In this document: positions 1 through 64,000 of the stretch, one piece after another
How positions within the stretch are numbered: the stretch's first letter is position 1
Layout of the letters: every line of letters begins with the position of its first letter
Source: Paramoeba atlantica
Lineage: Eukaryota; Protista; Discosea
DNA: 64,000 bases
Assembly (NCBI GenBank): GCA_977017575.1
Contig: CDRNVI010000004.1
Location: 372,001 to 436,000, forward strand
Reading direction: 5' to 3'
Notes under the pieces: model-generated
What the model saw: only the letters and a program-made list of their open reading frames with translations
Told to the model about the DNA's origin: nothing
Database searches by the model: none
Position numbers and translations under genes: made by a program

Positions 1-3000
1 AAGATGGTCTTAACAAAAAGATGGTCTTAACAAAAAGATGGTCTTAACAAAAAGATGGTCTTAACAAAAAGATGGTCTTAACAAAAAGATGGTCTTAACA
101 AAAAGATGGTCTTAACAAAAAGATGGTCTTAACAAAAAGATGGTCTTAACAAAAAGATGGTCTTAACAAAAAGATGGTCTTAACAAAAAGATGGTCTTAA
201 CAAAAAGATGGTCTTAACAAAAAGATGGTCTTAACAAAAAGATGGTCTTAACAAAAAGATGGTCTTAACAAAAAGATGGTCTTAACAAAAAGATGGTCTT
301 AACAAAAAGATGGTCTTAACAAAAAGATGGTCTTAACAAAAAGATGGTCTTAACAAAAAGATGGTCTTAACAAAAAGATGGTCTTAACAAAAAGATGGTC
401 TTAACAAAAAGATGGTCTTAACAAAAAGATGGTCTTAACAAAAAGATGGTCTTAACAAAAAGATGGTCTTAACAAAAAGATGGTCTTAACAAAAAGATGG
501 TCTTAACAAAAAGATGGTCTTAACAAAAAGATGGTCTTAACAAAAAGATGGTCTTAACAAAAAGATGGTCTTAACAAAAAGATGGTCTTAACAAAAAGAT
601 GGTCTTAACAAAAAGATGGTCTTAACAAAAAGATGGTCTTAACAAAAAGATGGTCTTAACAAAAAGATGGTCTTAACAAAAAGATGGTCTTAACAAAAAG
701 ATGGTCTTAACAAAAAGATGGTCTTAACAAAAAGATGGTCTTAACAAAAAGATGGTCTTAACAAAAAGATGGTCTTAACAAAAAGATGGTCTTAACAAAA
801 AGATGGTCTTAACAAAAAGATGGTCTTAACAAAAAGATGGTCTTAACAAAAAGATGGTCTTAACAAAAAGATGGTCTTAACAAAAAGATGGTCTTAACAA
901 AAAGATGGTCTTAACAAAAAGATGGTCTTAACAAAAAGATGGTCTTAACAAAAAGATGGTCTTAACAAAAAGATGGTCTTAACAAAAAGATGGTCTTAAC
1001 AAAAAGATGGTCTTAACAAAAAGATGGTCTTAACAAAAAGATGGTCTTAACAAAAAGATGGTCTTAACAAAAAGATGGTCTTAACAAAAAGATGGTCTTA
1101 ACAAAAAGATGGTCTTAACAAAAAGATGGTCTTAACAAAAAGATGGTCTTAACAAAAAGATGGTCTTAACAAAAAGATGGTCTTAACAAAAAGATGGTCT
1201 TAACAAAAAGATGGTCTTAACAAAAAGATGGTCTTAACAAAAAGATGGTCTTAACAAAAAGATGGTCTTAACAAAAAGATGGTCTTAACAAAAAGATGGT
1301 CTTAACAAAAAGATGGTCTTAACAAAAAGATGGTCTTAACAAAAAGATGGTCTTAACAAAAAGATGGTCTTAACAAAAAGATGGTCTTAACAAAAAGATG
1401 GTCTTAACAAAAAGATGGTCTTAACAAAAAGATGGTCTTAACAAAAAGATGGTCTTAACAAAAAGATGGTCTTAACAAAAAGATGGTCTTAACAAAAAGA
1501 TGGTCTTAACAAAAAGATGGTCTTAACAAAAAGATGGTCTTAACAAAAAGATGGTCTTAACAAAAAGATGGTCTTAACAAAAAGATGGTCTTAACAAAAA
1601 GATGGTCTTAACAAAAAGATGGTCTTAACAAAAAGATGGTCTTAACAAAAAGATGGTCTTAACAAAAAGATGGTCTTAACAAAAAGATGGTCTTAACAAA
1701 AAGATGGTCTTAACAAAAAGATGGTCTTAACAAAAAGATGGTCTTAACAAAAAGATGGTCTTAACAAAAAGATGGTCTTAACAAAAAGATGGTCTTAACA
1801 AAAAGATGGTCTTAACAAAAAGATGGTCTTAACAAAAAGATGGTCTTAACAAAAAGATGGTCTTAACAAAAAGATGGTCTTAACAAAAAGATGGTCTTAA
1901 CAAAAAGATGGTCTTAACAAAAAGATGGTCTTAACAAAAAGATGGTCTTAACAAAAAGATGGTCTTAACAAAAAGATGGTCTTAACAAAAAGATGGTCTT
2001 AACAAAAAGATGGTCTTAACAAAAAGATGGTCTTAACAAAAAGATGGTCTTAACAAAAAGATGGTCTTAACAAAAAGATGGTCTTAACAAAAAGATGGTC
2101 TTAACAAAAAGATGGTCTTAACAAAAAGATGGTCTTAACAAAAAGATGGTCTTAACAAAAAGATGGTCTTAACAAAAAGATGGTCTTAACAAAAAGATGG
2201 TCTTAACAAAAAGATGGTCTTAACAAAAAGATGGTCTTAACAAAAAGATGGTCTTAACAAAAAGATGGTCTTAACAAAAAGATGGTCTTAACAAAAAGAT
2301 GGTCTTAACAAAAAGATGGTCTTAACAAAAAGATGGTCTTAACAAAAAGATGGTCTTAACAAAAAGATGGTCTTAACAAAAAGATGGTCTTAACAAAAAG
2401 ATGGTCTTAACAAAAAGATGGTCTTAACAAAAAGATGGTCTTAACAAAAAGATGGTCTTAACAAAAAGATGGTCTTAACAAAAAGATGGTCTTAACAAAA
2501 AGATGGTCTTAACAAAAAGATGGTCTTAACAAAAAGATGGTCTTAACAAAAAGATGGTCTTAACAAAAAGATGGTCTTAACAAAAAGATGGTCTTAACAA
2601 AAAGATGGTCTTAACAAAAAGATGGTCTTAACAAAAAGATGGTCTTAACAAAAAGATGGTCTTAACAAAAAGATGGTCTTAACAAAAAGATGGTCTTAAC
2701 AAAAAGATGGTCTTAACAAAAAGATGGTCTTAACAAAAAGATGGTCTTAACAAAAAGATGGTCTTAACAAAAAGATGGTCTTAACAAAAAGATGGTCTTA
2801 ACAAAAAGATGGTCTTAACAAAAAGATGGTCTTAACAAAAAGATGGTCTTAACAAAAAGATGGTCTTAACAAAAAGATGGTCTTAACAAAAAGATGGTCT
2901 TAACAAAAAGATGGTCTTAACAAAAAGATGGTCTTAACAAAAAGATGGTCTTAACAAAAAGATGGTCTTAACAAAAAGATGGTCTTAACAAAAAGATGGT

Positions 3001-4194
3001 CTTAACAAAAAGATGGTCTTAACAAAAAGATGGTCTTAACAAAAAGATGGTCTTAACAAAAAGATGGTCTTAACAAAAAGATGGTCTTAACAAAAAGATG
3101 GTCTTAACAAAAAGATGGTCTTAACAAAAAGATGGTCTTAACAAAAAGATGGTCTTAACAAAAAGATGGTCTTAACAAAAAGATGGTCTTAACAAAAAGA
3201 TGGTCTTAACAAAAAGATGGTCTTAACAAAAAGATGGTCTTAACAAAAAGATGGTCTTAACAAAAAGATGGTCTTAACAAAAAGATGGTCTTAACAAAAA
3301 GATGGTCTTAACAAAAAGATGGTCTTAACAAAAAGATGGTCTTAACAAAAAGATGGTCTTAACAAAAAGATGGTCTTAACAAAAAGATGGTCTTAACAAA
3401 AAGATGGTCTTAACAAAAAGATGGTCTTAACAAAAAGATGGTCTTAACAAAAAGATGGTCTTAACAAAAAGATGGTCTTAACAAAAAGATGGTCTTAACA
3501 AAAAGATGGTCTTAACAAAAAGATGGTCTTAACAAAAAGATGGTCTTAACAAAAAGATGGTCTTAACAAAAAGATGGTCTTAACAAAAAGATGGTCTTAA
3601 CAAAAAGATGGTCTTAACAAAAAGATGGTCTTAACAAAAAGATGGTCTTAACAAAAAGATGGTCTTAACAAAAAGATGGTCTTAACAAAAAGATGGTCTT
3701 AACAAAAAGATGGTCTTAACAAAAAGATGGTCTTAACAAAAGATGGTCTTAACAAAAAGATGGTCTTAACAAAAAGATGGTCTTAACAAAAAGATGGTCT
3801 TAACAAAAAGATGGTCTTAACAAAAAGATGGTCTTAACAAAAAGATGGTCTTAACAAAAAGATGGTCTTAACAAAAAGATGGTCTTAACAAAAAGATGGT
3901 CTTAACAAAAAGATGGTCTTAACAAAAAGATGGTCTTAACAAAAAGATGGTCTTAACAAAAAGATGGTCTTAACAAAAAGATGGTCTTAACAAAAAGATG
4001 GTCTTAACAAAAAGATGGTCTTAACAAAAAGATGGTCTTAACAAAAAGATGGTCTTAACAAAAAGATGGTCTTAACAAAAAGATGGTCTTAACAAAAAGA
4101 TGGTCTTAACAAAAAGATGGTCTTAACAAAAGATGGTCTTAACAAAAAGATGGTCTTAACAAAAGATGGTCTTAACAAAAAGATGGTCTTAACA
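1..4194. repeat. 17-bp tandem array (AAAAAGATGGTCTTAAC)n, about 247 units; runs off the window start
   Basis: Direct reading. The only variants seen are three single-A deletions near 3738, 4128 and 4161. Confidence 0.99.
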
Positions 4195-4858
4195 GAATTG
4201 CTCATCAGAATATAATTTTAATAAACAAATAATTAATTTGTAATCACTAAATATAATTTATCAAATACGAGGCACCCAAATACCTGTGTTTTGAACGTTA
4301 CTATAAATAAAATTATTTGATGAATATAGTACTAAAGGACGTCCTTATAAAAACAATCTTCACCTCTCTCTCTCTTGCGAATGGGTAGTTCCCCGGCGGG
4401 GAGTGGTTCGGGGGATGGCGGGTGGGGCAACTTTCCTTTTGCGAAAATAGAGAAAAGCTACTAGTGTAATAATAAAGTATAGTACTGTATAATTGATAAT
4501 CTACAAATATACATGGTTCCCCCCAGAGGGGGCAATGTCACACTGAAATCAGATCATAATATTAAATATCATGTGCCCCGTAGGGCCACGGTCAGATCTC
4601 ATACAGAATCAAAAGTATCTTCTTTGATCAATTCTTTCCGTAAACTATAAGAATTGCTCATCAGAATATAATTTTAATAAACAAATAATTAATTTGTAAT
4701 CACTAAATATAATTTATCAAATACGAGGCACCCAAATACCTGTGTTTTGAACGTTACTATAAATAAAATTATTTGATGAATATAGTACTAAAGGACGTCC
4801 TTATAAAAACAATCTTCACCTCTCTCTCTCTTGCGAATGGGTAGTTCCCCGGCGGGGA
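4195..4858 (-). repeat. B2-spacer-A2-B1 terminal repeat block of YR-1
   Basis: 208-bp B duplicated at 4195-4402 and 4651-4858; 224-bp A at 4427-4650 matches 8981-9204. Confidence 0.97.
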
Positions 4859-5049
4859 CCACCCACTCGCCAGTTCTCACAATCACCCACACGCTAGTAA
4901 TGTGGCGAAACCCCCAGGTCGCCTACTACCTGAGAGCCCCCCTCATCACCTCGTACTCTCACTCACACATTGCCCAATCCTCACATCAACATACATCCCA
5001 TACATATCAAAATCGCTCGAATATCCGTTCTTCCTGGTTATTGATTGTA

Positions 5050-7872
5050 TCAATGCTTTTTCTCTTCACACATTCTGCTATATGGATCTGCAGGATTTTC
5101 TTTTGATGCAATATATTCTGCCTGTACTGCAATTCCTTGACGATTCAAATATTTCAACAAACCATACAACTCCGAAGTAATGCCATCAGATCCTGACACT
5201 TTCCTATTGATCGCTGCTAAACAGGATGTATTGTCAACAAATAAATCTACGCATGTATCTCGCTGAAAGTGATGCCCGTACTTCTCAAACGCCAAACGTA
5301 CTGCCCGAGCTTCGGCTCGATTCACTTCGTACTTGAAACCCTCCGGCCAGGAGGCTCCGGTACATAAAACTTTCCCATAGTCGAGGTAAAGCACCGCCCC
5401 CCACCCGGTGGACGACGCATCGGTAAATAGAACGTGCTGATGTGGTACTGTATCAGGGTGTCGGACCGGGTCCACTGGAGAACAATAGATCAAGGAATCG
5501 CGCCACTCGGTCAACTTCACTCGCACTCGTAATGGTAAAGGTACGACAGTATCCAATAGGCAAGGATCGCGATTTAAATGATTGATTCGTCGTCGGACAA
5601 TTTTCAAGAATAGATGATATTGGGGAATCGGTATGCCCATGATTGCCGAAGCAAAAATGAGCCTCCCAACACCGGCCTCCAGCCCAGAGTATGTGGTATG
5701 CATGTAGTTATCATTCTGAAGTCTTCGCGTTATCTTGGGTCCCAATGCAACTTTCCCTGATCGGTGGTGATAATTGACTCCATTGAATGTGTAGTTCTGC
5801 AAAGGTGGCACCCCAAGCTCCTTAAAACGGGCGTTAACTTGCTGCGCCCGTCGATCTATAAACGCGGCATATTCCTGTGTATTTTTGTCACTAGAAGCGT
5901 AACGAATGCCGTCGATATACACATCCAGACCATTGTGGGCAAACGCCGATTTCTTATTACAGTAAGCTGGATCTCCCGCTATTGTCGCGGTTAACGAGTG
6001 CATCAACTCAGGGGCACACCGGTGTCCCATCGGCATCACATTCATTTCATATACTTGCCCACTGCGGTCCAAAAATCTGAACTTCGCCCTACTTTCGGAT
6101 GGAATCGCGACCTGAAAAAAACCGCATGCCAGATCACGCTTTACCGCCGAGTCCTGTCGGGCTCGATGGAGATAATAGGCTGCATGTTTTACCGGTACTT
6201 GTGGCTCATAAACCTCCTTAATCCGCGCGTTGTCATCCCGGGTCCATGCTATAAACCGCCGGCGTTCTGTCTCGTCGTCAGCAGGCTCGACAACCGTGAA
6301 TGGTATCACCCATTCCATCGTTGGGCGACGCTGTGCTTCCTCTGTGTTGACGTGTGACACAAATCCTGCGTCCACCAGCTGGGTTATATCCTTGTCGTGC
6401 AATAATGATTTACACGCCGGTGTTTTACTCGGAGTGTTTGGTAACCGAGTTAAAATTTTCCATGTCTCCTGGAAGCGCTCACGTGCTTTTTGGTTCATTA
6501 ACAGTTTAAGTCGCTCGACCTCCATCTGTGGAATATTTAGCTTCACATGCAAGGGCAACTTCCAATCCCCCTCCTGTGCCACCTTAGAGGTCCTCCTCGA
6601 TCTCGTTATTGTGTGCTTTACCTTCTCGTGTGGTATATCTTCCAAAAACTTGCTAAAAATAACCTCGGGGCTCACAGTATCTGTAGTTTTGACGTGGCCT
6701 TCTGGGTACCAAGCGCCAAGGCGGTAGTGACTGGGTCCGCATTGTACCGCAGGAGGGACTCCAGGGATTGGTGCTTTGCGAGATGTTGCACCTCGTCGAG
6801 TCGGATTGTCCCGTTGGCTACCTCTGTGAAAAGGTGTGTGATTGCGCCCCTCTTCGCCGAATGCGTGCCGTACCCCGCCCCTAACCGCTCTCGAATGCGG
6901 GCGTCGACCTCCGTCACCGTTGATCTGGACATTGGCTGGTGCTGTCCCAACTGACTGATGTACGCGTGAAGGGTAGCGGTTCCGGGGCCCTCGATCACCG
7001 TGTACATGGAGGGTCGGTATGGGTTGAACCTGGAAGTCTTTGTTTTTCGCCCCCACCAAATCACTATTCTTAACGGCGTTAATTCGCGAAATTGTTCCTT
7101 CGTCAAACTTGCAGTCTCTGTCCACCGGCTGGCTGCTTTCCAACAAAGCATCAAGGTATGTCTTTCGCTGCATGGGAGATGGTGCCATAACTGGTTCAGT
7201 AACGTGGGTGTCAAAGGAGCCATCTGGCGTACTGGCTCCGTGGCCCCTTCTGCCATCAGTGATTTTACATAAAATTTTAGAGGATTCGTTTCCAGGCCTG
7301 CGAGGCTTAATATAGAAGCGAGGCTGCGTGCGTACGTGAGCTTGCCCTGTACTCTGATGTTCATCGTCGCCACAAAAGTTACTGCATGTATCGCGGTAAT
7401 TTCGATTGCCTTCCAATTGCAAAAGGCGGTTAGTCTTTCCCACAACCTCGCCCTGCTTTTCCAGGTTGCGTTGCTCCACATCTCGGACATCCCATCTAGT
7501 GCTACACGGACCTCTTCCGTCACGTGAGTAATTCCCATTAATAACTTCATCAACTTCATCCTTACTGGCGTAGTATCCACACTTAACATTCCTCCGTACA
7601 AACTCCCAGATCTTATCAATCTCCCTTTCAAGTCGCCTGCACTTGGTACATTCACCGTCTGCTTTTCCGTTTGTAACCTTCTCTCCCTCCTCCTTTTCTT
7701 TGCAACTTGCATATTCGACACACTTTTCCCCTTGAATATAATAACACTGGCCGTTAGGGTGGGGCTTTTTCATAAGCTCTTGCTGCTCCCGGCAGGGCCA
7801 GCCACCCGCGAACGAAAATCCCGCTTTGGACAGTTTTTCCATACATGATCGGGTGAACGGCACCCAAAACAC
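5050..7872 (-). CDS. YR-1 reverse transcriptase/RNase H; frame open from 8004, true start uncertain, probably reached by frameshift
   Basis: KRDLACGFFQ, MPMGHRCAPE and VYIDG RT motifs; DIRS-type RNase H motifs FTDASSTGWG, AEARAV, VDNTS and NPADPYSR. Confidence 0.92.
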   Translation of the reverse strand: MFWVPFTRSCMEKLSKAGFSFAGGWPCREQQELMKKPHPNGQCYYIQGEKCVEYASCKEKEEGEKVTNGKADGECTKCRRLEREIDKIWEFVRRNVKCGYYASKDEVDEVINGNYSRDGRGPCSTRWDVRDVEQRNLEKQGEVVGKTNRLLQLEGNRNYRDTCSNFCGDDEHQSTGQAHVRTQPRFYIKPRRPGNESSKILCKITDGRRGHGASTPDGSFDTHVTEPVMAPSPMQRKTYLDALLESSQPVDRDCKFDEGTISRINAVKNSDLVGAKNKDFQVQPIPTLHVHGDRGPRNRYPSRVHQSVGTAPANVQINGDGGRRPHSRAVRGGVRHAFGEEGRNHTPFHRGSQRDNPTRRGATSRKAPIPGVPPAVQCGPSHYRLGAWYPEGHVKTTDTVSPEVIFSKFLEDIPHEKVKHTITRSRRTSKVAQEGDWKLPLHVKLNIPQMEVERLKLLMNQKARERFQETWKILTRLPNTPSKTPACKSLLHDKDITQLVDAGFVSHVNTEEAQRRPTMEWVIPFTVVEPADDETERRRFIAWTRDDNARIKEVYEPQVPVKHAAYYLHRARQDSAVKRDLACGFFQVAIPSESRAKFRFLDRSGQVYEMNVMPMGHRCAPELMHSLTATIAGDPAYCNKKSAFAHNGLDVYIDGIRYASSDKNTQEYAAFIDRRAQQVNARFKELGVPPLQNYTFNGVNYHHRSGKVALGPKITRRLQNDNYMHTTYSGLEAGVGRLIFASAIMGIPIPQYHLFLKIVRRRINHLNRDPCLLDTVVPLPLRVRVKLTEWRDSLIYCSPVDPVRHPDTVPHQHVLFTDASSTGWGAVLYLDYGKVLCTGASWPEGFKYEVNRAEARAVRLAFEKYGHHFQRDTCVDLFVDNTSCLAAINRKVSGSDGITSELYGLLKYLNRQGIAVQAEYIASKENPADPYSRMCEEKKH
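6672..7721 (-). CDS. YR-1 tyrosine recombinase (first ATG at 7712; in frame with gag behind a single TGA)
   Basis: Catalytic pattern WKAASRW, TKT, HSAKRGA, HLAKH and LLRY. Confidence 0.93.
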   Translation of the reverse strand: MSNMQVAKKRRRERRLQTEKQTVNVPSAGDLKGRLIRSGSLYGGMLSVDTTPVRMKLMKLLMGITHVTEEVRVALDGMSEMWSNATWKSRARLWERLTAFCNWKAIEITAIHAVTFVATMNIRVQGKLTYARSLASILSLAGLETNPLKFYVKSLMAEGATEPVRQMAPLTPTLLNQLWHHLPCSERHTLMLCWKAASRWTETASLTKEQFRELTPLRIVIWWGRKTKTSRFNPYRPSMYTVIEGPGTATLHAYISQLGQHQPMSRSTVTEVDARIRERLGAGYGTHSAKRGAITHLFTEVANGTIRLDEVQHLAKHQSLESLLRYNADPVTTALALGTQKATSKLQIL

Positions 7873-8984
7873 AGCATTCCCGGTCTTCGGTATGGCGCAG
7901 GCGCGCGAGCTGGTGTGACGTGCGGAGTAAAATAACGCTGCGATCCTTGAGGTACATACGTGGCGTATGCTCGAGATAAACGTTTTTCTCTTTCGGCCAG
8001 CTGATCACTCACGTGGTGGTAAAATTTATCGTTGGGACGCACGTCTTTTTGCATTTTCTCATGTACTAGCTCCACGTCCACGCGACGCGCACGCCAGTAC
8101 GCGTCACGTAGCGATTGGATAATTGCTCGGCCCATCTCAAGAAAAGTACTCTGGTTCCACCCGGGCGTTTGTCGAGCCAGAATAATCCACTTGCAGAAAA
8201 TTCCATTAAAATTACGCTCTTGCTGTTTTACGAAAGTACGATCTTGGAAGTACTGGTTAACTCGTAATCCAAACTCAGGTGCATCACGCAGTTCACGTAT
8301 TAAATCCCTCGTTCGAAACCCACCCTCATCGAGAGACATAATCCACGGCTCAAATGTAATGGGCTCATAGGGATCCAGGGCGTTCGGGTCGAGAACCAAC
8401 GGGGATGCATCTGTCGAAAATATCACTTCCGCAGGTTCCTCATTAACACGAGTTTCATCGAGCGCGTTCATTTGCCGTACAGGTCGGCGCCCTTGTGTCG
8501 GTAACATCGCAGAGGGTACAGTTGGTTGAGTTCCTGGCGTGGTCGAAGGTTGTGTCGGATCTCCTGCTGTCTGTGGCCCCCCCTGGGCTGTCCCTCCCCT
8601 CGTCTCGGTCTGTGGAACCTCCCCTGGAAAATGGTGGATTTTTACCTGATAATAATTCAGTTCCGCATGAGGAAAAGGATACTCTTTCGTGGGTTCATCT
8701 TCCCACACGGCCCATAACTCCAAACCTTCCTGACGAACTTTTCCGTACACTGCTTTTATTGATTCATTGGGCTCGTCCTTGCGGCGAAAAAAAGCTTGCA
8801 CTGACACCGCCGGCTTGTCGGCCGGTGCCAAAAGAAGTCTCTCCCGGATCACTGCACATACATTGGTCAGATCGTGCGTCGTAAGCGGCTCGGTAGGCGC
8901 GAGCGGCTCCGTCACAGGAGAGGAACGTCGGGAGCTCCGTAAGCTCCGCGTCGAAGGATTCATAGTTGCGAGTTCTGATCGCAA
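7770..8984 (-). CDS. YR-1 Gag-like protein (TTG at 8984 or ATG at 8963)
   Basis: C-terminal CCHC knuckle CFGCRSPDHVWKNC; homologous to the other two gag ORFs in the window (RELIRELRDAP, YW motifs). Confidence 0.9.
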   Translation of the reverse strand: MRSELATMNPSTRSLRSSRRSSPVTEPLAPTEPLTTHDLTNVCAVIRERLLLAPADKPAVSVQAFFRRKDEPNESIKAVYGKVRQEGLELWAVWEDEPTKEYPFPHAELNYYQVKIHHFPGEVPQTETRGGTAQGGPQTAGDPTQPSTTPGTQPTVPSAMLPTQGRRPVRQMNALDETRVNEEPAEVIFSTDASPLVLDPNALDPYEPITFEPWIMSLDEGGFRTRDLIRELRDAPEFGLRVNQYFQDRTFVKQQERNFNGIFCKWIILARQTPGWNQSTFLEMGRAIIQSLRDAYWRARRVDVELVHEKMQKDVRPNDKFYHHVSDQLAEREKRLSRAYATYVPQGSQRYFTPHVTPARAPAPYRRPGMLCFGCRSPDHVWKNCPKRDFRSRVAGPAGSSKSL

Positions 8985-9204
8985 CTTTCCTTTTGCGAAA
9001 ATAGAGAAAAGCTACTAGTGTAATAATAAAGTATAGTACTGTATAATTGATAATCTACAAATATACATGGTTCCCCCCAGAGGGGGCAATTTCACACTGA
9101 AATCAGATCATAATATTAAATATCATGTGCCCCGTAGGGCCACGGTCAGATCTCATACAGAATCAAAAGTATCTTCTTTGATCAATTCTTTCCGTAAACT
9201 ATAA

Positions 9205-12200
9205 AAAAGATGGTCTTAACAAAAAGATGGTCTTAACAAAAAGATGGTCTTAACAAAAAGATGGTCTTAACAAAAAGATGGTCTTAACAAAAAGATGGTC
9301 TTAACAAAAAGATGGTCTTAACAAAAAGATGGTCTTAACAAAAAGATGGTCTTAACAAAAAGATGGTCTTAACAAAAAGATGGTCTTAACAAAAAGATGG
9401 TCTTAACAAAAAGATGGTCTTAACAAAAAGATGGTCTTAACAAAAAGATGGTCTTAACAAAAAGATGGTCTTAACAAAAAGATGGTCTTAACAAAAAGAT
9501 GGTCTTAACAAAAAGATGGTCTTAACAAAAAGATGGTCTTAACAAAAAGATGGTCTTAACAAAAAGATGGTCTTAACAAAAAGATGGTCTTAACAAAAAG
9601 ATGGTCTTAACAAAAAGATGGTCTTAACAAAAAGATGGTCTTAACAAAAAGATGGTCTTAACAAAAAGATGGTCTTAACAAAAAGATGGTCTTAACAAAA
9701 AGATGGTCTTAACAAAAAGATGGTCTTAACAAAAAGATGGTCTTAACAAAAAGATGGTCTTAACAAAAAGATGGTCTTAACAAAAAGATGGTCTTAACAA
9801 AAAGATGGTCTTAACAAAAAGATGGTCTTAACAAAAAGATGGTCTTAACAAAAAGATGGTCTTAACAAAAAGATGGTCTTAACAAAAAGATGGTCTTAAC
9901 AAAAAGATGGTCTTAACAAAAAGATGGTCTTAACAAAAAGATGGTCTTAACAAAAAGATGGTCTTAACAAAAAGATGGTCTTAACAAAAAGATGGTCTTA
10001 ACAAAAAGATGGTCTTAACAAAAAGATGGTCTTAACAAAAAGATGGTCTTAACAAAAAGATGGTCTTAACAAAAAGATGGTCTTAACAAAAAGATGGTCT
10101 TAACAAAAAGATGGTCTTAACAAAAAGATGGTCTTAACAAAAAGATGGTCTTAACAAAAAGATGGTCTTAACAAAAAGATGGTCTTAACAAAAAGATGGT
10201 CTTAACAAAAAGATGGTCTTAACAAAAAGATGGTCTTAACAAAAAGATGGTCTTAACAAAAAGATGGTCTTAACAAAAAGATGGTCTTAACAAAAAGATG
10301 GTCTTAACAAAAAGATGGTCTTAACAAAAAGATGGTCTTAACAAAAAGATGGTCTTAACAAAAAGATGGTCTTAACAAAAAGATGGTCTTAACAAAAAGA
10401 TGGTCTTAACAAAAAGATGGTCTTAACAAAAAGATGGTCTTAACAAAAAGATGGTCTTAACAAAAAGATGGTCTTAACAAAAAGATGGTCTTAACAAAAA
10501 GATGGTCTTAACAAAAAGATGGTCTTAACAAAAAGATGGTCTTAACAAAAAGATGGTCTTAACAAAAAGATGGTCTTAACAAAAAGATGGTCTTAACAAA
10601 AAGATGGTCTTAACAAAAAGATGGTCTTAACAAAAAGATGGTCTTAACAAAAAGATGGTCTTAACAAAAAGATGGTCTTAACAAAAAGATGGTCTTAACA
10701 AAAAGATGGTCTTAACAAAAAGATGGTCTTAACAAAAAGATGGTCTTAACAAAAAGATGGTCTTAACAAAAAGATGGTCTTAACAAAAAGATGGTCTTAA
10801 CAAAAAGATGGTCTTAACAAAAAGATGGTCTTAACAAAAAGATGGTCTTAACAAAAAGATGGTCTTAACAAAAAGATGGTCTTAACAAAAAGATGGTCTT
10901 AACAAAAAGATGGTCTTAACAAAAAGATGGTCTTAACAAAAAGATGGTCTTAACAAAAAGATGGTCTTAACAAAAAGATGGTCTTAACAAAAAGATGGTC
11001 TTAACAAAAAGATGGTCTTAACAAAAAGATGGTCTTAACAAAAAGATGGTCTTAACAAAAAGATGGTCTTAACAAAAAGATGGTCTTAACAAAAAGATGG
11101 TCTTAACAAAAAGATGGTCTTAACAAAAAGATGGTCTTAACAAAAAGATGGTCTTAACAAAAAGATGGTCTTAACAAAAAGATGGTCTTAACAAAAAGAT
11201 GGTCTTAACAAAAAGATGGTCTTAACAAAAAGATGGTCTTAACAAAAAGATGGTCTTAACAAAAAGATGGTCTTAACAAAAAGATGGTCTTAACAAAAAG
11301 ATGGTCTTAACAAAAAGATGGTCTTAACAAAAAGATGGTCTTAACAAAAAGATGGTCTTAACAAAAAGATGGTCTTAACAAAAAGATGGTCTTAACAAAA
11401 AGATGGTCTTAACAAAAAGATGGTCTTAACAAAAAGATGGTCTTAACAAAAAGATGGTCTTAACAAAAAGATGGTCTTAACAAAAAGATGGTCTTAACAA
11501 AAAGATGGTCTTAACAAAAAGATGGTCTTAACAAAAAGATGGTCTTAACAAAAAGATGGTCTTAACAAAAAGATGGTCTTAACAAAAAGATGGTCTTAAC
11601 AAAAAGATGGTCTTAACAAAAAGATGGTCTTAACAAAAAGATGGTCTTAACAAAAAGATGGTCTTAACAAAAAGATGGTCTTAACAAAAAGATGGTCTTA
11701 ACAAAAAGATGGTCTTAACAAAAAGATGGTCTTAACAAAAAGATGGTCTTAACAAAAAGATGGTCTTAACAAAAAGATGGTCTTAACAAAAAGATGGTCT
11801 TAACAAAAAGATGGTCTTAACAAAAAGATGGTCTTAACAAAAAGATGGTCTTAACAAAAAGATGGTCTTAACAAAAAGATGGTCTTAACAAAAAGATGGT
11901 CTTAACAAAAAGATGGTCTTAACAAAAAGATGGTCTTAACAAAAAGATGGTCTTAACAAAAAGATGGTCTTAACAAAAAGATGGTCTTAACAAAAAGATG
12001 GTCTTAACAAAAAGATGGTCTTAACAAAAAGATGGTCTTAACAAAAAGATGGTCTTAACAAAAAGATGGTCTTAACAAAAAGATGGTCTTAACAAAAAGA
12101 TGGTCTTAACAAAAAGATGGTCTTAACAAAAAGATGGTCTTAACAAAAAGATGGTCTTAACAAAAAGATGGTCTTAACAAAAAGATGGTCTTAACAAAAA

Positions 12201-15200
12201 GATGGTCTTAACAAAAAGATGGTCTTAACAAAAAGATGGTCTTAACAAAAAGATGGTCTTAACAAAAAGATGGTCTTAACAAAAAGATGGTCTTAACAAA
12301 AAGATGGTCTTAACAAAAAGATGGTCTTAACAAAAAGATGGTCTTAACAAAAAGATGGTCTTAACAAAAAGATGGTCTTAACAAAAAGATGGTCTTAACA
12401 AAAAGATGGTCTTAACAAAAAGATGGTCTTAACAAAAAGATGGTCTTAACAAAAAGATGGTCTTAACAAAAAGATGGTCTTAACAAAAAGATGGTCTTAA
12501 CAAAAAGATGGTCTTAACAAAAAGATGGTCTTAACAAAAAGATGGTCTTAACAAAAAGATGGTCTTAACAAAAAGATGGTCTTAACAAAAAGATGGTCTT
12601 AACAAAAAGATGGTCTTAACAAAAAGATGGTCTTAACAAAAAGATGGTCTTAACAAAAAGATGGTCTTAACAAAAAGATGGTCTTAACAAAAAGATGGTC
12701 TTAACAAAAAGATGGTCTTAACAAAAAGATGGTCTTAACAAAAAGATGGTCTTAACAAAAAGATGGTCTTAACAAAAAGATGGTCTTAACAAAAAGATGG
12801 TCTTAACAAAAAGATGGTCTTAACAAAAAGATGGTCTTAACAAAAAGATGGTCTTAACAAAAAGATGGTCTTAACAAAAAGATGGTCTTAACAAAAAGAT
12901 GGTCTTAACAAAAAGATGGTCTTAACAAAAAGATGGTCTTAACAAAAAGATGGTCTTAACAAAAAGATGGTCTTAACAAAAAGATGGTCTTAACAAAAAG
13001 ATGGTCTTAACAAAAAGATGGTCTTAACAAAAAGATGGTCTTAACAAAAAGATGGTCTTAACAAAAAGATGGTCTTAACAAAAAGATGGTCTTAACAAAA
13101 AGATGGTCTTAACAAAAAGATGGTCTTAACAAAAAGATGGTCTTAACAAAAAGATGGTCTTAACAAAAAGATGGTCTTAACAAAAAGATGGTCTTAACAA
13201 AAAGATGGTCTTAACAAAAAGATGGTCTTAACAAAAAGATGGTCTTAACAAAAAGATGGTCTTAACAAAAAGATGGTCTTAACAAAAAGATGGTCTTAAC
13301 AAAAAGATGGTCTTAACAAAAAGATGGTCTTAACAAAAAGATGGTCTTAACAAAAAGATGGTCTTAACAAAAAGATGGTCTTAACAAAAAGATGGTCTTA
13401 ACAAAAAGATGGTCTTAACAAAAAGATGGTCTTAACAAAAAGATGGTCTTAACAAAAAGATGGTCTTAACAAAAAGATGGTCTTAACAAAAAGATGGTCT
13501 TAACAAAAAGATGGTCTTAACAAAAAGATGGTCTTAACAAAAAGATGGTCTTAACAAAAAGATGGTCTTAACAAAAAGATGGTCTTAACAAAAAGATGGT
13601 CTTAACAAAAAGATGGTCTTAACAAAAAGATGGTCTTAACAAAAAGATGGTCTTAACAAAAAGATGGTCTTAACAAAAAGATGGTCTTAACAAAAAGATG
13701 GTCTTAACAAAAAGATGGTCTTAACAAAAAGATGGTCTTAACAAAAAGATGGTCTTAACAAAAAGATGGTCTTAACAAAAAGATGGTCTTAACAAAAAGA
13801 TGGTCTTAACAAAAAGATGGTCTTAACAAAAAGATGGTCTTAACAAAAAGATGGTCTTAACAAAAAGATGGTCTTAACAAAAAGATGGTCTTAACAAAAA
13901 GATGGTCTTAACAAAAAGATGGTCTTAACAAAAAGATGGTCTTAACAAAAAGATGGTCTTAACAAAAAGATGGTCTTAACAAAAAGATGGTCTTAACAAA
14001 AAGATGGTCTTAACAAAAAGATGGTCTTAACAAAAAGATGGTCTTAACAAAAAGATGGTCTTAACAAAAAGATGGTCTTAACAAAAAGATGGTCTTAACA
14101 AAAAGATGGTCTTAACAAAAAGATGGTCTTAACAAAAAGATGGTCTTAACAAAAAGATGGTCTTAACAAAAAGATGGTCTTAACAAAAAGATGGTCTTAA
14201 CAAAAAGATGGTCTTAACAAAAAGATGGTCTTAACAAAAAGATGGTCTTAACAAAAAGATGGTCTTAACAAAAAGATGGTCTTAACAAAAAGATGGTCTT
14301 AACAAAAAGATGGTCTTAACAAAAAGATGGTCTTAACAAAAAGATGGTCTTAACAAAAAGATGGTCTTAACAAAAAGATGGTCTTAACAAAAAGATGGTC
14401 TTAACAAAAAGATGGTCTTAACAAAAAGATGGTCTTAACAAAAAGATGGTCTTAACAAAAAGATGGTCTTAACAAAAAGATGGTCTTAACAAAAAGATGG
14501 TCTTAACAAAAAGATGGTCTTAACAAAAAGATGGTCTTAACAAAAAGATGGTCTTAACAAAAAGATGGTCTTAACAAAAAGATGGTCTTAACAAAAAGAT
14601 GGTCTTAACAAAAAGATGGTCTTAACAAAAAGATGGTCTTAACAAAAAGATGGTCTTAACAAAAAGATGGTCTTAACAAAAAGATGGTCTTAACAAAAAG
14701 ATGGTCTTAACAAAAAGATGGTCTTAACAAAAAGATGGTCTTAACAAAAAGATGGTCTTAACAAAAAGATGGTCTTAACAAAAAGATGGTCTTAACAAAA
14801 AGATGGTCTTAACAAAAAGATGGTCTTAACAAAAAGATGGTCTTAACAAAAAGATGGTCTTAACAAAAAGATGGTCTTAACAAAAAGATGGTCTTAACAA
14901 AAAGATGGTCTTAACAAAAAGATGGTCTTAACAAAAAGATGGTCTTAACAAAAAGATGGTCTTAACAAAAAGATGGTCTTAACAAAAAGATGGTCTTAAC
15001 AAAAAGATGGTCTTAACAAAAAGATGGTCTTAACAAAAAGATGGTCTTAACAAAAAGATGGTCTTAACAAAAAGATGGTCTTAACAAAAAGATGGTCTTA
15101 ACAAAAAGATGGTCTTAACAAAAAGATGGTCTTAACAAAAAGATGGTCTTAACAAAAAGATGGTCTTAACAAAAAGATGGTCTTAACAAAAAGATGGTCT

Positions 15201-18200
15201 TAACAAAAAGATGGTCTTAACAAAAAGATGGTCTTAACAAAAAGATGGTCTTAACAAAAAGATGGTCTTAACAAAAAGATGGTCTTAACAAAAAGATGGT
15301 CTTAACAAAAAGATGGTCTTAACAAAAAGATGGTCTTAACAAAAAGATGGTCTTAACAAAAAGATGGTCTTAACAAAAAGATGGTCTTAACAAAAAGATG
15401 GTCTTAACAAAAAGATGGTCTTAACAAAAAGATGGTCTTAACAAAAAGATGGTCTTAACAAAAAGATGGTCTTAACAAAAAGATGGTCTTAACAAAAAGA
15501 TGGTCTTAACAAAAAGATGGTCTTAACAAAAAGATGGTCTTAACAAAAAGATGGTCTTAACAAAAAGATGGTCTTAACAAAAAGATGGTCTTAACAAAAA
15601 GATGGTCTTAACAAAAAGATGGTCTTAACAAAAAGATGGTCTTAACAAAAAGATGGTCTTAACAAAAAGATGGTCTTAACAAAAAGATGGTCTTAACAAA
15701 AAGATGGTCTTAACAAAAAGATGGTCTTAACAAAAAGATGGTCTTAACAAAAAGATGGTCTTAACAAAAAGATGGTCTTAACAAAAAGATGGTCTTAACA
15801 AAAAGATGGTCTTAACAAAAAGATGGTCTTAACAAAAAGATGGTCTTAACAAAAAGATGGTCTTAACAAAAAGATGGTCTTAACAAAAAGATGGTCTTAA
15901 CAAAAAGATGGTCTTAACAAAAAGATGGTCTTAACAAAAAGATGGTCTTAACAAAAAGATGGTCTTAACAAAAAGATGGTCTTAACAAAAAGATGGTCTT
16001 AACAAAAAGATGGTCTTAACAAAAAGATGGTCTTAACAAAAAGATGGTCTTAACAAAAAGATGGTCTTAACAAAAAGATGGTCTTAACAAAAAGATGGTC
16101 TTAACAAAAAGATGGTCTTAACAAAAAGATGGTCTTAACAAAAAGATGGTCTTAACAAAAAGATGGTCTTAACAAAAAGATGGTCTTAACAAAAAGATGG
16201 TCTTAACAAAAAGATGGTCTTAACAAAAAGATGGTCTTAACAAAAAGATGGTCTTAACAAAAAGATGGTCTTAACAAAAAGATGGTCTTAACAAAAAGAT
16301 GGTCTTAACAAAAAGATGGTCTTAACAAAAAGATGGTCTTAACAAAAAGATGGTCTTAACAAAAAGATGGTCTTAACAAAAAGATGGTCTTAACAAAAAG
16401 ATGGTCTTAACAAAAAGATGGTCTTAACAAAAAGATGGTCTTAACAAAAAGATGGTCTTAACAAAAAGATGGTCTTAACAAAAAGATGGTCTTAACAAAA
16501 AGATGGTCTTAACAAAAAGATGGTCTTAACAAAAAGATGGTCTTAACAAAAAGATGGTCTTAACAAAAAGATGGTCTTAACAAAAAGATGGTCTTAACAA
16601 AAAGATGGTCTTAACAAAAAGATGGTCTTAACAAAAAGATGGTCTTAACAAAAAGATGGTCTTAACAAAAAGATGGTCTTAACAAAAAGATGGTCTTAAC
16701 AAAAAGATGGTCTTAACAAAAAGATGGTCTTAACAAAAAGATGGTCTTAACAAAAAGATGGTCTTAACAAAAAGATGGTCTTAACAAAAAGATGGTCTTA
16801 ACAAAAAGATGGTCTTAACAAAAAGATGGTCTTAACAAAAAGATGGTCTTAACAAAAAGATGGTCTTAACAAAAAGATGGTCTTAACAAAAAGATGGTCT
16901 TAACAAAAAGATGGTCTTAACAAAAAGATGGTCTTAACAAAAAGATGGTCTTAACAAAAAGATGGTCTTAACAAAAAGATGGTCTTAACAAAAAGATGGT
17001 CTTAACAAAAAGATGGTCTTAACAAAAAGATGGTCTTAACAAAAAGATGGTCTTAACAAAAAGATGGTCTTAACAAAAAGATGGTCTTAACAAAAAGATG
17101 GTCTTAACAAAAAGATGGTCTTAACAAAAAGATGGTCTTAACAAAAAGATGGTCTTAACAAAAAGATGGTCTTAACAAAAAGATGGTCTTAACAAAAAGA
17201 TGGTCTTAACAAAAAGATGGTCTTAACAAAAAGATGGTCTTAACAAAAAGATGGTCTTAACAAAAAGATGGTCTTAACAAAAAGATGGTCTTAACAAAAA
17301 GATGGTCTTAACAAAAAGATGGTCTTAACAAAAAGATGGTCTTAACAAAAAGATGGTCTTAACAAAAAGATGGTCTTAACAAAAAGATGGTCTTAACAAA
17401 AAGATGGTCTTAACAAAAAGATGGTCTTAACAAAAAGATGGTCTTAACAAAAAGATGGTCTTAACAAAAAGATGGTCTTAACAAAAAGATGGTCTTAACA
17501 AAAAGATGGTCTTAACAAAAAGATGGTCTTAACAAAAAGATGGTCTTAACAAAAAGATGGTCTTAACAAAAAGATGGTCTTAACAAAAAGATGGTCTTAA
17601 CAAAAAGATGGTCTTAACAAAAAGATGGTCTTAACAAAAAGATGGTCTTAACAAAAAGATGGTCTTAACAAAAAGATGGTCTTAACAAAAAGATGGTCTT
17701 AACAAAAAGATGGTCTTAACAAAAAGATGGTCTTAACAAAAAGATGGTCTTAACAAAAAGATGGTCTTAACAAAAAGATGGTCTTAACAAAAAGATGGTC
17801 TTAACAAAAAGATGGTCTTAACAAAAAGATGGTCTTAACAAAAAGATGGTCTTAACAAAAAGATGGTCTTAACAAAAAGATGGTCTTAACAAAAAGATGG
17901 TCTTAACAAAAAGATGGTCTTAACAAAAAGATGGTCTTAACAAAAAGATGGTCTTAACAAAAAGATGGTCTTAACAAAAAGATGGTCTTAACAAAAAGAT
18001 GGTCTTAACAAAAAGATGGTCTTAACAAAAAGATGGTCTTAACAAAAAGATGGTCTTAACAAAAAGATGGTCTTAACAAAAAGATGGTCTTAACAAAAAG
18101 ATGGTCTTAACAAAAAGATGGTCTTAACAAAAAGATGGTCTTAACAAAAAGATGGTCTTAACAAAAAGATGGTCTTAACAAAAAGATGGTCTTAACAAAA

Positions 18201-19871
18201 AGATGGTCTTAACAAAAAGATGGTCTTAACAAAAAGATGGTCTTAACAAAAAGATGGTCTTAACAAAAAGATGGTCTTAACAAAAAGATGGTCTTAACAA
18301 AAAGATGGTCTTAACAAAAAGATGGTCTTAACAAAAAGATGGTCTTAACAAAAAGATGGTCTTAACAAAAAGATGGTCTTAACAAAAAGATGGTCTTAAC
18401 AAAAAGATGGTCTTAACAAAAAGATGGTCTTAACAAAAAGATGGTCTTAACAAAAAGATGGTCTTAACAAAAAGATGGTCTTAACAAAAAGATGGTCTTA
18501 ACAAAAAGATGGTCTTAACAAAAAGATGGTCTTAACAAAAAGATGGTCTTAACAAAAAGATGGTCTTAACAAAAAGATGGTCTTAACAAAAAGATGGTCT
18601 TAACAAAAAGATGGTCTTAACAAAAAGATGGTCTTAACAAAAAGATGGTCTTAACAAAAAGATGGTCTTAACAAAAAGATGGTCTTAACAAAAAGATGGT
18701 CTTAACAAAAAGATGGTCTTAACAAAAAGATGGTCTTAACAAAAAGATGGTCTTAACAAAAAGATGGTCTTAACAAAAAGATGGTCTTAACAAAAAGATG
18801 GTCTTAACAAAAAGATGGTCTTAACAAAAAGATGGTCTTAACAAAAAGATGGTCTTAACAAAAAGATGGTCTTAACAAAAAGATGGTCTTAACAAAAAGA
18901 TGGTCTTAACAAAAAGATGGTCTTAACAAAAAGATGGTCTTAACAAAAAGATGGTCTTAACAAAAAGATGGTCTTAACAAAAAGATGGTCTTAACAAAAA
19001 GATGGTCTTAACAAAAAGATGGTCTTAACAAAAAGATGGTCTTAACAAAAAGATGGTCTTAACAAAAAGATGGTCTTAACAAAAAGATGGTCTTAACAAA
19101 AAGATGGTCTTAACAAAAAGATGGTCTTAACAAAAAGATGGTCTTAACAAAAAGATGGTCTTAACAAAAAGATGGTCTTAACAAAAAGATGGTCTTAACA
19201 GAAAGATGGTCTTAACAAAAAGATGGTCTTAACAAAAAGATGGTCTTAACAAAAAGATGGTCTTAACAAAAAGATGGTCTTAACAAAAAGATGGTCTTAA
19301 CAAAAAGATGGTCTTAACAAAAAGATGGTCTTAACAAAAAGATGGTCTTAACAAAAAGATGGTCTTAACAAAAAGATGGTCTTAACAAAAAGATGGTCTT
19401 AACAAAAAGATGGTCTTAACAAAAAGATGGTCTTAACAAAAAGATGGTCTTAACAAAAAGATGGTCTTAACAAAAAGATGGTCTTAACAAAAAGATGGTC
19501 TTAACAAAAAGATGGTCTTAACAAAAAGATGGTCTTAACAAAAAGATGGTCTTAACAAAAAGATGGTCTTAACAAAAAGATGGTCTTAACAAAAAGATGG
19601 TCTTAACAAAAAGATGGTCTTAACAAAAAGATGGTCTTAACAAAAAGATGGTCTTAACAAAAAGATGGTCTTAACAAAAAGATGGTCTTAACAAAAAGAT
19701 GGTCTTAACAAAAAGATGGTCTTAACAAAAAGATGGTCTTAACAAAAAGATGGTCTTAACAAAAAGATGGTCTTAACAAAAAGATGGTCTTAACAAAAAG
19801 ATGGTCATTAACAAAAAGATGGTCTTAACAAAAAGATGGTCTTAACAAAAAGATGGTCTTAACAAAAAGAT
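9205..19871. repeat. 17-bp tandem array (AAAAAGATGGTCTTAAC)n, about 627 units
   Basis: Direct reading. The only variants seen are A>G at 19201 and a 1-nt insertion at 19807. Confidence 0.99.
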
Positions 19872-21037
19872 CTAGTCAAAGTACAGAAACGGACAATTCT
19901 TGCACCCCCCGTCAACGTGCCTTGAGCGACGCAATCTCGGCGCACGAATTTTCATGTGCGTACGCAGCGGCAGACAGTAGCACTCGCGCGAGGTACACCT
20001 CTCAGACTGGAGATGGGGCCAGCAGCTGGGCATTTTGCATCCCATCAACAGAGCTTGGCCACGCTTACACACCCACAGAATTCCGCGCCCTCTCCAGGTG
20101 GTGGTTAGGTGCCAAGGTCTACAACGAGTTGAGCACGTGCCCAATTAACACATGCCAACAACCTCTCGACCTCGAAGGAAACCATGCTGTGTCTTGCAAA
20201 AGTGGGAATGGACTGATCTCCCGCCACAATGCGCTCATTACACAATTCACCGACACGTGCTCCAAGGCGAATTTATCACCTTCACGTGAGGTAAGCCTGG
20301 GGAACCTAGGGCCTGGCGGCTGTCCCACGAGGCCGGGCGATGTCTTTATTCCGGGCTATGAGAAAGCTCAAGGTCTGGTGCTTGATTTTGCTGTCACCCA
20401 CGTTCAGCAACCTAAATACACGGACTTAGTCCGCAACGCTAACGGGGTGGCGGCAGGATCATTTGCGGAGCACTACGCCGCTTCTCACAAGGTGAAAGAG
20501 AGAGAGGAGGCGGAACAAGCAAAACATGTGTTTGTTGCCATGGTGGTAGAATCATATGGTGCTTGGAGTGCAAGTGCCCTATCAATCCTTAGATGGGTTG
20601 GGAAGCATCGCGCCTCATGTTCCCAGGGGACTCTATCTCAAGAAGCAGCTACCCGTCAGCTGCTTCAAGAGCTTAACCTCACCCTGATGCGTTCTCAATC
20701 GAGAATGCTTGTCTCACGCATGCCTGGCTGAAGATCCACAACCGGCACTTATTTTGCAGTAGCCTAAACCAAGGCTCGCGGATCCCGGCATGTTCGAAGG
20801 CTGAGGGTGCTGGTCTCGTCGACAGAGTCTATACTCACGCCTAGTCCGTCAGGGCTAGGTACCCCAAGTGAGGTAGTACACGGGTAGTGAATCTCCTCCC
20901 CGTCGGCCAGCATCCTGTTTCGCGACCGTGTCGCTGTCGACACAGGCCCGCGCCTGCGCCCTCCCGTATAACAAGGGAAGGGTCCACAAGTCAGGCCGTG
21001 GAGAGGTCGAAAGACCCGGTCCGGAACGCGCGAATGG
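19872..21037 (+). mobile_element. 5'-truncated CRE-like RLE non-LTR retrotransposon (family A'): endonuclease region 19872-20731 plus conserved 3' UTR
   Basis: CCHC knuckle CPINTC...HAVSC, RHNAL, RPGDV and LDFAVTH; homologous to the C-terminus of the 22364 ORF. Confidence 0.9.
20805..21037 (+). other. Conserved structured 3' UTR segment of family A' (second copy at 26335-26568)
   Basis: About 10 differences in about 220 nt between the two copies by eye; stems show compensatory changes. Confidence 0.7.
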
Positions 21038-21283
21038 TTGAGGAGCCGCCTGCAGGCCTGGTGAGGCGAAGCTGAGGGAGACCTTACCCCCCCTGAAAAG
21101 TTGAAAAGTTGGGTAGGGGAAAGCAGGAAAGTAGGGAGAAAGGTGGGAAAAGTATGTCAAGAGGTGAGAAAGAGGAGAAAGAGAGAGAAAAATTTTCTTT
21201 ATTTGCATAAAAACAAAAAAAAAAAAAAAAATTTTTGATACTTACTTCGCGAAGTTGATATTACAGTACTGGTGAAGATAATG

Positions 21284-21315
<32 letters not shown>

Positions 21316-21319
<4 letters not shown>

Positions 21320-21870
21320 ACACCGATGCCTCGGTGAAAGGGTGGGGAGCGATTATGTATTTAGACAGCGGAGAGGTTTTGATTACGGGAGAGGCGTGGC
21401 CTGAGTCATCCTCGTATGAGGTGAACCGTGCGGAAGCTGCAGCAGTCCGCTTAGCCCTCGAGAAGTTTTCCGCGCATTGCCCCCGTGGAACCTGCTTGGA
21501 TGTTTTTGTTGACAACACCTCCTGTCAGGCTGCACTGAACAGGAGGATCTCCAAGTCAGAGGGGGTTTCAATGGAATTGCGCGAAGTCCTGCGACTGACA
21601 GAGGACAAAGGTATTTGTGTCAAGGCAGCGTACATATCCACGGCGGATGCTGTCATACCCGGCGGATGCTGTCAGTCGCGGGAAGGAGATTGAGAGAGAG
21701 AAGGTTGAGAAATATAAAGGCAACATCGACAAATACAGCGATAATCAGCATCATCATATTGGTAAGCTAGACAGTCATATTGAAGGAAAACCCTAGGGGA
21801 CAGGATCACCAAATACAAAAAAAAAAAAAAAAAAAACAAGACAAGAAAAAAAGAAAAAAAAAAAAAAAAA
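21316..21870 (+). pseudogene. PolyA-flanked copy of the YR-3 RNase H end plus downstream flank (identical to 52747 onward)
   Basis: Same sequence, including the same frameshifting duplication near 21641-21675; preceded and followed by A tracts. Confidence 0.9.
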
Positions 21871-21889
21871 GAGGGGCTATGAGCCCTCC

Positions 21890-22234
21890 TTCCGGGCTAT
21901 GAGAAAGCTCAAGGTCTGGTGCTTGATTTTGCTGTCACCCACGTTCAGCAACCTAAATACACGGACTTAGTCCGCAACGCTAACGGGGTGGCGGCAGGAT
22001 CATTTGCGGAGCACTACGCCGCTTCTCACAAGGTGAAAGAGAGAGAGGAGGCGGAACAAGCAAAACATGTGTTTGTTGCCATGGTGGTAGAATCATATGG
22101 TGCTTGGAGTGCAAGTGCCCTATCAATCCTTAGATGGGTTGGGAAGCATCGCGCCTCATGTTCCCAGGGGACTCTATCTCAAGAAGCAGCTACCCGTCAG
22201 CTGCTTCAAGAGCTTAACCTCACCCTGATGCGTT
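21890..22234 (+). pseudogene. 345-bp duplicate of family A' RLE coding sequence (20349-20693)
   Basis: Identical by eye; encodes LDFAVTHVQQPKYTD...LNLTLMR. Confidence 0.92.
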
Positions 22235-22287
22235 TCAGGGTGAGCCTTTCCAGGGTTCAAAAAGAAGAGTGCGTTTCCAGGGTTCAA

Positions 22288-22313
22288 AAAGATACAGTTT
22301 CTGTACCTTGTTG
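22288..22313 (+). other. Partial spliced-leader exon (nt 14-39) heading the family A element
   Basis: AAAGATACAGTTTCTGTACCTTGTTG contains the CAGTTTCTGTAC core conserved in kinetoplastid/diplonemid SL; no GT donor follows. Confidence 0.8.
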
Positions 22314-22363
22314 AATTATTTTTCCTTTCTTTAGTTACTCCCCGGGGATTAGCGTCCTTCCCC

Positions 22364-25300
22364 ATGAAAAGCGATCAAAGTCTTCGATCTCGCGCAAGCC
22401 TAGACAAAAATCCACCTTCACCCCACATATTGACTAACACAAACGAAGGTAAGCTCAGCGAAGGCACTTTCACCGATGAAGAGCGTTCCCACCGACTCGG
22501 CAGTTGGGACCAGTTTGAGGGGAACAAACACTTGATCTCCACTGCAAGTACATACAACGAGCAACTTTATACCACGCCGATCCCCATGGATATTCCCGCG
22601 GAATGGATGGATCACGCACGCCAAATTGCACAGGAGAGGGAAACTCCAGACACGGGCCATACTGAGGCAGAAAACGAGGAAATGCAACACTGTGGGGTAA
22701 GACGGCAGAGCACAATTCATGAGAACGCACCTGCATCTCGGACCCCCGACAAAGCACTGAAGCTTAATGCCGTAGTACAGGACGTCTCTCCCCGTCTGCT
22801 ACACAACGTTTCTCCCTCGAAAGGACCCACGAAGACAGACACGAGGCATTCTAAACGAATACCGGCGACAGAGAAAAACGCTCCCTCACCTCTCCTAGCT
22901 GAGGCCAAGGACTCAGCCACCGAAGTTACACAAAACAGAGAAGAATTCCGAGAATGCCCGGCGATGGGATGCACTTGGCGGAGCCCGGCGCACGGGGTAT
23001 CGTGGCAAGCGTTTTATAACCACGTCGCCTGTCGCCACGGTAGCAGCATCCCTGCCGCCTGGTGGGCTACAGAAGGTAGATTCCTGTGTGCTGCATGCGG
23101 GCGCTCTTACGATGTCAATAAAAGGGAAACACACCCACAGTCCTGCAAGGGAAAGATGACAACCCCTCAAAGCCCATCACACATGTCACACCCAAGCGAC
23201 GAAAGCCACCCCCCCACAACTCAGATGCATCAACCCGAGCTTCCCTCGTTGGCCTCTATTTCTCAGACACAATTGAGCACTTGCAAAGACGTCCCCGCCC
23301 GATGCCGTCATCTTTGGGGAGAAATCTTAACAAAAACGGCCGAAAACGCAGTCAAGGAAAACTCCCCCGCCGCGTGGACGTTATTCGCTATGCTCCCGAA
23401 GTGTCTCCTACCAGCTCCGCACCGAGGAGGACGCAAGAATCACACAACATACGCATCATTCGTCGAAAAGTGCATGAACCGATGGCTGGCGCAAGATTAC
23501 GTACCCTTGTGGAATGATACAGTAAACAACGCCCTCAAAAAGCAATCCGCAACCCCTAACATAGTTCACGATGAGGAGGAAAAAGCTGCCATCCGGTCAG
23601 AATTGCTGGTTCGACAAGGCGAGTACTCAAGAGGAATGGCAGCACTCACGGCTGACCCAATGGCTCCTGACGACGAAGAAACGTATATCAAGCTTCAGAA
23701 CAAACACCCGTGCCGCCTTTCAGACAGCGACGCCATCGATTACACCCCCCCACCAACAGCGCCCTTACAGGTAGATGAAGCGACAGTCGCGAAAACCATC
23801 AAAAGCTTTCACCGAGGCTCCTCCGCCGGAACCATGGGCCTACGCCCAGAACACCTACAAGTGGCACTCCTAGCGCAGGTAGACAACACTACGAAACCTC
23901 TCAAAGCTATTACAAACCTCGTAAATCACCTTCTAGCCGGTAAAGCCCCTCTAGAGGTTCAACCGTATTTCGCCGGAGCCAGACTTTGCGCCTTAGAAAA
24001 GGGCGAAAACGACGTCCGACCCATAGCTGCGGGGGAAACTATTCGTCGATTGGTCAGCAAAACTGCGTGCAACGTAGTTAAAGCCAAGGCAAGCGGCATA
24101 TTCGCAGGGCTACAGTTCGGAGTGGCGACACCAGTCGGAGCTGAACGCATAATCCACACTTGTCGACAAGCCATGGCCATCCACACTGATAACCCTGACT
24201 TTGTTCTTTGCAAAGTAGACCTCAGAAACGCCTTTAACAACGTTAGCAGAACCGCCTTCCTGAAGCTTGTAAGCGAGCACTTCCCAGAATTATTCCCATG
24301 GGCAAGCTGGTGCTATACCACCACTAGTGCATTGACTTACCGAACCCACACGCTCCTATCGGACGAAGGTGTCCAACAAGGGGACCCCCTCGGACCTCTT
24401 TTCTTCTCCCTGGTCGCCCTGGAATTAGCAAACGAAATCAATCACCAGGCCGACTTGGACCTACAATTATGGTACCTTGACGACGGGGTTCTCATAGGCA
24501 AGGCCCAAGACACCAGAAATGCACTGGACACGATCGCCAGGGTAGGCCCTCGCTGGGGCTTGCACTTGAACATGTCGAAGTGTGAAATCATTACCTCCCC
24601 TGCCTCGGCTAACGTGACAAATTTGTTTCCCGACATACCGGACACCAAAATCAACGTACGTGGCGACTTTAGCGTTCTAGGAAGTCCGATTGGATCCCCA
24701 GAGTATTGCTCCGAATACCTGACAACGCACGCCATTGAACCAGAAGAAACGGCGTTAGAAGCTATAACTAGAATCAAAGACCCACAGGTTTCAATGGCGC
24801 TTATTCGGCAATGCGCCGGGTTCTGCAAAATGGTCCACGCTCTCCGCACGACCCCACCACAATCACTTACACTTTTATGCGAGCGTCTGGATGATTTTCT
24901 CATGCACGCGGTAGAGTCATGTTTATGCCCCTTGCCTCCCTCTGCACGGTCCCAAATTCAGCGCCTGAAAAAACACGGAGGATTCGGGTTACGGTCAGCA
25001 TCCTTTCACGCAACCTCAGCCTACGTTTCCTCGGTTGCTTTTGCAGCAGACATGGACTCTTGGGATCCATCCGAAGTAGAAGGCTTTCTATCATCTATTG
25101 ACGACATAAACGCGAAGGTTGGCACCAAGCTTCTCAACTCAAGTGGCCGTGTGTGCACTATCCCGCACCACAAATGCGAAGAATTTCCTCCGAGGCATCG
25201 CCCCGCAAAGCGCCCACGCCAGCCGGATACCCATGATCCTACTTCATCTGCGAATCCCCCTTCCCTTCCACACGATCGCCCCCCGTTGTCACCCGATGAT

Positions 25301-26236
25301 CTCCCCCCTACGTCATGCCCATTGTATGCAACGGAGGATTGCTTTGACGCGAAGCTGCCGGACTGGGCGAAAAAGGGTATCCCCCGCCAAAGGGACATAA
25401 GCCACGCGATTTCGGCTACGGAATTTTCGCGAGCTTATGAAAAGGCTGACGCCAGGACTCGCGCACGTTGGGTCTCCCAGAGCGGGAAAGGGGCCAATAG
25501 CTGGGCTTTCGTAACGCCATCCAAAGACACTGGTCACGCCTTCACCCCAACAGAATTCCGTACCTTGTCCCGCTGGTGGTTGGGGGTACCAGTCTACGGG
25601 GAAGAATCAAAATGCCCCAGGGAGAACTGCACGCTCCCCCTTGACATACACGGAGACCATGCTCTCACGTGTAAGCATGGGGAAGGTATCATCCGGCGAC
25701 ACCACTCGTTAGTCGATCAGTTTGCTGCCACCTGCAGCCAGGCCCACCTAGCACCCCAGCGCGAGAAAAGCCTCGGGAATAGGGGCCCAGGGGGTGCCTT
25801 GACCAGACCGGGGGACGTCTTCATGCCGAGCCTCTTCCTCGGAAAACCTATAGTGCTTGACTTCGCGGTCACTCACGCCCAGCAATCAAAATACACGGAC
25901 ACAGTCCGAAATGCTAGCTGGGTGGCCGCGGGGTCTTTCGCTGAGCACTACGCCTCCGACCAGAAAGCTCGACAGCGCCGTGAATCTGAGTCGGCGGGAA
26001 GCGACTTCACAGCAATGGTCGTAGAGAGCTACGGCTCTTGGAGCTCTAGTGCCTTAGCAGTACTTCGGAAAGTAGGAGAACGTCGGGCCAAAGCGTCCAA
26101 CGGCATTCTCAGTGACGGAGCAGCTACGCTACAGCTCGTCACAGACTTGAACATAACGCTGATGCGTCGCCAGGCACGTATGATGATATCAAGAATGCCG
26201 GTAGACGACCTTCCCACTCCGCTGATCGAGCAATAG
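22364..26236 (+). CDS. Family A polyprotein: N-terminal zinc fingers, RT, CCHC knuckle and RLE endonuclease (1290 aa)
   Basis: CPAMGC..H..CRH and CAAC..H..SC; RPIAAGETIRRL, VDLRNAFN, GVQQGDPLGP, WYLDDG, LNMSKC; CPRENC..H..C, RPGDV, LDFAVTH. Confidence 0.95.
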   Translation: MKSDQSLRSRASLDKNPPSPHILTNTNEGKLSEGTFTDEERSHRLGSWDQFEGNKHLISTASTYNEQLYTTPIPMDIPAEWMDHARQIAQERETPDTGHTEAENEEMQHCGVRRQSTIHENAPASRTPDKALKLNAVVQDVSPRLLHNVSPSKGPTKTDTRHSKRIPATEKNAPSPLLAEAKDSATEVTQNREEFRECPAMGCTWRSPAHGVSWQAFYNHVACRHGSSIPAAWWATEGRFLCAACGRSYDVNKRETHPQSCKGKMTTPQSPSHMSHPSDESHPPTTQMHQPELPSLASISQTQLSTCKDVPARCRHLWGEILTKTAENAVKENSPAAWTLFAMLPKCLLPAPHRGGRKNHTTYASFVEKCMNRWLAQDYVPLWNDTVNNALKKQSATPNIVHDEEEKAAIRSELLVRQGEYSRGMAALTADPMAPDDEETYIKLQNKHPCRLSDSDAIDYTPPPTAPLQVDEATVAKTIKSFHRGSSAGTMGLRPEHLQVALLAQVDNTTKPLKAITNLVNHLLAGKAPLEVQPYFAGARLCALEKGENDVRPIAAGETIRRLVSKTACNVVKAKASGIFAGLQFGVATPVGAERIIHTCRQAMAIHTDNPDFVLCKVDLRNAFNNVSRTAFLKLVSEHFPELFPWASWCYTTTSALTYRTHTLLSDEGVQQGDPLGPLFFSLVALELANEINHQADLDLQLWYLDDGVLIGKAQDTRNALDTIARVGPRWGLHLNMSKCEIITSPASANVTNLFPDIPDTKINVRGDFSVLGSPIGSPEYCSEYLTTHAIEPEETALEAITRIKDPQVSMALIRQCAGFCKMVHALRTTPPQSLTLLCERLDDFLMHAVESCLCPLPPSARSQIQRLKKHGGFGLRSASFHATSAYVSSVAFAADMDSWDPSEVEGFLSSIDDINAKVGTKLLNSSGRVCTIPHHKCEEFPPRHRPAKRPRQPDTHDPTSSANPPSLPHDRPPLSPDDLPPTSCPLYATEDCFDAKLPDWAKKGIPRQRDISHAISATEFSRAYEKADARTRARWVSQSGKGANSWAFVTPSKDTGHAFTPTEFRTLSRWWLGVPVYGEESKCPRENCTLPLDIHGDHALTCKHGEGIIRRHHSLVDQFAATCSQAHLAPQREKSLGNRGPGGALTRPGDVFMPSLFLGKPIVLDFAVTHAQQSKYTDTVRNASWVAAGSFAEHYASDQKARQRRESESAGSDFTAMVVESYGSWSSSALAVLRKVGERRAKASNGILSDGAATLQLVTDLNITLMRRQARMMISRMPVDDLPTPLIEQ

Positions 26237-26744
26237 CTTGGTAACGGAGTAAGTAGCCCTCGTGGGATAATCGTTTCCTAACCACACCGTTGTCGGCACA
26301 GGCCCACGTTAGCGCCCTCGGAAACAACTGATCTGGAAGCTGGTCGAGTCGACAGAGTCTATGCTCACGCCTAGCTCGCCGAGGGCTAGGTACCCCAAGT
26401 GAGGTAGTACACGGGTAGTGAATCTCCTCCCCGTCGACCAGCTTCCTGTTTCGCGACCGTGTCGCTGTCGACACAGGCCCGCGCCTGCGCCCTCCCATAT
26501 AACAAGGGAAGGGTCCACAAGTCAGGCCGTGGTGAGGTCGAAAGACCCGGTCCGGAACGCGCGGATGGATTGGGCGTGGATTGCTTCCTTTTTTATTATT
26601 ATTGTTATCAGAATCATAAATAACTTAAGGCAGGTTGAATTACTAGTTTTGGGCTACAACATGTGAAATTGCTAATTTGATTGCTTGTTTACAAATCATA
26701 TACCCCCCCCAATGGACCTTCATGGTTCATGTATTGGGTAATAT

Positions 26745-27845
26745 AGAGGCAAAAAAAAAAAAAAAAAAAAGAGAGCGGACGGGGTCCTGGGGTTTGGAGG
26801 TTGTCCCTATAATTTTGGAAGGTTATGGATGTTAATCGGTTGACAAACTTTATCCTCACGCCTTGGTTTTCGAAAAAAACAAGGTTCCCCAATGTGAGAT
26901 AAAGGTGAGTAAAGTTTTCTTTACTCTGCGATTAGCGCCTTAATGTTTTTAACCGCGTCATTGTTGACACGGCCGTACACCACGCCTAGTTGCTCCACAC
27001 TTCTAGGCCCCAAGTTGGTATATGGGCAGAGGTTGAAAGCGTAACCTGTGTAGCTCGTGTGAGCTTGTAAAGGGCGTGGTAATGGACTGGTCATCTATTG
27101 CTATCGTTATCCTTTTGTGAGCTCTGCATATTTTGATATTTTCTATCTATTAATATTTGACTACGTGATTGGGCATTTTGCGTTCATTGTGACGTGTGTG
27201 TGGGCAGGTTGGCCGAGGGTTCCGGTGGGGGGGAACCCCGTTAACAGAGTGACATTGATTGTGTTGTTTTATGCAGGCTTGTTTCTTTTCCATCTTTGTG
27301 CGTGTGAAATGAATGAATGATATGTTGTGTCATTTTGAATTACGATTGAGCTATTCATAGTTGTTCATTTATTCATATATGTTATCAGTGTATATGTTTC
27401 CAGGGAGCCCCTCGGCGTGGATTTCTAATAGTTCACGTTTTGAAATTTAGCCGAGGGGCGGCTATATATTTGCCTGCTGGCCCTTCGGGGCACATAATTT
27501 TCTCAAATTATGATGTAGTATTCTCTAATTGCATGGAGGGGGGTGTTTACTCGTTTGTTATATTCTTGTTAGGTTGTTATTTTGTTACGTTTAAAGTTTT
27601 GTGCCCACCCACCGAGCCCCCAGCCATTTGGCCGAGGGTTCCGGTGGGGGGGAACCCCGTTAACAGAGTGACATTGATTGTGTTGTTTTATGCAGGCTTG
27701 TTTCTTTTCCATCTTTGTGCGTGTGAAATGAATGAATGATATGTTGTGTCATTTTGAATTACGATTGAGCTATTCATAGTTGTTCATTTATTCATATATG
27801 TTATCAGTGTATATGTTTCCAGGGAGCCCCTCGGCGTGGATTTCT
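26745..27845 (+). mobile_element. Isolated 3' end of a YR-3 element with B1 (27209-27426), A2 (27427-27602), spacer and B2 (27628-27845)
   Basis: 218-bp direct repeats; A2 matches 39251-39426; the upstream part matches about 53355-54026. Confidence 0.9.
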
Positions 27846-27897
27846 TATCAAAAAAAAGATATTTTATTCAAGGAAAAAAAAAAAAAAAAAAAAAAAA

Positions 27898-28086
27898 AGT
27901 CAGGCCGTGGAGAGGTCGAAAGACCCGGTCCGGAACGCGCGAATGGATTGGGCATAGATTGCTTGTTTTTATTGTTATTGTTTTTATTGTTCTTATACTT
28001 ACGGGAGATCGAATTGCTAGTTTTGGGCTCCAAAATATGAAATTGCTAATTTGATTGCTTGTTTTAAAATCAAAAAAAAAAAAAAA
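27898..28086 (+). mobile_element. Short 3'-end copy of a family A-type element with polyA
   Basis: Terminal GAAA hairpin and the TTGATTGCTTGTTT end shared with 26520-26698; bounded by A tracts. Confidence 0.75.
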
Positions 28087-28462
28087 GCCACGAATCAAAT
28101 TCATCGAGCCCAAGGAATTACCAAGAAACTGGGCAGATCACGGTATGAACGACGACGTCGAGCCTCGAAAACCCCATCCTCGAAACACGATCAAGATTAA
28201 AACAACAACTTTTCGAATGGAGACATCCTCAGCGAAGTCAAAAGAGGTACCGTTGGAAATGGAGTTCGATCAAGATTTAACAAGTGATACGGAAGTCGAA
28301 TCCAAGGCCACCGACGAGGAGATGCGCGATCAAATGTCTATGGACGGCGGGGACGAAAAAGAACACCAAGAAGAGATAAACTCACACTCCAAAGCTCCAG
28401 ATCACGTTTACAACATCATTTTGAAGTGGGGCAAGGGCACCGAATGCGTAATCGAATGGGGT
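28087..28462 (+). pseudogene. Fragment of the N-terminal ORF region of a family C-like CRE element
   Basis: KPRI..LP.NWADHG and KAPDHV....KWGKGTECVIEWGFRQ match the protein encoded at about 41835-42215. Confidence 0.85.
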
Positions 28463-30199
28463 TTTCGACAAAAAACTGATTTTGAAAAACAACTGTTCAA
28501 AGGGCACAGTTGTCCAATCCAATCCAATCCAAAAGACCGACATATGTCGGTTAGAATGTTAAATGTTTTCCCCCCGAACTTATACTCCCTCGCCTTCCAG
28601 TTCAGAGTTTAGTAGTGCCTACTATTTTACTTTCACACAATACTTTTCCTTATCTTCCTGAACTCTTCCTCAGGGTATTCCGAACCTGCTGGTGGAAGCA
28701 CGTCTTCCGCCCAACTCTTACTATGAAGGCGCCCTCTTCCCACCAGTTTTCGCAATCTTCCCGCACAGCTTGACTTTAGCCTCGGCGCCGCGCTTGGGTG
28801 CTGGATTGGTTTTCGTCTTTCCCTTTTCCAAGGTTCTATGTTTTATCAGCTTTTCCAAGGATTTGTCGATTTGTGATGCGTTGGAATCATTGTTGGCTTG
28901 TTGACTTTTTTTTCTTTTCTAAGTTCTAAAACCACTATGTCTGAGCGGGGCGCCGGCCCCATATCGTTGGCGACAGGCGCGGAGGAAACGTCGGAGATGT
29001 CAACACTTCTTCGCGGACCGAATTGGGTGCCTGGAATCTTGAGCCTTGAAAATCCTCTTCTGCTCGGTTTTGGGTGTCCGCTCGGACTGCGGATATCGTT
29101 GGCGAGAGGCGCGGAGGAAACGGCGGCGATGTCAACACTTCTTCGCGGACCGAATTGGGTGCCTGGAATCTTGAGCCTTGAAAATCCTCTTCTGCTCGGT
29201 TTTGGGTGTCCGCTCGGACTGCGGATATCGTTGGCGAGAGGCGCGGAGGAAACGGCGGCGATGTCAACACTTCTTCGCGGACCGAATTGGGTGCCTGGAA
29301 TCTTGAGCCTTGAAAATCCTCTTCTGCTCGGTTTTGGGTGTCCGCTCGGACTGCGGATATCGTTGGCGAGAGGCGCGGAGGAAACGGCGGCGATGTCAAC
29401 ACTTCTTCGCGGACCGAATTGGGTGCCTGGAATCTTGAGCCTTGAAAATCCTCTTCTGCTCGGTTTTGGGTGTCCGCTCGGACTGCGGATATCGTTGGCG
29501 AGAGACGCGGAGGAAACGGCGGCGATGTCAACACTTCTTCGCGGACCGAATTGGGTGCCTGGAATCTTGAGCCTTGAAAATCCTCTTCTGCTCGGTTTTG
29601 GGTGTCCGCTCGGACTGCGGATATCGTTGGCGAGAGGCGCGGAGGAAACGGCGGCGATGTCAACACTTCTTCGCGGACCGAATTGGGTGCCTGGAATCTT
29701 GGGCTAGGGGGGACCTTCGATGAGTACTCATCGTAAGTTGTAGACTTTCGATGAGTCTCACGGAAAGTTGTAGACTTTCGATGAGTACTCATCGAAGGTG
29801 TTTTTGACTTTTTCACTTTTTCATATTTTACTAAATTTTTGCGAAGGCCGAACTGTGAGCGTAGTCCTGGGACATAATAATATTTTTTGGCGACCCGTGC
29901 GCTCCAGCGCGCGGGTCGCGCACTGAGAACCTGTGTCTACCCCTTCCGCAGGATTGTCCAGAGGCAAGGCCCAACTGTGAGCGTAGCCCACTTCTGGAGG
30001 CAAAAGCCCCCGTTTGCAAGCAAGGCCCAACTGTGAGCGTAGCCCACTTCTGGAGGCAAATGAATGAAAAAAGGCCTTGCGTGCTATAACGTAAATATTA
30101 AATACTAGTAGTACGAAGTGAAGGGGCTCAGACGCCCACACCCCGCAGCCGAGGCTCGGTGTTGGTGGGTGGGCCTCGAAACTCGTAGTACAGCTACAA

Positions 30200-30386
30200 A
30201 AAGAAAATAAAGTCTACTAAATATGTTGATGTTTGAAAGCCATAAACTGAAGAATATGAGAAAGAAGAAACTTATAATACATGTGCCCCGAAGGGCCATA
30301 TCATAAGTTAATATATTTATGTGCCCCGAAGGGCCAGGTTATTAAACGTAAATAGCCCTCTCCTAAATTTCATCTCGTAAACTATT
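30200..30386 (-). mobile_element. A-repeat-like fragment of a further YR family inserted in the family B-like 5' fragment
   Basis: Starts AATAGTTTACGAG and carries TGGCCCTTCGGGGCACAT twice, as in the other A repeats. The left boundary is approximate. Confidence 0.6.
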
Positions 30387-30456
30387 AGAGCTACTCCTGA
30401 TTCTTTTGCTTTGGAGCGTGTGAACACTCCCATGAACGGTAAAGAAAGTAAATAAT

Positions 30457-30495
30457 CAACAAGGTACAGAAACTGTATCTTTATCGTTAAAGATT
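30457..30495 (-). other. Complete 39-nt SL exon inside the MITE, followed by the 5' start of a family B-like ORF (MGVFTRSKAKESGVA)
   Basis: AATCTTTAACGATAAAGATACAGTTTCTGTACCTTGTTG on the minus strand. Confidence 0.82.
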
Positions 30496-31410
30496 ATTGT
30501 ACGTGTGCTTCTCTCTAGATTCGTGGGAAGCAATTTGCGAAGCCCAACTACCTTGATAACAAATTTTAGTACCCATTCGTGGGAAGCAATTGGCGATGCC
30601 CAACTACCTTGATAACAAATTTTAGTACCCATTTTGGCCGCGCGGGGGCCCCCGCGTGAGCGGGGGTGCGCGCGGCCGCGAAACGGCGAGGGCCCGCGTG
30701 AGCGGGCCTGAGCCGTACCCCGCCTAGGATTCCCCTGTGCGTCGTTAGTGGGAAGCAATTTGCGAAGCTCACTGAATTTCGTAGTTTTCGCTACGCAGGC
30801 GTTGTCAACTTATAGTGAAGTGTTATATAGTGAAGTGTAGGATACTGAACGCACGGAAAATGAAAATCAAAAAAAATTCTTGGGTATTCCACAAAAGTCC
30901 TTGACTTATGCAAAAGTCCTTGACTTCCACCGTAAATTTCCGTTCGTTGAGTACGCAACGAACGTACGCCCAACCCAAAATCTCTATTAGAGTCGCTCAA
31001 AAACGCTTCGATGAGTACTCATCGAAAGTTGTATACTTTCGATGAGACTCACGGAAAGTTGTAGACTTTCGATGAGTACTCATCGAAGGTCCCCCCTACC
31101 CGAATCTTGAGCCTTGAAAATCCTCTTCTGCTCGGTTTTGGGTGTCCGCTCGGACTGCGGATATCGTTGGCGAGAGGCGCGGAGGAAACGGCGGCGATGT
31201 CAACACTTCTTCGCGGACCGAATTGGGTGCCTGGAATCTTGAGCCTTGAAAATCCTCTTCTGCTCGGTTTTGGGTGTCCGCTCGGACTGCGGATATCGTT
31301 GGCGAGAGGCGCGGAGGAAACGGCGGCGATGTCAACACTTCTTCGCGGACCGAATTGGGTGCCTGGAATCTTGAGCCTTGAAAATCCTCTTCTGCTCGGT
31401 TTTGGGTGTC

Positions 31411-31561
31411 AAAGCTGAAAGAGCTCCACCCGACAGGTCCATCACCTCAGTTTCTAGAAGGCGATTTTCCGCGAACAGCTATTGTTGATCCGTCTGAACT
31501 GCGCCTTGCAACGGAGAAACTGTCGAAGGGAGCTTCAAAAAAAAAAAAAAAAAAAAAAAAA
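31411..31561 (+). pseudogene. Short CRE RT-proximal coding fragment with polyA tail
   Basis: KLKELHPTGPS...SELRLATEKLSKGAS is homologous to the family C ORF; A25 at 31537-31561. Confidence 0.85.
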
Positions 31562-31562
31562 G

Positions 31563-31601
31563 AATCTTTAACGATAAAGATACAGTTTCTGTACCTTGTT
31601 G
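31563..31601 (+). other. Complete 39-nt SL exon preceded by a single G after polyA
   Basis: Exact 39-mer starting AA and ending TTG, with the kinetoplastid-type core. Confidence 0.85.
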
Positions 31602-32232
31602 AATTATTTCCTTTTTCTTCCCTACACCATCTTCCAGACCATGGGAGGGCACCCCCCTCAAATACACACTTTCTTGTCGGCATCCCCCCTCCCTCTCTCG
31701 TCCCATCATCCCCCTGCGCCGTATCCCCCCACCTCGACCTTCCGTGTAAGCGCGCTTGTCGTTCTGTTGTTTTCCTCTCTTGCGTCCCCCACCCCCGTGC
31801 CAGCAACCCAAAGTATTGTATACTTGCTCACGGGGTGGGGGCAGAGGTCCAGACCGATGGGCTCGGGCGCCGTTTCTCCTTGTCCCCGCGTCCGTCCCGC
31901 CATGTCCCTCTTCCCGCTTTTTGCCCTCGGCGTGACGGCGGCTATGCGTTTCGTCTCCTTCAAGCCTCCCACCCTCGTACAGCAACTCAAAGTATCTTAT
32001 ACTGCTAACGGGGTGGGAGCGGAGGTCCTGGACCACATGGGCCACAGTGCGGGCGAGCCGGTCAGTAGGGACGCGTCAGTCGGTAGGGCGTAAGTGGGGG
32101 AAGGGAAGTGAGTGCGGTGAGGGGAAGGAAGTAGGGGAAGGAAGGAAGTAGGGTGAAAGGTTTTAAGTGGTGGAAAGTTCGAAACGTAGATATAAACATT
32201 AGAATCAATACTACTCCCCCCCCCAAAAAAAA
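31563..32232 (+). mobile_element. SL-headed short non-autonomous retrocopy or SINE-like element with two related hairpins
   Basis: SL, pyrimidine tract, duplicated hairpins at 31786-31841 and 31966-32019, purine-rich 3' part and A tract at 32225-32232; no convincing ORF. Confidence 0.55.
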
Positions 32233-32740
32233 GAATCATTACTTGTTTTTCTCTTTTTCTGCTCAGGCGGTCGAGGAACTTTTCGCGCTGCAATCAGTGC
32301 TAACCCATCTGCCTCCTCGTTCCATTTATTTCCTGAGTGACCCTTGACTTTGCACATATATATTGAGTACAAATCATGTTTTAAGGACCGTAATTTTCCG
32401 TCTAACTGGGAGAACAAATCTCCATTTAAAACCCCCTTGTAACCAACGATTCGCCGCCGATATCGAAGATTGTGAAAGAAGTCCCATAGATAGTAAGAGT
32501 CTGTATGAAACAGACAAGCGCATGGTTTTGACGGCAGTTGGAGAAGGGCATGCTGAAAAGCTAAGATCTCTACTCGCTCAATAGTGTCTGATTCCAATGG
32601 TATGGATATCCGTGAGGGTTCGCATCGTGGTTTTAGAACTACGATACCTATGCCACTTCGAATCTCTTTCGTATTTTTCATCGGCAGAACAGAGCCATCG
32701 GTATATATTTGTATGGCTTTATAGGCTGGAAAAGGCACAT
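32233..32740 (-). pseudogene. RNase H domain, piece 4 of the split APE-RT-RNH non-LTR element
   Basis: IYTDGS, RVEILA, HTDSYY and KVKGHSGNKWNEEADGLA. Confidence 0.9.
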
Positions 32741-32880
32741 CCACGAATTGGCACCCTCAAACCTTGACACAAAGTGTGCACATTTATTCCGCGACGCCTG
32801 TCGACGAAAACATGACACATACGTCAAGACCGGGAAGATCATGGCTGAAAGCTTTCAATGTATAAAAAAAAAAAAAAAAA
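32741..32880 (+). mobile_element. 140-bp polyA-tailed retrocopy of CRE RLE coding sequence, 11-bp TSD AAAAGGCACAT
   Basis: Encodes HELAPSNLDTK...RRKHDTYV; TSD at 32730-32740 and 32881-32891. Confidence 0.88.
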
Positions 32881-32891
32881 AAAAGGCACAT

Positions 32892-33321
32892 TTGATTCTT
32901 CAACGAACTGTAATTCTGAAGGACTTTTTTGTTTTTTAGCTTTGGCAAGAGCAGTTTTCCACTTTGCTGACCCAATTTTTTCGTATTCTATGAGCGGTTC
33001 AAGTTCACGTCGCAATTTTTCTGTCAGACGATACCAGTGTTCACGGTCTGACGCAAATACCAATGCCTCTTCCAGTGTAATGTTAAGATCCTTGAAGCAA
33101 GCCTCGCTTGGAGATAAATTGCGTGCATTCGGGCGTTGTTTCCACTGTACAAGCTCTTGAAAATCACTGGAGTGCCTCAGCATGTGCCCGACGAGCTTGG
33201 CCCTCTGAACCTTGTGTATAGTAGAAAAGCGCTCAGTTTCAAGATACAGAGAAGCATTCGGGTAGCTCATTCCGTATTCATCTAATCTGTTGCATTGGCA
33301 AACTATTCTTCTCATGTTGTT
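32892..33321 (-). pseudogene. Post-RT region, piece 3 of the split APE-RT-RNH element
   Basis: MRRIV, RAKLVGHMLRH and ASDREHW; joins in frame to both neighbouring pieces. Confidence 0.8.
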
Positions 33322-33362
33322 GCCCCTGTTTGTTTATTTATTTTATTAATCTTTTATTCGAA

Positions 33363-33516
33363 ATGGGCATGCTAACGCGTGCCAAGGCGAAGGACACGGG
33401 GGTAGCTCCCGTTGTCCAATCGCTTCCCACGACGCGACGGAAAAAGAAAGAGATGCCGACGTTGCCGCCAATACCACCAGCGCCACCCGAAGATTCACCA
33501 CCACGGCCGCCGCCGC

Positions 33517-33547
<31 letters not shown>

Positions 33548-36500
33548 GCCGCCACCGCCACCAAAACAGCCACCATCGCCAACGTCGCCCCCACAATCAG
33601 AGCTTCTACCACTACAATCACCACCGCCACCACCACCGCCACTACAAACACAAGTGTCACACTCACCACGTGTAGCGGTACGAGCCGAAGAAGTAGAGGT
33701 ACCTATCGACGACATTGTTCTTCGACCTTTGAATCCCACTGCGCGGATACTCTCCGACGAAGAGATTTTCCTAAAGAGGAAGGAACGCAAACAAATGCGC
33801 TGGGAATTCCATGAGGCACTGCGACAGAAAAAGGATAAGGCTAAGAATTCGGTGGAGGAGGCTCCGAATCAAAGCTCCGAAACAGCTTCTGAAACGTGCA
33901 CCGGGTCGATTCCCCCGCGAGTGGGCCCCCCGTCAACTGCAGGAAACAAATGCTCTGTAACAATCAAAAGCGCTAACCTATTGTCAACAGGCCTGCTGTC
34001 CAGCTTGTTCAGTCGCCGCAAGGAAATAACCGGCTCAATCGATACCCGCCCAACCGAGTTGCCCACAAGGAATCTGTACAACGAAGAAGGCGGAGAAACG
34101 AGAACAAGCATTTCGCGGAATAACCAGCGGAAGAAAAGATTTTGTTTTCCGCCAGAAGGGTCAGCAGACACAATTTTGTGTGGATCGCGCTTTGGAGCCA
34201 GGAAGTCGTGCGAGGCTGTCGGCTATCCGAACGGCGGCTTCTCGAATCTTGTCCCGCTGGGAGGTGCAGAATGGCATCGGAGAGATGAAAATCATAGTGA
34301 CGAATCGGAAGACCGTGCAGAGGCTGTAGGTGAAGGTAAAAACCAAACGCTCCAAGAAAGAAACAACCCGGAATCACCGACGAATGAGCAGCGCATTTAC
34401 CACGATTGTATATCAACACCGCGTTCAACACCTCGATACGAATCGCCCGATCCGATCGATGCGCTACCCGATTGCGTGAGTGAACAAGGAAACGTAGACG
34501 ATAACTCGACGACCCAGGCCAACTTTGCGGAAGAAATGCTCGCCGAGATCAACCCGACTACCCAATTCCCTATTCCCCCTGACATCATCTGGAAAATGGC
34601 ATGCAAAAGCAAGGTAGGTCAGCGCTGCGTCGTTGCTTGGACTTTCGATCGACAAACGGCTATTAACATATCACAAGGAATCGTCACCAAGACTAAAGTA
34701 AGAAAGGGATCAGGACAAGTTAATCTGGAATACGAAGGGATACATGGACACTGTCGAGGGAAAAAGTACAATGGAACCTTACCACCGCCACCTAATGTAC
34801 GAATTTTCCGTTTAGTGTGGGAAGGTGAAAATGAAACATCGGATGAACCAGTATTTCATGCAAGCAATGCCAGCCACACGCAAGAAGACCTTGACTTTGA
34901 ACCACTTCCCACGACAAAAACCATTGAAACCGAATTCATTCCATGTGTCATTTCAATTTTCAGAGACCTCATACGTGAATACGCGGATAGTCCGCAAAAG
35001 CTCAAAAACCAGATATGGCATAAGTTGCTATCGGCAGTCAAGTTCTCATTGGCGACCGTACGGGCCGAATCAGAAAGAAGACGCAGGAATCGCCCTTTTC
35101 GATCACGCAACGATACCAACAAGACCCACGAAGAAAACGGTGACAATCGAGCCATTAAGAAAGCAATGCGGCTAGTAAAGGAGGGTGCGACATCCAGGGC
35201 TACTAAAATTTTAGACCGGGAAATGATCACAACAAGTGCGTCAGATCAGGAAATTCTGGAAAAATTGGAGAAACTACATCCAAAGCATCCTTGCACCTTC
35301 ACGTTGCCACCCGATGCGCCGGCAATGGCTTGCATATCGCCCGAGGAACTTCGACTTGCTGGTCGCCGGTTGGCCAAAGGTTCATCTCCAGGTCCGACCG
35401 GGATGAATGACGTCATTCTCCGCCTGCTAATCGACGACGAAATATGCTGCAGAAGCTTGTGCCACATGCTAGTGGATCTGGTCAACGGGGTGCTGCCTAC
35501 CGACATTATGCGACGATTGAAAAGAGCTCGATTGGTGGCTATTCCAAAGCCAAATGGAGGAGTTCGTCCAATCGCCATAGGAGAAACACTACTAAAACTC
35601 GCTGAACTCGTCCTATTACTTCGACACGAATCATCGCTCGCTACCTTATTCCAGCCCCTTCAACAAGGAGTGTTATCCAAATCCGGTTGTGAAAGCGTAA
35701 TACATAATCTCAGTGATCTATATGAGCAAGGCCACGTCATTTTATCGCTCGACTTTCGCAACGCATTCAACGTTCCATCCCGTGACGAAATAGCAAAAGC
35801 AGTCTTTGGTTTCGCCACAATGAAGCCCTTTCAAAGAGTGTTTGCGGCGCAATACAAAGAAGCCTCAGAACTTCTTTTTTACGGACATACCGGTACATTG
35901 TACAGCGTACTTGAGAGCAATGCAGGTGTTCGTCAAGGCTCCCCACTGTCGACGGTTTTCTTTTGCTGCTTTCTGCAACCCATGTTGGAGACCATAGCGC
36001 AGGAATTTCCAAACGTCAAAGTTCTAGCTTACGTCGACGACGTCAGCCTCACTTCTCCTAGTGGAAAAGAGGTCGAGGCGGCATACCACCGGTTACAAAC
36101 CCTGCTTCTCACTGAAGGAATTCAACTCAATAACGAAAAATGCATCTGGTTTGAAGGGAAAAGCGACGCCCCCATTCCATCAACACTCAAAGAAGAAGGT
36201 GTGCGTACAGAGAGCGAAGTCATTAAAGTACTGGGTGCATTCGTTGGGGAGGAACAGCGCATAGGATCCGAATTAATCCGAACGCTGGAAAAACACCATA
36301 CGATATTCAGACGTCTTAAAAAGATGGGTGCCAACAACGCGTCCCTGCTTTTGCTATCGCGCAGCGTAAACGTTCGGCACCGTTATCACGTACGGGTACA
36401 TAAACTAGAGGCCTCACTTGAGCTAGCGCAAAAATTTGACCACGAGATCAAGAATGTCGTCACATCGTGGTTGGGACCTCTGAGTCCAGAGCAAGAAATG

Positions 36501-37547
36501 ATAGCAAGACTACCTTTAAAGAAAGGTGGATTGGGTATTCCAGCAACAGAACCCTTGCGGAACGCTGCGTACACTTCATCGCGACATGCCGTTTTTGAGC
36601 ATCAAAAAACCTTTTCAGCTCGGATGGCACAACGCATGGAACCGCCAGCACCTGCAGGGACGTTGGAGGAATCACATAAGACACCTGAGGACGAGGTGGT
36701 GACGGAGACCAAAAGAGCCACAGAAATCCAGACAAATCTTCTCAAAAACAAGGAGTGGGCTCCGACGATTAAAGCTTGCAGCAAGAAAGGGAGCTATGAA
36801 TGGCTTATCGGGAATCGCAAAATCATTCCTTCGCACATCTACACGCTAAACATCATGTCACGACTAAAAATAAGCCACCCACAACTGCCAAACTCGTTGC
36901 TATGCCCGGGATGCAAAAAGCTGCTAAGCTCCTCGGAAGCGCTAACCCACATACCTGGATGCGTCAAATGTGCAGGACACAATGTAACTACGAAGCATCA
37001 TGCCCTTGTTCGCTACCTTTACGAGCTATGCCTCCGAGCTGGCTTGCCGTGTGAACGTGAACCTCGTCAGTTCAGTTACTATGAGTGCTCTGCGTGCGCA
37101 GCCACGATCCACCCTGAAAACAAAACGGAACATACCAGGACATGTGTTGGAAGTACTCTGCGTCGCACGGGCCCCGACCTTGCAATTCAATGGGCTTCAG
37201 GAGAGAAATACTACGACCTCACAGTAGTTCACGAACTGGCTCCCTCGAATATCAAACACAATACGACATTCCTCATGAACGAAGCGATAAAGCGCAAGCG
37301 TGTACGCTATGTTGACAGTGGCATGATAAACAAGGAATGCTTTGAATGTATCCCTGTTCTGTCCTGCGGTTCCATGCACAACGCCACTCGAAATCTCCTG
37401 TGGGCTATTGCGGACCGTTGCGGGCTAGAGAGACACAGCGTAATGGAAACATTTACGCTACTCCACCAGGAACAGGCAGGAAGTATCCTCCACGCTCAAC
37501 TCCGCCAGTTTCTAGCTCACGACCAATACACTGAGACAAGTTTTTAA
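33363..37547 (+). CDS. Family B polyprotein: Pro-rich N-terminus, RT, CCHC knuckle and RLE (about 1394 aa from the first ATG)
   Basis: RLVAIPKPNGGVRPIAIGE, LDFRNAFN, GVRQGSPLS, YVDD; CPGC..HIPGC, GPDLAI, YYDLTVVH. Confidence 0.95.
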
Positions 37548-37703
37548 GCTTGTCATCTCAAATACTTCTTAAGAAAAGAAAGGGATATTAGTTTATTAGA
37601 ATGTGAACATTTGATAGTAATCGGCGCGTATATAATATATGCGCTCCACGGGCTTTTGTTAAGACCTTTGTTTTTGTTAAGACGGGCCACCGTCACCTCG
37701 AGA

Positions 37704-37836
37704 TTTGTTTAATACCCCCTTTTTATTTAATACCCCCTTTTTGTTTAATACCCCCTTTTTGTTTAATACCCCCTTTTTTGTTTAATACCCCCTTTTTGTT
37801 TAATACCCCCTTTTTGTTTAATACCCCCTTTTTGTT
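37704..37836 (+). repeat. Seven 18-bp units (GTTTAATACCCCCTTTTT) at the 3' end of family B
   Basis: AATACCCCC recurs at 37711, 37729, 37747, 37765, 37784, 37802 and 37820. Confidence 0.95.
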
Positions 37837-39089
37837 AACTTCAACGTCAATTCTTCGGAGCATGGATTTTGAAATAGAAAGTGCACCTATCCCAAAGTTT
37901 AGCACCGGATATACTATTGAATCGTAGAGGCGCAGCTTAGTCTCCGGGCTAAGTGGTGAAGACCAAATACCATTCATTCGAAAGAGAGATCCCCAAGCTA
38001 GTTTCAATCGATCTTTAACTGTAGATGTAAAATCATTTTCCTGCCGATGCCCTAAGTGTTTGTAAGACGTAACTTTCGGAATCATCCCAGAGAATTTGCT
38101 GTTCAAGCTCTCGCTGCTCATTTGAGATTTACCAAAAGTTAACCAGGCTGTCTTGTTTGCTCCGACGGCTAGTTTCAGATTAGCTTTGCGTGACTCTTCA
38201 GCTACATTGTCTATCATATTTGTCAAACCACTCTTCGTGTCACTAAATAACGCTATATCGTCCGCATACTCAATGTCACTCAGGCGCTTTTCATGAAGAC
38301 CCCGCTTTCTTGTACCCCTAGAGCTGAGAAGAACCCCGTCTGATTTTCCATCTAGTGCTTTATTGAGAATTCTATCTAACACCATAACGAACAGATAAGG
38401 CGCCAATACATCACCTTGAAGTATTCCTGTAGTGATAGGGAAAGGTTTTGTGATTCCAATAGAAGTTCGTACAGTGCCTTTCAGCTCATCGTATATAGAC
38501 ATTATCATCTTAGAAAGACATGAACCTACTCGAAATGCATGCAAACTAGCTTTAATAGCAGCGAACGATACCGAAGGAAATGCTTTAGCAAAGTCTATAA
38601 AAGCTACAGAAAGGCCTTGTCCTCTGAATGCTTTGGTTTTTATTTCGTTCATGATAATCTGAGCTCCAGAAGTCGCTCGGTTAGGTCGAAACCCATACTG
38701 GTTACCCCGAAGAGACTTTTCAATGTTGGGTCTAATGCGGGAGAGTATCATATGATTCATGAGCTTAACTACGCTATTTACTACGCATATAGGCCGCCAA
38801 TTCTCAATGTTAGTGAGGTCTCCTTTCTTTGGGATGGGTATTTGAAGAGTGTTGCGCCAGGCTTCCTCTGTGACTCCCGTTTCGTGTACCTGGTTGATTA
38901 TATTCAGGAGATGCGATCTCAGATCAGGGTGGACCGCTATAGCTTGAAGGGCTTCCATTGGTATTCCGTCACTTCCAGGTGTTTTTCCTCTTCTGAAATG
39001 TTCTAAAGATGTGCTTAACTCCTCGCTTGTAAATGCTGCATCGGATATTGGTACTAACGGCGGCGGCAGCAGTTCAAAGCTCGGGTTTG
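37837..39089 (-). pseudogene. RT domain (RTE-like), piece 2 of the split APE-RT-RNH element
   Basis: GKTPGSDGIP, NWRPICV, QYGFRPNR, FIDFAKAF, GILQGDVLAPYLF and EYADDIAL. Confidence 0.92.
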
Positions 39090-39250
39090 TTTCAGCAGCT
39101 TGTCAGGAATACCGAAGCCTTTCGCCGATTAAAACTTATGGGCGCCAACAATGTCTCACTTTTGCTACTTTCCAAAAGCATGAATGTGAGGCATCAATAC
39201 GCCATAAGAGTGCACGAGCCAACGTTAACCGACGCGGTCTCTCTCAGTTT
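39090..39250 (+). pseudogene. Left part of a 5'-truncated family E CRE element (continues at 54027)
   Basis: FRRLKLMGANN..NVRHQYAIRVH; joins in frame to 54027 (SLSFDNNVEKVL). Confidence 0.82.
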
Positions 39251-39426
39251 AATAGTTCACGTTTTGAAATTTAGCCGAGGGGCGGCTATATATTTGCCTG
39301 CTGGCCCTTCGGGGCACATAATTTTCTCAAATTATGATGTAGTATTCTCTAATTGCATGGAGGGGGGTGTTTACTCGTTTGTTATATTCTTGTTAGGTTG
39401 TTATTTTGTTATGTTTAAAGTTTTGT

Positions 39427-40748
39427 ATGAGATCCCAACGTTTACGGGCTCCGTCGGAGCCACGCCAGGAGCGCGATAGATCACCGAAGCGGAATAGGGC
39501 GCCGACACCCATTCAGACCTCCTCCGTCCAAGACCATTCTAAGCGTCAGTCCCTTTCGTGCCCTCCCGTGCGCCCCCCTCTCCCCCCTCTCCCCACGCAG
39601 CCGGCTCCGCAGGTATCCGCGCGACCTCCTCCGATTCCCCCTACTCCTGTCCCAGCGCGCCGAAAGGTACGCCCTTCAGGAAGAGCACTCAGCCCCGCCC
39701 GCGAACCGCCTAGCCCTCTCCCTTCCAACCTTCCCAGTTTGCCTGCGAGCTCCCTCCCTAGCCCGTACCCTTTTCCGCTGGAGGCTCCCGAGCCCCATAT
39801 GCGACGAAGAGGAACCCTTAACCCCGACCAGGTTGAGGCTTCTCGCTCGCCGCGCCGTTACGAGGCCCTCGACCTTGACCACGTCGGGATGCCTCAGCGT
39901 TCACGCTGTGATGCGCGCGGGATCATCACGCAATCTAGCAAAGAAGAATTCATCACGAAAGTGATTGAGCTTCTGCGCAAAGACTATGAGGTCACCGTTG
40001 AAGCTGTATGGTCTCTTCCCCGGGATGGCCTACGGCAGACGGTTATAGGGTTGGTGCATATGACGCATCCAAAGGACCCTAACTCAACTGAGTTGTTCGC
40101 CGAGTGGGATGGGGACAAGAACACTGCCTACCGTTTTCCCCATCCCGAGATCAACTACCACTCTTTGGAACTGGCCCATGTTCGGGCGCAGATGCCGGGT
40201 GGGAAACCAGTTGAAGATCTGATCCCCACGTTTGAACGCGTCCGTATTACGGACCCGAAAGGCTTCTCCCCCTACGATCCGGTTACTTGGCAACCGTGGA
40301 TCGACACGGATGATTTGTTCAAGCCACGTGAACTCATCCGTGAGCTGCGCGAAGCTCCGCAGCTTGGGGTACGCTTCAACCCTCCGCCGCAGCGTGAGCG
40401 CCTGTTCAAAATGTTGACTGAATGGGTGTACGCTGCGTGCAATACGGAGGGATGGCTAGAGAAGCACAACCTCGCCGTAGCCCTTCTCATCATCGAAGAG
40501 CTTCGCAACCATTATTGGGCTGCGGCGGGCGTTGCTGTCGAGCGTGTGCAACAGCGGTTGCACCGTGACGACGACCCTCAGGACCGCTACGGTCAGCTTG
40601 TGGTTGACGAGCAACTGAGGGGCCGGACTGCGCAGCGTGCTCCTCGTCGACGCAGCCAAGGACCTTTTTGTTTTGGCTGTCATCAGCCAGGCCACCTCCG
40701 ATCGAACTGCCCCCAAGCGTCCCAACAGCAGGGGGGGCAGTTCCGTAC
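39427..40748 (+). pseudogene. YR-3 gag (ends at 46873-46954 after the insertion)
   Basis: ATG directly after the A repeat; CFGCHQPGHLRSNC; TTCCGTAC TSD at 40741-40748 and 46865-46872. Confidence 0.88.
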
Positions 40749-43700
40749 GGAATCGTACTGGTAGCGCGACATGAGCACACGCTCGAGAAACTGTTTGCTC
40801 CTTTACAATTCGGTGTCTCCATACAGTCTGGATGTGAAAAGGTAGTACATCGCCTACAAAGTCATTACCAAGAAGGGAAAGCGATTTTATCCATTGATCT
40901 CGCCAACGCTTTCAACTCACCCATGCGCAGTGACATCGCGAAAGTTGTTTTCGGTCTGTGTACATTGCGACCGTTTCGAAGATTCTTCCACACCGAATAC
41001 TCCGAGGCATCGGAGCTTTTATATTATGGAAAGAATGGCGAGCACTATGAAACGATATACAGCTCTGCTGGAGTTCGGCAGGGCTCTCCGCTGTCCACCC
41101 TATACTTTTGCGCCTTCATGCAGCCCATCTTGGAAACGCTTGCGGCAGAATTCCCACAAGTAAAGATTTTTGCCTTCATAGACGATATTAATATGGCGTC
41201 CGAGGATCATCAAGCATTGGCCAACGCATTTCTTCGCTTACATGGTCTCCTGGCTGAAAAACGAGTTAAAATGGCAAAACATAAATGCGTGTGGTTTAGT
41301 GGAAAGAACAAAATCCCGATCCCGGAAACTCTTCAAACAGAGGGTGTAAAAACAGAAAACGCAGCGACAAAGACGCTCGGAGCTTTCATAGGAGATGATG
41401 AGGTGGTCAGCGAGTGTTTAGCGCGAAAGCTTAAGAAGCATGAAGCAATTTTTCGACGTCTAAAGCTCATGGGGTTGAACAACATAGCGCTGCTCTTACT
41501 CTCGAAAAGCGTAAACATCCGACACAGATACCACACTCGGGTACACACGCCAGCTGCTTCCGAAAAGCTATGTAAACAATTCGATAAGGAGGTTGAAGAG
41601 GTAATGCGCACATGGCTCGGTAAAATGTCCGACAAACACATCTCCTGGTGTCGACTGCCCGTCAAGAAAGGTGGACTCGGTGGCAAAGAAAAGAAGAGCA
41701 CAACAACGGTTTCCTCAGACGGCTCAATAATCAAGATTCTACAAGTTTCGCGGAAAGAGGGAATGAAGGAACGCTCCGGAAATCACACGGCGTCAGACTT
41801 ACCCGATCTCACCACAGGAGATGGCCGAATTACGCATGAAATGTCCAAACCAAAGAAAACCCCAAGAATTCGAATCGTCGGATCTACACCTCTGCCAAAA
41901 GACTGGGCTGATCACGGCGAACAGAACAGTGCGCACAGCGACAAAATCAAAATCAAAATCACGCCTAAGACCTTTCGATTGACATCTTTCGACGAACAGC
42001 CACGTCAAGAACCACAACAAGAGACAACACCGGATATTGACTCGGAAGAGGAACATTACGAAGACGAGAGCGAAGATATGTCTCTTGACAGCGATAACGA
42101 GGTCATAGCAGATCTGGCAAACAGAAGTGCTCTTTCCAAAGCACCGGATCATGTGCACAACATGGTAGCAAAGTGGGGCAAAGGCACGGAATGTGTTATC
42201 GAGTGGGGCTTCCGACAAGACACGGTGAATTACACGTCGAAAGGCATCGTCGTAGGTAGGACCTCACGAAAAGGAATGGTCAAAGTCAAAATCTCTTACA
42301 ATCCAGCTCAAGGCAGCAAAGGTCCCAGTGGCTTTCTTTATCTTCCACACACAAACAGGATCAGAATCTGTTCGATACGAGCCACGAAACTGATCAAAGT
42401 CGAAACAATTACGCGGAATTTAGAAGAACACGCCGACAACGTGTCTAGCGATGAAAATGGTCAAAGTGATCTCGAGCCGCTGCCCACGATGGTACCCATT
42501 GATTCATCTTTTTCAATCCATGTAGTCGCCATCTTCCGAGCCATACTTCGTGGGTATCCATCGGTAGAACTTGACTCTGAGAAAACAGCTATCTGGCATA
42601 AATTTTTGAACGCACCAAGAGACTCGCTCGCTACTATTCGTCAACTTTCTCGGCAAAATCAACGAGTCGGACACATAAACAAACAAGCGGATCCATCGGA
42701 AAACGAAACACTCAGCATAGAACAAAGGGAAGAACTTGGCGTCGACCGTCGCTCGATCAAGAATGCTTTAACGACCGCTCGAGCTGGAAACATCGGGAAA
42801 GCCACTCGAATTCTCGACAACGTTTACAAGGTCTCCAATCTTACAGCGCATGAAAAATTACAGAAACTTCGCGATTTGCATCCCGAGGGGCCTAGTATTG
42901 AAATTCCGGAAGCTGACTTTCCACGGATCGGCGTTGTAGATAAATCAGAACTCCGCCTTGCAGTCGAAAAACTTGCGCGAGGGGCATCTCCGGGACCAAG
43001 CGGGCTTAGTGAGAGCATGATGCGTTTGCTTGTTGAAGATGAAGAAGCATGCCTTTCATTATGCCATATGATTCGCGACGTTATCAATGGCGACGTGCCT
43101 GTAAGCGTGCGGAAGCGTCTCACTCGTTGCCGAATTATTGCTCTTCCGAAGCCACAAAACGGTATACGGCCAGTCGCCATGGGGGAGACGATCCTAAAAA
43201 TCTGCGGATCCATTTTACTCGAGCGACATGAATGTGCACTACGAAAATACTTTTCGCCTATGCAGCGGGGCGTTCTCCACAAGAGCGCATGTGAATCAAT
43301 AGTGCATGAGCTACTACAAGAATACGAGGATGGATGCGCATTGATTACGGTAGATTTCACGAACGCATACAACACTCCACGACGCGACGCCATAACACAA
43401 GCACTACTAGAGAATCCTGTGTTCAAACCTTTTATGCGACTGTTTTACCTTGAATACGGCCTCTCATCCGAACTTTTGTTTTTCGCACACAACGCTCTTT
43501 TCGCGACCATCGAAAGTTCGTCAGGAATTCGACAAGGCTCATCATTATCCTCCATGTACTTCTGTGCACTTTTACACGGTCCCATTCGCGAGATCGCAAG
43601 CTTATACCCCGACGTCAAAATACGAGCATATCAAGACGATGTGACTCTCAGCTCTACAAACGTACCGTCACTTGAAGCTGCGTTCCTGCACTTACGTGAA

Positions 43701-45592
43701 ATCACAGGCGAGCTCAATCTACGCGTCAACTTTCAGAAATGCGAATTTTTCCAGAAAAATACCACATACGAACCGTTCTCTTTGCATAATCTAGGCGTCA
43801 AGCTTTGCACTGATTCGATCAAGATTCTGGGAGCCTATATCGGGAAAGATAATGTGGTAGAGGATCTTCTCCTGCGCAAACTCAGTAAGCATAAATGCCT
43901 TTTCCGCCGTTTACTTCTCATGGGCCCCAGTAACCTTTCTCTCGCGATTCTTCGCCGATGTACAATTCCACGTCAAGACTATCATCTGAGAGTTCACCGC
44001 CCGGAGGCCACTCGGCGTCTGGCACATTCTTTTGAAAGCCACGTACACGAAGTCTTGCAGAAATGGTGCGGCGCGGACGCCCAGGCACTTAAGCTCGCAG
44101 CTCTCCCGCAAAAATTAGGTGGATTAGGACTGACTTCTTGCACTCTGAAACAGCAGCACTACTTCGCAGCAGCCCGAGAATCTATTGAAGAGCACTTGGA
44201 ACCCAATAAAGCTCCGGTAGATTCGCAAGGCAATGACAAGAGCAAAGCTAAAATTCAGAGCCGCGCAGAAAAGGCCCGCAAATCGCTTAAGAAGATCATG
44301 AGTCAAGCTCACGAAAAACAATTGACAGAAATACAGAAAGACTCCACCGCAGCGAACATCATAAAACGCACTAAAGAGGCTAATATCCACCTCGAAAACA
44401 CCAGCAACTACGTTAACCCATACCTATTCCGATATACGCTCATGATGCGCTTAGGAATTGGCTTGCCTAAGGCACCGGCCAAAGTAACATGCCCCGGCTG
44501 TTCTAATCAAGAATCACCCTCCACCATTATTCCCCACGTTGCTGGATGCTCCCGATGCTCCGGGATGAACTCCACACGCAAACATTCACATATCGTCCGG
44601 TATCTCTCAGAGTTGTGCTCAAAAGCAGGCCTTCCTAGCGTGATCGAACCCCGCATCTACTCCTCGTATCATTGCACTAAATGTAAGTGCACTATCTCAG
44701 CAGATGTCGCCGCGCAACATCCTTGCAAAGCACGCCGTATTCGTTCAGGTCCAGATCTGGCCATCATGTGGCCTCACATGGGTGAGGTACTCTACGACTT
44801 CACAATAGTACATACGTGCTGCTCAAGCTACGCAAAACACACCAGCTCTGCCCTTATGCAGCAGGTCTCCGACAGAAAATATAAGAAATACGTTACTGAG
44901 AAGGGTGTCGATAGCGATTCGTTTAAGTGTCTGGCTGCAACAGATTGCGGCCTTCTACATGACGATACTAAGGCGTTGCTGAAGGCTCTCTCACAAAGAG
45001 CGAAACTTAAATATGAAAGCGTGCGCAATGCTTTCCAGCTCGAAATCGAAAAAATGTCAGCGTACACGGTAGTGTCGCAGCTCCGAGACTACATTCCAGC
45101 AGAGAAGTGGATGAGTGAATTGCGCCTATAAGATATATTTAAAGTCTCTTTAAAGTAAAATTTGTAATCTAAATTTACGGGTATTTGAGAAAACCCAAAT
45201 TCTTAACATATGACGGCAGCTCGTACACGTTCGACTATATGAAGATATTGTTATATAAAACCGAAAGACCATAACATTCCCTTTTCAATAGTAGCCTGAG
45301 ATCACCAACTCAGGGAAATTCTAATAGAATAAAAAAAAAAAAAAAAATACCTTCAATTTACGTTAGATTATTGAGGAGTTGGTGGTTTCATTTCCTGGAA
45401 CGCTTATTTTTTTTCCAAGCGTCTCGCAAAAAAAAAAAAAAAAAAAAATTCATCTTACTTTGCTTGCTTGTTTGATTAAGACCACTTTTTTGATATAAGC
45501 GTTAAGGGGGCGTTGAAATCTCCTATAAAAAAAAAAGTTGGAATATGTCTGACAAGGAGTTCGCATGGCGCTCAAGGAGGATACACCCGCAA

Positions 45593-45630
<38 letters not shown>

Positions 45631-46864
45631 GGTCTACCATCATCGGCCGAAACTCGCAATGCTGCTTACAATTCTTCGAAACGCGTTTCTCTAGAGCGCT
45701 GTAAAATCAACTCAGCTCGGTTAACGCATGACGAAGAGATGATGCGGGAAAGCGAAGTAGTAAGTGATGATGGTGCCGTGACAGATGCAATGTTAAATCA
45801 GAAGGTATATCAGGAACTCACTAAGAAAAATGAGGAGGTAGCACCGTTGGTAAAAGCGTGCAGCGAGAAGGGGAACCACGACTGGCTACAAGGCAGAACG
45901 AGATGCATCCCATCCTCCCAATTCACACTGGTGGTAATGGCGCGACTCGGAATCGCGCACAGAAGAATGCCGAATAATTTTCTGTGCCCTGGATGCAAGA
46001 TGATCCTTGAGTCTAAACACTCTCTGGCACATTTACTTGGCTGTGTAAAATGCACGGGGGCAAATGCAACGACAAGGCACAATGCACTAGTTCGGCACAT
46101 ATACGATCTATGTCTGCGAGCCGGGATCCCATGCGAGCGTGAACCGCGACAATTCACATCATACCGATGCCTTAAATGTACCGAAGCGGTGAGCGAACAG
46201 CGAAAACAGGAGCATCAGAAAACATGTGGAACCACATCCTTCCATCGAAGCGGCCCGGACCTCGTGATCTTTTGGGTGTCGGGTGAAATATTTTATGATT
46301 TCACGGTAACAAATGAACTATCGAAATCAAACATCCACAAACGGGGAGCCCAACTGATGCAGGAAGCAGAAAAAAGGAAGCTGGACACTTATGTAAACTC
46401 CGATCTAATTCCTCGGGAAAAATTTGTATGCCTATCAGTGCTTGCCGGAGGAGCCATGAACAAAAGCAGTGTCGCCCTTCTGAAGGCATTAGCTGATGCA
46501 AACGGACGTGATCGTGAAACCGTAGTGCGAGATTTTGGAATGCATCTACAAGAATTAAACGGTGTCATTCTGAACGCTCAAATGGGCAAAGCGTTGTCGC
46601 AAGTTTAAAATTTAATATTTAGTTATTCAATAGCCAGCTTACAAAGACGCGTAAGCTTAGTTAGTTACTATCCCCCTGACAAGGGGGGTAGCGCCAATAC
46701 GAAACGGAAGAAAACAGAATATGATTTGTAAAAAAAAAAATAAAAAAAAAAAATTTGTTTCGATCAACTACCGCACGTTAGGCGATACAGTGTTATTTGC
46801 GCGCGGCGCACTTCCCGTCTTGCACGTCCCGAAGACATGAACAAAAAAAAAAAAAAAAAAAAAA
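40749..46864 (+). mobile_element. 5'-truncated family D CRE element (40749-41681 plus 45634-46752), polyA-ended, 8-bp TSD
   Basis: DLANAFN, GVRQGSPLS, FIDD; rejoins as KKGGLGLPSS; RLE motif GPDLVIFW..FYDFTVT. Confidence 0.85.
41682..45626 (+). mobile_element. Family C CRE element (coding to 45131, polyA 45331-45347) plus extra polyA-ended pieces, 7-bp TSD ACTCGGT
   Basis: RIIALPKPQNGIRPVAMGE, DFTNAYN, GIRQGSSLS, YQDD, GPDLAI, YDFTIVH; TSD at 41675-41681 and 45627-45633. Confidence 0.88.
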
Positions 46865-47018
46865 TTCCGTACCACACGCACCCCGCAACAGGATTTTCGC
46901 GGCGGGGTGGTGGGCGGCGCCAACCGTTACGGCGCAACACGGGCTTTCCACTAGGAAATGCCCCCCACCCCAATTACTGCTCGTGCCCGTCGTCCCAGGC
47001 GACGACGGGTGGATATTC

Positions 47019-48439
47019 GGGGAGGGGGGGCACTCGATGAATATTCATCGAACGCACTGTCCGTTCGATGAATATTCATCGAACAGGACATCCTGTTCGA
47101 TGAATGGATTGCAGTACGACCCGTTCGATGAATCATTCATCGAACAGGATGTCCTGTTCGATGAATGAAAACGCAATTTTTTTTTGTAAAAAAATAGCTC
47201 GTTTCGGTCTGCATCATGCTCCTGGCTGCTACCTTGATCCGTAAGACAAAAACAAATCCGAAACGTTATCAAAAAGCGGAAGGATTCTTAAAACTATTGC
47301 CTCATAAGTTTACAAAGATAAAATCATAACTTACAAATACACAAACCTGCGGAAGTGGCAGACACAGGTCCTCAGTGCGCGACCCAAAAAATATTGGGTT
47401 GGGGGTACGTTCGTTGTACTCAACGAACTGCCGGATTTTCGTTGAGTACTCAACGAACGGAAATTTACGGTGCAAGTCAAGGACTTTTGCATATGTCAAG
47501 GACTTTTGTGGAACACCCAAGAATTTTTTTTTGATTTTCATTTTCCGTGCGTTCAGTATCCTACACTTCACTATATACGTTGACAACGCCTGCGTAGCGA
47601 AAACTACGAAATTCAGTGAGCTTCGCAAATTGCTTCCCACTAACGACGCACAGGGGAATCCTACGCGGGGTACGGCTCAGGCCCGCTCACGCGGGCCCTC
47701 GCCGTTTCGCGGCCGCGCGCACCCCCGCTCACGCGGGGGCCCCCGCGCGGCCAAAATGGGTACTAAAATTTGTTATCAAGGTAGTTGGGCTTCGCAAATT
47801 GCTTCCCACGAATCTAGAGAGAAGCACACGTACAATAATCTTTGACGATAAAGATACAGTTTCTGTACCTTGTTGATTATTTACTTTTTTTACCTTTCAT
47901 GGGAGTGTTCACACGCTCCAAAGCAAAAGAATCAGGAGTAGCTCCTGAGATTTTGCCGCTCCCTCGTGCCCGATGGAAAAAGAAGGCCGTGATGCCAACT
48001 CATCCGCCCGCCGTGCTAATATCCACCACCTCCGCATGGAGCGCGCGGGTCGCCAAAAAATATAATTATGTCCCAGGGCTACGCTCACAGTTGGGCCTTT
48101 CTCGAAAAGGAGGGCTTTGCCTCCAGAAGCGGGCTACGCTCACAGTTGGGCCTTGCTCGCAGACGGGGGCCTTGCTTGCACACTTGGGCTTCGCTGACAG
48201 TTGGGCCTTGCCTCCAGACATGTAAACGAGATGGTAATGTTCAAATTCCCCCCAAAAAAAATCGAGACGAAAAATTCGTGCAGCAGTGCCCGTTGGATGA
48301 ATGATTCATCGAACGCACTGCCCGTTCGATGAATATTCATCGAACGGGACGCCTGGTCATCGAACGGGACGCCGTTCAATGAATATTCATCGAACGCACG
48401 GTGCGTTCGATGAATTTTCATCGAATGCCCCCCCTGGCC
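47019..48439 (+). mobile_element. MITE with related TIRs and palindromic subterminal arrays, 8-bp TSD GGATATTC
   Basis: TSD at 47011-47018 and 48440-48447; GTTCGATGAATATTCATCGAAC palindromes near both ends. Confidence 0.88.
47837..47875 (+). other. 39-nt SL exon (one A>G) followed by a family B-like 5' ORF fragment
   Basis: AATCTTTGACGATAAAGATACAGTTTCTGTACCTTGTTG, then ATGGGAGTGTTCACACGC. Confidence 0.82.
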
Positions 48440-48447
48440 GGATATTC

Positions 48448-50714
48448 TTACCCCTGTTTCCTCCCCGTCTCTCCGCCAGCGCGAAAGACGGCCACGCGTG
48501 CGTGGCACTACTCCTCCTCCCCGCCCTCTCTCCCCGTTACGTCTAAGGCGCAGAAGCGTCTCCCTCCCAATCCGTCCTCTACCCCGGCTTCCCGTTCCCG
48601 TTTACACCGCCGCCAAGACCGCCGCCGCCAAAACCGCTGCCGTCGTAACCGCCGACGCCGCACAGCCTCCAGGAGGACGCCGCCAGGAGCTGCTGAGGGC
48701 GATTCTTCGAATGCCCCCCGAGGACCCGCGCGCCACTCAGTTGGGCGAGGCGCTCCAGCCCATGTGGGCAACGGCCACGTGGGCCACAAGGGAGCGACTG
48801 TGGTTCCGCCTGCGCGAGTATTGCCAGGCGAAGGGAATCACCGCGAATCCTGCAAACGCGGTGCTCTTCCTGGAGACTCTGCCTCTCGCTACCTCGACGC
48901 GCATGGGGTACGCAGGGGCATTGAGGACTCTGTTCGAGCTCATGGGAATCGAAGGTACCCCATTGAGTCTCTACGTAAAGGCCCTGCAAGCGCAGGGGGG
49001 GCTAGAACCCACGCGGCAGATGCTACCAATCACGCCACTTCTTCTAAAGAAGCTGAGACGTCAGCTCGACGTAAAGGAGAGCATGTGTTGCCTCCTGTGT
49101 TGGAAAGCCGCTGCGAGATGGACCGAGACCGCCGACCTGAGGCGGGAGCAGTTCGTGAGTGTGGCCAGTCACGAGGTAATCATTTGGGTAGGGGGGACCT
49201 TCGATGAAGCTTCATCGAAAGTGTACAACTTTCGATGAAGCACATTGAAAGTTGTACACTTTCGATGAATCTTCATCGAAGGTGTTTTTGACTTTTTTTT
49301 TATTTTTTCAAATCTTCACGCAAACGTTTTTCGCGGATCCATATAGACATTTTGACTTTTTTGGTGCTTCATCGAAGTGTTTTGTGAAGGCTCGTAGAGG
49401 AACTTCACCGTTTCTTCAGTTTATCTTCATCGAAGCGTTTTTGACTGATCCATATACATATTTTGAGCGACAATCCTGCGGAAGGGGTAAACACAGGATT
49501 TTCGTTGAGTACTCAACGAAGTGCCGGATTTTCGTTGAGTACTCAACGAACGGAAATTCACGGTGGAAATCAAGGACTTTTGCATAAGTCAAGGACTTTT
49601 GTGGAACATCCAAGAATTTTTTTTGATTTTCATTTTCCGTGCGTTCAGTATCCTACACTTCGCTATATACGTTGACAACGCCTGCGTAGCGAAAACTACG
49701 AAATTCAGTGAGCTTCGCAAATTGCTTCCCACTAACGACGCACAGGGGAACTCTACGCGGGGTACGGCTCAGGCCCGCTCACGCGGGCCCTCGCCGTTTC
49801 GCGGCCGCGCGCACCCCCGCTCACGCGGGGGCCCCCGCGCGGCCAAAATGGGTACTAAAATTTGTTATCAAGGTAGTTGGGCTTCGCCAATTGCTTCCCA
49901 CGAATGGGTACTAAAATTTGTTATCAAGGTAGTTGGTCAAGATTATCAAGATTATCAAGTAGTTATCAGTTGGGCCTTTGTTCCTCCTCCCTCTAAGGTC
50001 CTGCAGATTTTTTACGGTCACAGGGTACGTTCGTTGAGAAATCAACGAACGTACCCCCAAGCCAAAATGTGAAAGAAAACGGAAAGTCAGAATTCAGACA
50101 AAAAAACAAAAAATTATCGAATTTAAAATGAAATTATATGTTTCATGCAACGTGTTTTCAACAGCCAATGGAAAAATTCGTTCAAAAACAAAAAGTTAAA
50201 AAAGTCAAAAAAAGTCAAAAACACCTTCGATGAAGATTCATCGAAAGTGTACAACTTTCGATGTGCTTCATCGAAAGTGTACAACTTTCGATGAAGATTC
50301 ATCGAAGGTCCCCCCTAGCCAATCATTTATTGGGGCAGGGGGACCAAGACAACCCGTCTGAATCCTTACCGGCCGTACCTCTACGCGATAGTGACTGGAC
50401 CGGGGACACCCGAACTGGCTCAGTTTGTGGGAAGTTTGAGACCAGACCAGCGCCTGTGTTACACGACGGTCCGGGAGATGGACCACAGGATGAATCAACT
50501 TCTCGGTCCGGGGTATGGAACACATTCCATAAAAAGAGGTGCAATTACTTACCTATTCCACGAGATCTCCCTCGGGAATCTCAGGATGGAGGACGTCCAG
50601 AACCTCACGAAACACCTCAACGTCGAATCACTGTTGCGCTACAACGCAAGCAGTATTACAACGGCAAGGGCTCTAGGGACGCAGAGAGTCTCAGCACGTC
50701 TCCCAGTGCTGTAA
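48448..50714 (+). pseudogene. YR-3 tyrosine recombinase, split by the MITE at 49186-50320
   Basis: WKAAARW, rejoined VIIYWGRGTKT, HSIKRGA, HLTKH and LLRY. Confidence 0.9.
49186..50320 (+). mobile_element. MITE, 8-bp TSD AATCATTT
   Basis: TIRs GGGTAGGGGGGACCTTCGATGA / TCATCGAAGGTCCCCCCTAGCC; TSD at 49178-49185 and 50321-50328. Confidence 0.93.
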
Positions 50715-53090
50715 CCTCGGAGCACGTGGCAAAGTGCTTCGAGGAAGTGCCTTACCTTCGCAGGCACTCCGTTGTTTGTGCACGCCGCTCTTCACGGCTA
50801 GCCAAGGCACACGACGCACCCCTACCTTTGCACGTTAAGAAGTCGATACCTGTTATCCATTTGGATCAGGTTAAGGAGTGGATGAGTATGTCAGCTGCCA
50901 CTCGTTTTCGCAAGGTAGTGGATGAATTATTATGGCTACCTAAAGCCCCGTACCCCGAACCTAGTGTGAAAGGTTCATTGCCTGAGGCGGACGTCCGATT
51001 GTTGGAGGACGCAGGCATAATCTCTAAGGTCCCGGCGCAGGAGTTGAGAAAGCGCCCATCGATGCAGTTCATGATTCCCTTCACGGTTGTGGAGACCGAT
51101 GATCAGGGCAATCAGCGCAGAAGGTTTATTTCGTGGACACGGGACGATAATGATAGACTTAAAGGATATGAACCACAGGTCCCTTTATATCATCCCTCCA
51201 AGTACCTTCATAAGGCGCACGAGCCGATGGCTGTGAAGCGGGACTTCACATGCGGGTTTTACCAGATTGGTATCCCGAAGAGGGCGCGGCCCAAATTCCG
51301 CCTTAGAACGAACAGTGGAGACGTGTTTGAGATGAACGTCCTCCCGATGGGCCATAGGTGTGCACCGGAGGTTATGCACACGGTTACCGCCGCGATTGCT
51401 GGCGAGGCGTCGATTTGTTCTCAGCGCTACTCGTTTCACCGAGGCGCTATCGACGTTTATGTTGACGGAGTTCGGTTTGCAGGAACCCACTCCGAGGCCA
51501 CCACGTACGCTCAGTTCATTGACGAGCGTTGCGACAAGGCGAACTTTGAAATGCAGATTGATGTTTTTTTGGTTCCGTCATAGTCAGATGACGAAGTAAA
51601 AAACAATGTATTTTGCTCGTTCTAATACTTCCCGGAGATCACATAACCGTATATATGCATTTGGGGATTTAATCCTTTTGTTTATACCTATTCATTTCAA
51701 AAGTGGTCTTAAGCATAATTTTATCTTCGCAGAAATTTATCGCAGCATAATTTTATCTTTTCAGAATTTTTATCGCAGTAGAATTTCATCGCAACGAAAT
51801 TTATCTCAGCAAAACTAGAAAAAGTTAGCATAAATAATGATCGCAGGCACCGCAGACCTGAATATCAAGAACACCATATGCAGTGTTGTATTTTGATTTT
51901 TGAGGTGACATGCATCACGCAAGAGACGTGCACTCCTCAGCAGGAAGAAGGAAACTTCCTGTCTCTTCAGTTTGCCGGAGCGTAAATGGGTTATCCGTGC
52001 TCATCAACAAACCTCCGAGACAAGAAGTCTCACTTTCCTCTGCTTCAGAGTACACAATCTCATCACTTACCCATTGAAAGCATTCCGCAACACTCTCCAT
52101 CTTTCCAGTTTGCCGGAGCGTAAGTGGGTTTTCCGTGCTCATCAACAAACCTTCAAAATGAAGAGTGTCTCGTCCTGCTTTCAACGAGCACATGATCTTT
52201 TTGCATGCGCATGCCACACTCAGTGCCTTTTTCACCTTTCCAGTGTCGTTTGCTTCGGAGCGCGGGCGAAAGCGAGGGTCCTCCGACGATGTGACATTTG
52301 AAAGGATCATAAAAGGAATAAAAATCAACAAGGTACAGGCGAACGGTCTTTTCAAAGATCGGGGTCAGCCCCCTGTAGCACAGTACGTGTTCAATGGGGT
52401 GGCGTTCGACCATAACGCGCATACGGTCTGCCTGGGACCGCGAGTGATCAGGAAACTGCGAGCCGACTCTTTCTTCAACATTTCCTTTGTTGACCTAGAG
52501 GCGGTGGTGGGGCGCCTCATTTATGGCTCCGCAGTTCTCCGGCTCAATATGCCGCGGTTTTATTTCGCTTTGAAGGTGGCGCAACGGCGTATCAACTTGT
52601 TGAACCGTTGCCCGAAGTTATGTGACCGTCCGGTCGCACTCCCTGTCGTCACTCGCTCCATGCTAGCAGAGTGGAGAAACGAGTTGTTGGAGAATGTTCC
52701 ACGGTCTCCACCTCCCCACCCCGATGTTGTTCCACACAAGCATCGTCTCTACACCGATGCCTCGGTGAAAGGGTGGGGAGCGATTATGTATTTAGACAGC
52801 GGAGAGGTTTTGATTACGGGAGAGGCGTGGCCTGAGTCATCCTCGTATGAGGTGAACCGTGCGGAAGCTGCAGCAGTCCGCTTAGCCCTCGAGAAGTTTT
52901 CCGCGCATTGCCCCCGTGGAACCTGCTTGGATGTTTTTGTTGACAACACCTCCTGTCAGGCTGCACTGAACAGGAGGATCTCCAAGTCAGAGGGGGTTTC
53001 AATGGAATTGCGCGAAGTCCTGCGACTGACAGAGGACAAAGGTATTTGTGTCAAGGCAGCGTACATATCCACGGCGGATGCTGTCATACC
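50715..53090 (+). pseudogene. YR-3 RT/RNase H, split by the insert at 51545-52336 and frameshifted near its C-terminus
   Basis: KRDFTCGFYQ, LPMGH, YVDG; rejoined DKANGLFKD; YTDASVKGWG and VDNTS. Confidence 0.88.
51545..52338 (-). mobile_element. SL-headed retrocopy, 8-bp TSD AGGCGAAC, with partial SL at 52326-52338 and a 131-aa ORF at 52310-51915 of unknown function
   Basis: CTGTACCTTGTTG on the minus strand at the insert end; TSD at 51537-51544 and 52337-52344. Confidence 0.75.
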
Positions 53091-54026
53091 CGGCGGATGC
53101 TGTCAGTCGCGGGAAGGAGATTGAGAGAGAGAAGGTTGAGAAATATAAAGGCAACATCGACAAATACAGCGATAATCAGCATCATCATATTGGTAAGCTA
53201 GACAGTCATATTGAAGGAAAACCCTAGGGGACAGGATCACCAAATACAAAAAAAAAAAAAAAAAAAAACAAGACAAGAAAAAAAACAAAGACAAGACTAT
53301 TTTGAGCCTAACTTTAAAAAAAAGAAAAAAAACAAAGACAAGAAAAAAAGAAAAAAAAAAAAAAAAAAAAGAGAGCGGACGGGGTCCTGGGGTTTGGAGG
53401 TTGTCCCTATAATTTTGGAAGGTTATGGATGTTAATCGGTTGACAAACTTTATCCTCACGCCTTGGTTTTCGAAAAAAACAAGGTTCCCCAATGTGAGAT
53501 AAAGGTGAGTAAAGTTTTCTTTACTCTGCGATTAGCGCCTTAATGTTTTTAACCGCGTCATTGTTGACACGGCCGTACACCACGCCTAGTTGCTCCACAC
53601 TTCTAGGTCCCAAGTTGGTATATGGGCAGAGGTTGAAAGCGTAACCTGTGTAGCTCGTGTGAGCTTGTAAAGGGCGTGGTAATGGACTGGTCATCTATTG
53701 CTATCGTTATCCTTTTGTGAGCTCTGCATATTTTGATATTTTCTATCTATTAATATTTGACTACGTGATTGGGCATTTTGCGTTTATTGTGACGTGTGTG
53801 TGGGAAGGTTGGCCGAGGGTTCCGGTGGGGGGGAACCCCGTTAACAGAGTGACATTGATTGTGTTGTTTTATGCAGGCTTGTTTCTTTTCCATCTTTGTG
53901 CGTCTGAAATGAATGAATGATATGTTGTGTCATTTTGAATTACGATTGAGCTATTCATAGTTGTTCATTTATTCATATATGTTATCAGTGTATATGTTTC
54001 CAGGGAGCCCCTCGGCGTGGATTTCT

Positions 54027-55208
54027 CGATAACAACGTCGAAAAAGTGCTGCACCAGTGGTTGGGAGAAATGACCAAAGAGCAAATCGAATTGGCTCGGC
54101 TGCCGCTAAAGAAAGGAGGCCTCGGTCTGACATCATGTCATAGTATTCGTGCGGCGTCATACGAAACTTCTCGTTACCTAGCTCTAGAGCGCAAAAACTC
54201 AATTTCTGCTCGGGCGGGCAATGCGAGTAACGTATCCGCTATCATGGATAATGGAATGAGTCAAACAGCAGTGGTCGCCCCAATCGATGAAGTAACAACA
54301 GCCGCGCAATTGCACCAGAAAGCATACGAGGCTTTAAAGGATCACGATCCCAAGCTAGCCACAATATTAAATGCCACCACACGGAAAGGAAGCTATGACT
54401 GGTTACAGTCTAATGCTAAATTTGTACCCACGCGTGCATTTCAGATTGCAATCATGACACGCCTTGGGATGCCTCATCCTCGACTCCCGAAATCGCTGCT
54501 GTGCCCCGGCTGTCGTATGTTACTCGACAACAAAACAGCTTTGCAGCACATCCCCGGATGCGTCCAATGTACAGGGCTTAATGCCACAGTGAAGCACAAA
54601 ATTCACCGTTAAAGATTTCCTATTTTTTTTAACGCACCTCGCTAACGGCATTCAAGCACAATCGGCTGGTTAAGTATATCTTCGATTTGGCGCAAAAGGC
54701 CGGTATACAATGTGAGAAAGAACCGCGATCTTTTTCGACTTGGCAATGCGGAATTTGCAAGAATAAAGTGTTTCCAAGCAAGAAAATGATTCATGACAAA
54801 ACATGTGCCGGACGTCAGCTGTTTCGCTCAGGGCCTGATTTGGTGATATATTGGTCAACCGGGGAAATATTTTATGATCTAACTGTGGTGCACGAGCTAT
54901 CGAACTCCAATCAAGCGAAATCTTGTTCCCAGCTTCTTACAGATGCAATCAAGCGGAAACGGGATACATATGTGACATCCGGAAAAATTCCCGACTTCGC
55001 ATTTCAGTGCATCCCAGTGCTGTCCTGCGGCTCTCTTCATCAAAATACGAGATCTCTGTTGCATGTCCTATCCGACGCGGCACTCTTAAATCGTCGAGCA
55101 ACTGAAATGGAGTTCAAGCTCCTACTTCAGGAACTGAATGGGACGGAAGTGTACGCCCAGTTGCGGAACCACTTATCCCCGCAAGGCAGCAGCAGGTACA
55201 GCATTTGA
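54027..55208 (+). pseudogene. Right part of the family E CRE element; 54-bp insert at 54600-54653 with 8-bp TSD AAGCACAA
   Basis: RLPLKKGGLG, CPGC..HIPGC, GPDLVIYW and FYDLTVVH. Confidence 0.87.
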
Positions 55209-55975
55209 GCCAAATGTATCAACATAGTTTCGTTTCTCAATGCCTATATGTATTATTATATACATAATGAGAACTTGTGAAAGTAATCTGCGTATTCAAT
55301 TTAGTTCAATACACATGAATATTTCAGCACGTAAACCATAATATTTTATTATATACCAAGGAAAGTGTTTATATCCACGTTTAAAAAGTTTTTCCCACCC
55401 ACCCGCCCGGAGGCTATTGAAGTAGTTTCCCATTCGTTAGTACTGTGAGAAAATGAATTATAGTAGCGCTACTAAGTGACATATGTTGTTTTACTTTATA
55501 CTTTATATATTGATGTACAAACATATTCGATGGATTGAGAGTGCATATTCGATGGATTGAGAGTGCTTACCAGTTCTCTCCGGAGGCTTGCTCCACGTGA
55601 ATACCCGTAATCTGCTACACAATCTCGCGGACAGGTGCCAGATAGACCGCGAATTCATATGCCAGGATTTTTGTTTATACATGCAAGAGCTGACAGGATC
55701 GACTTTATCAAGCCACCTAAAAAAATATGGAATTACCACAGCAGCAGATGCGACTTTAGGGATATGATTTTGGGAAATGAATCTAGAATAAAGGAAACAA
55801 AAAAAAACTACAGATTAGCTGGAGTAGAAGTATACGTTTAGAAATTTAGGATGATTGACATAATGGCCCTTCGTGGCACATAAAAAAAAAACTCTTACAA
55901 GTTATGGAGCGACCAGTCTATCTTTCAGCTCCCGTCTGTGGCTTTGAATCAAGTGAGCGCACGCCGATGCATTTC

Positions 55976-56080
55976 ACCCACCGAGCCCCCAGCCATTTGG
56001 CCGAGGGTTCCGGTGGGGGGGAACCCCGTTAACAGAGTGACATTGATTGTGTTGTTTTATGCAGGCTTGAAAAAAAAAAA
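55976..56080 (+). mobile_element. Spacer plus partial B repeat of YR-3 with an A tract
   Basis: Matches about 27604-27700. Confidence 0.8.
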
Positions 56081-56217
56081 TGGATTTGACGAAGGGTAGG
56101 ATTACATTAATGTATTTTACACTTGATTTGAGTTTTTCAATCTTCACGAATACAATTTTATACGAATGCGCTGATTATATCTATAGCGAATTCCCACTCA
56201 AAAATATATAAAAAGAT

Positions 56218-57501
56218 TTCAAAGCTAAGATTTGGATCTCCATCATCAGCGCCACTAAATTTCATGAAGTACGATCGAATTTCGTTAAGTTTATCATTTC
56301 GTGAGCTTCCGTTCGTGCTAAAGGTATCACGATATTGCCCGCATATCTTTCGAATCGTTCTCCATGGGTTTGAATGGTTTTTACGAAGCTGTTTTTCAAT
56401 CTCCAAGCATTCGTCAGAAATAATCTCTTCAACTTCCGCTTTATTCTCCATTACGAGAGCGTTGAACACCTTTTTGTTTCTGCTCTTGTGATATAAACCG
56501 CGCAAATCATGTATTTTTGAGTCCTTTACAGCTTCTTTGTTCAAATTTCGTTTCGTCGGTTTTTTGAAACTTTTTACAGCATTTTTCATATATTGTGCGA
56601 GAGCGCCCCATGATCGACAAGAGTTCGAGGTTGCTCGATATTGGTCGTGAACTTTATTGATGAAATTCTTCCTATCCTCACTATTTCGAAGAGAAATCCA
56701 CGAGAGCTGATTCGTATTCGTTTTGGGATCACTGACTCGCCATTTAATTTTAATTCTGGCTATAACACAACAGTGAGTAGTAGGAATGGGTGCCTTGATC
56801 ACTTTGTGTCGTTGAATTGCCGATGCAAATCTGCTACAAATAAATATGTGATCTAACTGCCTTAAAGTTTTGTTTGGTAATTCGCATGTCCATTTCCGAC
56901 TACTTGGACAAAGACTGTGCGCAGACTTACAGTCTATAGAACAAGAAAGTCCTTTAAGACGGGCGGCCGCAATGGGATCTAGATCCTTATTTGTTATATG
57001 TGTCAAAGGTGCGTTAAAGTCGCCCAGCACAATTAATGGGCGACGCGGGTTGCTTTCCCTTATTCTCAAGCACCAACGTTCGAGTTCTCCGTAGAACTCC
57101 GTAACCTCGACGTCCTTAGAATCGCGTGTAGGAGAATATACGTTAATAACTGTTGCGACTCCTTCCTCCATCTCAAATTCACCCGACATAATCCTTTCAC
57201 TGATTTTAGATACCTTAGACAAGGGAAAAGTGCTGACGAATCCCATTCCATTGTATGCATCCTTTGCGCGCGCTGGAATGAGTTTCAAGTGAAACTCTGC
57301 GTTCCGATATTGTACTTTGCGGTGAAGGACATCCGACTTTTCAGAAGATGGGAATCTGAATCGCGTTTCCTGCAGGCCCAGAATATTTATTCCCTTCAGA
57401 CCAATGAAGTCCCAGCATGCACGCATTCTCGCGTAAAGCGCGAACGAGAGCTCTGCAGATGTCCTCGGCCGATTCCGAAGCGCTGAAATCGCCATCACCA
57501 C
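56218..57501 (-). pseudogene. Apurinic-type endonuclease domain, piece 1 of the split APE-RT-RNH element
   Basis: ILGLQETR, INVYSPT, IVLGDFNA, QLDHIF and THCCVIA. Confidence 0.9.
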
Positions 57502-57694
57502 CCCGTCTACCGCTCATTCCTTCCCCAGGGCCAGCGCGAGATCAGCGAGAACCGTCAGATCAAAGCCATCCGGAATCCTCGACAATTGCAGGCGGACATG
57601 AACAAGCGCCAGAATCTCGGTTGATTAAAATCAAAAAGAAATGGCAAGACTTCGTAGGGACATACCGAAACCAAACGCCACAGCATGAACCAAT

Positions 57695-58345
57695 GATCTA
57701 TGTCTGCGAGCCGGGATCCCATGCGAGCGTGAACCGCGACAATTCACATCATACCGATGCCTTAAATGTACCGAAGCGGTGAGCGAACAGCGAAAACAGG
57801 AGCATCAGAAAACATGTGGAACCACATCCTTCCATCGAAGCGGCCCGGACCTCGTGATCTTTTGGGTGTCGGGTGAAATATTTTATGATTTCACGGTAAC
57901 AAATGAACTATCGAAATCAAACATCCACAAACGGGGAGCCCAACTGATGCAGGAAGCAGAAAAAAGGAAGCTGGACACTTATGTAAACTCCGATCTAATT
58001 CCTCGGGAAAAATTTGTATGCCTATCAGTGCTTGCCGGAGGAGCCATGAACAAAAGCAGTGTCGCCCTTCTGAAGGCATTAGCTGATGCAAACGGACGTG
58101 ATCGTGAAACCGTAGTGCGAGATTTTGGAATGCATCTACAAGAATTAAACGGTGTCATTCTGAACGCTCAAATGGGCAAAGCGTTGTCGCAAGTTTAAAA
58201 TTTAATATTTAGTTATTCAATAGCCAGCTTACAAAGACGCGTAAGCTTAGTTAGTTACTATCCCCCTGACAAGGGGGGTAGCGCCAATACGAAACGGAAG
58301 AAAACAGAATATGATTTGTAAAAAAAAAAAATAAAAAAAAAAAAA
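57695..58345 (+). pseudogene. Duplicate of the family D 3' end (46105-46752) with polyA
   Basis: Identical by eye, including the 3' UTR. Confidence 0.9.
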
Positions 58346-59491
58346 ATTTCCAAGTATCCGCATATATGCTTTTGTGGATGACATAAGCTTTGCTTCGCAG
58401 GACGCCGACCTTCTGACTTCTGCGTTCCTCCGCATACGTGAACCAATCGAAAACACAGGCACAGGATACCAAGGCAACATCGATACCACGGCCCACGCGC
58501 CACTAAATCGCGAAGTCCAAGAATCTAGGGCTCATAATCTCAGTCCACATGACGAGGGCGCAACAAGTCGAGAGCAGACTGACGATTCCAACAATGACAA
58601 TCGAGACCCCCTTTTCCACGATTGCGAATCGCCAGTGCAACAACGAAACAATGATGAGGGTCCACCATTGCCAGCTCCTCTATCACCACCTGAACCGATC
58701 GATCACGAAGGATACAAAAATTTAACCAATGGAATAGATAACGACCTACAATCAGCGTGCACAATAGATCCGCGATACAATTTTCCATTGACAGCCGAAG
58801 GAATATCCAATGCTATAAACAAGGCAAAAGCGGGCGATATATGCGATCTGACCTGGGGTTTCGATTGCCAAGACACGCTTAGTGTATCAAGGGGAACTGT
58901 ATCATCAGCAAATCACAGGAGTGGACGAACAAAGTTGTCGATGGAATACTCAGGAGTTCAAGGCCACAAAGTAAATAACACGTTCAAGGGTTTTCTTCCA
59001 CCGCAAACGAATGTTCGAGTTTACAAAATACAATGGGTTAAAAGACAGATTCCGATGGTCCACAGTGAACGCAGCAAAACGAACGTCAGCCAAACAGTTA
59101 CAAAATACACGGAAGAAGATTTAGATCTAACCCCCATGCCCAAACTCCGAGCAATCCACGCCGACTTTGCACCATGCGTCATCGCCATATACAGGGACAT
59201 CATAAGAGACTACGCAATCAGCTCGTATGATCTTAGGAACGATATCTGGAACAGAGTCCTATCGGCGATGAAACATTCGTTGACGGTCGTACGAACAGCA
59301 TCGCGTCGACAGAAGCGGAGGCGTCCGTTCCGGGACGACGAAAATGATATGGACACGGATGAGAAGAGCAAAGCTGAAATGCGCACGATTAAGAAAGCAA
59401 CCCGCCTAGCGTTAGAAGGATGCGTAACCAAGGCAACAAAAGTTCTGGATCAAGAAGTGCGACCACATGAACTCACGGATGACGAAATATT
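58346..59491 (+). pseudogene. Chimeric CRE fragments: short RT piece (AFVDD) joined to the N-terminal region of family F
   Basis: CDLTWGF..SRGTV..EYSGVQGH..GFLPP..VRVY matches family B; ends at the YR-2 junction. Confidence 0.78.
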
Positions 59492-59692
59492 GATAGTTTA
59501 CGAGAGGAAATTTAGACGAGAAGAAATACGAATTTGAAAAGACTCCTTTTTCTCGAATGGCCCTACGAGGCACATAATCTCTGATTATGAATTCTATTAT
59601 ATCTTTTAATATGATTTAAATTATAACTTTATGTAGATTGTGTATAGTTTTATAGCTTACATTCTCTTACAAGTTATTTTTATTAGTGTGCG

Positions 59693-60655
59693 ATGACGGC
59701 CAGAGCGATCAGTCCTGATCCGGCCGCGCCGAGTGATCACCAGCAGACACTCAACCCTGGCCAGGTTGAGGCGATTCTGCAAGGCGGTGGCCATGCCGTT
59801 CCGTTGTCCGAAGAAGCTTTGCGAGAATTTGCAGATAAAACCAATTTACTACTCTCACGAGGTTATCGCGTCTTCGTTCAAGCAGTGTGGTCGGAGCGAG
59901 GGGACCAGGATCGATACACGGTTACAGGTCGTGTCTACTTTAAGAATCCAAAAGATCCGAACAGTGAGATTAAAGCGCGATGGGACGATGACCCTGACAT
60001 TGAATATTCGTTTCCTTTCCCGGATATAAGCTATTACGATCTCAGTTTCGTCAAGGTTCAAGCACGTATGCCGGGTGGACAACGGGTGAGTGATCCTATC
60101 CAATCTGAAGTGGGCGTAGAAAACCCCAAGGCATTTTCAGTAATCTTCCCCTTGACATGGAAATCGTATATATACTCTGAAGATGACTTCAAGCCCCGTG
60201 AATTGATCAGAGAATTGCGCGATGCTCCTCAATTAGGTGTTCGCTTCAACCCTCCCCCAATCCGAGAGCGCTTGTTTACTATCCTCACCAAATGGATTTA
60301 TGCGGCGCGCGAGCTAGGCACCTGGACAGAAGATTTCGTTGCTATCGCTACCATGCTGATCGAGGAGTTACGCACGCACTATTGGGCAGCTGCTGGAGCG
60401 CCAGTCGATCGTGTTCAACAACGCCTCCATCAAGTGGAAGACCCCAATGACGTATTTGGGAAAATGATGCTTGAGGAACAGCTCAAGCAAACTCGTATTT
60501 CTCGCCGTGCCAACCCTGTTTGCTATAATTGTCGTAAACCAGGTCATATACGTGCTAACTGTCCTCTTTTGACTCAGATTTTTCAGAGGGGGGTGGCGAG
60601 TGGCGCTGCGCGTTCCCACCAAATGGTGCGCAGCGAAAGACGGACAATCCACTAG
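59693..60655 (+). CDS. YR-2 Gag-like protein
   Basis: CYNCRKPGHIRANC knuckle; homologous to the other gags. Confidence 0.9.
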   Translation: MTARAISPDPAAPSDHQQTLNPGQVEAILQGGGHAVPLSEEALREFADKTNLLLSRGYRVFVQAVWSERGDQDRYTVTGRVYFKNPKDPNSEIKARWDDDPDIEYSFPFPDISYYDLSFVKVQARMPGGQRVSDPIQSEVGVENPKAFSVIFPLTWKSYIYSEDDFKPRELIRELRDAPQLGVRFNPPPIRERLFTILTKWIYAARELGTWTEDFVAIATMLIEELRTHYWAAAGAPVDRVQQRLHQVEDPNDVFGKMMLEEQLKQTRISRRANPVCYNCRKPGHIRANCPLLTQIFQRGVASGAARSHQMVRSERRTIH

Positions 60656-60658
60656 GGA

Positions 60659-61834
60659 TTGTTCCCCACCCCAAAAACTACTCGTGTCATTGGATTGAAG
60701 AGATCGTGGAAAAGTTCGCAAAACTCGTTCGTGAGGTGCTCTCCCAAATTTCCCAAAATCAGTGCCCGGAGTGTGCCCAAAACTACTCGTATCCCAATAC
60801 AGACCAAAATGCATCCTTGCACACGACTGATTCCACTAAGGGTCTTACCTCAAACACGTGTCGCGCACCGCACAGATTCGCAAACAGTCAGAGGACTAAA
60901 ACGAGAACACAGTCGCGATGTATCCCACGACCAAGTTCAAAACATTACTCAGGCAATTCTGAGGATAAATCCGGACGATCCGGACTCCGTCCAGCTGACC
61001 GAAGCGATTCAGCCGATGTGGGCAAAGTCGACTTGGAACAACAGAACACGCCTATGGAAAAACGTAAACGAATTTTGTCGCGTGAAGCACCGAGAGATGA
61101 ATTCAGCAACCGCCATTTTGTATCTCCAGACTCTACGCGTCGCGCCGTCAACTCGCCTCAATTATGCTCGCGCTCTTCACACGGTTTTCACGTTGATGGG
61201 GATGGAATGCAATCCGTTGAAGTTGTTCACAAAAGCGATTCAAGCCCAGGGGGGCACGGAACCACAACGTCAAATGCAACCGATAACACCTCCCATGTTG
61301 CAAAAATTGTGCACACGCCTGTCGATAACACAAGCAATGACGGTCCTGCTATGCTGGAAAGCCGCGTCACGCTGGACCGAAACGGCCGAGCTAAGAAGGG
61401 AGCAATTTCTGAGTGTAAATTCGAACGAAATAATAATCTACTGGGGACGTTTCACGAAGACCACTCGTCTAAATCCGTACCGACCGTACATGTACGCGAT
61501 CATCACGGGTCCGGGCACAAACCAAATAGCTCAGTATGTAAGCAGCCTGCGACCAGGGCAACGAATGAGCACCGCGACAGTTCAGGAGATGGATCTCCAT
61601 ATTCGAGACGTCCTAGGCGACGGATATGGCACGCACTCAATCAAGAGAGGAGCCATCACCTTTCTATTTCAGGAAATAGTAGAAGGCCACCTCAACTTAT
61701 CGGAAGTAATGAATCTCTCAAAGCACTTGAACGTAGAAAGTCTACTGCGGTACAACGCCAACCAAATAACTACGGCAAGAGCGTTAGGGACTCAGAAGGT
61801 GTCAGTACTTCTCCCCGGTGCATCGATAATGTGA
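60659..61834 (+). CDS. YR-2 tyrosine recombinase (in frame behind the gag TAG; start uncertain)
   Basis: WKAASRW, HSIKRGA, NLSKH and LLRY. Confidence 0.9.
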   Translation: MFPTPKTTRVIGLKRSWKSSQNSFVRCSPKFPKISARSVPKTTRIPIQTKMHPCTRLIPLRVLPQTRVAHRTDSQTVRGLKREHSRDVSHDQVQNITQAILRINPDDPDSVQLTEAIQPMWAKSTWNNRTRLWKNVNEFCRVKHREMNSATAILYLQTLRVAPSTRLNYARALHTVFTLMGMECNPLKLFTKAIQAQGGTEPQRQMQPITPPMLQKLCTRLSITQAMTVLLCWKAASRWTETAELRREQFLSVNSNEIIIYWGRFTKTTRLNPYRPYMYAIITGPGTNQIAQYVSSLRPGQRMSTATVQEMDLHIRDVLGDGYGTHSIKRGAITFLFQEIVEGHLNLSEVMNLSKHLNVESLLRYNANQITTARALGTQKVSVLLPGASIM

Positions 61835-63423
61835 TGGTTCAGGAGTTTTACGAACAGGTTCCTTTCCTTAAATCGTATTCAATTTTATGTCCAAGGCGCA
61901 GTTCCAAATTAGCTAAAACCGACGACTACCATATCCCCTTGCATGCAAAGGATAATATTCCGACGTTGAATGTTCAAAAATTACGGAAGTGGCTAACGGA
62001 ACAACAGAATGATAGGCTAACGTACGTTCTTGATGAACTCACCAAGTTGCCCGAGAAAGCTGAGTCCGCTCCTTGCATTAAACCGGCATTGGCTCCAGGA
62101 GACATTCCAGCATTGATTCGGTCTAAAGTCATATCGAAGGTATCTACCGAAGAAGCCAAACGACGCCCGACCATGCAATATATGGTTCCGTTCACTGTCC
62201 TTGAAAAAGACGACGCGGGCAAAGACAGAAGACGTTTTATTTCATGGACACGATCAGACAATTTACGCCTAAAGGACTACGAACCAGCTGTTCCTCTCCT
62301 ACACCCTTCTCGTTATTTATACGCAGTAAATGCTGAGGTGGGGGTAAAACGTGATCTAATGTGTGGTTTTTACCAGGTTGGCTTACCCTTACGATCCCGA
62401 GCAAAGTTTCGGTTTCGTGCAGAAGATGGGCAATTATACGAAATGAATGTTTTACCCATGGGCCACAGATGTGCGCCTGAAATTATGCATTGCATGACAG
62501 CAGCGTTGGCAGGAAATAAAGATTATTGCTCAAAATCCCACTCGTATCAACACGGTTCTACTGATATCTATATAGATGGAGTTCGTTTTTCCGGATCTAG
62601 AAAACATGCAGACGAGTATGTTTATTTTATTGACTCGCGTGCGCGAGTGGCAGGAGCTCGATTTAAAGATCAGGACGTTCCTCCGACGAAACAATACGTG
62701 TTCAACGGAGTGAAATTTGATCACGCATCAAGCCGGGTCTGCTTGGGACCGAAGGTTGTGAGCAAATTGAAACGGGATACTTTTTCGAGACTCACTTTCT
62801 TAGAGCTGGAGGCGGCGGTGGGGCGTCTACTGTACTGCTCTTCGATACTTGGTGTGGTAATCCCGCAATATCACTTTGCGATAAAAATAGTACAACGACG
62901 TATTAATTACTTGAACCGACATCCTTTTGCAAAGGACAAAATCGTGGATCTTCCCATGAAAACTCGTGTGATCTTAGCTCAATGGCGTGACGACTTGATT
63001 AAAAACGTGCCGATAAGAGCACCCCCTCACCCCGCCACTGCACCTCCGCGTCATAAACTCTTTACAGACGCCTCCTCAAAAGGATGGGGAGCAATTCTGT
63101 ACATGGATAGCGGAGAGGTTAAGATTTTGGGCGCACCTTGGCCAGCAGAATGGACCTACGAAGTTAACAAATCAGAAGCGGCGGCGGTGCGATTCGCCCT
63201 CGAAGAATTCCAAAAATATTTCGAGCAAGGGACTTGCGTTCAGCTTTGGATTGATAATACGTCTTGTCGAGCAGCGTTGAATCGGAAAATATGCAAGTCT
63301 GATGGCATAGCGAAAGAATTGAAAAGCATTTTACAGAGTTTAAAGAATAAAGGAATATGTATTCAAGCTCATTATATTTCTACGAAACTAAATCCAGCGG
63401 ACCCAATAAGCAGAATTTTTTAG
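60706..63423 (+). CDS. YR-2 RT/RNase H (frame open from 60559)
   Basis: KRDLMCGFYQ, LPMGH, YIDG, FTDASSKGWG, IDNTS and NPADPISR. Confidence 0.92.
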   Translation: MEKFAKLVREVLSQISQNQCPECAQNYSYPNTDQNASLHTTDSTKGLTSNTCRAPHRFANSQRTKTRTQSRCIPRPSSKHYSGNSEDKSGRSGLRPADRSDSADVGKVDLEQQNTPMEKRKRILSREAPRDEFSNRHFVSPDSTRRAVNSPQLCSRSSHGFHVDGDGMQSVEVVHKSDSSPGGHGTTTSNATDNTSHVAKIVHTPVDNTSNDGPAMLESRVTLDRNGRAKKGAISECKFERNNNLLGTFHEDHSSKSVPTVHVRDHHGSGHKPNSSVCKQPATRATNEHRDSSGDGSPYSRRPRRRIWHALNQERSHHLSISGNSRRPPQLIGSNESLKALERRKSTAVQRQPNNYGKSVRDSEGVSTSPRCIDNVMVQEFYEQVPFLKSYSILCPRRSSKLAKTDDYHIPLHAKDNIPTLNVQKLRKWLTEQQNDRLTYVLDELTKLPEKAESAPCIKPALAPGDIPALIRSKVISKVSTEEAKRRPTMQYMVPFTVLEKDDAGKDRRRFISWTRSDNLRLKDYEPAVPLLHPSRYLYAVNAEVGVKRDLMCGFYQVGLPLRSRAKFRFRAEDGQLYEMNVLPMGHRCAPEIMHCMTAALAGNKDYCSKSHSYQHGSTDIYIDGVRFSGSRKHADEYVYFIDSRARVAGARFKDQDVPPTKQYVFNGVKFDHASSRVCLGPKVVSKLKRDTFSRLTFLELEAAVGRLLYCSSILGVVIPQYHFAIKIVQRRINYLNRHPFAKDKIVDLPMKTRVILAQWRDDLIKNVPIRAPPHPATAPPRHKLFTDASSKGWGAILYMDSGEVKILGAPWPAEWTYEVNKSEAAAVRFALEEFQKYFEQGTCVQLWIDNTSCRAALNRKICKSDGIAKELKSILQSLKNKGICIQAHYISTKLNPADPISRIF

Positions 63424-64000
63424 AGATTAAACACACACACACACACACAAAAAAAAAAAAAAGATTGCTTCTTCTTTCAAAAAAAAAAAAAAAAATATAT
63501 ATTTAGTGAATGATCAAATGTAGGTTTATCAAGCTTCCGTTCGCAGCTTGGCCAGCTTCGCAATGGAATTTTGTATGTGGAACGTGCAGCGATTTAATAT
63601 ACGAGAGACAGGATGTTGTGAGGAGACGAGCGATCGGGGTGGTGGCTGCGTGCCAGGGGGCAAAGCCCCTTCACTACGTATTATAATTTTATATTATGCT
63701 TTTGAAATAGTTTGCGCGCTATATACATCCGGATAGTTGCATCAATAATACGAATATTCTTTAGCTAGTAAATATAGGCAGTGGATGAGATTCAGGATAT
63801 CAGCGATATATTTCTTTAGCTCTTACAACAATGTTTTCTTACAAGTTGTTTTTAATGTATGTGGAAGACTCTCGTCGTTGATTTCTGATAGTTTACGAGA
63901 GGAAATTTAGACGAGAAGAAATACGAATTTGAAAAGACTCCTTTTTCTCGAATGGCCCTACGAGGCACATAATCTCTGATTATGAATTCTATTATATCTT

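What the first reader, a model, noticed from the sequence alone, without database searches (positions are those of the whole stretch)
33322..37836. CRE-like element whose 3' end and target site resemble the giant repeat
Seen: family B ends not in polyA but in seven 18-mers. Their complement AAAAAGGGGGTATTAAAC aligns at 14 of 18 positions with AAAAAGATGGTCTTAAC. Its 3' UTR holds two exact 13-nt matches to the array's minus strand (TTTTGTTAAGACC and TTTTTGTTAAGAC, about 37655-37683). The reconstructed empty site contains TTGTTAA, as in the array. Repeat polarity outward from unique DNA matches the big array. Established: SART/TRAS elements target telomeric repeats, and SART1 3' UTR repeat-like sequence aids priming. 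Inference: family B either targets the array or generates it by reiterative 3'-end copying, which would link a retrotransposon to terminal-array maintenance.
Basis: partly seen in the sequence, partly recalled or inferred. Interest (0 to 1): 0.8.

Follow-up and report, generated by a model that had tools for sequence, protein, structure and literature searches.

The report
Retrotransposon copy carrying borrowed satellite tail
An intact jumping gene of a trypanosome-like protist landed inside another jumping gene and brought along seven units of an 18-base satellite; the satellite resembles the element's own tail region, but the element neither builds nor maintains chromosome ends.

Summary
The sequence facts hold for this copy. 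A 4,515-bp insertion (33322-37836) splits another retroelement exactly at CATGTTGTT|AACTTC. It consists of a 1,394-aa RT plus restriction-like-endonuclease ORF, a 156-nt 3' UTR and 7.3 T-rich 18-mers. The 18-mer is related to the giant 17-mer (14/18), and the UTR holds the only two 13-mer matches to that array outside the arrays.

The tail is not a family trait. Of 16 independent 3' junctions elsewhere, none has it. Several end in poly(A). Thirteen break inside a 14-nt zone of the T-rich UTR unit.

The tail's unit type is not encoded in the element; it otherwise occurs only in arrays on two other contigs. A second copy pair carries 3.6 units of a different array type. No copy sits inside an array. 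The giant array is internal to its contig, and the genome has ordinary TTTAGGG ends.

Best reading (about 0.6): the tail was copied from pre-existing T-rich array RNA during the retrotransposition that made this copy. That RNA was either a read-through flank (3' transduction) or a template-jump partner, primed by TTGTT microhomology.

The link between this element and the array family is real. Array building and end maintenance are not supported. Other agents of this scan have described the array family on other DNA.

The parts
33317..33321 (.). Left copy of TTGTT at the target site. It is either a 5-bp target duplication or microhomology with the last five bases of the tail.
   Evidence: The empty site CATGTTGTT|AACTTC is seen in at least 10 uninterrupted host copies; loose end at 37832.
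33322..33362 (+). 5' UTR of family B, without a spliced leader in this copy. The first roughly 12 nt differ from the other full-length copies.
   Evidence: other 5' ends start at query position 113-120; in L089 a B copy is preceded by the spliced-leader 3' part CTGTACCTTGTTGAA.
33363..37547 (+). Intact single ORF of 1,394 aa with a proline-rich N-terminus, RT domain and C-terminal restriction-like endonuclease.
35541..36233 (+). Reverse transcriptase domain (aa 727-957, YVDD at aa 890).
   Evidence: RVT_1, E = 8e-22; best solved relative is the R2 protein, E = 3.5e-8..
36903..37313 (+). Restriction-like endonuclease: CPGC...H...C knuckle, KHH, E.EPR, an extra CxxC...H...C knuckle, GPD, x12, D.T, RK..YV.
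   Evidence: The motifs are invariant in 8 families at about 50% identity. The pattern is as given in PMC12857005.
37548..37703 (+). 3' UTR of the alpha subfamily.
37567..37584 (+). Array-family unit in A-rich orientation, 17/18 identical to the unit of a 60-copy array in L013. It pairs with 37654-37665 as an 11-bp stem.
37607..37654 (+). 48-nt hairpin module, 100% identical to the 3' end of a different RLE family (P0004, 51% protein identity), where T plus poly(A) follows it.
37654..37683 (+). 1.7 T-rich array-family units holding the two 13-mers. This is the zone where 13 of 16 independent B 3' junctions break.
37684..37703 (+). 20-nt terminal segment specific to the alpha subfamily. It occurs only three times in the genome, each time followed by different DNA.
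37704..37836 (+). Tail of 7.3 T-rich 18-mers of the AATACCCCC type, with two variant units. It lies inside the insertion and was not templated by B's own UTR.
37837..38958 (-). Host retroelement (minus-strand RT gene) resuming exactly one base after the tail. Its other half ends at 33321.
9204..19871 (+). Context: the giant 17-mer array (also 1-4194), in A-rich orientation. It abuts the 5' end of a plus-strand element that ends in poly(A) at 21315. It is internal to contig C4.

Best explanation
Family B is a young, probably active non-LTR retrotransposon of the R2-like kind, with a single ORF encoding RT and a restriction-like endonuclease. Its host is a spliced-leader protist. This copy was made by target-primed reverse transcription at a TTGTT|AAC site inside another retroelement. 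The RNA that was copied ended in about 130 nt of a pre-existing T-rich 18-mer satellite. There are two ways this could have arisen. Either the satellite was co-transcribed with a mother copy lying beside such an array (3' transduction, about 0.35), or the RT first copied a separate T-rich array RNA and then jumped to the 3' end of the B RNA (about 0.3). In both cases priming used pairing between UUGUU in the last unit and the nicked target. B's own 3' UTR contains diverged units of the same satellite family, and these act as its usual, imprecise priming zone. Shown: the exact insertion, the empty site, the foreign unit type, the copy-specific tail and the breakpoint cluster. Inferred: the RNA intermediate, and which of the two routes was taken.
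For: Exact insertion with the tail inside it and TTGTT at both edges. The tail's unit type is absent from B. Exact dimers of it occur elsewhere only in arrays on C5 and C27. None of 16 other independent B junctions has the tail. Three subfamilies share their own 15-40-nt extensions beyond the breakpoint zone, so B RNAs do run past the element's core end and pass flank sequence on. A second copy pair (L018/L019) carries 3.6 units that are identical to giant arrays on C40, on its 3' side only. The two tail variants contrast with 0 differences in the adjacent 404 nt shared with L002 and L003, which fits a heterogeneous array as template. Chimeric 3' ends are common here: a 48-nt module is shared at 100% with a family only 51% identical in protein, and there are poly(A)-to-spliced-leader joints. 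Template jumping by R2 RT, L1 3' transduction and internal initiation at repeat-like UTR sequence are documented (PMC8857657, PMC7265360).
Against: No B copy beside a long array of the tail's type exists in this assembly, and the tail's variant unit is unique in the genome, so no source was found. No RNA data show T-rich array transcripts or read-through B transcripts. Reads could not confirm contiguity.
Confidence: 0.62

Rival explanations
1. Array first, element second. A short T-rich 18-mer block had already been inserted at TTGTT|AAC in this host copy, and B then integrated at its left edge because its endonuclease or priming prefers TTGTT-type sites of the array family. In this reading B targets array units.
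For: B's complete alpha 3' end (to 37703) abuts the tail just as it abuts unrelated DNA in L002 and L003. Array-family repeats lie within 1.5 kb downstream of 6 of 16 B junctions, against 1 of 32 control loci, Fisher p = 0.004. The target and each array unit share TTGTT followed by A/T.
Against: B would have had to choose the first of about 8 equivalent sites. No B copy lies within any long array, although these offer thousands of sites. This reading still needs a retrocopy of array RNA to explain the block.
Confidence: 0.12
2. The tail was made de novo. The RT of B, or of a LINE acting in trans, repeatedly re-copied one 18-nt template at the start of cDNA synthesis, in a telomerase-like stutter.
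For: The number of B's own UTR units varies: 1.7 in most copies, 2.1-2.4 in L004/5 and L007/8. Other agents of this scan report reiterated 17-19-nt heads on LINEs of this genome and suspect re-copying (s1-389390; untested here). RTE elements seed simple repeats by slippage (PMC2887409).
Against: The tail's unit is not present in B RNA. Only 1 of about 20 copies has it. The same unit type pre-exists as arrays of up to 49 units elsewhere.
Confidence: 0.07
3. The tail has a non-retrotransposition origin. Either array DNA was captured during repair or gene conversion at the junction, or the assembly is wrong at a repeat.
For: Contiguity rests on one long-read assembly. Short-read contigs break throughout 37655-37830.
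Against: The host sequence resumes at exactly the next base after the tail. The joints show the microhomology typical of target-primed insertion. An assembly chimera would not restore the host frame.
Confidence: 0.06
4. One reading: B maintains or builds a terminal array that serves as a non-canonical telomere.
For: Sequence kinship between UTR, tail, target and arrays. The T-rich strand points outward.
Against: The array is at C4:372001-391871, with B copies and other matches on both sides of it on the same contig. TTTAGGG x4 occurs 4,724 times and starts at base 21 of C138 in end orientation. The tail is bounded by the host element on its far side.
Confidence: 0.02

Closest known systems
R2 and other restriction-like-endonuclease (RLE) non-LTR retrotransposons
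   Same: A single ORF with RT followed by a CCHC knuckle and a PD..D nuclease. The 3' end is defined without an obligatory poly(A). 5'-truncated copies occur. The best solved relative is the R2 protein. R2 RT jumps between templates (PMC8857657).
   Different: It is not rDNA-specific. The RNA can carry the host spliced leader and poly(A). There is an extra zinc knuckle inside the nuclease. 3' ends are imprecise within a 14-nt zone.
CRE1/CRE2, SLACS, CZAR (RLE elements in spliced-leader RNA genes of trypanosomatids)
   Same: The host lineage uses a kinetoplastid-type spliced leader, and the architecture is RT plus RLE.
   Different: This copy is in another retroelement, not in a spliced-leader gene. 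Word-based protein search found no named CRE, SLACS or CZAR relative. Clade membership was not tested by a tree.
SART1Bm/TRAS1, telomere-repeat-specific LINEs of Bombyx
   Same: Repeat-like sequence in the 3' UTR can pair with the nicked target and start reverse transcription internally (PMC7265360). B's junctions cluster in its repeat-like unit.
   Different: Those are APE-type, poly(A)-dependent, and every copy lies in telomeric repeats. B is RLE-type and no copy lies in an array.
MoTeR/FoTeR/Cnl1, telomere-targeting relatives of the CRE group in fungi
   Same: RLE elements associated with short tandem repeats at their ends (PMC12857005).
   Different: Those sit in TTAGGG telomeres, and their repeats are mainly at the 5' end. 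B is interstitial, and its repeat is a one-off 3' tail.
L1 3' transduction, and SSR tails of RTE elements
   Same: Flanking or slippage-derived sequence is carried at the 3' end of daughter copies (PMC7265360 discussion; PMC2887409). B has subfamily-specific 3' extensions.
   Different: Here the carried sequence is a piece of an 18-nt satellite that is kin to the element's own UTR. Priming is by TTGTT microhomology rather than poly(A).

Membership tests
RLE-bearing non-LTR retrotransposons (R2-like) | Reverse transcriptase domain of the non-LTR type | tested here: met
   RVT_1 at aa 727-957, E = 8e-22. Best PDB match is the R2 protein.
RLE-bearing non-LTR retrotransposons (R2-like) | C-terminal CCHC motif followed by (R/K)H(D/N)...E...(R/K)PD...x12-14...D/E | tested here: met
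   CPGC-x11-H-x3-C, KHH, E.EPR, GPD-x12-D. All are invariant in 8 families. The spacing differs (x11 instead of x7-8) and there is an extra knuckle. The pattern is taken from PMC12857005.
RLE-bearing non-LTR retrotransposons (R2-like) | Hallmarks of target-primed insertion: variable 5' truncation, no LTRs, short or no target duplication | tested here: met
   About 20 3' ends but only 5 5' ends. Exact insertion with 0-5 bp of duplication.
CRE clade (CRE1/2, SLACS, CZAR) | RT phylogeny groups it with CRE, SLACS and CZAR | not tested
   No named reference sequences were obtainable. One search returned only unnamed relatives, and one search was uninformative.
CRE clade (CRE1/2, SLACS, CZAR) | Site-specific insertion in spliced-leader RNA genes | tested here: not met
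   The window copy is in the RT gene of another element. Other copies have varied flanks. One copy (L020) lies beside a 2.28-kb tandem repeat bearing the leader 25-mer, which was not resolved.
Telomere-repeat-specific retrotransposons (SART1/TRAS, MoTeR/FoTeR) | Copies inserted within the telomeric repeat at chromosome ends | tested here: not met
   No B copy is in an array. The arrays are contig-internal, and the telomere repeat is TTTAGGG.
Non-LTR elements with an intrinsic 3' tandem-repeat tail (e.g. RTE, I, CR1 types) | All or most copies end in the same short repeat | tested here: not met
   1 of 16 independent junctions has this tail. Others end in poly(A), (TAAA)n or unrelated sequence.
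3' transduction (as in L1) | The carried segment matches DNA flanking an identifiable source copy | tested here: inconclusive
   The unit type matches arrays on C5 and C27, but no B copy adjoins them and the variant unit is unique. Shared subfamily extensions do show read-through inheritance.

The most novel reading that the evidence does not exclude
The 17/18-nt units may be a shared priming and recognition module of a guild of retroelements in this protist. They appear in the 3' UTRs of the B lineage, including a relative at 48% identity whose UTR ends in two such units just before its poly(A). Other agents also report them as reiterated 5' heads of LINEs. In this reading, reverse transcription of T-rich array RNA primed at TTGTT sites is how pieces of these satellites are seeded at new loci. 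B would then act as a vector in RT-driven satellite dispersal and growth.
Probability: 0.15. Interest if true: 0.65.

Novelty: new variant of a known kind. Interest (0 to 1): 0.4.

Why it matters
The result removes a tempting but wrong telomere story: the genome has ordinary TTTAGGG ends, and the array is interstitial. What remains is a clean natural example of an R2-like element moving a piece of satellite DNA to a new locus. The exact empty site is known, and there is evidence that a satellite-like unit in the 3' UTR is where reverse transcription starts. If array RNA really is a frequent RT template here, this would help explain how 10-55-kb arrays of 17/18-mers of several unit types arose and spread in one small genome. 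It would also give a tractable system (an intact ORF, about 20 near-identical copies) for testing microhomology priming and template jumping by an RLE reverse transcriptase.

Tried and rejected
(1) Reads. The four holder runs are short-read Logan contigs from one study.
(2) Looking for the same junction in a second assembly through the exact 411-aa junction ORF gave nothing on record.
(3) Source array. The tail's variant units are absent from the C5 and C27 arrays I hold, and one is unique in the genome.
I did not try to read letters through patterns.
(5) Rfam found no family in 33000-38200, in the whole window, or beside the C5 arrays.
(6) The protein atlas and the word-based protein search gave only unnamed RT clusters, so there is no CRE-clade tree.
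(7) A 13-mer (GCGCTCCACGGGC) is shared by B's UTR and the DNA next to a C5 array. It is non-random but I could not explain it.
(8) TTAGGG x4 has only one hit, so the telomere repeat is TTTAGGG.
(9) The idea that the C5 arrays are heads of a coding LINE was not borne out: there is no long ORF within 1.2 kb.
Full report
WHAT IS THERE. The window is G000:C4:372001-436000 of a 45.7-Mb, 248-contig assembly. It is a pile of retroelements to the right of two blocks of a near-perfect 17-mer array, at 1-4194 and 9204-19871. The finding covers one plus-strand element with these parts:
- a 41-nt leader;
- an intact 1,394-aa ORF (33363-37547) with an RVT_1 domain at aa 727-957;
- a C-terminal restriction-like endonuclease (CPGC...H...C, KHH, E.EPR, GPD-x12-D) whose key residues are invariant in eight related families at about 50% identity;
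- a 156-nt 3' UTR;
- 7.3 copies of a T-rich 18-mer at 37704-37836.
The best solved relative is the R2 protein. The host organism uses a kinetoplastid-type spliced leader (core CAGTTTCTGTAC). DNA copies of this leader head hundreds of retrocopies, with 445 hits of a 25-mer. In a second assembly (ERZ24900291), a copy of this same element is preceded by the leader's 3' part.

THE OBSERVATION. In at least ten fetched loci of the minus-strand host element, the bases equivalent to 33321 and 37837 are adjacent and read CATGTTGTT|AACTTC. The insertion is therefore exactly 33322-37836, and the 18-mers arrived with it or into it. They are not host sequence. TTGTT occurs at the left flank and as the last five bases of the tail. 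This is either a 5-bp duplication or priming microhomology, and short-read contigs of the empty host site confirm the boundary. The 18-mer and the 17-mer align at 14 identities with one gap, and 1 of 300 shuffles did as well. The two 13-mers (37654, 37671) are the only ones shared with the array in 44 kb, against 0.02 expected. The statement that the family ends in 18-mers does not.

THE FAMILY. About 20 copies share the last 370-400 nt at 99-100% identity. Only five have a 5' end, as expected of target-primed insertion. After removing duplicated loci there are 16 independent 3' junctions besides this one, and none has this tail.
- Thirteen junctions diverge from the window sequence between 37670 and 37683, inside the T-rich unit. 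The binomial probability for a 14-nt zone of a 156-nt UTR is 1e-11.
- Three copies (this one, L002, L003) run on to 37703. That 20-nt end occurs only three times in the genome and is followed by three different sequences.
- Beyond the break, six loci share one 40-nt extension and two share another that ends in poly(A).
- Others continue into poly(A), (TAAA)n, or spliced-leader-headed retrocopies.
I draw two inferences. First, reverse transcription usually starts imprecisely within the U-rich unit, as SART1Bm does at repeat-like UTR sequence (PMC7265360). Second, B RNAs often run past the element's core end and hand flank sequence to daughter copies.

RELATION TO THE ARRAYS. The UTR contains array-family units in both orientations. 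The unit at 37567-37584 is 17/18 identical to the unit of a 60-copy array (L013). The unit at 37654-37671 is 16/18 identical to a unit that forms giant arrays on contig C40. The two pair as an 11-bp stem around a 48-nt hairpin module. That module is 100% identical to the 3' end of another RLE family whose protein is only 51% identical, and there it is followed by T plus poly(A). A relative at 48% identity ends its UTR in two TTTATTAAGAC units just before the poly(A). Another holds 3.4 copies of an 18-mer, and three others have no such units. The kinship is therefore real but is not a universal requirement of the lineage.

The tail's own unit type (AATACCCCC) is not in B. Exact dimers of it occur only here and in arrays of up to 49 units on C5 and C27, which are not next to any B copy. 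A second copy pair (L018/L019) has 3.6 units identical to the C40 arrays after its truncated UTR, on the 3' side only. Array-family repeats lie within 1.5 kb downstream of 6 of 16 B junctions, against 1 of 32 control loci. Even so, no B copy lies inside a long array.

NOT A CHROMOSOME END. The giant array lies at C4:372001-391871, with matches of several kinds on both sides of it on the same contig. It abuts the 5' end of a plus-strand element that ends in poly(A) at 21315. TTTAGGG x4 occurs 4,724 times, from base 21 of contig C138 in the orientation of a left end, whereas TTAGGG x4 occurs once. Other agents of this scan have concluded on other DNA that these arrays are reiterated 17-19-nt heads of LINEs and short elements (s1-389380, s1-389390, s1-369784). 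I used this only as a lead. In my loci the C5 arrays are not followed by a long ORF.

HOW IT MOST LIKELY AROSE. The tail was templated by pre-existing T-rich array RNA in the same retrotransposition event that made this copy (0.62). One route is read-through from a mother copy beside such an array. This is favoured by the subfamily extensions, but no mother copy was found and the tail's variant unit is unique. The other route is priming on free array RNA at the TTGTT nick, followed by a jump to the B RNA's 3' end. This is favoured by the many chimeric joints in this genome and by the known template jumping of R2 RT (PMC8857657). The rivals are:
- array block first, then B at its edge (0.12);
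- de novo stuttering by an RT (0.07);
- repair capture or misassembly (0.06);
- the telomere-maintenance reading (0.02).

LIMITS. Reads were available only as short contigs. There were no RNA data. The clade (CRE versus other RLE groups) was not tested.

Noticed in passing
L025-L030, L092:5130-5185; window 37607-37654: A 48-nt 3' hairpin module is 100% identical between family B and a different RLE family (P0004, 51% protein identity), where it is followed by T plus poly(A). This points to recent exchange of 3' ends between families.
   Followed up: partly
L085:9576-9588 (C5:18576-18588) and window 37641-37653: The 13-mer GCGCTCCACGGGC of B's UTR also sits directly after an A-rich AATACCCCC-type array on C5. 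It has 42 genome hits, nearly all in RLE 3' modules. The match is non-random and unexplained.
   Followed up: partly
G000:C21:280-11710 (coordinates only) and L020: The spliced-leader 25-mer recurs every ~2,283 bp six times on C21. A 5'-truncated B copy (C21:11776-12382) with a poly(A) end lies at the edge of this tandem repeat. It could be a leader gene array or a tandem retroelement.
   Followed up: no
window 4195-9203: A minus-strand element with long ORFs but no Pfam hit is inserted in the 17-mer array exactly between CTTAAC and AAAAAG.
   Followed up: no
L009:1200-1250 and L013:575-600 (oriented from the B anchor): Long 18-mer arrays abut spliced-leader sequence directly. In L009, 49 T-rich units run straight into a full leader heading a plus-strand element. 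In L013, an antisense partial leader touches a 60-unit A-rich array.
   Followed up: partly
window 37086-37160 (aa 1242-1266): An extra CxxC...H...C zinc knuckle is inserted between the E and PD motifs of the endonuclease. It is conserved in all eight related families.
   Followed up: partly
G000:C40:1008175-1019291 (coordinates only): Giant arrays of the unit TTTTTGTTAAGACCCTTC, with over 3,100 overlapping hits and a 9.4-kb gap (1009066-1018436) that may be an insertion inside the array.
   Followed up: no
window 19872-19905: Next to the 17-mer array, the plus-strand element begins with GTACAGAAAC, the reverse complement of the spliced-leader core. This may be chance or an antisense leader remnant.
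   Followed up: no
window 33480-33660: The N-terminus of the B protein is a proline run encoded by (GCC)n-type repeats. These give many weak DNA matches across the genome.
   Followed up: no
L009/L010 (C83:377149, C63:511051): Two B copies truncated at TTTTTGTTA continue into (TAAA)5-6 and a shared 130-nt segment, then diverge: one into poly(A), the other into a 49-unit array. This is a multi-part chimeric 3' end.
   Followed up: partly
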